From the NCBI GenBank assembly GCA_032718475.1, contig JAUCBJ010007594.1:1-64000 (forward strand): 64,000 bases of DNA. The letters are read 5' to 3'. A program made the position numbers and the translations under genes. The DNA comes from Nemertoderma westbladi (taxonomy: Eukaryota > Animalia > Xenacoelomorpha). A model generated the notes under the pieces. The model was not told the origin of the DNA and made no database searches. It was given only the letters and a program-made list of their open reading frames with translations. Positions 1 to 64,000 of the stretch are shown piece by piece; the stretch's first letter is position 1; each line of letters starts with the position of its first letter.

Positions 1-1053
1 CACTGGACCATTTCTTGTGTCATTTTTGGGAGCACGAAAAGTGCTAGTAAATTTTTATTTGAAAATATTAAATACCAGGTTTTGCGATTAGAAACTTCCT
101 TTATTTAGGTTTTCGCATATGCTGAGTTCAATGGTGACATTCACAAAGACGTTGCATTGTGTCTAGCACCTTATTTTTGGGTGCGGTGCGGCACGAAAAT
201 TACAAGTAGCAGAAATTTTGGAATTTATTTGGTCACGGATCTGTGGGTTAGAAAGGTATATAACAGGGTTTTCGCATATGCTGAGTTCATTGGTGACAAT
301 CCTAAACTCGTTGCATTGAGTCTAGCACCTGATTTTTGGGTGCGGTGCGGCACGAAAATTACAAGTAGCAGAAATTTTCGCGCAACATGCAGGGTGCAAA
401 AAAGTACAATTTCACACATCCGAGTAAGTCCAAAACATGTTTCATTGTAATCAGCACCCAAAAATACCCCTTCTTACATAAAATTTATGTCGATTTGATG
501 TTGTTACAAAATGAAATTTTTTCATTACCAGCACTTTTCGTGCAACATGCAAAAAATAACAATTTCACACATCCGAGTAAGTCCAAAACATAATTCATTG
601 TAATCAGCACCCAAAAATACCCCATATTACATAAAGTTTATGTTGATTTGATGTTGTTACAAAATGAAATTTTTTCATTACCAGCACTTTTCGTGCAACA
701 TGCTGGGTGCAAAAAATAACAATTTCACACATCCGAGTAAGTCCAAAACATAATTCATTGTAATCAGCACCCCAAAAAACCTTATTAGGCAGCAATAGTT
801 ATAGATATCTTAAGTCTAAAAAAATTTCGATTTTTTTTCAGACACTATGAAAAAAAGGGGGGCACCCACCGAAAAGTAGCAATCCGTTGAAAATAAAAAT
901 AGTGCCAAAAGGTGCGCCGATAAAAGTTAGGAAAAGTCAAGAAATTTGCGTATCTCATTTTTAGTGCTTCTATGTTTGTAATCGATTTTTGATAGGGGGG
1001 GGGGGGGGGGGGGGTTCATATGAACCCCCCCCCCCCCCCCGGGACTGAAACGG
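1..1053. mobile_element. Right part of a non-autonomous piggyBac-type element
   Basis: Ends ...GGGACTGAAACGG followed by TTAA (1054-1057). Has a subterminal G-run/TTCATATGAA/C-run palindrome and ~160-bp internal subrepeats. The left end is outside the window. Confidence 0.65.
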
Positions 1054-1057
1054 TTAA

Positions 1058-2021
1058 AGCTTCTCGCGCGACTTTCTCGGCCCTCTCTCTGTTCTCTCTA
1101 ACCAGTTTCTTTCTCCTTCTCTAGCAACGCACTCCCTTCCTCTAGCTGTCTCTCTAATTCTCTCTGGTCTAGCGCCGCCAGATCGAGTTGCCACGCCAGA
1201 TTTCTACTATTACTATTACTACTCTATATTACTATTTCTTGCACCCGTCTTTCTTTTACGGAGGATGTAGCAGACTTATCGGTTACGACGGACTCCCTCC
1301 GCCTTCCCGTCCTACTAACTTTCGCCCGCCTCCCAGAACTTTCTCCGACCGACGAGACCGAATCCTCGGGGTTAACCTCGGATTTGCCCTCCTGCGGTCC
1401 CCTCCAACCCACTAATTTTATCCCCCAGGCATCGACTAAGTATGGCCCTATGTACACTACACCAGGCTCCATACCCCTACATTCCCATAGTTCAAACAGT
1501 TCGCTGGCAACCCCTCTTGCTCTCTCATTGGCTAGTTCTCCCTGCCCAAAACGCATCAAGTAGTTAAAATGTTTATTCGACTCACCTAGCCGCTTCTCTA
1601 ACTTCACCTGATCTATCTTGGCCCCTCCTTTGGCTTCTCTTAGTTGTTTTCGGGTCGCGTTGTAGGCCCGTCGGAGTCGGTCGCTAACCCCGACGTCTTC
1701 GTCGCCGACGTCTCCTCTATCCCTCCGTGTACGGCGTCGTACCAGCGGCCCCACCGTCGCCGTTCCGGTGGGCCGTCCATCGCCCTTGGCCTGTGGCTGG
1801 CCGGCGACATCGGCACGTCGACCGCCGTCGTGTGTCGACTCGTCCCCCTCTTCTCCCGACTCGTCCTCTCATTGTAGACGGCCCCCTCTTGTTTGGATTA
1901 CCAGGTCGTCCCTGATTGACGGTTCCGGCGTCGTGGGTCGGTACCGTTGCGTCGCGGCCTCGCGGATCGTTAGGTCGCCGTCCGGGGTCCGCGGTGGTGT
2001 CGTCTCTCCTTCTCTACTCAT
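1058..2021 (-). pseudogene. Decayed gag N-terminus of an LTR retrotransposon, probably BEL/Pao (element E)
   Basis: The ATG at 2021 is in frame with ORF 1754..1224 across one TGA. The product has a VNPEDSVSS motif followed by Ser/Arg-rich and coiled-coil-like sequence, as in BEL gag. It is cut by the TTAA element at 1057. Confidence 0.5.
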
Positions 2022-4516
2022 CTTTTGGGTTTAGGTCGGTGGCTGACAGTTACAGTTAGTTTCTTTGAGTGAATGGATTGAACTGACTTAGGGCAGATGA
2101 TGTCTTAACCCTATTACCACTGGGGGGGGGGCCGAATCGGCCCATTCCTAGTTTTTAGTTGCTGTAACTATGCAACCACATTACGTACCGGCCCAATTTT
2201 TTGTGAGAATTAGCCAAATTTAATGCTGCATCTTTTGCAAAAAACGCCGTTGCAATTGGATTTCTACTTTTCGATGTGGGTGCCACCTCAAAATTTGGTC
2301 TCCAGCACCAAAATTTTTGAAATTTTCGAATTTTACAAAATCATTCGTGATTTAGTAATTATTTATGTTTGGGCTGTTTTTATTTATTTTTATTGGTTTG
2401 GATCACTCTAATGCTCTATACAAGCATGTAAGTGTAGTGGTACGTCATTTTTGGAGCAACAAATTTAGGGCGTGGCACTTTAAAATTTCAAAATTATTTT
2501 ATTCGGAAAATTTACTAAAGTTCTGATTTCGAAGCATTTTTACAGGTTTTCTGGAGCGCTGAATCGATTGAAAGTAATATAGAAGCCTGAAGACTTAGTG
2601 GTTCGCCATTTTTGGTGCACCAAAATTAGGGCGTGGCACTTCAAATTTTGAAAAATACGAGATTCGGAAAATTTACTTAAGTTTTGATTTCAAATTAATT
2701 TTATAGGTTTTCTGGAGCGCTGAATCGATTGAAAGTAATATAGAAGCCTCAAATCCTTTGTGTACGTAATTTTCGGTGCACCAAAATTAGGGCGTGGCAC
2801 TTCAAATTTTCAAAATTACTTTATTCGGAAAAAACACTAAAGTTTTGATTTCAAAAAATGGCTAACTTCTAAGTCTTCAGGCTTCTATATTACTTTCAAT
2901 CGATTCAGCGCTCCAGAAAACCTATAAAAATGCTTTGCAAATCAAAACTTTAGTGTATTTTCCGAATCTCATATTTTTCAAAATTTGAAGTGCCACGCCC
3001 AATTTTTGGTGCACCAAAAATGGCGAACCACTCAGTCTTCAGGCTTCTATATTACTTTCAATCGATTCAGCGGCCCAGAAAACCCATAAAGATGCGTTGA
3101 AATAAAAAAATTAGGGGCATTTTCTGAATATCTAATTTTTCAAAATTTGAAGTGCCACGCCCACTTCTTAGGTGCACGAAAAATAGCATCCACTTCAATT
3201 TTTGGAAGTGGAATATAATCACATTCGATTCAGCGTCTTTCGATTCAGTCGCCGTCCGGGGTCCGCGGTGGTGTCGTCTCTCCTTCTCTACTCATCTTTT
3301 GGCTTTAGGTCGGTGGCTGACAGTTACAGTTAGTTTCTTTGAGTGAATGGATTGAACTGACTTAGGGCAGATGATGTCTTAACCCTATTACCACTGGGGG
3401 GGGGGGGGGCCGAATCGGCCCATTCCTAGTTTTTAGTTGCTGTAACTATGCAACCACATTACGTACCGGCCCAATTTTTTGTGAGAATTAGCCAAATTTA
3501 ATGCTGCATCTTTTGCAAAAAACGCCGTTGCAATTGGATTTCTACTTTTCGATGTGGGTGCCACCTCAAAATTTGGTCTCCAGCACCAAAATTTTTGAAA
3601 TTTTCGAATTTTACAAAATCATTCGTGATTTAGTAATTATTTATGTTTGGGCTGTTTTTATTTATTTTTATTGGTTTGGATCACTCTAATGCTCTATACA
3701 AGCATGTAAGTGTAGTGGTACGTCATTTTTGGAGCAACAAATTTAGGGCGTGGCACTTTAAAATTTCAAAATTATTTTATTCGGAAAATTTACTAAAGTT
3801 CTGATTTCGAAGCATTTTTATAGGTTTTCTGGAGCGCTGAATCGATTGAAAGTAATATAGAAGCCTGAAGACTTAGTGGTTCGCCATTTTTGGTGCACCA
3901 AAATTAGGGCGTGGCACTTCAAATTTTGAAAAATACGAGATTCGGAAAATTTACTAAAGTTTTGATTTCAAATTAATTTTATAGGTTTTCTGGAGCGCTG
4001 AATCGATTGAAAGTAATATAGAAGCCTCAAATCCTTTGTGTACGTAATTTTCGGTGCACCAAAATTAGGGCGTGGCACTTCAAATTTTCAAAATTACTTT
4101 ATTCGGAAAAAACACTAAAGTTTTGATTTCAAAAAATGGCTAACTTCTAAGTCTTCAGGCTTCTATATTACTTTCAATCGATTCAGCGCTCCAGAAAACC
4201 TATAAAAATGCTTTGCAAATCAAAACTTTAGTGTATTTTCCGAATCTCATATTTTTCAAAATTTGAAGTGCCACGCCCAATTTTTGGTGCACCAAAAATG
4301 GCGAACCACTCAGTCTTCAGGCTTCTATATTACTTTCAATCGATTCAGCGGCCCAGAAAACCCATAAAGATGCGTTGAAATAAAAAAATTAGGGGCATTT
4401 TCTGAATATCTAATTTTTCAAAATTTGAAGTGCCACGCCCACTTCTTAGGTGCACGAAAAATAGCATCCACTTCAATTTTTGGAAGTGGAATATAATCAC
4501 ATTCGATTCAGCGTCT
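1974..4516. repeat. Tandem duplication of ~1.27 kb (1974-3238 and 3248-4516)
   Basis: Near-identical copies with the same 62-aa ORF at 2223 and 3501. The junction repeats TTCGATTCAG. Confidence 0.95.
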
Positions 4517-4805
4517 TGAAAAACCTACTAAATCTAGCCAACACTGCCACACTATAAGTTTTTAGAAAACTAAAAATTTTGTAATTTTGTCCTGGGACTA
4601 CTTTTATTTTTCATCAAAATTATGAGTCCCTGCTTATGAAATTTTAACTTTTTAAGGTTTGGTAGTGTTCATCTATAGTTGTTTCACCAACAGCCCAAAT
4701 TTTGTAGGATTTCATTGGACGACTACAAAAATATAGTGGGTGGGCCGAATCGGCCCCCCCCCCCCCAGTGGTGCTAATGGTCAAAACACCCCAGTGGTAA
4801 TAGGG
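3383..4805. mobile_element. Complete piggyBac-type MITE; a truncated duplicate starts at 2109
   Basis: TTAA|CCCTATTACCACTGGGG ... CCCCAGTGGTAATAGGG|TTAA, with 161-bp internal subrepeats in both orientations. Confidence 0.9.
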
Positions 4806-7583
4806 TTAACACTGTGACGGGATCCACCGAGGATCCCAATATATCCGGTTATCTTAACTACGCATCCCCGCCGTGTGTATGTGAAAGGATCGTTTGAGAG
4901 TTCTGATGTTGTTAATTCTCCAATATATTATGTATAATACAAATGTTAAATGGATAAAGTGTAGACACATTCAGATGGTAATTGATTAACTAAAGTAAAG
5001 TGAATGATGGCGGCAGTAGACGGTCTTAAGAGTTACCGTACTACCCTAACTGAACTGACTAACTAAAGTAAATGAAATGACATAGTAACTGGTAATATAT
5101 ATTGCACTGGTTGGCCGTATTACATTACTCAGTGGATGCCTCCCCCCCCCTCCCCCATTGGCTAATAACTCACTTCTCGCCCTCCCATCTCTCTGGGAGT
5201 GCTTCCCCCCGCTACTGTCACTCTCTCCCTCCCGGAGGTGTAACATCTGACCCCCGCTGTGTGTGTCCCTTTGGGGTTTGTCGCCCCGCTTATTGGGGTG
5301 ATACAAGGTTGATTGGTAATCAACCTTGTTCTCCCAATATTGCTTAAAGCTCACTTTATGGAGTGACTAGCGGAATTGAATTCGCTAACAAAACTGCATT
5401 GAAATAATTGTACGTACAGTATAACAATATACAGAGAATATTGCAATGTTCTAGAGTTAATATACGGAAATAATAACCTGAAGCGAATAAAACTGAATAA
5501 TCACTGATGCCATTCCAGAAGCAAATTAACCTGTTTAATTACCGAGGCCACAGGCCGATGTTATTATATTTAATTTGGGTTAATAAGGTTAATAAGGTTA
5601 ATTTGCTGAAGGATTAGGCATCAGTTAAATAACTGGGAGAAAATCTTGGGATAATAGTAGTGCCTACCCCTACCCTCGGTAGCATCTATCTAAAGAGGAG
5701 CCTTCGGGTCGCCTCAACTGTTTGCTTGATATGCTGCTAATAATACTAGGTGAAAGAAGAAATCAATCAGCATGTAGTTCAGCAATATCCTTGTTTTACT
5801 AGTCAGCCAGTAGTACCAGTGTTGCTGTATTCTTGTATTACATGGTGTATTCCAGTATTGTTAGTGTTAGATCAATAATTGATTTTAAGAATTTTAAGAA
5901 TTGATAATTTAGCACATGAATTATTCATGTGCTAAATGTTGGCAGTTGAAGTGCAGAAGTTGTGGTATTTATTATTAAGGATACCATTCATACCAGAAAA
6001 CCGAACTGACTAGAAAATCATGTGTGATGTGTTCTATATCTTGCATCCGCGCTTCTAGCCACACTGATGCCACTTCACTACAGTATCTCTGTCGGTAGGA
6101 CCTAACTGTGGCCCTCTTGCTGTCTTAATATTAAATACCGCAACATCTGCACTTTAACTGTTCAACATTTAGCAGATGACAAGATCCAACACTAACAATA
6201 CTTGAATACTGGAATACACTAATACCAGAATACACCATTAAAGTGCCTCTACCGGCTGACCAGTAAAACTGTTGAAATGCATGCTGATTTGTTACTGTTC
6301 CTTGGCTGCCGGGCAACAATGGTTTCTGTGTAGTATTAGACACATTCAACTTATTTTTTAGCAGCATATTAGGTAAAATTTAATGCTATTTAATGCCAAT
6401 CATTTTATTACTGTTTTCTGGACAGTTTTATCCCTATGTTTTACGTAGATTACTTAATGGTGTGCTATGCGAGGAGTACATTTAGGATTACCAATTCAGT
6501 GTAATACATGTATTAAATTTCCTGTTGATCAATATTTTTACTTTTTCCGGGTGCATTACAGTGTTTTTCATCTGTTTTTCTAGTGTTTCACTGTTTTACT
6601 AGTGTTTTCCTAATTTAGAATTATCCTTCTTCCTATACCTACTGTTGTTTATAATATACTTATTGGGAATTTGATCCAAAGGTAAATTCACAGCCAGCAA
6701 GCTGGGTTTCTAGTATTGAAATATAGTTGTAATCAAATCAGGGTACTTGGTATTCACTCAGGAAGAACTCCAAACCACAGTAAATCGATTTCAACAATAG
6801 AGACTACTAAGTAGGTTTGCTGTATTTTAAGGGTGAAATTTGGCAAATTTTGCAAAATTTTAAAGGCCATGAGGCTAGGGTAGATTTATATGAAAATCAC
6901 AATTTCACATTTTGTGTTTGTTTCCAACCTATTTGACATTAAATATTTGCATCTTCCTTAACTTTTATCAAAAATACAAAATATCTGGGATTTTCAAAAC
7001 TGGCATTGCCTTCTCAAAAATTTGAAATTTTCAAGTGACGTGAGGCCCGCTTAGAATTTTTCGAAATCAAAATTTTTTTTTGCAAAGTTAGTTTAGACCG
7101 ATTTGGCATCAAAAAAATAGTGCTTCCCTTAAAAATAAAGAAAAATTTTTTTTTCAATCCACCCTAATGTATAGACTTATGCCCTCTAGCCTCTGTTTTG
7201 GTACAGAGCTTCAATGACGAAATTAGCCAGCTGTTTCTTTATCCGTAGGGTCTATGTTATATTTCGTCCAATCAGCGCGATTTTCTGTTCATGTAAATGT
7301 CGCAATGCGACAAAATCCTTCATTCTGACTTTCTGAGTTCGCCCAGAAACATCAGCGGCCAGAGAGAATCATAGAACGCAAATAAATTAACTCTTGACAC
7401 TCACATTAGAAGAAAATAACCCTTGGTCCTATCAAATATATTTTTCTTGGTCCTTGAGTGGAAAAATGTATCTTTGGTACGCAAAGGGTTGAGTAACAAA
7501 ATAAATACATATATTCGGTTTCGTAATTTAAATATTTTACTGAAAATGCTGCAGATTTTATTTATATTGTATTGAATATTTAG

Positions 7584-7840
7584 ATTTAAGAAAGCTGGAT
7601 ATTGTGAACAATAGTGCTGGTAGTGACTCGTCCAGGTGGGGCTGTAGAGCAAACTTGGCAGTTGATGGTATAAAGACGGGCGACCCGAAGCCAAAGCCTC
7701 CAGTTTGTAATGGATTCCATTCAGATGAATACCCACCCCATTGGTGGTGGGTCGACATTGGAAGTGAAAAGATTGTTGGTCTCGTGAGAATTTATAACTC
7801 AGAAGCTGATTTTAATAATAATAATTTATATAACTCCAAG
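7584..7840 (+). CDS. Host gene exon: N-terminal half of an F-type lectin (fucolectin/F5-8 type C-like) domain
   Basis: Acceptor tttag, donor AAG|gtaaat, phases 1 and 0. Translates to ANLAVDG...CNGFHSDEYPPHWWWVDIG...LVRIYN, matching the AVDG..C.HT..PWW.VDLG..V.IYNR pattern. Confidence 0.85.
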
Positions 7841-7994
7841 GTAAATCTGTGGAATACGACTTTTGTCGGTATATAAACCATATAATAATCGTTAAAATAA
7901 ACACGGTTTCACAACCTTACAATTTTATTACACAATGTGATATATTACAAATAATCTAGTCATAATTTCATTATTTGTGTAAAGAAGCAACATT

Positions 7995-8787
7995 ATCATC
8001 AGTATGAAGGCTTAACCAAACAGCTTAAATGTAAATTACAAGTAGCTCAGAATAAAGTAGTACGATTTATTAAAGACTACAAACCTAGGCACCACCTAAC
8101 TCCAGATGACTTTTCTGAATCTGGACTACTTAACTTAGATAGTAGAGTTAAGCAGCTACGCCTTAACCATGTGCATAAAGTGTATAATGGTAAATGTCCC
8201 AATTACCTAAAACAAAAATTCAACAGAGTACGCGATACACACTCTTACAGTACCAGAGCTAGTGCTTCAAACTTCTACCTCCCGAATTGTAAATCCTTTG
8301 TATCTGATACTTTCTTTTTTAACGGCATAAAAAATTGGAACGCTCTGCCTAATGAAATTAAAAACCTAAATAATCAACATTCTTTTAAATCTGCAGTTAA
8401 ATCTCATCTCCGTGTGCAATGTAAAAATAGGTACAATAGTCCTACAGTAAGTTATTAGTTTATTAATTATTTACTATTTATACTGTAATTACGTTTTATA
8501 ATAAATTGTTCTGTACATTACATCTTTATCGTTGAGTCGGGCATTGTCACGCTCTCGGTAAAGTTGTACATGTACATAGTGTAATTACGTTTTATATTGG
8601 TTTTAGGTTAGCGTAGTGTAATATTGTATTTGTAACCAAGTAACATAAAGGACCCCCTTGGAAATAAGCTGCAAAGCTTTAGGGGTAATCCTATATGTTA
8701 TGTTGGACAATACCTTTATACCGGTACATTGTTTGGTGTATTTGTTATTGTTTTTACATAATGTATAAATAAATCTATCTATCTATC
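7995..8787 (+). mobile_element. 5'-truncated L2/CR1-group LINE 3' end inside the lectin intron
   Basis: KLQVAQNKVVRFI...HSYSTR...WNALPNEIK...FKSAVKSHL is a typical ORF2 C-terminus. The 3'UTR has a stem-loop near 8649-8692 and an AATAAA(TCTA)n tail. Confidence 0.8.
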
Positions 8788-8902
8788 ATATTCACAGTTA
8801 TTTTCCATCAATTGTTCAATATTTTTGAGTTTTAATAATAAAATATTAATATATAATTAGATGTAATAATATAACTTATTATCGAAATTAATTTATGATT
8901 AG

Positions 8903-9134
8903 ATATTCGTATTGGGTGCTGGCACTGATCTGGAGGATTTATACGTTATTCGTGATAAGAGCGATCAACTTTGCGAAATGGTAACGGCTTGGATGGTAAC
9001 AAGAGACCATTGGACCATGAATTTTACATGCGAAGACGAGGGAGGTTTAGGATTATTTGGAAGATATGTCGTACTCTACGCTCACCTTGATAGAATTATC
9101 AACATCCATGAGGTGGAAGTGTTTGAGCAAATAG
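8903..9134 (+). CDS. Host gene exon: C-terminal half of the F-type lectin domain
   Basis: Acceptor attag, donor G|gtaaat, phases 0 and 1, in frame with the previous exon. Encodes LC...FTC...GRYVVL...INIHEVEVF (canonical GRYV...L.LCEVEV). Confidence 0.85.
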
Positions 9135-9875
9135 GTAAATTGATTACATTAATATACATAGCAACTAAAGCTATACAGTAGATCTCATAATAGCTGGAGA
9201 AATCATAAACTTAAATTATGTAATATTATAATAATATATAAATATATAATAAAAAGTACAATTTTAAATATTTTATATTCTTTTCGCTCGAATATACCCC
9301 AAAATCGGGAGAAAAAGTTTCACTTTTTTTCCTTGGGAAAAAATGTAACTTATAGTATTGCATTGATTTTACTTTTTTTCCTGGCGAAAAAAGTAAAATG
9401 AATACTTTTGGTGGAATTTCTTAAATTTTATTACCTGTGTTCAAAGAGCAACGACGTAGATTTGCGTAGGTTTGTAAGTAATTTCAACAAAATCCACTCA
9501 ATGTTACTGCAATTTTAGTGTGTGCGCAAGGCGTACTCCAAAACGGAAATCAATACCAAATATTGGTTTATATAGTTAAGAGGCTCTCTATTTCTAGTTA
9601 CGTAATAATTATATAGCAATATAGTAACATACTACAGTTCAATTTACTTTCAAAACACTACTGCAATAATGTAATAAAATAATACTAATAAAATAATTAT
9701 TTGAAAAGGCACTGATAGGCTATGTTCTCGGCGCAAATAAACCTATTGTACTCAAGTGGGTACCAGATATTTGTTCTTATAATTGTACTCTTCTCGGAAT
9801 AAATGCGTTTTGAATCGACTTTTGAATATCTTTTGGCTGTATCTGCCTGCAGTGCGTATATTCATTATTCAAGTG

Positions 9876-9992
9876 CAATTTATTCCATATTTTTTCCAAT
9901 TTATTCCATATTTTTTCCAATTTATTCCATATTTTTTCCAATTTATTCCATATTTTTTCCAATTTAATCCATATTTTTTCCAATTTATTCCA
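9876..9992. repeat. 21-bp minisatellite, about 5.5 copies
   Basis: (CAATTTATTCCATATTTTTTC)n. It explains the spurious repetitive ORFs at 9777 and 9783. Confidence 0.95.
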
Positions 9993-10739
9993 GCTACCGA
10001 GATTAGATTATCGACCAGACGGATTATAAACGTGCGCGTTTATAATCCGTCTGGTCTATAATACGAAATTAGTTCCGGTAGATATTGAGGACCTGTTCTA
10101 AGGTCCGGACTCCGGTTAAAATTATCCTCTGTATTATTTTAATAAAAAACCGACTTTGGCAAATGTCTTACCAAAAATAATGATAATAGATAGGTGGAGC
10201 GATAGTATTAGAAGACTTCTAAACAAGAAAAAAATTTTTGTCGCCAAATTAAATCACTTTATTTACACATTTAAAAAATTGCCTTAAAACTCTATTAAAA
10301 TCAAAATATTAGGTTTACGATAGTCAAAACTAGCTTAAAATGTTTGGAATAAGGTTTATAATCATTTTGACAGACAAAATTCTTTTACATAAACAACTAA
10401 AGATTTTATTACGAATTTATCATGATGACGTCATCATTTTTGTCTTTTATTAATAAAATGTCTCCTGATAAAAAGGAATCAAAATATTAAAATTTTGTCT
10501 GTCAAAAATTTTGGTATATGAAAATGTACAATGTGACCATTTTTCAGGAACTAAATATGAGTTTTACTTGATTTATAGAATTTTTTGTTGGAAAAATTCA
10601 AAAAAATGAAAAGTGGAGAAAATCGAGGTTAAAGTTTGAACCTTCCCAGCAAATTACAGTAGTCAGTCTCTATGTGACTGCCGATATGAATTAATCAAAA
10701 TAGTCATTTAGGAATGATTTAGGAAGCAGACAGCTGAAA

Positions 10740-11335
10740 TTTTCACTATGGGGGTTTTCGCAGGACGTTGGCTGATTTCAATTCTGATGTCAGTTTTCAA
10801 GCTTGGACAAATCTACTCTGACTGTCTGGCTGTCTGTCGGAATGTCTGTCTGTCTGTTGGTTTGTCCGTCAAAATATAATAAAACACGCGAAACATCTAA
10901 AAATTGCTTTGGGGGTTTTCCATGTCGCTGATTTAAATTCCGATGTCAGACAGTTTTGCTTTTTGGTTAACTTTTGTCTGTCTATCCGTCAGTTTGGCTG
11001 TTCGAATGTCGGTCAACATACAAAAACACATTCCATCTAAAAATTTCATTATGGGGGTTTTCGTGGTCGCTGATTTCATTTCCTGTGTCAGTTTTGATGT
11101 TAGACAAAATCTAGTCTGTCTGTTTGTCAGGAAACACTTTTTTTAGGGAAAATGATGTTAATTTTATTTTTATGGAAACAAGCCATTGTATAACCGTCAT
11201 ATCTCCAAAACTAAACATGATGAGATTTCATAACATACATATTGGGATTCGCCATTAAATTCTGCACAACAATCGACTAAAATATGTTTTTTGATTTTTT
11301 TATCTTTAAAAAGTGGAGTCCCCCCAAGCATTTGT
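10740..11335. repeat. Non-autonomous DNA-element remnant with 140-160-bp subrepeats and CTGT microsatellite patches
   Basis: A GGGGGTTTTC..GCTGATTT module recurs at 10750, 10911 and 11053. The ends could not be resolved. Confidence 0.4.
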
Positions 11336-11869
11336 ACGTTATCAGTGCCAATTTAAATTCAATATGTCTTATAACAGGTAGCCAGTGAAGCTGCTTTAAA
11401 GCTGTCGTTATTTGGTCTCGTTCCCGCAGAACACAAATTAGTCATGCTGAAGCATTTTGCACATATCACGTAAGGTACGATATGTAGGTACATATCGTAG
11501 AGAGTTAGTTAGATACATATTGTGTAAGGTCCACTATATAATGCTAAAAATACAGTATGTAGAGAGAGGAGAGCGTGGATACAAAGTAATCTAGTGTATT
11601 ATATGTATAGCCACAAGTATGAAAATTGGATGTATTGTGTAAGGGACGATAGAAAATGCATAGAATAATATGTATAAATAAACAATAAATTAAATATGTT
11701 GATAAAAATTTAAATAAATAATATAGCTACCAAAAGGAGAATTATGTATTCTGGAACTATAGGAAAAGTAACAAAAATTAATTCAATTAGGTTAAATTGA
11801 GAATAATAGGTAGAAATATTACAATATTACATAGAAATACCAGTTATGCCGCTGAAAGTAGAATAGATT

Positions 11870-14407
11870 AGCTACGTTTACTATTATAAAGCTGTGGGAA
11901 GGTGGTCATTATACCTGCACCCTTAGAAAGGGAGGTTACCTCAGGTAACAATGGCGTAAAGAAAGATCAAGGCAATCAGAAAGCGGAAGAGTGTGGAGAC
12001 CTCGGAATCTTTGGTTATTGATTGGACAGTGAGACATCCCGAGGAGATCACGAGAGCGTACTACCAATGGCTGGCAATAAAGCATCCCGTGCAGGAAGAT
12101 ATATTAGTCGGAACCTATGGGACGCCAGGAGATGAGAGGATGTTTGGGATACCGAGGGAGGGGGGGGGGGGGGGGGGGATAAAGACGTGCCAAAGGGAGT
12201 GTGGAATTCCTTCATGGAGTCAATGGATGGAATGGGATACATGATAGACGACCTCGATGGGAAGACTGAGGAGATCATGAGTGATGAGAGAAGGAAGGTG
12301 ATGGGAAGGAGAGCATTTCAAGTGCAGATTGCGAGTCCGAACGGGAAGATCTTAATCTTTGATTTGGGGATGTAAGACTGCTCAGCCGATAAGTTAATCA
12401 ACAGATTACTGGTGGCTGTACAAAGAATCATTAAAGATCAAATGATAAAATATAGATCGCACATAGTGACGGACATGCGGGTTATGGTACTTCCAGTGGT
12501 GGATATCCTAGACTCACAGGTGCTACACATGGCGATGAATAGACCTCAAGGACTAGGGTTGATCAAAGCCAGTGACACGTGTTGGATGGTGGCAGTAGGA
12601 AACCTGATCAGGTTGATAACCCATAAACAATGAATATTGAATAAGGACAAGTTCTGGAAGGAGTTCGGGTGAGAACTCGCATCAATGATAAAATGGGAAA
12701 TGAGTCCGAAACAAGAGACCTTGTTTATATTCTAGGAAGGAACCTGTAGACTGGGCCAATGAAGATATATATTACATGAAGATTGGTGACTAATAGGTCT
12801 AGTCAACCTATTCGTCAAGTGGCAATAAAAAGGTACTATCTTAGTTTCCTTACAAACTGTGGAAATTTAACTTATGTAATTGGTCAAACAATTTCTAAGA
12901 TAGCACCTTTCTAATGAATTATTTAAAAAGGTGCTATCTCAGAAACTGTATAAGGGATAACTGAGGGATAACGGATAAGGTGATAACTTTCTAACCAATC
13001 ATTAGAAAGGCGCTATCTCAGGATACAACATAAAAGTTCTTTGATCGAGCCTTTTTAATGAATTTGTTAAAAAGGAGCTATCCTGGAATTCGTCAATATT
13101 CTAATTTCAATTACAATTTAATTGAATTTTCTGCATTTAATTTAAATCAAATCATTTAAATGTGATAATTTTCATAATAACCCACTATCAAAAATTATAT
13201 CTTCTTATGCGGAATTATATAGACTTTCACATGAAATGAATATCTAAATTTTTTGAAAAATTTTAGATAGCGCCTTTTTTTGCCACATGACATATTCGTC
13301 ACAGGTCTTCCGGAAGAGGCATATCATCTATAAGGTTGTTGAAGGGGTCCTCAACTACCAAGGTCAGAAGGAAGAAGATATGTTCTACAATCCGGAATAT
13401 CTGCTGTTGGACATTGGAGTGGACGACCCCAATGCCAGGAGGCATAAGGATGAGGAGGTGCGCATCCAGAACAAAGAGGAGGATGATGCGGAGCTAGCAA
13501 GATTTAGGGAGACGCTATATCGAGAAGATGAAAACAAGCTCAATGAGGATCAGGATACAGATTTCTCGATGTTCTATCCATCAGGCTCGAGTAACGACAT
13601 GGATTTTGGATCTCATCATCGATCTCAGGGTGGTTTGATAGAATCACGGAAAGGTGTGGATGCGGCCCAGTGGACTCCGTATTCTAACCTTCTGAGGTTA
13701 CAGGATATGACAGAGTAAAGGAGAATGGAGTGGACCCGGATGGAGACTGGGAGTCATCCATTCGATGGGATGTCAAGATGGTAGGTAGATCGTACACAGA
13801 CTGGCATGAGGGGTGGGCAATCCCCGAAGCAGGTGCTCACACATCTTGGGATTTGTCCCAACACCAAATGAGATAAACCGGATCATGAGATTTTGACCCA
13901 TCCGTGTCCACAAGTCAATTGCAACATGAGGAAGGGCTGATGATGCAACCAATGGAGAGAATGACAAAAGAAAACGTCAGGATATACCAACGTTTTAATA
14001 GACCAGGGAGGGAACGAGAAGATGGGGTAGATGAATTCGGGCGAACAATTTCGTTCGAAGGCAGCGACTATTGTGGTAGATGAACCCACAAGCAGCAGGA
14101 TTGTCTACATCAATACAAGACAGGGATAAAGTCTCTCTATTGTAAGAATATATGGGAAATCCAGAAGTTTCTCAGGGAGCATCTACCAAGATGGATGAGG
14201 GATACTATGAGGAGGACAGGGATGGGTTCAGGTGGAGGATGTAAAAAGGGACCATTGGCCAAACGGATATGCGGGGCATATGACTGGGAGGAAAGGAAGG
14301 ATAAGCTGAAGCAGAGAACTGCTGGATTACACGAGCGAGTTAAGTTGGGACTGGAGAGGTTGCGAAACATGGACTTGGAGGAAGGTCTGAAAAGGAAACT
14401 AGATTAG
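11870..14407 (+). pseudogene. Degenerate accessory ORF with a DEDDy-like exonuclease domain (element D), homologous to the ORF at 35512-32182
   Basis: WNSFMESMDGMGYMIDDLDG...QVQIASPNGKILIFDL...VQRIIKD...ILDSQV aligns with WNRTLRSFQENGYMYYDNEG...IQFRAADGVLHVF...VRNIILD. It has many stops and frameshifts. Confidence 0.6.
12814..13291. mobile_element. MITE inserted into element D
   Basis: Imperfect ~28-bp TIRs (GTCAAGTGGCAATAAAAAGGTACTATCT / AGATAGCGCCTTTTTTTGCCACATGAC) and internal AGGYGCTATCT repeats. TATTCGTCA occurs at both boundaries. Confidence 0.6.
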
Positions 14408-15096
14408 ATATATGCAGGTAGGAACATTAATATTACTTACATTGTACATCTTTGAAATTGTAAACAAATATTGTTATTATTATTAAGTGAGCGAAGGTTG
14501 CTATTTTGCTCAGAATAGAATCTGCTTATGATGTAGCTACTGTAGGTACCTGTTGAGTGTGTTGTATATTGCCAATAAAAGGTATGTTTATCTGCAACTC
14601 TCCCCCTCCTTTTTAGGTCCACGTAGCAAGACCTCTAGTATTCACTCCGTTGTTGGTGTTATGGTGTTCTTGTTGTTAATTTACAGTTGGGTTTTAGTTT
14701 TATAAAAGTTTAGTTTAGTTTAGATATTTTTAGCTTCAAACGGAGCAGTGTCAAATTTGGTAAAGCTTTGGACTTGGAATCTCTAGGCCTACATGCCGAG
14801 TTCAATCCCACTTTTCGGTGAATATTTTTGGTAGTAAGATTGGTAGTAAGCCATTCAAGGAGGCAGTTAATGCGTTAGTAGGGACCTGCGTGATTTCGCG
14901 CTTGTTTATGTTGTGCTTTGTATACAAATGATGAACTGATGGCGGACCCCATGTAGACCCTACCGTAGTTTTTCTTTCTACCTACTGTATACAATTAAAT
15001 CTATTATAAAATTTATCCAAAAATTAAGATTTGTGCCTGCCTACCCTGATATACACTCGCCTACCCAACTATAAAATCCTGGCTACGGGCCTGATA

Positions 15097-16952
15097 TAGG
15101 ATTAGGCCTCACATAGAGAAACTACTGTGTAAGAGCCAAAACGGATTTCGACCAAGTAGATCAATAATAGCTCAGATACTTGCACTACGGAGACTGATTG
15201 AAGGAATTAAGTCGAAGAATCTCCCCGCAGTCATGACTTTTGTGGACTACAAGAAGGCATTCGACTCCATCCATAGAGGCAAATTGCTTGAAATCCTAAG
15301 TGCTTATGAAATACCAGAAGTACTTGTTGCTGGCATTGCATTGTTATATTGTGACACAGAAGCGCAGGTACTGCCACCATATGGTGAAACTGAGTTTTTC
15401 TCAATCCTGGCTGGGGTATTGCAAGGTGACACATTAGCACCATTACTATTTGTAATTGTGCTCTATTATGAAATGAGGACAGCCACAAAGGGTGAAGACT
15501 TGGGATTCACACTTGAAGAACGCAGAAGTAGTAGATATCCGGCTACTACAGTCACAGACACCGAATTTGCGGATGACATCGCCCTGCTCTCTAATACTCT
15601 AGCAGATGCACAGCTTCTACTGAATAAAGTGGAGAGTGCTGCCAAGGAGGTTGGATTGCATATAAATGGTACCAAGACCGAATTCATGACCTTTAATGTT
15701 GATGGAATCTTGACAACCATTGACGATAATCAACTAAGGAAGGTTGACGATTTCCAGTACCTTCGATCATGGATAGAGAGTAGCAAAAAGGACATAAAAG
15801 TTAGGAAAGCAAATGCTTGGGTAGCTCTATCAAAAATGGATACCATCTGGAAATCAGATCTATCCAGGCTCCTGATGACTAAGTTCTTTCGATCCACAGT
15901 GGAAAGTGTATTTTTATACGGGGGTGAGACCTGGACAATGACTAAATCACTTGAACAACGAATTGATGGTTGCCACACAAGACTACTAAGGGCAGCCCTA
16001 AACATCAGCTGGAGACAAAACGGCACCACTGTGGAGTGGGTCACCATTTTAATTTTTTTTTATTGTGTTTTTTAACCGATATTATAAGTGTACTAAGTTT
16101 ATTTAAATATTGTTTCCAACTACAACACAATTCTAGAACGTTTATATTCATTTCATATTTTAAAGATTCATTTGTGTTTTTTGACATTATGAGTACAAAC
16201 ATTCAAAGACATTTATATTCGAGACAGTCCACTGATTTAAATATTATAGAAATTTCCCAAAATTTAAAAGATGAGGGGAGTGCGATAACATTTGCACAAT
16301 CCTGTGGCCTGTTACCCATACCCACTAGTAAAAGTTCTTGCAAACATGTTGGTTGTAGCTACTCTGCCCACATTTTTAGACGTACAAAACACGGAGGTAC
16401 TTGTCTAATGTGGCGTTGCAAAGGGCCACAAAGACACCAATTATCGGCAAGAAACGGGACGTGGTTTGGTGCATCTAAACTACTAGTATCCCAGATTCTA
16501 TGGATTACGTTTATCCATTCAAATTATTATTATCGTTTATCCAAATTCACTTATTCTAATAAACAAAACTAATGTTTATAGTGTGTGTAAAAAATAGTAA
16601 ATATATAATTGTATAAAATTAAAAAATAAATGGTGACCCACTCCACAGTGGTGCCAGACAAAACATGACAAACGCCGAGCTTTATGGTACAATACCACCT
16701 GTATCAACCACCCTCCGTGAACGCAGATTAAGATTCAGTGGGCACTGCTGGCGAAGTAAAGACGAGGTCATTTTTCTGGCAACCAACTCATGGAAAGCGT
16801 AGTCGTCGACGACCGGCCATAACATATATAGATCAACTTGAAAGGGATACTGAACTTGAGAGAAACGAAATTGCGACAACTATGGAGAATCGGGAAGCCC
16901 AGAAGGATCTCATTTCCACTGTCCGAGTTCGCTCGACCTAGTAGTAGTAGTA
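15097..16952 (+). mobile_element. 5'-truncated RTE-group LINE (reverse transcriptase), interrupted by a Merlin element
   Basis: QNGFR, FVDYKKAFDS, GVLQGDTLAP, FADD and LYGGETWT motifs. The ORF resumes after 16664 and ends in a (TAG)n tail at 16939-16952. Confidence 0.9.
16022..16655 (+). mobile_element. Merlin (IS1595-like) internal-deletion derivative
   Basis: Perfect 28-bp TIR GGCACCACTGTGGAGTGGGTCACCATTT and a 9-bp TSD AGACAAAAC. The ORF from the ATG at 16189 encodes the N-terminal region (FAQSCGLL...WRC...SARNGTWF..SKL) but no DDE domain. Confidence 0.88.
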
Positions 16953-17596
16953 TGGATATTAGTTTTGTGTATATAATATGTTGTAACCTCATTATTAGCC
17001 AGTTGTGTGAGCATTTTAGATAGGATGTATCGAACTAGTTTGTACCTGTCATTCAGTAGTCATTAAGAGTCATCTAGTACAGTTATTATTCAGCATCAGA
17101 TCTATATTCAATTACATTAACAATTTCCTTTATCAATGAACAATTCAACGTTTTTTAAATTTTAGAATTTAATATTACTACTCTATAACCAAAACCAAAA
17201 AATTAAAATAATGTTGCCAAAATATAATATTAAAAATACAGTTCTGGAATATGTTGTAGAGGAAACAGGCACTGTTAAATGGAAATGAGCGGTGTAGAGG
17301 AATATTTTTACATAAAATTCCCAAAAGTTCAGAAGCGAATATCTCAGGATGCCCAAAGGGTCACCCAGGCTTATTTTAACTGGAAAATAATGCTCTTCAA
17401 GATTTGCTATAGATTTGCAGTTTCGCAAACAATGGTCATGGACTCTAACTGGCGTGAGTCTACTATAGGCATAATGGTTTACATGTAAATTAAGCACTTT
17501 TTCGAGAAGCACTGGAAATACTAGTTAATTAGATTATAAAATTAATTTCGAACGTTAAGTTAGAACGTTATAATATTGAGATATTTTATCATTCAG

Positions 17597-17722
17597 ATAT
17601 TAATGAATGTTCAACTGATACTCATAATTGTGATACTAATGCAAGCTGCACAAATACTATGGATGGATTCATTTGTGAATGTAATGTTGGCTATTATGGC
17701 GATGGTGTATGGTATTGCGATG
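17597..17722 (+). CDS. Host gene exon: calcium-binding EGF-like domain (missed by the ORF track)
   Basis: ttcag|...|gtaagt, 126 nt, phase 1-1. Encodes DINECSTDTHNCDTNASCTNTMDGFICECNVGYYGDGVWYCD. Confidence 0.93.
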
Positions 17723-18577
17723 GTAAGTTACTCTTGTAATAAATTTAAATATGGAAAGAATTTTGATGCTATCAATGTAAATTAAATAAATTATTGAATT
17801 ATTTCATTGATTTACTTATATATGATTCTACACACCCTGTTTATGAAACTATCTACTATGTGATAAATATAATGTAATAATTATTTCCCTTTCATGGTCT
17901 TCGGTCCATCCTCAGCGCACCCAACACACAATTTTCACTTCACTGGTGGCGCACCATTCTTTTGTGTCATAAACCCCAACATTAGTCTCAATGTTCTCCA
18001 GCTTGATGGTGGAAGCGGGAAATACACGGAAGAGGATAAGGAAATCCAGAAAGTTAAGGCCTCCAAAATAAGGGATGTCTAAAGTTCTAAGGCTCTATAT
18101 GATATCCGGTGCCTTCCCCATCCCTGATGACAAGATGTTCCATCATTTAATTGTTTGGAGCTCTTCCATGAAGAAACTCACCAATTAAGTTCTGGTACTC
18201 TGAACTTCATGAGATGGAAGCTTCACCTCCCAATCATGAAATAAAACACGCAGGAATCCCTACTCGCCGAATATAGTGTGTTAGAAGCAAAGGGAGTATT
18301 TCTTGGTTGTATGGGGACAATTGGAAAACGGCCGTACGGTCAAACCCGACAGTTCCATTTATCAGCTTAATCCGGTTATGGGGAAAGATAAACTGATATG
18401 GCAAATGTATGGCAATTGCGCTGATTGAATACGACATCAAGTATCTGGTGATTATCCTTGGAGCCTCCCATCTGGCTAAACTTTTAATACATCAATGTTA
18501 TCAGGATAATCTACATGCCGGACAGAACTGGCCAATATCCAGCAGAAATACTGGATAATACGGATCCAGCCCATTAA

Positions 18578-18775
18578 CCCTATTAGTACCAGGCTATAAA
18601 ATGTTGTACAAATACAGGGGGGGGGGGGGGGGGGGGGGGGTCATATTGACCCATCCTTCTAAAATCAACAAATTTTTACGGAAACTGTTTTGTTTGTACG
18701 TAGGTATCACTAGTCTGGATCCGACCGAAAATAAAAATTTCGAAAAAATGTACACTGGGGTGCAAAATACATGAA
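18578..18775. mobile_element. Left end of the piggyBac MITE family seen complete at 36738
   Basis: TTAA|CCCTATTAGTACC..., collinear with sequence starting at 36738. Confidence 0.8.
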
Positions 18776-18919
18776 CATAAAATACATATTCTAAAGTTTC
18801 AGTTTCCGTCAATTCGGGTTCGATGACCCCTACTATTTATATGGCCACTACATGGCTCCCCCAGAACCTGAATTAATAAAAATAGTCCGGCTGCCGGATG
18901 GCCCGCCAACTTCGAGTTG

Positions 18920-19255
18920 CTATGGTAGTTTGCGGTGGGTCGGGTGAGTTGCAGAGACTGGGGGAGGGAGGTCCGGGGGTGTCACTGTAGGTGGTCGACC
19001 ACAACGCGGTGGGACGGCCACAGTGATGGGTTCATCGATAGCGAGGTGGGCCGGTTTGAGTCTGTCGATGGAGACAGTCTCATGATGCCCGCCCACCTCG
19101 ATGACGAACGTCTTTGGGCCATGCTGTACAACCTTGTACGACCTGGTGTAGGGCCGCTGTAAAGAAGCACGGTGAGCAACGGTGCGCAGGAAGGCATAAT
19201 CACTGGTGGTTATTTGTGACGGCACTGACGAGTTTGTGGGTGTGCTAAGCCACAA
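18920..19255 (-). pseudogene. Gypsy integrase C-terminal (GPY/F) fragment
   Basis: AFLRTVAHRASLQRPYTRSYKVV...TVSIDRLKPAHL. Confidence 0.8.
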
Positions 19256-19259
19256 CTTA

Positions 19260-22200
19260 CAGGGGTGAAATCTTACAGCACAGAAGGTTCGCCATGTCCT
19301 GCAATTGTCTGATTGTTACAGTTGAAAAATTGTGAATACTATAAACTGATATAATTGTATTGAAATTATTGCTTGTACAAAAACAGATATGTTGAGATAG
19401 ATATATTGATGTATAGAAACTGGTACATGAATGTCAGACATCAGAATGTCAGAATGTTACAGTTACATAATATATCGGACTTTACAAATACTGTAACAGC
19501 ACAGCATATAACTATATAAAGTAACCAATCTAAACTATAGAACAACTATAACTAAGAACTATCAACTATAATAAGAAATATAATGAGAACTATGCCTGTA
19601 TGCTACTATACTATACTATATTACATGTATTATACTACTATACTATTGAAAGATCATGGAGCTTCCTACCCCTGATTGACTGCTTCCGGTGTCTGACTGT
19701 ATGTATGCATGCAGTACGTCAGTACTGCAGTACCCGTATGATGTTCTGACTGCTGATCAATAATAATGATGCCAGCTAGGCAGACAGATTCCTGATATTA
19801 CGGAGGTTGGGATGGATAAGCCAATCAGGGAACAGGACAGTAATCCTACCTTATAAGGTAATACAAACATAAGGTTGCGTGCGCTGTCTCTATTATAAGG
19901 AGACAGCTGGTAATAAAATGCACAAATAGAAATATATGTGGGGCGAGTCATAAACTATGAAAAGCTCTAAGGCAATATAATATTCTTAGTTAAAGATAAT
20001 AAAGATATTGTAACTCTCTATATAAATGCATAATAGGTAGTTGACATCCCCACACCCACGACAGTGGCTTAGGGCCGCTGCCGTAACTATAAATTACGAC
20101 ATAATATGTACATATATAATATATAATGCACAATGAAAGGACATATAAAGTAATAATGTGAAATCAAACTCAAATAAAGTCACATAATATTTATATCTTT
20201 ACAAATGTCGGTTGGTGCTTTTGACTAGTTTTAAAATCTCACAATTGATTAAACAAATTATAAACTAAAACTCAGCTCAAAATGCACAAATAAATGCCAT
20301 TCTTATATATAGAAACTCTACTAATTTATATAGATTACTTTCAATGAAAATAATTACCGTAATTCATAGTAATAATGTTTCTTAGTAAGTTAAGACATAC
20401 TTAATAACAATATAAGTCCATAGATAAGATTAAATTGAGAAACGGTAATTTAAATATTCACCAAGGAGTATTAAAGAGAGCAAAAATGAATACGAAAATA
20501 CGAAAGAAAATACCATGAAATAACTATATATAACATCAATATAGTCATCAATCTATTATTACTAATTATAATCGAAGTACATCAATCATCGTAATGTTAG
20601 TGATATTTAACTGCTTTGATCGACTTTATTCCCAAACATCGAGTAACAAGTATAAAACGAGTTGTATATAAACACTAAATCCATTATCGTCAACAAACAT
20701 AAATTAAATATTCAGGGTAGAGGGATTGGGTTCAGAATGGGGTAAGGGACAAGATAGACCAGGGGGGGGGGGGGGGGGGGCAAAATGGAAAGGGAAAAGA
20801 GGGACAGGAAGAACGATACGAGAGGAATAGGCTGGACAGTGGACAGGGAAAATAAAGATGTCATATCAACAATGGAGTGCGCGCATCCTGGGGGGCCCAC
20901 ACACCCGTGAAACGTCACGGGAGGATAGATAAGGGAATATCAATTGTATAATAATAAAACTGTATTCATTATGTAGATTGCATGCATATCCATCCAATCC
21001 ATCCAAAAATTCACATCTATATAAATAATAGAATATCGTTATATCATTAAGTCGTATCCATATCCATATCGTATCATTATCATTATCAATCAGCATATAT
21101 AAATATATAAGTATATAAAATAATGAATTTAGTAACGGTAATTATAACATCATCATTTGGGTATAATCCATTAGTAATTGTTGACCATATATCATTACAG
21201 GGTTGTATATAACTTGAGTATATTATGTATAATATATATATATATATATAAATTAGAGTAGATATCTTTAATCTGCTTGTTCTAACAAGCAAAGTGTATG
21301 AATTGGGCGCTCAAGAAGTGAGCCACCTTTGAGTAAAACTTCAGCTACTCGGACTTGTTTATCTTCACCCGGGAAGACTTTAGTGACTCGTCCGATTGTC
21401 CAAGCTCCCTTGATGGAATCATCATCCATCACAAGTACAACATCATGAACCTTAAGGTTGTAGCCTGGACGGTACCACTTGGTTCGGGTATGTAAAGTAG
21501 GTAGATATTCACGAATCCACCTGCTCCAGAAAAAGTTAGAAAGAACTTGGGCTTGTCTCCAGGTGGTTTCAACACCTTTATTTGCGGTAATAAACAATCC
21601 TGGTGGGAGGTTTGAGACTGGATCTAAACAAAGTGCGTGGTTAGGAGTTAGAACAGTATCACCATGAACATCATCAGTGGTGAGGTACAGTGGCCGACTG
21701 TTCATAATGGCTGCGGCTTCAGAGAGAACAGTGCGGAGTGTGTCCTCACTGACAAGATGCGTTTCCAATGTGATTCGTAATATCTTCTTTGTCATTCCAA
21801 CAAGACGTTCCCAAACACCAGACATGTGAGGAGAACATGGGGGGTGCCAATGAAATTTGAGTGTATGATTGGGTACTAATACGTTTGAAAAATCGATATG
21901 TTGAAGATCCTCTAGGGCCTCCTTCAGTTGTTTCTCTGCACCAACAAAGTTTGTTCCATTGTCAGAATACATGTGCGCAACTCTTCGAGCTCTCGAGTTT
22001 ATGAAGCGACGGAATGTATTGATGAATGCATTCGTGGATAAGTCCGAAACAAGATCGATATCGACTGCACGAGTTGTTAGACAAGTGTACAACACTACCC
22101 AACGCTTAATTGATCCACGACCATATTTAGCCTTGACTGGGCCAAAATAATGGACACCCGTATGTGTCCATGGAGGAAGATATGGAATAGTACGAAAATG

Positions 22201-23286
22201 TGGCAAATCTGCCATACGTTGTTTCATTCGCTTACGATTTCGAATCTTACAAATCATGCAACGACTTAAAAATCTTAATACCTGATTCCTCAACCCAATA
22301 ATCCAATAACTACGGCGGATCTCATTTGTCATATGTTCACGACCTGCATGTCTCAAGGAACGATGAAGATCATTTATGAGGATAGGAATAATAGCTGAGT
22401 TCTTGGGGATAATTATGGGATTTGATTCATCAAAATTCAAGGCAGTGGTTACACACCTTGAACCCATTCTTATCAATCCATCACTATCAATATGTGGATT
22501 AAATCTCTCAATAGGACTTCCTTTACGAACTGGAAGATTGGAACTTAACCTTACAAGATCATCATGAAGCGGAAGTTGAGAATACTTGAGGACTGCGATT
22601 TTCGCTGCAAGTATCTCATCTGGACTCAAACGATCTTCAAGGGGAGGTATGAGCTCAGAACTGTTATGACATTTATAATATTGCGCTATACAAGCACGAC
22701 GAATACGTGCTACGCAACGATATAGACGATCTGATTCGCTAAAATGTTCTATAAACTTACGAGTATACCCATTGGTATTTGCTGAATTGGTAAAATTTAT
22801 TGAAATATCCTGCCTCAACTCTGAAAGATCATCAGGATAATCAGTATCCTTAACATGCGTTTTTGGCCATGATTCCTCTGGACCACTAAGAAACTGTGGT
22901 CCATTAAACCATCTCTTACTATCTACAAGTTGTTCAGGGGTCAGACCCCGAGAAACATCATCGGGAGAGTTACACTCTGTAGGAACATAACGCCAATTAA
23001 CAGTGGAAGTGTTTTTACGAATTTCTGTGACACGATTGTCAACAAAGGTTTTGAGCCGTAACTCGGTATTCTTAATCCAGGCGAGAACAACTTGCGAGTC
23101 AATCCAATAGATGAGTCTTGAGATTGTATAATCTATTTCGAGAGTGACAGCTAGACTTAAACGGAGAGCCATGATTGCTGCCTGTAACTCTAAACGTGGC
23201 ATTGTAACTGCCCGAAGTGGAGCAGTGCGAGCCTTAGAAGTTACATAGGATGTGAATGAATCCTTACGTCGCAAATAATTAACCAC
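19260..23286 (-). mobile_element. 5'-truncated BEL/Pao retrotransposon C
   Basis: Order is pol, ~1.2 kb non-coding, PPT GGGTGTGGGGA (20057-20047), then an LTR starting TGTCAAC at 20046. The far end of the LTR is uncertain. Confidence 0.8.
21268..23286 (-). CDS. BEL/Pao pol C-terminal part (RNase H, zinc finger, integrase, DUF5641-type tail)
   Basis: Open for 672 aa: SKARTAP...TMPRLELQAA, WIDSQVVLAWI, HAG..C..C, SDNGTNF, GVWERLV, RPIHTLCLL. The first catalytic Asp reads His (TGVHYFGP). Confidence 0.92.
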   Translation of the reverse strand: MVNYLRRKDSFTSYVTSKARTAPLRAVTMPRLELQAAIMALRLSLAVTLEIDYTISRLIYWIDSQVVLAWIKNTELRLKTFVDNRVTEIRKNTSTVNWRYVPTECNSPDDVSRGLTPEQLVDSKRWFNGPQFLSGPEESWPKTHVKDTDYPDDLSELRQDISINFTNSANTNGYTRKFIEHFSESDRLYRCVARIRRACIAQYYKCHNSSELIPPLEDRLSPDEILAAKIAVLKYSQLPLHDDLVRLSSNLPVRKGSPIERFNPHIDSDGLIRMGSRCVTTALNFDESNPIIIPKNSAIIPILINDLHRSLRHAGREHMTNEIRRSYWIIGLRNQVLRFLSRCMICKIRNRKRMKQRMADLPHFRTIPYLPPWTHTGVHYFGPVKAKYGRGSIKRWVVLYTCLTTRAVDIDLVSDLSTNAFINTFRRFINSRARRVAHMYSDNGTNFVGAEKQLKEALEDLQHIDFSNVLVPNHTLKFHWHPPCSPHMSGVWERLVGMTKKILRITLETHLVSEDTLRTVLSEAAAIMNSRPLYLTTDDVHGDTVLTPNHALCLDPVSNLPPGLFITANKGVETTWRQAQVLSNFFWSRWIREYLPTLHTRTKWYRPGYNLKVHDVVLVMDDDSIKGAWTIGRVTKVFPGEDKQVRVAEVLLKGGSLLERPIHTLCLLEQAD

Positions 23287-26200
23287 AATAATGAACGAGA
23301 GAAAGCCGCCCCAATATTAGATTATTACAACAACATATCCATTGGGTAAGAAAGTGGAGGAGAGCCAGCCCGTCTCCTAATTTTTTACTTTATGTTACGC
23401 GATCAATTTTCACTCATCCCGTCATGAACCCAACATGTATGTAACCTTTTGTTAAATTTGTTGGCTATGCGTTTGCGGTTGTTTGGGCGGAGTGTGGTAG
23501 GCCTACACTTTTCACACTTAAATATTTTGGTTGTGAAATGTTACAGGGCATAGCTATCTGAGATATTTCATTTATATTTTATTATGAGAGGAAGAAGAAC
23601 ATACAACGTTATTTACTATATATGTAACAAAATAATTGTTTTCGGGTTTAACTTGGAAGCCGCCCCAAATAGTTGATATACAATTATATTTAAAATTATT
23701 TCCATGGTCATGGTCATTCACCCGTCTTTAGTTAGAAATTTGTTTGCATGAAAGACAGTTTAGATTAGTTTTTACTGATTTATTATCTCTTATCTGACTG
23801 GGGTAATAATAAAGGATAGGATAAATGGAAGCAAAGTGTGACAGTAACAAATATTTCCCCGTCACCCTAGCATGTTTTAAGTATATGATATATCAAAGGG
23901 GGAAGTTTGGATTCACTGCATAAATGCAGTTCACCAAACTTCCCCCGAATGCACACTGTAACTTCCCCCTTCCCACAAATATCCACTGTTGAATTAATTT
24001 GAAGCGATATAATAAGTACAAAATTGTGCGAGTTTTTAATTGTGTAGTCCAATTGTTATTTGATTTCTATTTATTATTTAAAGTGCATTTAATATCACAC
24101 TGGTTTTTAGAATATTATACTATACAACCTTATGTTTTATTAATTTACCCAATCGAAGCCTCATAAGGGCCGGTTATTTGTACGCATATCCCCTAATGCG
24201 CTCAGTAAGGTTCAAACAACATATTAATATGAAAATAAAGTATCTGCAAAGAAAAGAACCCGATACTATATAATTTGACCTTATTAAAAAATTTGCACTT
24301 TTGCACACTTATTTGTACAAAATGCACTTTAGCAGATCGTAATGGTGGCTCTTATTTAACAAACTTATGTTTATCCTCTACCGATCTACGATGGTGTATG
24401 ATCAAGTGTCAGTCGCTAAAAGTGTCAAAAATCCAATTTAATAAATCTGGATTTGCGATTTTGGACCATATTCATGGACATTTTTAAGTCACTTTATAGA
24501 CATAAAAAGTTAAACAAATGTTACGATTATAGTTAGAAATCATTCCAAACTACATTTTAATCCAAAAAATAACATTCTACGATGAATAGAACTGGAAATA
24601 ACAGTGTTTGAAATATCGAAAAAATGTTCACTATTTAAGTGCATTTTGCACTAAGTGCACATAAGTCTTTTCCCAAGTTTTATCCTATTTCACACACTAC
24701 AATCTATCCTCTATCCAATGAAAAAAGTTTCAGATCAAACGGCCCAGTAGAACCAAAGTTATTGATGTTTAAAAATAGTCACTCGAAAATTTCAAATTAT
24801 CTTGGTCACATAGTCTAGTGGTTATCAATCACGTTAATGAAACCTAAGTTCGCGGGTTCGAAATCCAATATTGACCTGACCATTCTTAATTTTTTTGCAA
24901 AAAAAATTATTTTTATTTTTTCATTAAAATCGCTCTAACTTCGGTTCTGGTGGTCCAAATTCAATAAAATTGGTATATTCTTTGCCGTAATTTTTTTCTT
25001 AATCTTTTGAGAAGGGGTTATTTTTGGCCCCAAAAAAATTAAAAAAAAGGGCCAAAATAACGCGATATTTTTCGACCCTTAAAATTCGTAATTTTAATTA
25101 TATATGTTAAGATAAAAGATAGCGGAGTTAATTTGATACTTTTTACAGGTACTTTTGGCGCAATACGCTAAATTATAATGGAATAGCGATTTGTTAAAAA
25201 AAAAAATTTTTCGTCCCTTTTAATAAATATTATATTTCACACGATCGCCTGCCGCTCCAGTTTTATAATACCTCCGGCGCTGTGATTAACGCTGTCAGAT
25301 AGATAATTTAACGCACTATAAGTCTGTGTAAACAAATCTCCCGTAAGTTAAGTAGTTTTCGAGCTAGACGATTTCCCGCGAAGCGAGTTTGAAGCGCGAA
25401 ATTATAATTTTGGCCCTCACTTTTTTAATATCATCCTTGGAGCAAAACCGATAGCATATTTGAATTCCCCGTATGGATATTGACTGTATAGAATGTACCT
25501 TAACCAACTAAAGTTAAAAATAAAAAATTATTCGATAAAAACTACTTTACAAATTCTGACCCTTTTTGCCCCCTATTGCCGACATATTTTTTGTACCCCC
25601 ATTCGATAGGAACGTAGCCCCAATGGTCGTCTACGAGTTTCATAAAAGAATTAATGGATTCCTACCCGCGTTGTCGAATTAAAGATTTCGGAAATAAGTG
25701 TTCCAAAAAAGACGGACAAAAACGTACAAATTTACAGCCCCTTTTTCCACCAGAAATTTTAATAAATATCTTACCCCCATTCGATACGAAGGTAGTACCA
25801 CTCTTCCCCTTTCCAACCGCGTTACTTTCGTCCCCTTACGATTAATATTAGCCGAGTTATAGCGGATCCCGCAAAGTCATTTTGTCCGTTTTTTCAACTT
25901 TGACGGACATTTTCGGAAAAAAGGCGTGGTAATCTTTTTTGAAAAAAAAACGAATTCACTAATTAATCCCTTCTATCGTATCCCGGCGTCGGCTAAGCAA
26001 TAACCTAGGGTTTTTTCGAGCCACTGTAGAGCGCCTTTCAAAAAAATTTTAAAATTGTCGAAAAAATGACGGTTTTTTGTCCGTCTTGTCCGTCGAAGGG
26101 TTAGATTTAATAATGTTAGAGTTGCTAATATCTTAGAATTCCGAGCCGCTCCCCTGGTGAGAAAATAAAAAAATTTGGTCAGTTCCTTCATCGAAAAGTC

Positions 26201-26328
26201 CCACAGAATCCCAAGTTAACCTATATAGTTAGCGATGGCCTGCGGCTTTAGGAGCGGCCGCGGTATTCACCTCCCTCATAGCGGCCGCGGCTGAAATATG
26301 GGGGGATATACGGGCTATGGAGAAATAT

Positions 26329-26794
26329 TTATCCCACCAAGAATGGTGCAAGTGTGTCTCCTTGGAGGACGCCCCATAACACTTCAAATGGTTCTGTGTC
26401 ACCGTCAACAGTAGACACAAATGTTGTCGAACCATCGTATACTGATCTGATTGCTGCAATAATTTCATCAGGAATCCCATAATGAAAGTATGCTGAACAT
26501 ACGTGACCGAGAGACTGAATCAAAGGCCTTGAAGAAGTCAACAAAGATAACAGCCAGATGCCTGTCTTTCTTTTTTGATAATTCTTCAATTATCCTTCTA
26601 AGTGCCAAAATGGGCTCCATGGTCCCACGACCTTTACGGAACCCATTCTGATTTCCACGGAGCAGTCTCTCAATGGGATCCCTGATGCGATTTAATAGAA
26701 TCCTATTGTATAGCTTTGCAGCAATCGAGATCAATGAGATTCCCCGAAAAGAACCATAGAGTGTTAGGTTGCCCTTCTTGGGAACTGGCACCAA
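26329..26794 (-). pseudogene. Frameshifted RTE-group reverse transcriptase fragment
   Basis: VPVPKKG..RGISL..QNGFR..FVDFFKAFDS and GVLQGDTLAPF. Confidence 0.88.
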
Positions 26795-27577
26795 CTTATT
26801 TGTGTGATTCCATTGAATTCAGAACCATCACAAACCCGTATAATGCTAGAAACAAAGTGACACAATTAATTTATATATTTGATGGTTTTCAAAATTTGGT
26901 GCTAGCACCACAGTTTACACCCACTTCCGAAAAATACAAGTTTACAATGTGTAGTTCGTTAGTGTGTGTTGTTAGTATAATTCCATTGAATTCAGAACAG
27001 CCATAAACCTCTAAAACGCAATAAATAAATTATCACAAGCAATTTTATCTATTGAATGGATTTTCAAATTTTCGTGCTAGCACCAAAATTTGCACACAGC
27101 ACCGAAAAATACAAGTTTGATACGCTTGGTGCAACTCGTATATATTCCATCGAAACCAGAACCCCAGAAAATCCCAATTGCGTAAAAATCAATTTACAAA
27201 ATTGACATATTTAAAAATTTGGTACCCGCCGAAAAAAACAAGTTTGAAATTTCTACATTAATTTATATGAATTCCATCCAATTGCTAACATCAAAAAACC
27301 GGTGCAAATCAAAAATAGAGATGATACAAATCATATTTAATGAAATGTAATTTTCAAAAACCGTCTCAAAAAAAGTTCCAAAAGTAGGGTTAAAAAATGG
27401 TGCTATAACTAAATATTTTTTAAATCGATTTTCACTACTAGGAAAACAATAGATTTTTAGGAAAAGTCATATAATTTCAGATTCTCAACTGCGTTTGTTT
27501 CAGAATTATAACAAAAAAACCACGGGGGGGGGGGGGGGGGTCATATTGACCCGCCCCCACCCCCGGGTTTAATAGAG
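26795..27577. mobile_element. Right half of the same piggyBac MITE family
   Basis: Collinear with ~37500-38294 and ends CCGGGTTTAATAGAG|TTAA. Confidence 0.8.
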
Positions 27578-28900
27578 TTAAACAAATGTTGATCATCATA
27601 TCATTAAAGACGCCAATCAATAATATGATGCCGCATGCCACTGCTGGTGGATACTTACAACTTCAACTATCTATCTACAACCAATATAATGGAATGAAAT
27701 GAGTAACAGCGAATCAGAAGGCTGCCCTAATTTAATAATATAATAAGAAAGATAACTGCTACCTTGGATTCCGTGTTTTTCAGACTCTTGATTTACTGTT
27801 AACTTTGTAACTGCTGCCATAATTGAACAAATTATGTAAGATAATGACTCAGAGATTACTGCACGACTTAGAACAGTACATAATGAAGCTACAATACCCT
27901 TAGCCCGGGGCGGGGAACTTCTCAGCGGACAATTAACCGATTTATCAAACCACGGTGTTAAGATAATCAACTTCTCTGGCCACGTGGAAAAAGGTTGTCA
28001 GAAACTACACGGTCTTCAACTACCTAGGGCATCGAGTGAGATGGTCAGGTAAAGACTAAGGCCCGAGCGGCGCCAGTCAGCGTTTCACGAGCCTTAAAAG
28101 GACTCGGGGCATGTCAACACTAGGGGCTGAAAAGGGGCCAACCAGGAAGGACTTTGGGCCGTCTGATCGGTGATCTGGTCAAAGTGTCACAAGCCTGAAA
28201 AGGACTCGGGGCGCGTCGACAAAAGGTGGCGCCATAAAGGGAATGACAAACCCCAAGCTAAGCCGCTTGACTTTCCTCAGGACCAACCCTGAAAGGGTTT
28301 GCGAGGGGCGAGTGGTATGCAAAGGGTCGACTTACTGCCTACACAATGGAGTGGTATGCATCATAACTGCTGCATTCCCTCACCGACCCAACAGACAGAC
28401 ACCCAACAGACGCCGACCCAACTGAGAGATATGCAACATAGCTACTGCATTCCCTCACTCACCCGACAGAATTCTGATGGAATTCCAACTGACTTCTCAC
28501 AGATGTGGATTGGACAGACGGGTTTCACACGTAGTTTGGGGGGGTTAAAATACTATCTAAAAGTAAATTCAGCATATAGATGAAATAAAAATATAAAGTA
28601 TTGAGGGTCTTTAGCTGGTTATATTATATTAAATAAAGATACAATAGTAAAGTATTATTGATAGTAACAATGTGTTGGCAAGCTGTATTTTTCGAAGTGT
28701 TTGTTATTATACATTTATTATAGGAAGGGATCTTGGGGTCTTAGCCTCGAATGATAAGTTTATTTTACCGAAAATAACTTATCTTTTATTGGCGCAATTG
28801 TAGGACTAATCCCATCACATGCGTACTTTTTAACCGGGTAGTGTACAAATTTAGGAATCGCGTAATTTTTTCTTGAAATTAATATCTCATATCTCTCCAA

Positions 28901-28943
28901 ACCATGTACGCGTTTCGACCTTACTGTGTCTCATCAGCGTGGT
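28901..28943 (-). ncRNA. Minimal type I hammerhead ribozyme, copy 1
   Basis: ACCACG-CUGAUGA-GACACAGUAAGGUC-GAAA-CGCG-UA-CAUGGU. Confidence 0.8.
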
Positions 28944-29312
28944 GTCAGATTCGAACCTGGGACCTCGAGGTGGAAGCCGAGACTACAACCACTAGGCCAC
29001 AGGTTCTTGAGATATGGAGTATTAATTTCAAAGCCAGCTGCCATTTTATTAGTCCCTGATTTTGTATTATTGATAGTAACAATGTGTTGGCAAGCTGTAT
29101 TTTTCGAGGTGTTTGTTATTATACATTTATTATAGGAAGGGATCTTGGGGTCTTAGCCTCGAATGATAAGTTTATTTTACCGAAAATAACTTATGTTTTA
29201 TTGGCGCAATTGTAGGACTAATCCCATCACATGCGTACTTTTTAACCGGGTAGTGTACAAATTTAGGAATCGCGTAATTTTTTCTTGAAATTAATATCTC
29301 ATATCTCTCCAA

Positions 29313-29355
29313 ACCACATACGCGTTTCGACCTTACTGGGTCTCATCAGCGTGGT
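29313..29355 (-). ncRNA. Minimal type I hammerhead ribozyme, copy 2
   Basis: ACCACG-CUGAUGA-GACC(CAGUAA)GGUC-GAAA-CGCG-UA-UGUGGU. The core is complete, with a 6-bp stem I, a 4-bp stem II and a palindromic ACGCGU stem III. Confidence 0.88.
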
Positions 29356-29678
29356 GTCGGATTCGAACCTCAATACTATATTTTTTCTATCATCTATACA
29401 CTATGCTACCGCAGGTGAATGCCTACCACTTCATCCATTCGGTAAATTCAGCAGCCCTATTAATTAATTTTGTACTGTAGGTATTTTATTATTATGCTAT
29501 TAATTGTATTGTATTATTATAGAATGTACTTCTTATCCATAGCAACTGTTTTGAACATGCGAAAAGCGGGTTCCGGGAAAATAACTGAGTTGAAAACCCA
29601 CTTCTTACTATTAAAAAGCGGGCAAATTACTTCTGGGTGGGTAATAATTGCGTATATTCTATCTATATTGGCGTGGGG

Positions 29679-31575
29679 TGTTGGAAGGGACGTAGCAATC
29701 CTGCAATATCCTACTGTAAAGTCTGCGAATCATAAAACATAAATCCAACCTTCTCACCAAAACAGTAAACTCTAAGTAGGCAGATCTATTGCAGTATCGG
29801 TCTCATTAACTGGTGAGGCAGAAGACAGTCTACGAACGGACAAACTTCGATAAAACAAAATCCCGCGCAGCGAATCCTAACGTCGTACTGACTTGCTGAC
29901 GGACTAAAAGCGCTCGTATACTTTGCCGCGGTGTGATTTATATGGGGTGGGGTTTGCTAGCTAAATGTCTAACTGCAGTATGGACCAAATTATTTTATAT
30001 ATTTCGAGGTGTAAATAATTCTTAACGCGTGTGTGTGTATCTTGATTTTGACAGTCAAAATTCAGTTTTTTATCCTTCAACATATATAATTACTGGGTCC
30101 GGTGTACATTTTACAAATATTCTAATTTTGTAGTTTGTAGGTCCAATACTTACAAATGATAAGGCTCCTTCCCCTTTTGTGTATTTCCAGGACTCAAATT
30201 CAGGCATAAGGTTAATACTACGCCCGGAATTCGGCAATTTAAATTTTCCAGGTCCCTAATACTAAGAAGAAATGTGTTAGTTTACTACAGTAGGCGTACA
30301 GTTACAAATAGCTAGCCTGGTCTCCTATCTAGAATTTTGGTTGCCTAGGTGGGCGTGGCAACTTCTTATCAGAATGTCGGCGGGGACACGGTAGGTGTTA
30401 GTATCCCTAATAGCCTTAATTGTAATGCGCCTAGCAATAAACTGCCCTACCGCCTGAACGGTATAATTTTGATTCAGGCAAAACACAGTAACCCCCTCCT
30501 GGCCTACAAGCTTCAATGCAAACGATGGACACTGTTGTACTACTGATAAACCACCAGCGCACCTATACCTGGCAAATGAGTTAGGCGTACAGTTGTGCTG
30601 TACCCTACTAATGTACATGCCTTGTAATGGTGTGCCTGTGTCCTATCTGTGTACTTGTATCTCTCTCTGCCTGCCTATCCTCTCCCCCCCCCCCCGTAGG
30701 AATGTGAAGGTTTACTGCGGGTTTGGTTCAAATCAAGACAATACAGTTCCTAAACTTTAATTTTGGCGCACAGCATGTCACTACTTCTACCTTTAATCTC
30801 AGGTCTTACGCTTAGGTAGCAAGGCATCAAACGCTGTCTAACCTTTCAGGCGATGGGCGAAGAACTATAATCAATATTGTGGGTGGTCTCCTCTCTACAT
30901 TCCGCCGATGTTCCCGTTTGTTGCTGCGGCCCGCTGTCTAGCCTGCCATCTGTCCCTCAGTTGGGTTCACCGTAGTGAAACATGTGAAAAGGCAGATATA
31001 GCAATAATTCTGACTTTATTACAGATAACCAACAAATTTCGAAAATAAAATACAAACAATTTATAAGCTACAAGTAAATTAGTATCAGAAATAACTAAAG
31101 TGAGTGATAATCAGATTAATAACTAATGAACAAATCGCACCCTTTTATAGCAAATTAGTGCTGCAAACAATCGAGAAAAATCTAGATTGTTCTATAAGTT
31201 CCATTGCGTTTTTAAAGAATACTATTGGTCCAGCGAACACATAACTTGCACGACATTGGTTACTGTCAAATAACTGCAATCGCATTGGTTAATCTACCTT
31301 GAGCAGATACAATTAAATCGTAGCGGTCAATTCAAATGAATTGAAATTTAGCACAAAAAATAATTCGCACCTGCTAGGATTTGAACTCAATACCTACTAA
31401 ACGAATTTCTAACACCTAACTGAGTGAGCTACTGAACCATCTGTACAATGTTGTACAAATAGCTATAGTAAATGCAAATGAGGACTTAATGTAATCTTTA
31501 TAACAATAATGCAAGTTAATTCCAACAAAATAAAAATTTTGAAATTCACGGCTTTTGTGAGGATATAATTCTATA
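29679..31575 (-). repeat. 3' LTR of element A (~1.9 kb)
   Basis: Follows GGAGCGG and runs TATAG...AACA. It has CCAAT boxes, TATAAAA near 31149, AATAAA near 31020, and blocks shared with the LTR of element B. Confidence 0.75.
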
Positions 31576-32181
31576 CCGCTCCATGAAAACAGGATATTAT
31601 CGTACATAAAATATACGGTTTTCACCAATAACAAATCGAATTATGAAATACTTGGGGCGTACCTACATATTTACAAATAAAATTTCAAACAATAATGCTT
31701 CCTTTCTACGTAATAATTTGGTACAAAATAATTACAAATTCAAACTTTACATATTTAAGGCTTTATTAGTAGCTACAATATAAATCTAAATTAAATTCAC
31801 CAATATAAATCTATTGCCTCTCAAATATATTGCATAAATTCAAAATAATCACAAATACAAATACTGCTTCCTTATATAAAATATAAATTGCATAAGTTCG
31901 GAATAATTACAAATATAAGTAAATGAAATCACAAGAAAGGCTCGCAAGTCTTCCGTCCACCCTCTTGCCTTCTATTTTACTGCAAATACAAATACTGCTT
32001 CCTTACATAAAATATAAATTGCATAAGTTCGGAATAATTACAAATATAAATCTTTCTAAATATAAATCTTTCTAAATATAAAACTTTCTAAATATAAATC
32101 TTTCTAAATATAAAACTTTCTAAATATAAAATAAATGAAATCTTAAGAAAGGCTCGCAAGTCTTCCGTCCACTCTTGCCTT

Positions 32182-35100
32182 CTATTTCACCCTGCCGCCC
32201 TGCCGCGTCCTCGAAAACTGCGTATATGCGACTTGGCTCATACCACAGGACTTATGGGGCGAGTCACTAGTTTACCTTGGACGTTGGGAGATGGTACGAC
32301 CATTTCCTCGCAAGCTCGTCTTTTAGTAATTCCAAATCCTCATCTGACTCCTCGTGACCGACTGGTTGGTTCTACCGTTGGCAAAACGTCTGGGAACGCG
32401 CTGGAAGCGGACGGTACAGACCCAAGAGAAACTTGCGCCCCCTTTTGATCGGCTGGTATATGTCCCAATCCTCCTTGCGGTTCTCTGGGAAGTGACACCG
32501 TATCTCGAGTGACTCGAATAGTCGGTTCAAATCCCTTTCGTTCTTCAATGTTTATAGTTTTCTTTAATTGTTGGTTCCCTTTCTGAACCCTTATGATCCT
32601 GTTCTGTCCGTCCTCCCGAGGCGAGGGTGACGTGCAGACGGCGCAACCGGAGTGGCTGGTATGTTGGTCGCCTCTAGGATCTCCTCTTCCTCGAATACGC
32701 TCGATCGTATGCGTTTGTGGTAAAAGGCGGCTCAGTACGCCCATGCGACGGTTAACCAAGCTCCCTTGTTTCGCTTTTCTGTTCGGAAACGATCAAATTC
32801 ACCATACGTAATACGATTAACGACTTTCTGGAAATTCCAGGTATTCTTATTGTCAGGATGAATCTGCCGTAAATATTCGCGCACAACTCTAAATCCACTA
32901 TCGTGAGGCAAAATGTCAACTACCTCGATTAGTTCGTCGTATTGTGGCATAGCAGAGATATATCCTTCCGACATCATAGTTTGGGGATTTACCGCCCAAA
33001 ATCCAAGATGTGCTCTCATCGGGAATCGTCTTCTTTGTGCCGATACATGTTCGTCAGCTAAATCTTCCCAATTATCAAACAGTTTTCTAACGAGTTTTAC
33101 AGATTCGTGTTCCTATGGTATGTCTCGCAATTGACATTCAGATGCTCGATTTCCCTTTATGAGCATTGAGCCATAAATCTCCAGCAAGTATAAAATGTAT
33201 GGGACCCTTGATCTCCACACCATCCACAAATCAGTTGAGTCATAGTAATGTGTTTTCCGCTACATTTCGTTGAGTGATGTCCAGCGACGCCACATTTACC
33301 ACACATAGTATTAGCAGTGAGACAAAGTAGATGTCTTTTAAGAGTCCGAGACACGATGTCGGCGATTAAGCAAACATTCACTGATGACTCTATCGCTAAA
33401 TAATATTGTAGTACTGCTCTTGGAGGTGAAGTAATAGCCCAGTGAGACAAAGTGGATGTCTTTTAAGAGTCCGAGACACGATGTCGGCGATTAAGCAAAC
33501 ATTCACTGATGACTCTATCGCTAAATAATATTGTAGTACTGCTCTTGGAGGTGAAGTAATAGCCCAATACACGCATCCTCTCCATTTTAGCTGTGTTTCA
33601 AACTCGTTTATGTCTGGAGTATCACCTTCTCCATACGTTTCGATATACTTTGTTCTTTTACTTTCCTTGTAATCCCAATTAAACATCAAGTAGGAAATGT
33701 ATCCAGTTCCGGTCTTCTGAGTGTCATACTTCACTGAAAAATCCTTGTTCTATGGACCACAGTATAAGAGGTCGAGTGTCGACTTAAGGTGTAATCGGTC
33801 GTCACTGTCCAACATGCCGGCGAAGTCGCTAATTAAATCCTCCCTCACTCCTGATCCAATCTTTACAACGGTTTTATCTAAGATAATGTTTCTTACCATC
33901 TTCGGTAACATTCTAGCATTGATGTTGCAGGCCTGGTCCATCTTCTTTACTATGTTGGTAATGAGATGGTGCCGCTTAGTATTTCCTGGAGGTATCGGCA
34001 TTCGTTTGTCGCTTCTTTGTCTACTGAAAACGTGCAAGACTCCGTCTGCTGCTCTAAATTGAATAGTCTTGGAAGTCAGACTCTGTTGATGGCTGCAGCC
34101 CTCGTTGTCATAATACATGTAGCCATTTTCTTGGAATGACCTAAGCGTCCTGTTCCATTCGTCCATTAATTCTTCCGAAGGTTGCCAAATCTTCTCTATA
34201 TCCTTTTCGAATTAACGAATAATTTTACCTTGCCAATTCGTGGCGATGTCTGTATCCGATTCAAAGGTTCCTGTTCCGATCCATAAGCGAATTGTTCTGG
34301 TCAGATATCCTTTCAGGTTGCTCGGAGCTATATCGGCGCCAGCTCTATCCAGTTCCCTAAAGTCTTGAATATGCGGCGGAACGTTATGCACGACCTTTTG
34401 CGTAATATGTCTTCGTAAATCATATATTTTAACCATATCGCTTAGAACAACTGCAGGAAGAAACTCTAAGTTTGAAATAATTTCCGGATGATCCACAATA
34501 GGTATTTCGTACGTCGTATCTTCTCGGACTGGTATACTAATAGGGAAATTGAGTGTCTTACTCAATGGTTTCGTAGGTACTATACGATTGCATTTCTCTT
34601 GTCCTTTCCGGTGATGCGATCTGTAGTCTCTGAATAACATTTTGGGCAAAGTTTATACTTTCGAAAATTTCTGGTGTCATCTCCTTAGCTGAAGTCTGAT
34701 CATGTGATGTCCAATGGTAAGGTAGGCTCGCGAGTCTTCCGCCCCATTCTTCTATCTCACCTTCCTCGAAAGCCTTGTAGGCTCTGTATAGGCTAAGAGC
34801 TTCTTTCTTTTCGCGGGTTGACTGAGTCACCTCTTCCAGCGTAAGTTCATATGCATCGGGTTCAACAATCTTAGGTGGGCAAACGACAATTTCTCCCGCC
34901 TTTGGTCCACACATAGCAAATGAATGATACGGATTCGATAAAGGATACCCTCCTTCCTGGTAACGTAGTTGTTGATGGTTTGAACACCTCGCTAATATCG
35001 GTTCGGGATTTTCCTTATTCAAACGCATCGGGATCGCCTTTTGTTTTTCGCGCATACAAGCACCACATTGATAATAAAGTTTATAAACTGAAAAGGCTTC

Positions 35101-35512
35101 CTTTGTTTCTCTATCGTCTCCTCGAGTTCATCTGTAAATATGCATTCCATCGAATTCATCGCGTACCGCAGGCATAGGTTCATCTGCCTTCAGGTATTGC
35201 ATGGTATGATACAAACGACTTATTTCGGTATCGGGGTCTTCACTGATATCTCCCGTATCGCATAAAGCATCGTACGGATAAAGTTCGTTGAAGGTTTTAC
35301 GCAAACTTTCGATTCTTTCGTTTAATTCGTTCTGCCTTCGAGTTTAATACCGTCGAGTCATATTTAGTCTTTGCATGTTTTGCTGTACTTTCTGATAAAT
35401 CCTTTATACCAAATATAGTGTAGTCTTTTGCTCCAAATCGTTCAAATGGAGCTGCAGCTTCCTCTTGGATATCATATCCCCATCTCGGCTCTCCAGATAT
35501 CCCCTTTGCCAT
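32182..35512 (-). pseudogene. Accessory ORF of element A (originally ~1100 aa): unknown N-domain, DEDDy 3'-5' exonuclease, two CCHC knuckles, Arg-rich tail
   Basis: Consecutive ORF pieces give ExoI YYDNEG, ExoII IILDKTVVKIGSGVREDL, ExoIII-like W...LQYYLAIE, then CGKCGVAGHHSTKC and CGWCGDQGSHTFYTC. It is broken by frameshifts and a 125-bp duplication (33315/33440). Confidence 0.75.
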
Positions 35513-36168
35513 TATTGGAAGTATGGTTACATAATCATTGCTACTAGAGGGAATACAACAGAGTTTATTGCTAGTTGTGAGGAGATTTTGAGAGTTTTTA
35601 CGTCTGCCCTTTTGGCTCGACAACGCTCCAACCTCCTACCCATAGCCTAAGATCTAAGGTTTCTTTAATGACACTCTGTTTCTTATCTAAAATTTTGCCG
35701 AAATAAAAACGATTTTGGGCTAAACTGGCTGTGAGTCTAAAATACTCACCTTTTGATCCCAAACTATTATCAGAAAATAAGCAATCAAGAATTAGTAATA
35801 TAGGGAAGTCTATTGGTTGACGTAACTTATTGAAACAAGACCGTGTAAAATTTAATTTTAAGAAAGGCTCGCGAGTCTTCCGTTCTCTTGTTTCTCTAAT
35901 TTTAAGTCCCACCCGACTGTACCCTGAAATCCATTCACTGGAGAATAATTTTAAAATTTTTCAAATCCAACTGGATTGTCTAAAATTTTGAAAATGTCTC
36001 ATATTGTGAGTTCCAAGTAGAATTCCATTTCTTATACCTACAAATCCCGCTCCTATGTGACACATAAGGGTACTACCCTCAATGTTCACATATGTAAAGA
36101 CAATGGAATTCTACTGCTGTCTTTACTACAGTGTACAGGTATGTGGAAATCTATTTGTAAACTCCTTA

Positions 36169-36733
36169 TTATTTACAAAGATTAGTTGGAGATTTGTAAT
36201 CTCCAGACTCGTTACGAGTCTCTTCAAGAAGTACGAGACGTTGAGTTGGTCTGTCTACCGTACGACCGTCAATTGTCCGTACTGTAACGGTCCTTGTTAC
36301 TCCGTCCATAGATGGGTGTGTGTATAAAATAACACCTGTTATCCAGAAGCGTCTTTTTAAATTCACTTCTGCTAACAGTACGTGATCGCCTGGTTTTAGA
36401 GCACGGGTGTTATTGTACCAAGTAGTTCTGGCGGAAATAGAGGGCAAATAATGGTTTTGCCATATTTCCCAGAATTTGTTAGCCAGTAGTTGCGTGATTT
36501 TCCATGCTTTTCTACCGTAGCTATCGCTTTCTATTGGAATAGAAATAGGCGTCAATGTAGTCGGTGCCTGCATTAGCAGGTGTGCCGGTGTTAAAGCAAA
36601 CTGGGATTGTTTGTCATCGGGTAGTAATACTATTGGTCTAGTTTTTAGTATTGCCTCGATTTCAACAAACAATGTGGTCAGTTGATCGTCTGTCAAGATG
36701 TGGTGTACTGGAATGACTTTTGCCATGGCTATT
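36169..36733 (-). pseudogene. BEL/Pao integrase C-terminus of element A
   Basis: EIEAILKTRPI...LTPAHLL...FWEIWQNHYL...RPTQRLVLLE, closely similar to 62836-62082. Confidence 0.92.
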
Positions 36734-36737
36734 TTAA

Positions 36738-38294
36738 CCCTATTAGTACCGGGCTATAAAATGATGTACAAATACCGGGAGGGGGTCATATTGACCCCCC
36801 CCCCCCCTCTAAAATCTACAAATATTTACGAAAACGTCAGATTTTTTGTTTGTACGTAGGTATCACTTGTCTGGATCCGACCAAAAAAAAAAATTTTCGA
36901 AAAAATGTACTGGGGTGGTTATATTGCAGCACCAAAATTACAAGTAGTGCACAATTTTCACAAAATTTGAAAGTTACATTTTAGGCTAATTATTTTTCAA
37001 TACAGGTTTTCTGGGGTGCAAAATACATTGGAAAATATTTAAAAAATGATATGATTACTATAAATGGCTGTTTAGTCCTCTCTGCGTAAGAAAAAAATGA
37101 AAAAAACAAGTAACCAGCACTTTTCAGTTAGAACTCAAAATTTTTAATTCACTTAAACGATGCTATAAATTCACATTTTCAGGTTTTCGAGGGCGCTGAT
37201 TCTAATGGAATACATTTCTAATATGCCAGATCATTGCTACTTGTATTTTTCGGCGTAATTTGGCAAATTTTGGTGCTAGCACCAAATTTCGTACCCATCA
37301 CCAAAAAGTACATGTTTGCGAAGTCCAGTGCTGTTTTTATTGATTCCATCGGATTCAGGACCCTCATAAACCCGTATAACGCAAGAAACAAGGTGATACT
37401 ATCAACTTTTCAATTTGCATGTTTTCCAAAATTTGGTGCTGGCACAACAATTTTCACCCACCGGCGAAAAATACAAGTTTGAGAACTCTTATGAAATTTT
37501 TACTGATTCCATTGAATTCAGAACCATCACAAACCCGTATAACGCAAGAAACAAGGTGACACAATCAATTGATATATTTGATGGTTTTCAAAATTTGGTG
37601 CTAGCACCACATTTTGCACCCACATCCGAAAAATACAAGTTTGAGATGTCTAGTTCGATAATTATATTTTCCATTGAATTCAGAACAGCTATTAACCTCT
37701 AAAACGCAAGAAATAAATTGTCACAAGCAATTTTATCTATTGAATGGATTTTCAAAATTTCGTGCTAGCACCAAAATTTGCACACAGCACCGAAAAATAC
37801 AAGTTTGATACGCTTGGTGCAACTCGTATATATTTCATCGAATCCAGAACACCAAAAACCCCAATTGCGTAAAAATGAAGTTTCAAACAATCAATTTACA
37901 AAATTGACTTATTTCAAAATTTGGTGCTGGCACCAAAATTTGGCCCCATCGAAAAAAACAAGTTTGAAATTTCTAAATCAATTTATATGAATTCCATCCA
38001 ATTTCTAACACCAAAAAACCGGTGTAAATCAAAAATAGAGATGTTACAATTCATCTTTAATGAAATGTTATTTTCAAAAAACGTCTCAAAAAAAGTGCCA
38101 AAAGTAGGGTTAAAACAGGGTGCTAAAACTCGAAAAGTACCCAATATTTTTGAAAACGGTTTTCACTACTAGGAAGACAATAGATTTTAGGAAAAGTCAT
38201 AAAATTACAGATTCCCAACTGCGTTTGTTTCAGAATTATAATAAAAAAACCACGGGGGGGGGGGTCATATTGACCCCCCCCGGGTTTAATAGGG
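36738..38294. mobile_element. piggyBac-type MITE with both ends
   Basis: TTAA|CCCTATTAGTACCGGG ... CCCGGGTTTAATAGGG|TTAA, with subterminal GGGGTCATATTGACCCC palindromes and ~163-bp subrepeats. Confidence 0.9.
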
Positions 38295-39323
38295 TTAATG
38301 ATATTATTTCATACAATAAGCAGGACAAAATAATCTCCACTCCAGTTAAAGTTTAACGGTATATACTATATATCCATCCATCTTACTCATCGCTGTCGCT
38401 ATCAAGTATTATTAGTTGCATGGCCAATGGAATTTGGTCCTGGAAATGGCAGAGGTAAAGATAACGTTGATTTACCACGTCTGGGTTGATGGTTCTCTTC
38501 ACACGATAACAGCAAGGGTGGACCAATCAACTGATAGCTCCTGAAATGAGGTCGTCGATTACTCCGGATATCCTGGGTTTGAATTTCCTTCCCGAGTTGT
38601 TTTAATGAATAACCATTAGCTTTCATGTCCCGACATAATAATTTAGTAAGGAAATTTAGTAAGGAAGGTATAGAAGTTATTTTCAATCATATTATTACTA
38701 TGTATTATAATTTCAGCTCTATAATATTCACCACCACCATATTTTACTTCATATGTATTAACTTTGCCAATTAAATCCCGTTGAAAATTCCTAACTTCTC
38801 TCTCTAAGTCAACCGCCCATGCCATATTGCTTTGTCATGCCGACAATATACAATTGCGTGTGTAATATCCATATCAATTGTTTAGAACATTTAGAACATC
38901 TATTTGAGATATTGCTGTTTTAATCCGTGAATAATAATCGGGTATAATAATAATCGCATAATAATGCAGTGATAATACAGAAATACAGTAATAATAAAGA
39001 ATAGGGCCTAGTCTACATCAGATGTTATGATATAGGATGCCTTGGGCTGAATTTTGAATAATAGAGAAACTATTGAACCCCTAACCCTACAGTACCTGTA
39101 GGTATATTAAACAGCCTCTGCCTTTAAACATCCTCTGCCTATTGCTATAATAATAGGCTGATAATAGACCCCTAACAGCCTAAGGCAGGTATAGCGTATA
39201 GATAGGCAGCGTCACTGAACGTACAATTTATAGAATTTAAATTTCCCTCTACTACCAGAGAACTCAATATTCTCACTGGATTTTACACTTACCTTAGCAG
39301 CTCTCTACCACGCACCTTAACAA

Positions 39324-39421
39324 GCTACCACCGACCTTAGCACGCTACCACCGACCTTAGCACGCTACCACCGACCTTAGCACGCTACCACCGACCTTAG
39401 CACGCTACCACCGACCTTAGC
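39324..39421. repeat. 20-bp minisatellite within the array unit
   Basis: (GCTACCACCGACCTTAGCAC)n, five copies in unit 1. Confidence 0.95.
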
Positions 39422-41047
39422 TTTTACCACGCACCTTAGGCATTCCTACTCATGACAGCATGAGCCTGGCTTGGGGTGAAATAGACTGCTGGGAGGGGGG
39501 AAAAAAAATAAGAAAACCAGCAGGAAAACAAGGAAAAACAGAAAGGGGAAAAGAGGGAAAAGGGAAGAAAAAAAGAAAAAAATGTGAAAACATTAGACAT
39601 ATTGCTGAAATGATTCTTTTTATAAGTAGATAAAAAAAAGTATGGTTTTCATTTTTAAATAGGACATTATTTTAACTACTTCCATTGAAACCCCAGTCAA
39701 AAATGTTCATGCGTATCGCATGTGGGTCACGCATCTAATTCGCATGCGAATCGTATGGGAAAGTGTCGGGACCTTTAGAAGCGATACGCATGCGGATATC
39801 ATGCGAAGTACCCATGCGTATCGCACGTGTTTAGCATGCGATTCTCTTCAGTGTAGATAATGGCCATATATGACCAAATAAATTAACCCTATCTGGTCCG
39901 GTCTATTTTTCTACTCAATTGGCCCAGGGGGGGAGGGGCAGAGGGGGGTCATTTTAGACATTTGTTTATGTTTTGGCTCAAAAATTATAATTTCAATGGT
40001 TTAAAGGCTTTTGAGGTCGCTGTTTACGATAAAACTTGTTAAAAAAATATTCCGGCAATGCAACCATCATTAGTGCCATCTGGTGCTCCAGAATGAAAAG
40101 TACAAAGTAGCAAAAATTTCAAACTGTTAAATTTTGCCTTTGGTTTGATAAGTCTAAAGCTATACTGGTTTTCAAGGTCGCTGATCATGATACAACTCGT
40201 TATAATCATTCGTGGGAATATGAATGCAACTATGATCGTCGGTGCTTGTCTGCTCTGGGACGAAAAATACAAGTAGCATAAAATTTCAAACGACAAAAAT
40301 CGAATTTGTTCGGATAATATGATATTGAGTGGCATATATGTGATCTACAGTAGCATCCTAAAAAACACCTTATGTCATAAAATCAGGTTGATATTTGGTA
40401 ATGATTTTGGAATATCAAATTTGTGCTACTTGTATTTTTCGTGCTGCACATTGACACATATCCAAAAATGCCATAATTAACAAGGTACGATATTTTTCAG
40501 TGTCATATTCGTGATCATGGATCAGCATCCCGAAAAACTCAAGGTGAAAATCAATTTGATTTCGTGGTGATATTTAATTATCATATTTCATTATCATAAT
40601 TAAAAGACATTGTCGGACAATGTCAGAGAAAGTGAGTGGCAAACACTGTCGGACAATATAACACAGGTGGTTCGAGTAAATTACGGCGAATAAAGATACA
40701 AAAAAAACAAAGAAAGAAAAGATACAAGAAACGTTAAAGATAAATTCTTTGATGTAATAACTTCAACGATAAACTATTACTATACATAATGTAATTTTTC
40801 TAGAATAAAAAAAACATTTCCAGTAAACAGAAAACATTGCCGATAAAGTTTTTACATTTATCAAAAATTCAATTTCATAGATAAAAATAATGAATCTATA
40901 AACAATGCAGGAGTGGGAAATAATCTGCGCTATAATAACTTTTAAGAAACGAGAATAAAGACACAGATATAAAAAAGAACAATAATACCTCGTAATGGAC
41001 ATTGTAAGAACGTAGGCCATATTTTTTATAATTTATTTACTCCAACA

Positions 41048-41242
41048 TTAATAAGCGCCAAATTTATAACATGGAAACGTAGACATAATCGCCTCAACCA
41101 TTAAGCAATGGAATGTCAGTGATTTAGAATCCCTTCCCTCGGTGCCAGCGCCCCCACATAGCGCCGCCAACCCATTCATCCATTGGTTGAGATCGGTATC
41201 GTCCTTAGCAACGAACAACCACTCGGGCCGCCTTTTTAACAT
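41048..41242 (-). pseudogene. PH-domain C-terminal-like gene fragment, repeated at 43984, 46899 and 53691
   Basis: EWLFVAKDDTDLNQWMNGLAALC resembles the last beta strand and Trp-containing helix of PH domains. Confidence 0.5.
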
Positions 41243-44200
41243 TTAAAATGTATTTAACATATTAACAATCTTAATGATATTATTTCATACAATAAGCAGG
41301 ACAAAATAATCTCCACTCCAGTTAAAGTTTAACGGTATATACTATATATCCATCCATCTTACTCATCGCTGTCGCTATCAAGTATTATTAGTTGCATGGC
41401 CAATGGAATTTGGTCCTGGAAATGGCAGAGGTAAAGATAACGTTGATTTACCACGTCTGGGTTGATGGTTCTCTTCACACGATAACAGCAAGGGTGGACC
41501 AATCAACTGATAGCTCCTGAAATGAGGTCGTCGATTACTCCGGATATCCTGGGTTTGAATTTCCTTCCCGAGTTGTTTTAATGAATAACCATTAGCTTTC
41601 ATGTCCCGACATAATAATTTAGTAAGGAAATTTAGTAGGGAAGGTATAGAAGTTATTTTCAATCATATTATTACTATGTATTATAATTTCAGCTCTATAA
41701 TATTCACCACCACCATATTTTACTTCATATGTATTAACTTTGCCAATTAAATCCCGTTGAAAATTCCTAACTTCTCTCTCTAAGTCAACCGCCCATGCCA
41801 TATTGCTTTGTCATGCCGACAATATACAATTGCGTGTGTAATATCCATATCAATTGTTTAGAACATTTAGAACATCTATTTGAGATATTGCTGTTTTAAT
41901 CCGTGAATAATAATCGGGTATAATAATAATCGCATAATAATGCAGGGATAATACAGAAATACAGTAATAATAAAGAATAGGGCCTAGTCTACATCAGATG
42001 TTATGATATAGGATGCCTTGGGCTGAATTTTGAATAATAGAGAAACTATTGAACCCCTAACCCTACAGTACCTGTAGGTATATTAAACAGCCTCTGCCTT
42101 TAAACATCCTCTGCCTATTGCTATAATAATAGGCTGATAATAGACCCCTAACAGCCTAAGGCAGGTATAGCGTATAGATAGGCAGCGTCACTGAAAGTAC
42201 AATTTATAGAATTTAAATTTCCCTCTACTACCAGAGAACTCAATATTCTCACTGGATTTTACACTTACCTTAGCAGCTCCCTACCACGCACCTTAACAAG
42301 CTACCACCGACCTTAGCACGCTACCACCGACCTTAGCACGCTACCACCGACCTTAGCTTTTACCACGCACCTTAGGCATTCCTACTCATGACAGCATGAG
42401 CCTGGCTTGGGGTGAAATAGACTGCTGGGAGGGGGGAAAAAAAATAAGAAAACCAGCAGGAAAACAAGGAAAAACAGAAAGGGGAAAAGAGGGAAAAGGG
42501 AAGAAAAAAAGAAAAAAATGTGAAAACATTAGACATATTGCTGAAATGATTCTTTTTATAAGTAGATAAAAAAAAGTATGGTTTTCATTTTTAAATAGGA
42601 CATTATTTTAACTACTTCCATTGAAACCCCAGTCAAAAATGTTCATGCGTATCGCATGTGGGTCACGCATCTAATTCGCATGCGAATCGTATGGGAAAGT
42701 GTCGGGACCTTTAGAAGCGATACGCATGCGGATATCATGCGAAGTACCCATGCGTATCGCACGTGTTTAGCATGCGATTCTCTTCAGTGTAGATAATGGC
42801 CATATATGACCAAATAAATTAACCCTATCTGGTCCGGTCTATTTTTCTACTCAATTGGCCCAGGGGGGGAGGGGCAGAGGGGGGTCATTTTAGACATTTG
42901 TTTATGTTTTGGCTCAAAAATTATAATTTCAATGGTTTAAAGGCTTTTGAGGTCGCTGTTTACGATAAAACTTGTTAAAAAAATATTCCGGCAATGCAAC
43001 CATCATTAGTGCCATCTGGTGCTCCAGAATGAAAAGTACAAAGTAGCAAAAATTTCAAACTGTTAAATTTTGCCTTTGGTTTGATAAGTCTAAAGCTATA
43101 CTGGTTTTCAAGGTCGCTGATCATGATACAACTCGTTATAATCATTCGTGGGAATATGAATGCAACTATGATCGTCGGTGCTTGTCTGCTCTGGGACGAA
43201 AAATACAAGTAGCATAAAATTTCAAACGACAAAAATCGAATTTGTTCGGATAATATGATATTGAGTGGCATATATGTGATCTACAGTAGCATCCTAAAAA
43301 ACACCTTATGTCATAAAATCAGGTTGATATTTGGTAATGATTTTGGAATATCAAATTTGTGCTACTTGTATTTTTCGTGCTGCACATTGACACATATCCA
43401 AAAATGCCATAATTAACAAGGTACGATATTTTTCAGTGTCATATTCGTGATCATGGATCAGCATCCCGAAAAACTCAAGGTGAAAATCAATTTGATTTCG
43501 TGGTGATATTTAATTATCATATTTCATTATCATAATTAAAAGACATTGTCAGACAATGTCAGAGAAAGTGAGTGGCAAACACTGTCGGACAATATAACAC
43601 AGGTGGTTCGAGTAAATTACGGCGAATAAAGATACAAAAAAAACAAAGAAAGAAAAGATACAAGAAACGTTAAAGATATATTCTTTGATGTAATAACTTC
43701 AACGATAAACTATTACTATACATAATGTAATTTTTCTAGAATAAAAAAAACATTTCCAGTAAACAGAAAACATTGCCGATAAAGTTTTTACATTTATCAA
43801 AAATTCAATTTCATAGATAAAAATAATGAATCTATAAACAATGCAGGAGTGGGAAATAATCTGCGCTATAATAACTTTTAAGAAACGAGAATAAAGACAC
43901 AGATATAAAAAAGAACAATAATACCTCGTAATGGACATTGTAAGAACGTAGGCCATATTTTTTATAATTTATTTACTCCAACATTAATAAGCGCCAAATT
44001 TATAACATGGAAACGTAGACATAATCGCCTCAACCATTAAGCAATGGAATGTCAGTGATTTAGAATCCCTTCCCTCGGTGCCAGCGCCCCCACATAGCGC
44101 CGCCAACCCATTCATCCATTGGTTGAGATCGGTATCGTCCTTAGCAACGAACAACCACTCGGGCCGCCTTTTTAACATTTAAAATGTATTTAACATATTA

Positions 44201-47200
44201 ACAATCTTAATGATATTATTTCATACAATAAGCAGGACAAAATAATCTCCACTCCAGTTAAAGTTTAACGGTATATACTATATATCCATCCATCTTACTC
44301 ATCGCTGTCGCTATCAAGTATTATTAGTTGCATGGCCAATGGAATTTGGTCCTGGAAATGGCAGAGGTAAAGATAACGTTGATTTACCACGTCTGGGTTG
44401 ATGGTTCTCTTCACACGATAACAGCAAGGGTGGACCAATCAACTGATAGCTCCTGAAATGAGGTCGTCGATTACTCCGGATATCCTGGGTTTGAATTTCC
44501 TTCCCGAGTTGTTTTAATGAATAACCATTAGCTTTCATGTCCCGACATAATAATTTAGTAAGGAAATTTAGTAAGGAAGGTATAGAAGTTATTTTCAATC
44601 ATATTATTACTATGTATTATAATTTCAGCTCTATAATATTCACCACCACCATATTTTACTTCATATGTATTAACTTTGCCAATTAAATCCCGTTGAAAAT
44701 TCCTAACTTCTCTCTCTAAGTCAACCGCCCATGCCATATTGCTTTGTCATGCCGACAATATACAATTGCGTGTGTAATATCCATATCAATTGTTTAGAAC
44801 ATTTAGAACATCTATTTGAGATATTGCTGTTTTAATCCGTGAATAATAATCGGGTATAATAATAATCGCATAATAATGCAGTGATAATACAGAAATACAG
44901 TAATAATAAAGAATAGGGCCTAGTCTACATCAGATGTTATGATATAGGATGCCTTGGGCTGAATTTGAATAATAGAGAAAATATTGAACCCCTAACCCTA
45001 CAGTACCTGTAGGTATATTAAACAGCCTCTGCCTTTAAACATCCTCTGCCTATTGCTATAATAATAGGCTGATAATAGACCCCTAACAGCCTAAGGCAGG
45101 TATAGCGTATAGATAGGCAGCGTCACTGAAAGTACAATTTATAGAATTTAAATTTCCCTCTACTACCAGAGAACTCAATATTCTCACTGGATTTTACACT
45201 TACCTTAGCAGCTCCCTACCACGCACCTTAACAAGCTACCACCGACCTTAGCACGCTACCACCGACCTTAGCTTTTACCACGCACCTTAGGCATTCCTAC
45301 TCATGACAGCATGAGCCTGGCTTGGGGTGAAATAGACTGCTGGGAGGGGGGAAAAAAAATAAGAAAACCAGCAGGAAAACAAGGAAAAACAGAAAGGGGA
45401 AAAGAGGGAAAAGGGAAGAAAAAAAGAAAAAAATGTGAAAACATTAGACATATTGCTGAAATGATTTATTTTATAAGTAGATAAAAAAAAGTATGGTTTT
45501 CATTTTTAAATAGGACATTATTTTAACTACTTCCATTGAAACCCCAGTCAAAAATGTTCATGCGTATCGCATGTGGGTCACGCATCTAATTCACATGCGA
45601 ATCGTATGGGAAAGTGTCGGGACCTTTAGAAGCGATACGCATGCGGATATCATGCGAAGTACCCATGCGTATCGCACGTGTCTAGCATGCGATTCTCTTC
45701 AGTGTAGATAATGGCCATATATGACCAAATAAATTAACCCTATCTGGTCCGGTCTATTTTTCTACTCAATTGGCCCAGGGGGGGAGGGGCAGAGGGGGGT
45801 CATTTTAGACATTTGTTTATGTTTTGGCTCAAAAATTATAATTTCAATGGTTTAAAGGCTTTTGAGGTCGCTGTTTACGATAAAACTTGTTAAAAAAATA
45901 TTCCGGCAATGCAACCATCATTAGTGCCATCTGGTGCTCCAGAATGAAAAGTACAAAGTAGCAAAAATTTCAAACTGTTAAATTTTGCCTTTGGTTTGAT
46001 AAGTCTAAAGCTATACTGGTTTTCAAGGTCGCTGATCATGATACAACTCGTTATAATCATTCGTGGGAATATGAATGCAACTATGATCGTCGGTGCTTGT
46101 CTGCTCTGGGACGAAAAATACAAGTAGCATAAAATTTCAAACGACAAAAATCGAATTTGTTCGGATAATATGATATTGAGTGGCATATATGTGATCTACA
46201 GTAGCATCCTAAAAAACACCTTATGTCATAAAATCAGGTTGATATTTGGTAATGATTTTGGAATATCAAATTTGTGCTGCTTGTATTTTTCGTGCTGCAC
46301 ATTGACACATATCCAAAAATGCCATAATTAACAAGGTACGATATTTTTCAGTGTCATATTCGTGATCATGGATCAGCATCCCGAAAAACTCAAGGTGAAA
46401 ATCAATTTGATTTCGCGGTGATATTTAATTATCATATTTCATTATCATAATTAAAAGACATTGTCGGACAATGTCAGAGAAAGTGAGTGGCAAACACTGT
46501 CGGACAATATAACACAGGTGGTTCGAGTAAATTACGGCGAATAAAGATACAAAAAAAACAAAGAAAGAAAAGATACAAGAAACGTTAAAAATAAATTCTT
46601 TGATGTAATAACTTCAACGATAAACTATTACTATACATAATGTAATTTTTCTAGAATAAAAAAAACATTTCCAGTAAACAGAAAACATTGCCGATAAAGT
46701 TTTTACATTTATCAAAAATTCAATTTCATAGATAAAAATAATGAATCTATAAACAATGCAGGAGTGGGAAATAATCTGCGCTATAATAACTTTTAAGAAA
46801 CGAGAATAAAGACACAGATATAAAAAAGAACAATAATACCTCGTAATGGACATTGTAAGAACGTAGGCCATATTTTTTATAATTTATTTACTCCAACATT
46901 AATAAGCGCCAAATTTATAACATGGAAACGTAGACATAATCGCCTCAACCATTAAGCAATGGAATGTCAGTGATTTAGAATCCCTTCCCTCGGTGCCAGC
47001 GCCCCCACATAGCGCCGCCAACCCATTCATCCATTGGTTGAGATCGGTATCGTCCTTAGCAACGAACAACCACTCGGGCCGCCTTTTTAACATTTAAAAT
47101 GTATTTAACATATTAACAATCTTAATGATATTATTTCATACAATAAGCAGGACAAAATAATCTCCACTCCAGTTAAAGTTTAACGGTATATACTATATAT

Positions 47201-49655
47201 CCATCCATCTTACTCATCGCTGTCGCTATCAAGTATTATTAGTTGCATGGCCAATGGAATTTGGTCCTGGAAATGGCAGAGGTAAAGATAACGTTGATTT
47301 ACCACGTCTGGGTTGATGGTTCTCTTCACACGATAACAGCAAGGGTGGACCAATCAACTGATAGCTCCTGAAATGAGGTCGTCGATTACTCCGGATATCC
47401 TGGGTTTGAATTTCCTTCCCGAGTTGTTTTAATGAATAACCATTAGCTTTCATGTCCCGACATAATAATTTAGTAAGGAAATTTAGTAAGGAAGGTATAG
47501 AAGTTATTTTCAATCATATTATTACTATGTATTATAATTTCAGCTCTATAATATTCACCACCACCATATTTTACTTCATATGTATTAACTTTGCCAATTA
47601 AATCCCGTTGAAAATTCCTAACTTCTCTCTCTAAGTCAACCGCCCATGCCATATTGCTTTGTCATGCCGACAATATACAATTGCGTGTGTAATATCCATA
47701 TCAATTGTTTAGAACATTTAGAACATCTATTTGAGATATTGCTGTTTTAATCCGTGAATAATAATCGGGTATAATAATAATCGCATAATAATGCAGTGAT
47801 AATACAGAAATACAGTAATAATAAAGAATAGGGCCTAGTCTACATCAGATGTTATGATATAGGATGCCTTGGGCTGAATTTTGAATAATAGAGAAACTAT
47901 TGAACCCCTAACCCTACAGTACCTGTAGGTATATTAAACAGCCTCTGCCTTTAAACATCCTCTGCCTATTGCTATAATAATAGGCTGATAATAGACCCCT
48001 AACAGCCTAAGGCAGGTATAGCGTATAGATAGGCAGCGTCACTGAAAGTACAATTTATAGAATTTAAATTTCCCTCTACTACCAGAGAACTCAATATTCT
48101 CACTGGATTTTACACTTACCTTAGCAGCTCCCTACCACGCACCTTAACAAGCTACCACCGACCTTAGCACGCTACCACCGACCTTAGCTTTTACCACGCA
48201 CCTTAGGCATTCCTACTCATGACAGCATGAGCCTGGCTTGGGGTGAAATAGACTGCTGGGAGGGGGGAAAAAAAATAAGAAAACCAGCAGGAAAACAAGG
48301 AAAAACAGAAAGGGGAAAAGAGGGAAAAGGGAAGAAAAAAAGAAAAAAATGTGAAAACATTAGACATATTGCTGAAATGATTCTTTTTATAAGTAGATAA
48401 AAAAAAGTATGGTTTTCATTTTTAAATAGGACATTATTTTAACTACTTCCATTGAAACCCCAGTCAAAAATGTTCATGCGTATCGCATGTGGGTCACGCA
48501 TCTAATTCGCATGCGAATCGTATGGGAAAGTGTCGGGACCTTTAGAAGCGATACGCATGCGGATATCATGCGAAGTACCCATGCGTATCGCACGTGTTTA
48601 GCATGCGATTCTCTTCAGTGTAGATAATGGCCATATATGACCAAATAAATTAACCCTATCTGGTCCGGTCTATTTTTCTACTCAATTGGCCCAGGGGGGG
48701 AGGGGCAGAGGGGGGTCATTTTAGACATTTGTTTATGTTTTGGCTCAAAAATTATAATTTCAATGGTTTAAAGGCTTTTGAGGTCGCTGTTTACGATAAA
48801 ACTTGTTAAAAAAATATTCCGGCAATGCAACCATCATTAGTGCCATCTGGTGCTCCAGAATGAAAAGTACAAAGTAGCAAAAATTTCAAACTGTTAAATT
48901 TTGCCTTTGGTTTGATAAGTCTAAAGCTATACTGGTTTTCAAGGTCGCTGATCATGATACAACTCGTTATAATCATTCGTGGGAATATGAATGCAACTAT
49001 GATCGTCGGTGCTTGTCTGCTCTGGGACGAAAAATACAAGTAGCATAAAATTTCAAACGACAAAAATCGAATTTGTTCGGATAATATGATATTGAGTGGC
49101 ATATATGTGATCTACAGTAGCATCCTAAAAAACACCTTATGTCATAAAATCAGGTTGATATTTGGTAATGATTTTGGAATATCAAATTTGTGCTACTTGT
49201 ATTTTTCGTGCTGCACATTGACACATATCCAAAAATGCCATAATTAACAAGGTACGATATTTTTCAGTGTCATATTCGTGATCATGGATCAGCATCCCGA
49301 AAAACTCAAGGTGAAAATCAATTTGATTTCGTGGTGATATTTAATTATCATATTTCATTATCATAATTAAAAGACATTGTCAGACAATGTCAGAGAAAGT
49401 GAGTGGCAAACACTGTCGGACAATATAACACAGGTGGTTCGAGTAAATTACGGCGAATAAAGATACAAAAAAAACAAAGAAAGAAAAGATACAAGAAACG
49501 TTAAAGATATGTGGCTGGTTGCGAGAAAAGGGACCTGGGGACCACATGGTCGAATTTGCGTTTTTAGGCCTATTAGATGCAGAATTTTGTGGGCTTTCCG
49601 AATATCGAACTAGTTTTTTCATATCGCTTTTCGTTAAAAAGTTATGAGTGTTTAA

Positions 49656-52402
49656 CCTTCATACGTACCTTATTCTAATTTGTATTGGTGTCCCTTGGGG
49701 TCGTTTGCGACCCCAGTATATTTTACTATTAAAATAGGTACAAGTTCCATAATATTTGTAAATATTAGAATACTCCTACATTAATTGACATTTTTAAAAC
49801 ATATCAACACTCTTGGAAACTTCGCGCAGCACGTGAAGTATATTTTGTACTACATAAATAAAAGCATTTTATAGTTTATTAAAATTCTTCAAGTAATTGG
49901 TGGATCACCCAAAAGGATATTTTAATGATGATAGTGTAATTTAAATATTATTTGCCTACAAACAAACTGGATACCCTGTTATTTTGTCTCAATCTGGCAT
50001 GTAAATATGACAAACCCTACCAACCCACCCACCCACCCCATTGCCCAATTTACCCATTGTTCAAGTAAGCATTTAAATTTGGCTACTATTGAAACATAAT
50101 ATTCAATATTATTCAATATAATTCGTAGTGTGCTGAATATTACAGCAGAGATCCTATGCAGTTCGTACATATAGCAACTGCGTGGGCTTGACAGGCAAAG
50201 TTCTTACATTTCGTGCATACTAGTACAGTTTTTACATCACTGGCTCGGTCATGTAATGAGCAACGACCCCGCTTGTGGTCGTGGTTGTATTCAGAAATGG
50301 AAGAGTATGACTTTGAGTTTCCGGAAGATCTCTCATCTTCTTGGGCATGGGCGACGTTAATGATATCAATAGCGGCTTGTGACCGTGGCATAGTGGATCT
50401 GGCCATCATAAATGGCCCAATAAATTCGCGGCCAAGGCGTTCTAGAAATAATCGTCGTCGGTAGAGCTTTCCTTTCTTCCAATCAGGGAATAGCTCAACC
50501 CATATAATGTAAGCATTATAGGCTGCAATATCTACCATGTTGCTGAATACAGCCACTGGCCATCGGCGTGTCTTCCTCTTTACAGTATAAGTAGACAAAC
50601 ACTTGTCAGCCGAATCTACACCACCTTTATATTTATTGTAGTGTTTTTTTATATTTATTGTAGTGTTTTTTTCGACAATATGATAGAATGGTTGTATCAT
50701 CTCTATGTCCAAATATTGAGCTGTACAGAACTCGGTTCTTGGGATCAACAAACTCCTTCGGTAATTCGGGCTAATTCTTTCTGACTGTGCCAACTAATGT
50801 TTGATTGCGTTTCTTTAGTAACTGTCCCAAATTATACGATGTATAGAAATTATCAGTAGTAATATTTCTCCCAGACAAACCTTCAGTTAGCTGCAAAACA
50901 ACCCTCTGGCCCTGGTTCACTTCACGTTTATCCTGCCGTCCTATATAAGGTTGTAAATTCCATATATAACTCAGCATGCCTGTGACAACAACCCAAAACT
51001 TGATGCCATATTTAGCTGGTTTATTAGGCATGTATTGTCTGAAAGAACACCTTCCTCTAAATTTCAGTAACTGTTCATCAACACACAGATTTTCATTGGG
51101 AACGTAAGCTAATGACAGTTGTTTTACAAATTTCTCCCATATGGTTCTAATACCAGCAAACTTATCTAAGTCTCGGCGACGCCCTTTCTTATCATCAAAT
51201 CTCAAAAATCTACATATTTCTCTAAAACGTTTTATTGGCATGGTCGCTGGAAATATTGCCCTACCCGACTCCGCTGACCACAATTGGTCAACAGCTTCTC
51301 CAGCTGAACGGAAAACTCCAGCTAAAATAAGTAACCCCAAGTATGCATTAAACTCATCATAGGTTAGCAGTTTCCAGTTATGCATTAAACTCATCATAGG
51401 TTAGCAGTTTCCAGTTATCCCCCAACTTACTTGTAGCCTCCTTATTAGTCATCTCAATAACTATACTTGTAATGCTCAAAGTTATAAAGATAACAAATGT
51501 GTTCAAAATATCAGTACAATGGGTAATGGCATATCTGGTTGGACCGGGTTTATTCCGAATAATATTTCTTTGCTGAGACTTGTTATTATAAATCGTTTTT
51601 TTGCTCCATATGATACGTTTATCTATATTCTTTTTCGAGTGACGAGAATAATAAAATTCCTCTGAATCATCGCTAGATCGAGTAGATCTTGGAGAACTGG
51701 AAGAATCGCTATCCTCATCCTCGCTATCCCTTCCAGAATCGTCGCTGCCACCTGCCTCATCGATAGGGATTTCTCCATCCGATTCTTCAGCACTGGAATT
51801 GCTGTTATCATGATCGTCCTCATCTCCTGAAGTTTCTGCTCCATCTACAAGAATACAGGAAGAGTCCTCTTCCGAAACCAGTTGGCGTGTAACCGCGGAA
51901 ATTCCAACGAAATCCACACGTGCAGTTCTTATTCGTTTAGGGTATTGCTTACTCATAGCTGATTACTACAATTGAGGATAATAATTATATTGATAATAGG
52001 ATATAAATATTTTAATATGATTGTTTTTGGCCTACTTTATGTTGTGATACTGTGATAGCTATGCTGGCAATTCAGCTCTCGTCTGCTTGTAAAACAGTAA
52101 CAGTACAACTACTGCACTGAAATAGAAAACTGGTTTCAAATTTCCCTCGTTTTTAAAGGAAATTATATAGTATTTCAATAAGACTTTCATTGGGGTCGAA
52201 AATGACCCCAAGGACAATTAACGTAATTTATCGATTTACTCCACTACATGTTTTTCTATGGAAATGAAATTTTAATCGCAATGAAGTAGTTGTGTGGGTA
52301 TGGCATTCCTGAAATTTTAGCCTAGTAGCACAAACCAATCTTGAGATATAGCAAATACAATACTGCTTTGGGGTCGTTTTCGACCCCAGGGACGTATGAA
52401 GG
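49656..52402 (-). mobile_element. piggyBac transposon nested in the Sola-like element
   Basis: TTAA|CCTTCATACGTACC ... GGGACGTATGAAGG|TTAA, with subterminal GGGGTC..GACCCC palindromes and a transposase inside. Confidence 0.95.
50140..51956 (-). pseudogene. Inactivated piggyBac transposase
   Basis: Catalytic motifs VDEQL, TTDNFYTS and GGVDSAD, plus YMPNKPAKYGIK and a Cys/His tail. Lesions are a 37-bp duplication (51342/51379), a TAG at 50773-50771, and a deletion with a short duplication near 50630-50675. Confidence 0.95.
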
Positions 52403-55400
52403 TTAAACAAAAAATTAAAAACGCAGGTCCCTTTTCTCGCAACCAATGTTAATTTTTTGATGTGGTCCATTTCTGGCATCCATCTCAGGTATTTTTCGTG
52501 CTAAAATTTTCAAATGTTTTTATAATTCACTAAGATTAATATATTTGCGCTATATATAGCGGTTTTTTTTGACAATGGTCACAAATATTGAACTCAAATA
52601 TAACATTCTAGAAAATTTTTTGGTAATTTTAATGCGGTCCATGGGGCACGAAAAAAATCGTAGTGCAAATATGATAATGAAAAATCACCACAAAATTTAA
52701 TTGATTTTATGAACATATGGTTTTTTTGGAATACTGATCACGAATTAAAACAATTTTTTCGATATGTGTCAATGTGCGGCACGAAAAATACAAGTAGCAA
52801 AAGTTTGATAACCAAAAATCATTACCAAATCAACCTGAATTTTAGACATTATGGGTTTTCTGGGACACTGATCACGAATATGACACTAAAAAATATCGTA
52901 TTATCGAACGAAATTCGCTTTTTGTAATTTGAAATGTTTGCTACTTGTAATTTTCGTCCCACCAGACAAGCACCAAAATTGACAGTAGCGTTACCATGAA
53001 TGATTTGTAACGTGTTTTATCGTGATCAGCGACCTGAAAACCCTATTATTTAATAGGTTCAGCCACTCTGCTTCAGTTTCCATATTAAATTCTAAATTAT
53101 TAGTGTATTAACTTGTTTGTACAATTACTAACCGAATAGGCTACAGATATTCTACGATAACCTAAAAAAACAAGTGTATACAGTACTTAAGTACTATTAT
53201 TAAAATAATTCAGTTTGAATTTCGCTCTAATAAAACCCAATAACGACCAATAAACCAATGCAAACACCCCAATAACGACCAATAAACCAATGAAAACAGT
53301 CGATTTTAAGAGCCAAACTTTAAACGCGTTTTTCTCAGAATGAAAATTTTTTCCCCAGGTCCCTTTTCTCGCAACCAGCCACATATATTCTTTGATGTAA
53401 TAACTTCAACGATAAACTATTACTATACATAATGTAATTTTTCTAGAATAAAAAAAACATTTCCAGTAAACAGAAAACATTGCCGATAAAGTTTTTACAT
53501 TTATCAAAAATTCAATTTCATAGATAAAAATAATGAATCTATAAACAATGCAGGAGTGGGAAATAATCTGCGCTATAATAACTTTTAAGAAACGAGAATA
53601 AAGACACAGATATAAAAAAGAACAATAATACCTCGTAATGGACATTGTAAGAACGTAGGCCATATTTTTTATAATTTATTTACTCCAACATTAATAAGCG
53701 CCAAATTTATAACATGGAAACGTAGACATAATCGCCTCAACCATTAAGCAATGGAATGTCAGTGATTTAGAATCCCTTCCCTCGGTGCCAGCGCCCCCAC
53801 ATAGCGCCGCCAACCCATTCATCCATTGGTTGAGATCGGTATCGTCCTTAGCAACGAACAACCACTCGGGCCGCCTTTTTAACATTTAAAATGTATTTAA
53901 CATATTAACAATCTTAATGATATTATTTCATACAATAAGCAGGACAAAATAATCTCCACTCCAGTTAAAGTTTAACGGTATATACTATATATCCATCCAT
54001 CTTACTCATCGCTGTCGCTATCAAGTATTATTAGTTGCATGGCCAATGGAATTTGGTCCTGGAAATGGCAGAGGTAAAGATAACGTTGATTTACCACGTC
54101 TGGGTTGATGGTTCTCTTCACACGATAACAGCAAGGGTGGACCAATCAACTGATAGCTCCTGAAATGAGGTCGTCGATTACTCCGGATATCCTGGGTTTG
54201 AATTTCCTTCCCGAGTTGTTTTAATGAATAACCATTAGCTTTCATGTCCCGACATAATAATTTAGTAAGGAAATTTAGTAAGGAAGGTATAGAAGTTATT
54301 TTCAATCATATTATTACTATGTATTATAATTTCAGCTCTATAATATTCACCACCACCATATTTTACTTCATATGTATTAACTTTGCCAATTAAATCCCGT
54401 TGAAAATTCCTAACTTCTCTCTCTAAGTCAACCGCCCATGCCATATTGCTTTGTCATGCCGACAATATACAATTGCGTGTGTAATATCCATATCAATTGT
54501 TTAGAACATTTAGAACATCTATTTGAGATATTGCTGTTTTAATCCGTGAATAATAATCGGGTATAATAATAATCGCATAATAATGCAGGGATAATACAGA
54601 AATACAGTAATAATAAAGAATAGGGCCTAGTCTACATCAGATGTTATGATATAGGATGCCTTGGGCTGAATTTTGAATAATAGAGAAACTATTGAACCCC
54701 TAACCCTACAGTACCTGTAGGTATATTAAACAGCCTCTGCCTTTAAACATCCTCTGCCTATTGCTATAATAATAGGCTGATAATAGACCCCTAACAGCCT
54801 AAGGCAGGTATAGCGTATAGATAGGCAGCGTCACTGAAAGTACAATTTATAGAATTTAAATTTCCCTCTACTACCAGAGAACTCAATATTCTCACTGGAT
54901 TTTACACTTACCTTAGCAGCTCCCTACCACGCACCTTAACAAGCTACCACCGACCTTAGCACGCTACCACCGACCTTAGCTTTTACCACGCACCTTAGGC
55001 ATTCCTACTCATGACAGCATGAGCCTGAACCATCTGAACAATGTTGTACAAATAGCTATAGTAAATGCAAATGAGGACTTAATGTAATCTTTATAACAAT
55101 AATGCAAGTTAATTCCAACAAAATAAAAATTTTGAAATTCACGGCTTTTGTGAGGATATAATTCTATATGGGGTGACCCATATTTTTGAAATCAGTTTGA
55201 TAACAGAGTGTTAACAATGAAAAGAACTAGATCAGTTCTCGTTCTTTTTTCGTTTCAACCTACATTATCCATTTTTCACAGCCGACAGCCAGTACAGGTG
55301 ACTGACTAATATCTTGAGATCGCAAACCCTGTTGAACTTACATCAGCATCAGTTACGGTGATTGAGAATTGATGGCAACAAAGTAGATGATTGAAAACAA

Positions 55401-55664
55401 TAATTAATTACAATTGCACAGAATAAAACAGTTGCGTTTATCCTGTTATGTATATGAGTACACATCCTCATAAGTTTTACAGACTTCATAACATCTTTAT
55501 TTAATAATATTATACTTTTCCACAATTGATAATTTAGCTTACAGTATAGCAGTATTATAAAGGTGGTTATATATAGATTTACTGCACATTCTATTTATAA
55601 TACTTGATAGGATAAATTACCATTTCATTACTATTTAAAATTAATAATATTCTTTATCCTTTAG

Positions 55665-55787
55665 ATATAAATGAATGTTCAACTGATGCTCATAATTGCC
55701 ATACTAAGGCAAGCTGCAAAAATACTATTGGTGGATTCATGTGTGAATGTAAATCTGGCTATTCTGGCGATGGTATAGAATGTGCCG
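55665..55787 (+). CDS. Host gene exon: second calcium-binding EGF-like domain (missed by the ORF track)
   Basis: tttag|...|gtaata, 123 nt, phase 1-1. Encodes DINECSTDAHNCHTKASCKNTIGGFMCECKSGYSGDGIECA, paralogous to the 17597 exon. Confidence 0.93.
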
Positions 55788-58700
55788 GTAATATATGCTT
55801 GTATATAATTTAAATCCATAAAACATTACAACAAATATTACAATTTAAATTTATTATTCTTAGTTTTTAATTATTGTGTTATGATATTCTAATACATTAC
55901 CAACAAGAGGGATAGTATTGGTACATTATTTATATTATATATATATATAACTCCAACTGGTGGTCATAGGGTCACTCCTTAATAATTAAGATATAAACAA
56001 GATATAAACATTAACTATCAAATAATAATAGAACAAGAGAAGCATGTTAATAATAATATCTATTAATTGTTAGAAAAATCCGATACAAAAAATTTCAAGG
56101 CTCCAATATAATGACCATTATAAATATCTTGTTGGATATTCGTTTGCAATACATTTCTATAGGAAAAGTACATAACACAAAACGACCACAGGGCCACCTA
56201 ATTTTTCTGGTAATTATTGTGTAATTTACACTCCAAAAACACGGTCTAGAACTCAGATCTTTTCCGAAAATGCTTTGTTAGACTTTTCTACACCGTTTTT
56301 ATTCATTTGAAAACTTAGGTATATTTTAATATATAATTTTATATATCTTTGATTCCATGACTATCTTGTAGTTATTTGAACCAAGATGGTGGCTTATCTG
56401 AGACAAAGTTGAAAAATTAGTAAGTGTTGTGTCCTCTACTGTAGGGACTACCCTACGGCCTACAAATCTACTAATACGAAGCTATAGAATATCTCTAACC
56501 GTAAAGTCCAGTAGTATACCGCTTACCAGATCCTAGTAACGATGTATCTTACTGTAAGACTCTAGTAATGAAACGGGCTCGTACAGTATCGGACAACAAA
56601 TCCCAGTCCAGGATATCTAAACAAACAGATACAATAAACAAACTACTACTGGCGAGGAGCAGAGCCTGGTGTCTATTCTATGTACGTGAGCGGGTCTAAT
56701 GCCTATGAACTAGACAAAAGGAAACCTGTCCTCTAACCGGTATGGCAGATGTACAGTTACAGTAACAGACCAAACTCATGGGAAAACAATCCCTGCGCAG
56801 CGAATCCTAACTATCGCTGACAGTCCTAAAATACCGTAACTTGCCGCGGTGTGATTTATATGGTTTATATACGAGCTAGGTGGGTTACAGCCCCAGCGTA
56901 ACAATACTGATCTCCCTGTCTGAATCAGTCTAAAAGAGGTCGTGCCTAATGTAACAATACCGCCGCTTGAGGCAAACAACGGTTTAAATAACGAAATAAT
57001 GAAATACTCCCTTGCCGTAACTAAATATTTGATCCTAATTTTACAAATACGAATAGTAAATTACAGATAAATTCTGCCTAAAAGTAATCTAAAGTGCGCT
57101 ATAACTGGTAGAACTCTAAGGGTAAATATGTTTTAGGGCGTGTGTGTGTGGGTGTGTTACAATAAAACAATTTTGGTGTATATCATTTTACTAGGTTTTA
57201 GTAATTCTCTGACCGAAACAATACCGTGCGCTAGCTACTAAAATAAGCTAGTCGCGTTTTGTAGAACTTTATACTCACAAATGACGTCAAAGCTTCTCTC
57301 CTTCCTATCCACAACTCAACTAGGCAACCACGGTGTTAGTAACTACACCCGTGATCGGCACAAATACCAGATTCTGGTTGTAAGATAAGAAATAGGGGTT
57401 AATTGCTACCGTACGTTAGCTGATCTGGTATAAAAATTTGATTCTGATTACTTTGGTGCTGCGGTGGTTAGCAGCAAATACCTATCAGCACGTGGCAAGG
57501 CGCGGTAGGATATTAATAAAACCTCCTTAGGCCAAGCGGTGTGCCGGTAGCAGAAATACTCCTTGCCTGATCAAATAACTAACTTCAGGCGGGGGGGGGG
57601 GGGGGGGGGGTGTACTAATGTACAGTTCTACAAAGCGAACCGGTACCAAACAGTCACTACTAACAAATCACTAAATTATGGAACGTATGCTGTCCGCACC
57701 TAATATGTACTTGCGCACTGAAGAACGACAATAGCTCGCACCTGTGAGGTATACAGGTAACCCAGAGATTTGCAGGACTGACAAAGGGGGTTTCTGCCTC
57801 GAATATAGTTATTTGATCCTAAATTTTGCGGCGTCCCAATACGGCGTCACGCTTACCCTGATCTATAGGTCTTACGTCGGGCAAGGGCGTCGAACAAAGT
57901 CTTACCTTCCTCATAAAGCGGGCGCTGCATGGCAAGTTGGAGTATTTCGTAGGGCGAAGGGGGTGCGCGGTCTAACCTAATGTGGGAGCTAGCGTGTTGT
58001 GGACATCCTTTCCCTGCGTTGCTGACGGCCTAACGGTCTAGGCGGCCATCTTCCCGATGTTTGGCTGTCCCAAAGTTGGACCAAAGAAAAACATGTTCAG
58101 AAGTTGACAGTGTATTTACAGTTTAGCAAAGGATTTATCAAACAGATTTACAAATAGTTTCAACAAGAAACTAATAACGAAAGACTGACAAAGCAAGAGT
58201 ACATTGTGATAACCGAAGGCAAACCAGCCTTTATATACTAAATCTGGGACATAGAATCTACTAGAACCTTCCAGAGTATTCCATGGCCTCACATTGGAGC
58301 AATAAGATGTTCTATGCCCTATGATTGGCCCAGCTCAACGTTCGATACGTTGTATGCACCTCATTGGTCCACCAATCTGCACCAAATGAAAATAAATTGC
58401 CCCAAAATACAAATTTCCCGACCGGGATTCGAACTTGTAACCTATCTGTAATGTAACCAACGCCTTAACCATCTGACCACTACGCCACGAGAGTAACTAG
58501 GGGTTTTATGTGTACAAATATGAATAGGCATATTACATTACTGTAACTTACTCAAAATGCGTCGGATTTTCGTAAGTTTTTATGTTAAAGTTAAACTATA
58601 AATGCTATCTTATAGTGAAATAATTCATTACCGCTCCATGAAAACAGTAAGTAAGACTGTTTTCACCAATCGAAATACGAACTATTTACAAATATTTCTA

Positions 58701-59277
58701 AATCTACTGGTAGGGCCTAAAATATAAAATAATCACTATCTAATTATTGCATACTTAATATTGCAGGTACGGTGTAAATACAATCCATCGTACATACAAA
58801 TATAAATTTACCAATTAACTTTAGTGCCTAAAATACACAAGGGCTTTCGGTTATCAAGGTAAGCAAATTAAACTAATTAGATCAAAACAAATTAGAACAA
58901 ATCAAACAAATAATTTCAATCTCTTTCGATAAATCTTTATATATTGTAAATATACATAATAAACTTCCACCAAATTAAATCAGTGCTAATAACTTTCAAA
59001 TGAGTTTTAAAGTGTCCTCCTGATGAGCTGAAAAGTTCGTCCTGCTGGTCTGGATATCTTCTCCTGAGCGCTAATCGCTAACGGTAGGCTCGCAAGCCTT
59101 CCTTCTCTATCTCGCTCCTCCAAAACCAACATTCATACATAATGTCCAATATTAATACCCAAATATAATATCCAAATAAAATATCCAATATAAATATCCA
59201 ATATAACATCCAAATAAAATATCCGAATATAAATATCCAAATCGGTAGGCTCGCAAGCCTTCCTTCTTGTCGCTTTC

Positions 59278-61344
59278 CTATTCCTGCGCTGAGCGGGCTC
59301 GTCTACGTCCTCTAGTGTGATTGGGTGGTGGTCGCGGTCGAACTGGGCTCGGGCTTCGGCGTCGAGTTGTCGGTGGTTCCAAAACGCTAGGAAAGGGGAC
59401 GACGGGAGTTTCGCACATCCGTTGTGCGCTCAATCCTCTAAATCCTCGTCCGATTCCAATCGTCGACTTAACATCGGATCGAGTCTCTACAACGCTGGGA
59501 GGAAGTCGAAAAGGTGGGACTATTCCGTCCGCTGACACCTCGCTCTCTGATGTCGTTTGAATCCTAATGGGTTCCGGCAAAGCGTATCCTGTCCCTCCGC
59601 GTGGTTCTCTAGCAAGGGAAACCGTGCCCCGCGTCATCCGGATTTGCGACTTCGATGTCGTCCTTTCGGCGACATTTACTACCTTCTTTATCTCTTGTCC
59701 GGCCTTTTGGGCTCTGTGTATACGAAATTGCTGATCATCCTGTGGGTGCGCTTTCGTCCTTTTGGGCTCCTCCCCGAGGCGCACCCACGAGGCGGACGTG
59801 TTTCCACCACCCCTGGGGCCAGTCCGACAGATGTTACTATCAGACCGGACCGGAGGGTGGGCTGATGCTTCCCGGGTTCTGTTTTCGGTCCCCCGATCAC
59901 ACCAGCACAGCTCGTCAAACGTGTAGCCAGATGGTCGGCTACTGTCAACTTACTGTGGCCTGACTGTACATTGAGCCAACTCAAAGTATAACAAAGATTC
60001 AACCGGCAGGTGGACCAGTCGATAGCGATCGAGCACCAAGGTCACCCTTGGGCCTAACCGACGGTCTTGTCCCAAGCGGGCTTGCGCTACCCAACATGGA
60101 ATTTTGACTCGTTTTCACCTGCCTCGCCGGCAGTATTGAAAAGACAATACTGTCTGTAGCTCATAAGCTACTGAACAAGTAACCACTTACCAGTCAGTGT
60201 ACACGTGTACTCAACAGATGTTCACAAAATCAAGTACACAAATGGTAAGCACAAAATCGAACACATACCATGCACACACAGAGACATAATCAGGTAAGAT
60301 AAAATCGGGGTCAAAATCAGAAGGGACAAATTGTATCGACAAACGGCAAAATCGAGAGTACCTTATTTTACCGACAGGGTAAAATAACTTTGTGTGCACA
60401 AAGTATGCTGGGGCGCAGTAAAATATGGTCCTACTAATACCAGCGGTGTCTGAACCAACTGGTAAGGGTTCCCATACTCACTCGCAGTGGCCACACATAC
60501 AATCACGTGTACTCACATACCTACAGCAACAGAAAGCTCAGAGACCCAGACGGCTGAACCAACCAAAAGACCAATCAGCTGAACATGGAGACAATAACAT
60601 GTAGTATCAAAAAAACGGAACAGCTGATGGCCAATGGAACCATCCAAGCCCCAAGCCAACTGCCACTGGTTGCTCACATACAAAACATAGTTCACACCAC
60701 ATGAACCACAAATCACGCCATGCCACCACCCCTACTGTGTACAGGACTGGCAGTATGGCAACAGGCCGACTAGATGGAACCACGGCACCATGTCGATTCA
60801 TGACACGAGGGCCTTCAGTATCTCCCTTGCACTTAGAGAAGGAAATTTAACGTGCCCCCAGACCCTCACAAGTCCGCCGCCGCCTGTTGCACGCACCCCT
60901 ATAGAGACCTCACCTCTTTAGGTACGCGTCCTTTGTCTCTGGATCCGCTCCTCGAGCGCGTCTATAAAGATGCATTCCTTCGAATTCGTCTCTGGCTGCA
61001 GGTAAGGGTTCGTTTACCGTCAAATATTGCAGCGTATGATATAATCGGCGTATCTCTGTGTCTGGATCCTCGCAAATGTCACTAGCGTCGCATGTCGCAT
61101 CGTAGGGATACAATGCATTGAACTCCGTGCGTAATTCCTCCGTTCTTTTGTTATAAGCGTCCATTCGCTGTCGCGTAACATTCGGGTCCACCTTGGATTT
61201 AGCGAGCTTGGCTCTACTTCTGGCCATACTCTCCACTCCAAACACACTGAAGTTTTTAGCTCCATAACGATTAAATGGTGCCTGGTGCTCTTGTTCCTGC
61301 GTAAACCCTTGACGTAACTCCTTATGCATCTTCTCCGCCATCAT
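59278..61344 (-). pseudogene. Accessory ORF of element B with the exonuclease and knuckle region missing
   Basis: The N-part (PFNRYGAKNF...LYPYDATCD..EDPDTEIRRLYHT) and C-part (IRMTRGTVSLAREPRGG) match element A. The middle (~60000-60900) is unrelated. Confidence 0.75.
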
Positions 61345-62081
61345 ATACGCATATATATGGTTACATATCGTTACGTTTCTACTAGATGAAGCAAAAAGTA
61401 GAGGTTAGATGTGAGGTGACTTAGAGTTTGTCGGCTTTTGGCTCAACTTTACTCTAAAACCCCAACCCATTTGCCTAATGACTTCGGGTTCGCGTGATTT
61501 CGCACTGGCTCCTAATCCAAAAAAATTGTGCCGATAAAAAACGAATTCTGGGTAAACTAGCCGCGAGTCTAAAATACTCACCTTTTAATTTCCCAAACTA
61601 CATTCCTAAAGAAAATAATGCAGTCGAGAATTAATTTGGTCTAAATAATAGTAGACACGACTACGTAGAACAAGGCCGGTTTTCTTTTTCCAAAAAAATT
61701 TATCGGTAGGCTCGCATGCCTTCCATCCGCTCTTGTCCTCCCCAATTTTAATTTTTATCTAGCTGTATTCTAGAATTCACATTCACTGGAGAATAATTTT
61801 TCTTAAATTCAAATCCAACTAAATGGATTTGTCTAATAATTTTTGAAAAATTGTCTCACTTGTGGGTTCCAAGTGGAATTCCATTCCTACTGTACACACA
61901 ATCCCACTCCTATGTGATACATAAGGGTACTACCCTCCATGTTCACATATAAAGACAATGGAATTCCACCGCTGTCTCTATCTACAGTGAAGAGGATTAC
62001 AAATGCACATACAGTAATACAAAATACTAAATTACTAAAATACGGTAAGTCTATGTGGCGGCCATCAAAGGTCCTACTTCT

Positions 62082-63869
62082 CTATTTACTAATATTGGGT
62101 GGAGATTTGTAGTCTCCTGTCTCGTTTCTAGTCTCCTCAAGGAGTACGAGACGTTGTACAGGCCTATCTACGGTACGTCCGTCGATAGTCCATACAGTAA
62201 CTGTCCTTATTAAACCAGATGTAGGGTGTGTGGTCAAAATGACTCCGGTCAGCCAAAACCGTCTTTTCAGATTGGCTTCAGCCAATAAAACGTGGTCACC
62301 ACGTCTCAAACATCGGGTATTAAGATACCAAGAGGTTCTGGATGAAATAGAGGGCAAATAGTGTTTCTGCCATATTTCCCAGAATTTATTTGCTAATAGC
62401 TGAGTGATTTTCAAGCCTTGTTGCCGTATCCGCCGCTATCAACGGGTATCGAAATGGGCAACAATGTCGTCAGCGGCTGCATAAGCAGGTGCGCTGGTGT
62501 CAAGGCAAACTGTACGTCATTATTGTCTGGGATCAAAGCGATCGGTCTAGTGTTCAAAGTTGCTTCGATTTCTATTAGTAACGTCGTCAGTTGGTCGTCT
62601 GTTAAGATGTGTTGCGTCAGTATTACTTTAGCCATAGCTGTCTTAATTGAGCCAATCAGCCTTTCCCAAACACCGCCTCTCCACGGACTGTCCGGAGTAT
62701 TAAAATTCCAAACAATACGGTGAGGACTTAGTTCCTCGGAAATCTGGTTTTGGTCCAACTTCCTTAAAGCTCTGGTTATTTCGTTCCGTGCACCCACAAA
62801 GTTTGTCCCTTGGTCGCAATAAATGGATTTGACCAATCCACGTCTAGCGATAAATCACCGTAAGGCTAGAATAAAGGCATTGGTGGTTAAATCTGTCACA
62901 CGCTCTATATGGACAGCTCTGCTGGCCATGCAAGTGAAGATTAATCCCCAACGTTTTATCTGTACCCTTCCGCGTTTCGTGATTATGGGTCCAAAACAGT
63001 CTATCCCTGTCTCAGTGAAAAGGGGTCTAAACGCCTGCAATCTCGCTAATGGTAGTTCACTCATTTCTTGGTGTCCTATCCTCACGTGCACCTTCTTACA
63101 AATCATACAGTTCCGTGTTACCGATCTCAGTGCCTTGCTAGGCCTAATCAGTACAAACCTCGATCGCAAATGTGACATACAGTGATGTCTACCCACGTGT
63201 TTGAGTTGTACATGTGCGTCCAGTATCATAGTGCGCTGTAACTCATGGTGTTGCGGTATGATGATAGGATACCTAAAGTCAAGTGCAAAGTCGATGTTCT
63301 GGAGTCTGGACTTGTGACAAAGTAAGCCCCGATAAATAATCGGACTCCAACTCAAAAGACTTGATCTGTTTACCTTGGTTGATCGCTGTGAATTCTCGTG
63401 CGAAATATCGCAATTGATAATGGCAAATGATATCAACTTCACAATGACCAACTTCCTCTAAGGTAAGTCTTCTAGGAAAGTCGCGTTTGCCTCTGGCATA
63501 TTGTCTCAAACGTTTGAGCCATGCTAACTTGCGGCACGCGTCAGTCCATGATCTAGTTAGGTTTACTATCTGGTCAACGTAAGTGTTAGTGACGTCATCA
63601 GGTAAGGTATAGTCGTAGTGTGGATACTTGTCTGGACTTGGTAGGCCCACGGGCCTTCCGGTAGGTTTGTCTGAGTCCCCAAATATGTCAATCTCCACGG
63701 TCTTACCTTTACCGTCCGCTCCTAGTGAGTCGACTGGCAGTAACGGTTTCAACTCTACAGTGTTAGTGTGTTCCTGTGAGCCTGTAAGCTTCCTAACCTT
63801 AGTTACACGTTTACCTGTAGGTGGTAAGTCAAGTACTTTCTTTGAGCGGAGTGTGATAGCTGTGGCCAC
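62082..63869 (-). pseudogene. BEL/Pao pol (zinc finger, integrase, tail) of element B, frameshifted
   Basis: HVG..C..C, TGIDCFGP, CDQGTNF, GGVWERLI and RPVQRLVLLE spread across four ORF pieces. Confidence 0.93.
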
Positions 63870-64000
63870 ACCTTTGTCGTCTCGTCCAAAGAAGTCAAAT
63901 TCGGTAAATTTCTAAATGTCCGCTCCAATGGGTCTTCTACTGGAGTGTCTAGTAGACAGTCTGGTGAAACGTCCGGTGAACAGTCTGGTGAGACGTCTGG

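Follow-up and report, generated by a model that had tools for sequence, protein, structure and literature searches.

A putative exonuclease and zinc-knuckle gene behind pol of a BEL/Pao retrotransposon in Nemertoderma westbladi

Background

The sole third gene named for Belpaoviridae is env (PMC8742986; likewise the available text of PMC3118150), and a long gene of another kind in that slot raises the question of what it encodes. Such a gene, here called ORF2, lies in element A of the 64,000-bp window analysed (contig JAUCBJ010007594.1 of Nemertoderma westbladi). A sequence-only reading had described it as a captured DEDDy 3'-5' exonuclease with CCHC knuckles. The explanation that we prefer as a whole, and consider reasonably probable, is that ORF2 is an accessory BEL/Pao gene encoding a DnaQ-derived exonuclease with zinc knuckles, putatively for RNA 3' trimming.

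Element A and related elements in the window

Pol of element A ends with a stop at 36169 and matches the profile of DUF5641, a domain linked to Pao elements. The pol end is 73% identical to that of element B at the DNA level. Element A is truncated at 36737, where an unrelated insertion beginning TTAA-CCC cuts pol; its 5' LTR, tRNA primer-binding site, gag and RT are all missing from the window. Its 3' LTR of about 625 bp is homologous to that of B (score 76 versus -60 ± 14 for 100 shuffles) and follows a polypurine tract, CATGGAGCGG, which starts at 31585 in A and at 58640 in B with identical letters. BEL/Pao elements (Belpaoviridae) carry a Pao-type pol, an LTR of 0.2-1.2 kb at either end and a polypurine tract of about 10 nt, along with a tRNA primer-binding site, gag and an RT that places in the BEL clade; of these, element A shows the Pao-type pol (integrase end) and the polypurine tract. 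The first 151 bp of its 3' LTR are repeated at 98% identity at 55168-55020, but this segment was ruled out as the 5' LTR of A for want of a matching target-site duplication. ARAGORN detected no tRNA, and an Rfam search of elements A and B returned chance-level rows only.

Element D (23316-21268), with Peptidase_A17, Integrase_H2C2 and DUF5641, aligns to both A and B. It had been taken for a distant carrier of ORF2; this was ruled out, as D matches A in pol only (32% amino acid identity, E 5e-22) and has no ORF2 homologue behind its pol.

Table 1. Features of elements A and B in the window
Feature	Position	Strand	Evidence or remark
BEL/Pao pol 3' end of A (integrase C-terminal region)	36169..36737	-	DUF5641 match, E 1.1e-21
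Nested hairpin directly behind pol stop, conserved in B	36016..36115	-	Folding z-scores and shuffles
Near-palindromic 16-nt motif, first of four copies in A	35865..35880	-	
Predicted intron, ORF2 leader	35544..35749	-	AAG/GTGAGT donor; pyrimidine tract and CTAG acceptor
ORF2 N-terminal part, common to A and B	35092..35512	-	Domain of no assigned family
C-x2-C-x23-C-x2-H cluster, possible metal site	34975..35067	-	Seen in sequence
16-nt motif, copy 2, within ORF2 of A	34724..34739	-	
DnaQ/DEDDy-like domain	33489..34166	-	Five-block profile chain; one in-frame stop, 33752
Tandem duplication, 125 bp, of ExoIII segment	33315..33566	.	Shifts frame in A copy
Two CCHC zinc knuckles	33184..33303	-	Only knuckle matches in six frames of window
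Arg/Pro-rich ORF2 tail, common to A and B	32182..32792	-	41-45% identity
16-nt motif, copy 3 in A	32150..32165	-	
16-nt motif, copy 4 in A	31938..31953	-	
Purine tract preceding 3' LTR of A	31576..31585	-	Same in B
3' LTR of A	30951..31575 (about)	-	CCAAT boxes, TATA box, AATAAA; terminal GGGACA
Element B, sister subfamily of A	58066..64000	-	Pol, same spacer, ORF2 start and tail, middle replaced, 3' LTR

Layout and decay of ORF2 in element A

ORF2 of element A runs from an ATG at 35512 to about 32182 on the same strand as pol, 3' of the pol stop, and would encode about 1,070 residues. In order, it carries YYDNEG (34115-34098), IQFRAADGVLHVF, LPKMVRNIILDKTVVKIGSGVREDL, W..LQYYLAIE, two CCHC knuckles and an Arg/Pro-rich tail, confirming the motif positions first read behind the stop at 36169. 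The coding region of about 3.3 kb does lie between the pol stop and the 3' LTR as claimed, but it is not open: the copy has decayed, with in-frame stops at 35130, 34214, 33752, 33159, 32342 and 32240, about five frame changes and the duplication listed in Table 1. The exonuclease frame nevertheless has only 2 stops in 406 codons, versus 25 in each of the other two frames.

The N-terminal part matched no family and its homologue search was blank; nothing at or above 0.9 was found in an Atlas look-up of its two open pieces, and the C-x2-C-x23-C-x2-H cluster gave Atlas matches of at most 0.83, with FLYWCH as a weak lead only. Knuckle 1 (33303-33262) reads C-x2-C-x4-H-x4-C and knuckle 2 (33228-33184) C-x2-C-x5-H-x4-C; such a pair occurred in none of 3000 shuffles of the region, and Pfam zf-CCHC gave no match to them. 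Neither a transmembrane stretch nor a signal peptide was present in any ORF2 piece of either element, where the Kyte-Doolittle mean over 19 residues peaks at 1.39. ORF2 is therefore, unlike the env-like genes of BEL elements, without a transmembrane helix, and env was ruled out for lack of a membrane anchor.

ORF2 as an inherited gene

Element B, whose 5' end falls outside the window, was said to have the same ORF. This holds for the start (61341-60922) and tail (59826-59296), but the exonuclease motifs and knuckles are absent and the middle consists of about 950 bp unrelated to that of A (best tblastx E 0.058). Between A and B, a 75-codon block of the start is 68% identical, with pN 0.18 and pS 0.83; outside this best block pN is 0.41-0.44 with synonymous sites saturated (pS 0.83-0.84), and in the tail it is 0.41-0.42 with pS 0.84. 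Judged from this comparison, the start and tail are under purifying selection.

Contigs from sequencing runs supplied other copies. All 30 bins were covered in each of four runs, which represent at most three samples. One contig of 1,887 nt from another sample, 89% identical, covers 33577-35453, differs there by 214 letters and 14 gaps, and joins the ORF2 start to the exonuclease-like region. At the 34214 stop of A, other copies read differently. The A/B comparison and these contigs support ORF2 as a real gene of the family and bear out the claim of stable inheritance; it appears to be accessory, because B persists without the middle.

That B has start and tail without the middle could also mean that the exonuclease and knuckle segment is a separate element nested in an older, shorter ORF2, and a joint skipping 32819-34635 was seen in three of the four runs, albeit weakly (a single contig per run, with a short side of 26-30 nt). 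We regard nesting as extremely unlikely: the frame of the shared N-terminal block continues into the middle and meets a single stop in 253 codons, the 89% contig crosses the junction, and the middle of B is foreign sequence, so that B is the altered copy.

The exonuclease-like domain

The middle of ORF2 was compared with a profile of 52 WRN-exo-like proteins, whose seed profile ranks WRN, Mut-7 and EXD2 first in PDB. The HMM scored 3.4 bits on the domain, reached by 2 of 2000 shuffles. The five-block chain, unprompted, fell on the motifs of the sequence-only reading with 31.0 bits; 1 of 3000 shuffles scored as high, it was the best of 1,950 six-frame windows, and none of 190 control windows reached it. 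This score is level with the low end of ten true PolA exonucleases (30.5-58.9 bits). All five catalytic positions were filled, an outcome reached by 14 of 3000 shuffles and by none of the 190 controls; a MAFFT alignment matched 5/5 catalytic columns (1 of 181 shuffles equal).

ExoI (34127-34098; D 34109, E 34103) has the D-x-E, with YYDNEG occupying the FDxE columns in both the chain test and the MAFFT alignment, although the block yields only 4.3 bits. ExoII (33902-33834; D 33839) has the Asp in K-x-G-x-G-x3-D and contributes 21.7 bits and the only local HMM match. ExoIII (33545-33489; Y 33527, E 33515) reads Y-x3-E in the A copy, with the Glu already noticed in the sequence-only reading; 50 of 50 control exonucleases have Asp there. 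The catalytic set is thus D-E-D-Y-E, where true members end in D, and because of this ExoIII we class the domain as DEDDy-like and not as a canonical member.

Other tests were less favourable. Without ExoII, 120 of 600 shuffles score equally high as the chain; the invariant columns match at 10 of 22 (11 of 181 shuffles do equally well), and two insertions, of about 33 and 21 residues, are required to align the domain. Profiles of 30 NrnC-like and 10 RNase D proteins showed no signal, their scores being reached by 188 and 164 of 2000 shuffles, and that of 10 PolA proteins produced no score on the domain. The exonuclease region had no match up to E 10 in Pfam (including DNA_pol_A_exo1, PF01612), NCBIfam or PHROGs; PDB sequences, homologues of similar and longer length, metagenome and viral contigs, plasmids and phages were also blank, and the hhalign probability was 5% at best. 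No homologue was found among 1.84 billion representatives, and standard annotation therefore misses the ORF2 protein. These blanks are weak evidence, because those collections have few animal transposon genes; the pol end of A was blank in metagenomes too.

Unguided, single-sequence AlphaFold2 gave an unusable model (pLDDT 33). When guided by 47 WRN-like rows, the model reached pLDDT 67, with 130 of 244 residues at 70-90, and resembled Nibbler EXO (Z 11.9, rmsd 3.4 over 170 residues); this is circular, lacks a control fold and speaks for compatibility only. Foldseek of the same model gave TM 0.30-0.46 and rmsd up to 20. The DEDDy layout has moderate support from the profile chain and catalytic columns, and none from curated libraries, homologue searches or the unguided fold.

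These blanks, the hhalign value and the dependence of the chain on ExoII would fit a real gene whose middle has one lucky ExoII-like segment, ORF2 being a nucleocapsid-like RNA-binding protein of another fold. We find this distinctly unlikely, given five correctly ordered blocks in which each of the five catalytic positions is an acid or Tyr, the rank of the chain among all windows, and the acceptance of the fold across the whole domain by guided AlphaFold2. The DnaQ/DEDDy-like domain is moderately backed by the profile tests and compatible with the guided fold, and a DnaQ-derived fold in the middle of ORF2 is highly probable.

Expression and possible function

The spacer behind pol contains a hairpin that is nearly identical in A and B despite saturated synonymous sites (z -5.1 and -4.6; 0 of 200 shuffles each); its consensus has 40 pairs with 1 compensatory change in an alignment of two sequences. 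Predicted donor and acceptor signals lie at matching places in both elements. The conserved hairpin and splice signals suggest that ORF2 has its own spliced mRNA, and production in this way, not as a Pol fusion, is likely.

In the mechanism that we propose, the knuckles and tail would grip single-stranded RNA while the exonuclease, using two metal ions, strips nucleotides from the 3' end in the manner of trypanosome RNase D. The D-E-D-Y-E site could well be active. The likeliest substrate would be RNA of the element's own ribonucleoprotein cycle (transcripts, primer, cleavage products), with host small RNAs as second choice. A fuller version of the latter, in which a putative knuckle-anchored 3'-5' ribonuclease with the D-E-D-Y-E site, translated from its own spliced mRNA, would destroy or mis-trim host piRNAs or their precursors to counter silencing, having been acquired separately from the exonuclease genes of bdelloid and gypsy elements, seems quite improbable to us.

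The Glu at ExoIII, the knuckles and Arg-rich tail, and the near identity of the hairpin also suit a DnaQ-derived but catalytically weak or dead domain, with ORF2 as an RNA-binding adaptor (EXD1-, Egalitarian- or Rev/CERV-like) that grips the hairpin to export, localise or package unspliced element RNA. There are precedents in the available texts: CERV of Cer1 is required for unspliced RNA export (PMC10309623), and EXD1 is described as an inactive DEDD derivative (PMC5408684). However, the A copy still has the other three acids and the Tyr, the Glu may be a change of this decayed copy alone, and nothing ties the ORF2 protein to the hairpin; we regard an adaptor as unlikely.

An exonuclease acting on DNA, which would trim or proofread cDNA 3' ends before integration as proposed for Dada transposons, is very improbable. 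The WRN-exo-like profile is the best fit among those tried, which favours it, but integrase already processes cDNA ends and element D is without such a gene behind pol. In the accessible parts of the sources, a role in 3'-end processing is proposed for the DEDDy domains of Dada (PMC3706591), while the knuckles behind the exonuclease of trypanosome RNase D bind RNA (PMC7797062).

Comparison with known systems

The five core blocks of the ORF2 domain have the same order and content as in the WRN-exo, EXD2, Nibbler/Mut-7, EXD1 and Egalitarian group; the domain differs in its 14-24% identity to 47 bacterial members, two long insertions and the Glu at ExoIII. Its nearest member cannot be named because the top Z-scores are tied.

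Juno and Vesta of bdelloid rotifers are Ty3/gypsy-like, and unlike Juno, Vesta and Terminon the host of ORF2 is a BEL/Pao element. With about 1,070 residues, two CCHC knuckles and an Arg-rich tail, ORF2 differs from the bdelloid ORF3s as these are described. DEDDy-type ORF3s have been published for the LTR retrotransposons Juno and Vesta and for Athena/Terminon elements (Rodriguez et al. 2017, PMC5408684), so that the idea is less novel than the sequence-only reading had judged it. As far as the available text goes, those ORF3s resemble ORF2 as extra genes in the env slot with a DnaQ-like exonuclease, no transmembrane part, an altered catalytic set (DEED, versus D-E-D-(Y)-E here) and a putative function; 'CCHC' is absent from the text of PMC5408684.

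According to the portion available, Trypanosoma brucei RNase D (TbRND) likewise has a DEDD exonuclease followed by C-terminal CCHC fingers, which hold RNA upstream of the 3' end, but it is a cellular mitochondrial enzyme with four fingers and D-E-D-D (PMC7797062). ORF2 has no sequence match to it, and Z 10.3 with the guided model only; the likeness is an architectural analogy, not established homology. Dada DNA transposons also encode a DnaQ-like exonuclease, which sits inside the DDE transposase with an intact DEDD (PMC3706591, accessible text). Belpaoviridae with an env-like third gene share with A the Pao-type pol end, the purine tract, an LTR of about 0.6 kb and an extra gene in the slot (available text of PMC8742986 and PMC3118150); 'exonuclease' occurs 0 times in PMC3118150.

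Exonuclease genes as an add-on are known from other transposon groups; no report of a BEL/Pao retrotransposon with a DEDD exonuclease was found in the literature searched, with Repbase, Dfam, subscription journals and supplements outside the search. The BEL host, the size and the exonuclease-plus-knuckle layout appear to be new. A highly diverged case in BEL/Pao would mean that such genes were recruited repeatedly and independently in different LTR superfamilies, an argument for a common requirement of the retrotransposon cycle. The layout offers trimming of RNA 3' ends, on the pattern of trypanosome RNase D, as a concrete model, and copies without the middle are a natural comparison.

A 16-nt motif of elements A and B

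A further joint in the contigs of other copies, 31928-35859, was disregarded: each of its ends falls on a copy of a near-palindromic 16-nt motif, and its short side measures 23 nt. The motif has seven sites in the window (11 matches over both strands), all in A or B, against a chance expectation of 0.01.

Element A and its second gene

An unrelated insertion, starting TTAA-CCC, cuts element A, a decayed BEL/Pao retrotransposon, at 36737, and only the last 190 codons of its pol gene survive (DUF5641, E 1.1e-21). BEL/Pao elements are metazoan (PMC8742986), which makes an animal host likely. A second gene, ORF2, lies behind pol; beyond it the sequence is AT-rich up to a purine tract at 31585, and the 3′ LTR comes next. 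ORF2 is ~1,070 codons long when a 125-bp tandem duplication is excluded, and besides this duplication it carries in-frame stops at 35130, 34214, 33752, 33159, 32342 and 32240 and about five frame changes. The coding frame remains recognisable: in the exonuclease-like region it has 2 stops in 406 codons, where each alternative frame has 25, and further upstream it has 1 in 253 versus 8 and 16. ORF2 is a genuine accessory gene, now decayed. All the motifs on which a sequence-only reading had based a DEDDy exonuclease with CCHC knuckles were found in element A. An env identity was ruled out because the ORF2 pieces have no membrane anchor.

Features of elements A, B and D
Feature	Position	Strand	Remark
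Element A	36737 to 30951	−	5′ side cut off at 36737
Pol stop, element A	36169	−	
Spacer, element A	36169 to 35512	−	657 nt, from pol stop to ATG
Nested hairpin, ~100 nt	A 36016-36115; B 61872-61970	−	shortly behind pol stop, near-identical in A and B
Predicted splice donor AAG/GTGAGT (slash, exon end)	35749	−	within A/B-conserved spacer
Predicted splice acceptor	ends 35544	−	shortly before ORF2 ATG, within A/B-conserved spacer
ORF2 start ATG, element A	35512	−	~3.3 kb decayed coding sequence behind
3′ LTR, element A	ends 30951	−	~625 bp, ends GGGACA
16-nt near-palindromic motif	35865, 34724, 32150, 31938, 61708, 59247, 59086		7 sites
Element D	21268-23316	−	open BEL pol fragment of 682 codons, with RNase H and integrase

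Comparison with elements B and D

Element B (64000 to 58066), of a sister subfamily, has the same order of parts as A; the LTRs of the two are homologous (alignment score 76 versus −60 ± 14 for shuffled sequences). The sequence-only reading had placed the same ORF in B and a distant homolog in D. This holds for the start and tail of ORF2, which are common to A and B, but the middle of ORF2 in B (~950 bp, 59950-60910) is unrelated to that of A, so B is without exonuclease motifs or knuckles, and D matches A in pol only, with no gene found behind its pol.

Compared over pol and the parts of ORF2 that they share, A and B are at or near saturation in synonymous sites. In pol, pS is 0.68 and pN 0.11; in ORF2, pS is 0.83-0.84, and pN is 0.18 in the best block (75 codons) and 0.41-0.44 in the remaining three. 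Since pN in the shared blocks stays below the saturated pS, ORF2 was maintained by selection over a long period.

The spacers of A and B are identical at 446 of 650 aligned positions (69%), including near-identical blocks. The nested hairpin (z −5.1 and −4.6; one compensatory pair, from two sequences only) had no match in Rfam, and is a candidate signal for packaging, export or translation. The 16-nt motif is confined to A and B, mostly behind a purine run, and occurs before, after and once within ORF2, with one copy 116 nt upstream of the predicted donor. From these sequence predictions we infer that ORF2 may have an mRNA of its own whose leader is spliced.

An LTR fragment at 55020-55168 (minus strand), cut by a 2.9-kb repeat, is 98% identical to the first 151 bp of the LTR of A, and both start TA, not TG. 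The 3′ LTRs of A and B also contain tRNA-like A-box and B-box sequences (31360-31445 and 58412-58497, minus strand) upstream of CCAAT and TATA boxes; ARAGORN called no tRNA in them.

The exonuclease-like region

No match to the exonuclease region was found in Pfam, NCBIfam, PHROGs, PDB sequences or homologue searches, nor in 1.84 billion representatives, metagenome and viral contigs, plasmids and phages. Among test profiles built from proteobacterial PF01612 proteins, those of 30 NrnC-like, 10 RNase D and 10 PolA proteins gave no signal in the ORF2 middle; a WRN-exo-like set (10 members) and the pooled 60-protein profile matched weakly at ExoII (5/2000 and 6/2000 shuffles as high). The WRN-like seed profile, which retrieved WRN, Mut-7 and EXD2 first from PDB, reached 3.4 bits when enlarged to 52 sequences (equalled by 2/2000 shuffles), having been picked after it was seen which protein set gave signal.

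Because the ORF2 middle carries long insertions, five core blocks of the 52-sequence profile were scored in order with free spacing. They fell on NGYMYYDNEG, SKTIQFRAADGVLHVF, KMVRNIILDKTVVKIGSGVREDL, TGYISYLMFNWDYKESK and RAVLQYYLAIE, and the chain scored 31.0 bits, reached in one of 3000 shuffles, ranking top among 1,950 six-frame windows; true DEDDy domains (n = 50) score 30.5-71.8. All 190 control windows, drawn from the 131 other long frames left after 33 of 164 were excluded as DEDDy, fell short of this score (highest, 21.6). Acids or Tyr occupied all five catalytic positions in no control and in 14/3000 shuffles, and an independent MAFFT alignment placed these five residues in the catalytic columns, an outcome given by 1/181 shuffles. 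Against a DnaQ origin stand the ExoII share of two thirds of the chain score (remaining blocks alone not significant, 120/600 shuffles), a match at only 10 of 22 invariant columns (equalled by 11/181 shuffles) and an hhalign probability of 5% at most. A protein of non-DnaQ origin is a less likely rival, against which the chain and its controls speak.

Unguided prediction gave no usable fold. When 47 borrowed WRN-like rows guided the prediction, the resulting model (pLDDT 67) matched DnaQ folds across residues 1-244 (Z 11.9 to Nibbler, with 170 aligned at rmsd 3.4; top-ranked rows tied), and Foldseek scored it lower (best-known row EXD2, TM 0.30, E 2e-4); as the borrowed rows make the comparison circular, the model is only compatible with a DnaQ fold. 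Overall, the ORF2 middle is probably a DnaQ-derived domain. Its ExoIII reads Y-x3-E, where 50/50 control exonucleases have Asp, a further point against that origin. This substitution would suit a catalytically dead RNA-binding adaptor, a rival that the other three acids and the Tyr do not favour.

Copies in sequencing runs

The stretch of element A was present in 4/4 DNA runs (30/30 bins covered), which share one organism label and represent at most three samples, the best run possibly having the same source as the window. The copy comparison draws on 32 of ~11,000 pieces and on 40 of the 701 rows of differences. In these, a 1,887-nt contig from the fourth run covers 33577-35453, differing at 214 letters and 14 gaps, and links the B-shared part of ORF2 to ExoI and ExoII; a separate contig links the pol end to the spacer. 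The stop at 34214 has a different reading in other copies among the difference rows listed, and no piece covering the whole element between paired LTRs was found among the 32. A weakly supported joint skipping 1,817 nt (32819-34635) was seen in 3/4 runs, in one contig each with a short side of 26-30 nt, and would delete exonuclease and knuckles.

Relation to known systems and possible function

According to PMC5408684, the bdelloid LTR elements Juno and Vesta and the Terminons carry a DEDDy ORF3 in the slot that ORF2 occupies here, with DEED sites and activity unproven, as PMC5718144 and PMC6338049 also state; Dada DNA transposons too are described as encoding a DEDDy domain (PMC3706591). The ICTV profile (PMC8742986) and, in its accessible part, the 2011 survey (PMC3118150) name env alone as an additional BEL/Pao gene. 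No paper on a BEL exonuclease was found in literature searches outside Repbase, Dfam and supplements.

The order of putative exonuclease then CCHC fingers in ORF2 resembles trypanosome RNase D, in which the fingers grip RNA a few bases short of the 3′ end (PMC7797062). By analogy, the favoured reading is that the ORF2 protein would trim RNA 3′ ends within the element's own cycle. Trimming of element cDNA is a rival, against which the RNA-gripping fingers of the trypanosome enzyme speak. A putative counter-silencing role is the boldest reading of ORF2.

Other repeats in the window

A tandem array of a 2.9-kb unit (38286-49510 and 53383-55027; units 97-99% identical) contains a 20-bp repeat internally and lacks a long ORF. 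Between its parts lies a broken transposase (50140-51962, minus strand; Pfam DDE_Tnp_1_7, E 5e-50), which we take to be piggyBac-type. The short element starting TTAA-CCC has two copies, 36734-36917 and 18574-18762, one of which truncates element A. Reverse transcriptase fragments (RVT_1, E 1e-24), at 15095-16572 (plus strand) and 26468-26818 (minus strand), are probably from a non-LTR element. Arrays of ~162-bp units occur at 2417-4472, 26796-27581 and 37236-38020, the first set as inverted repeats.
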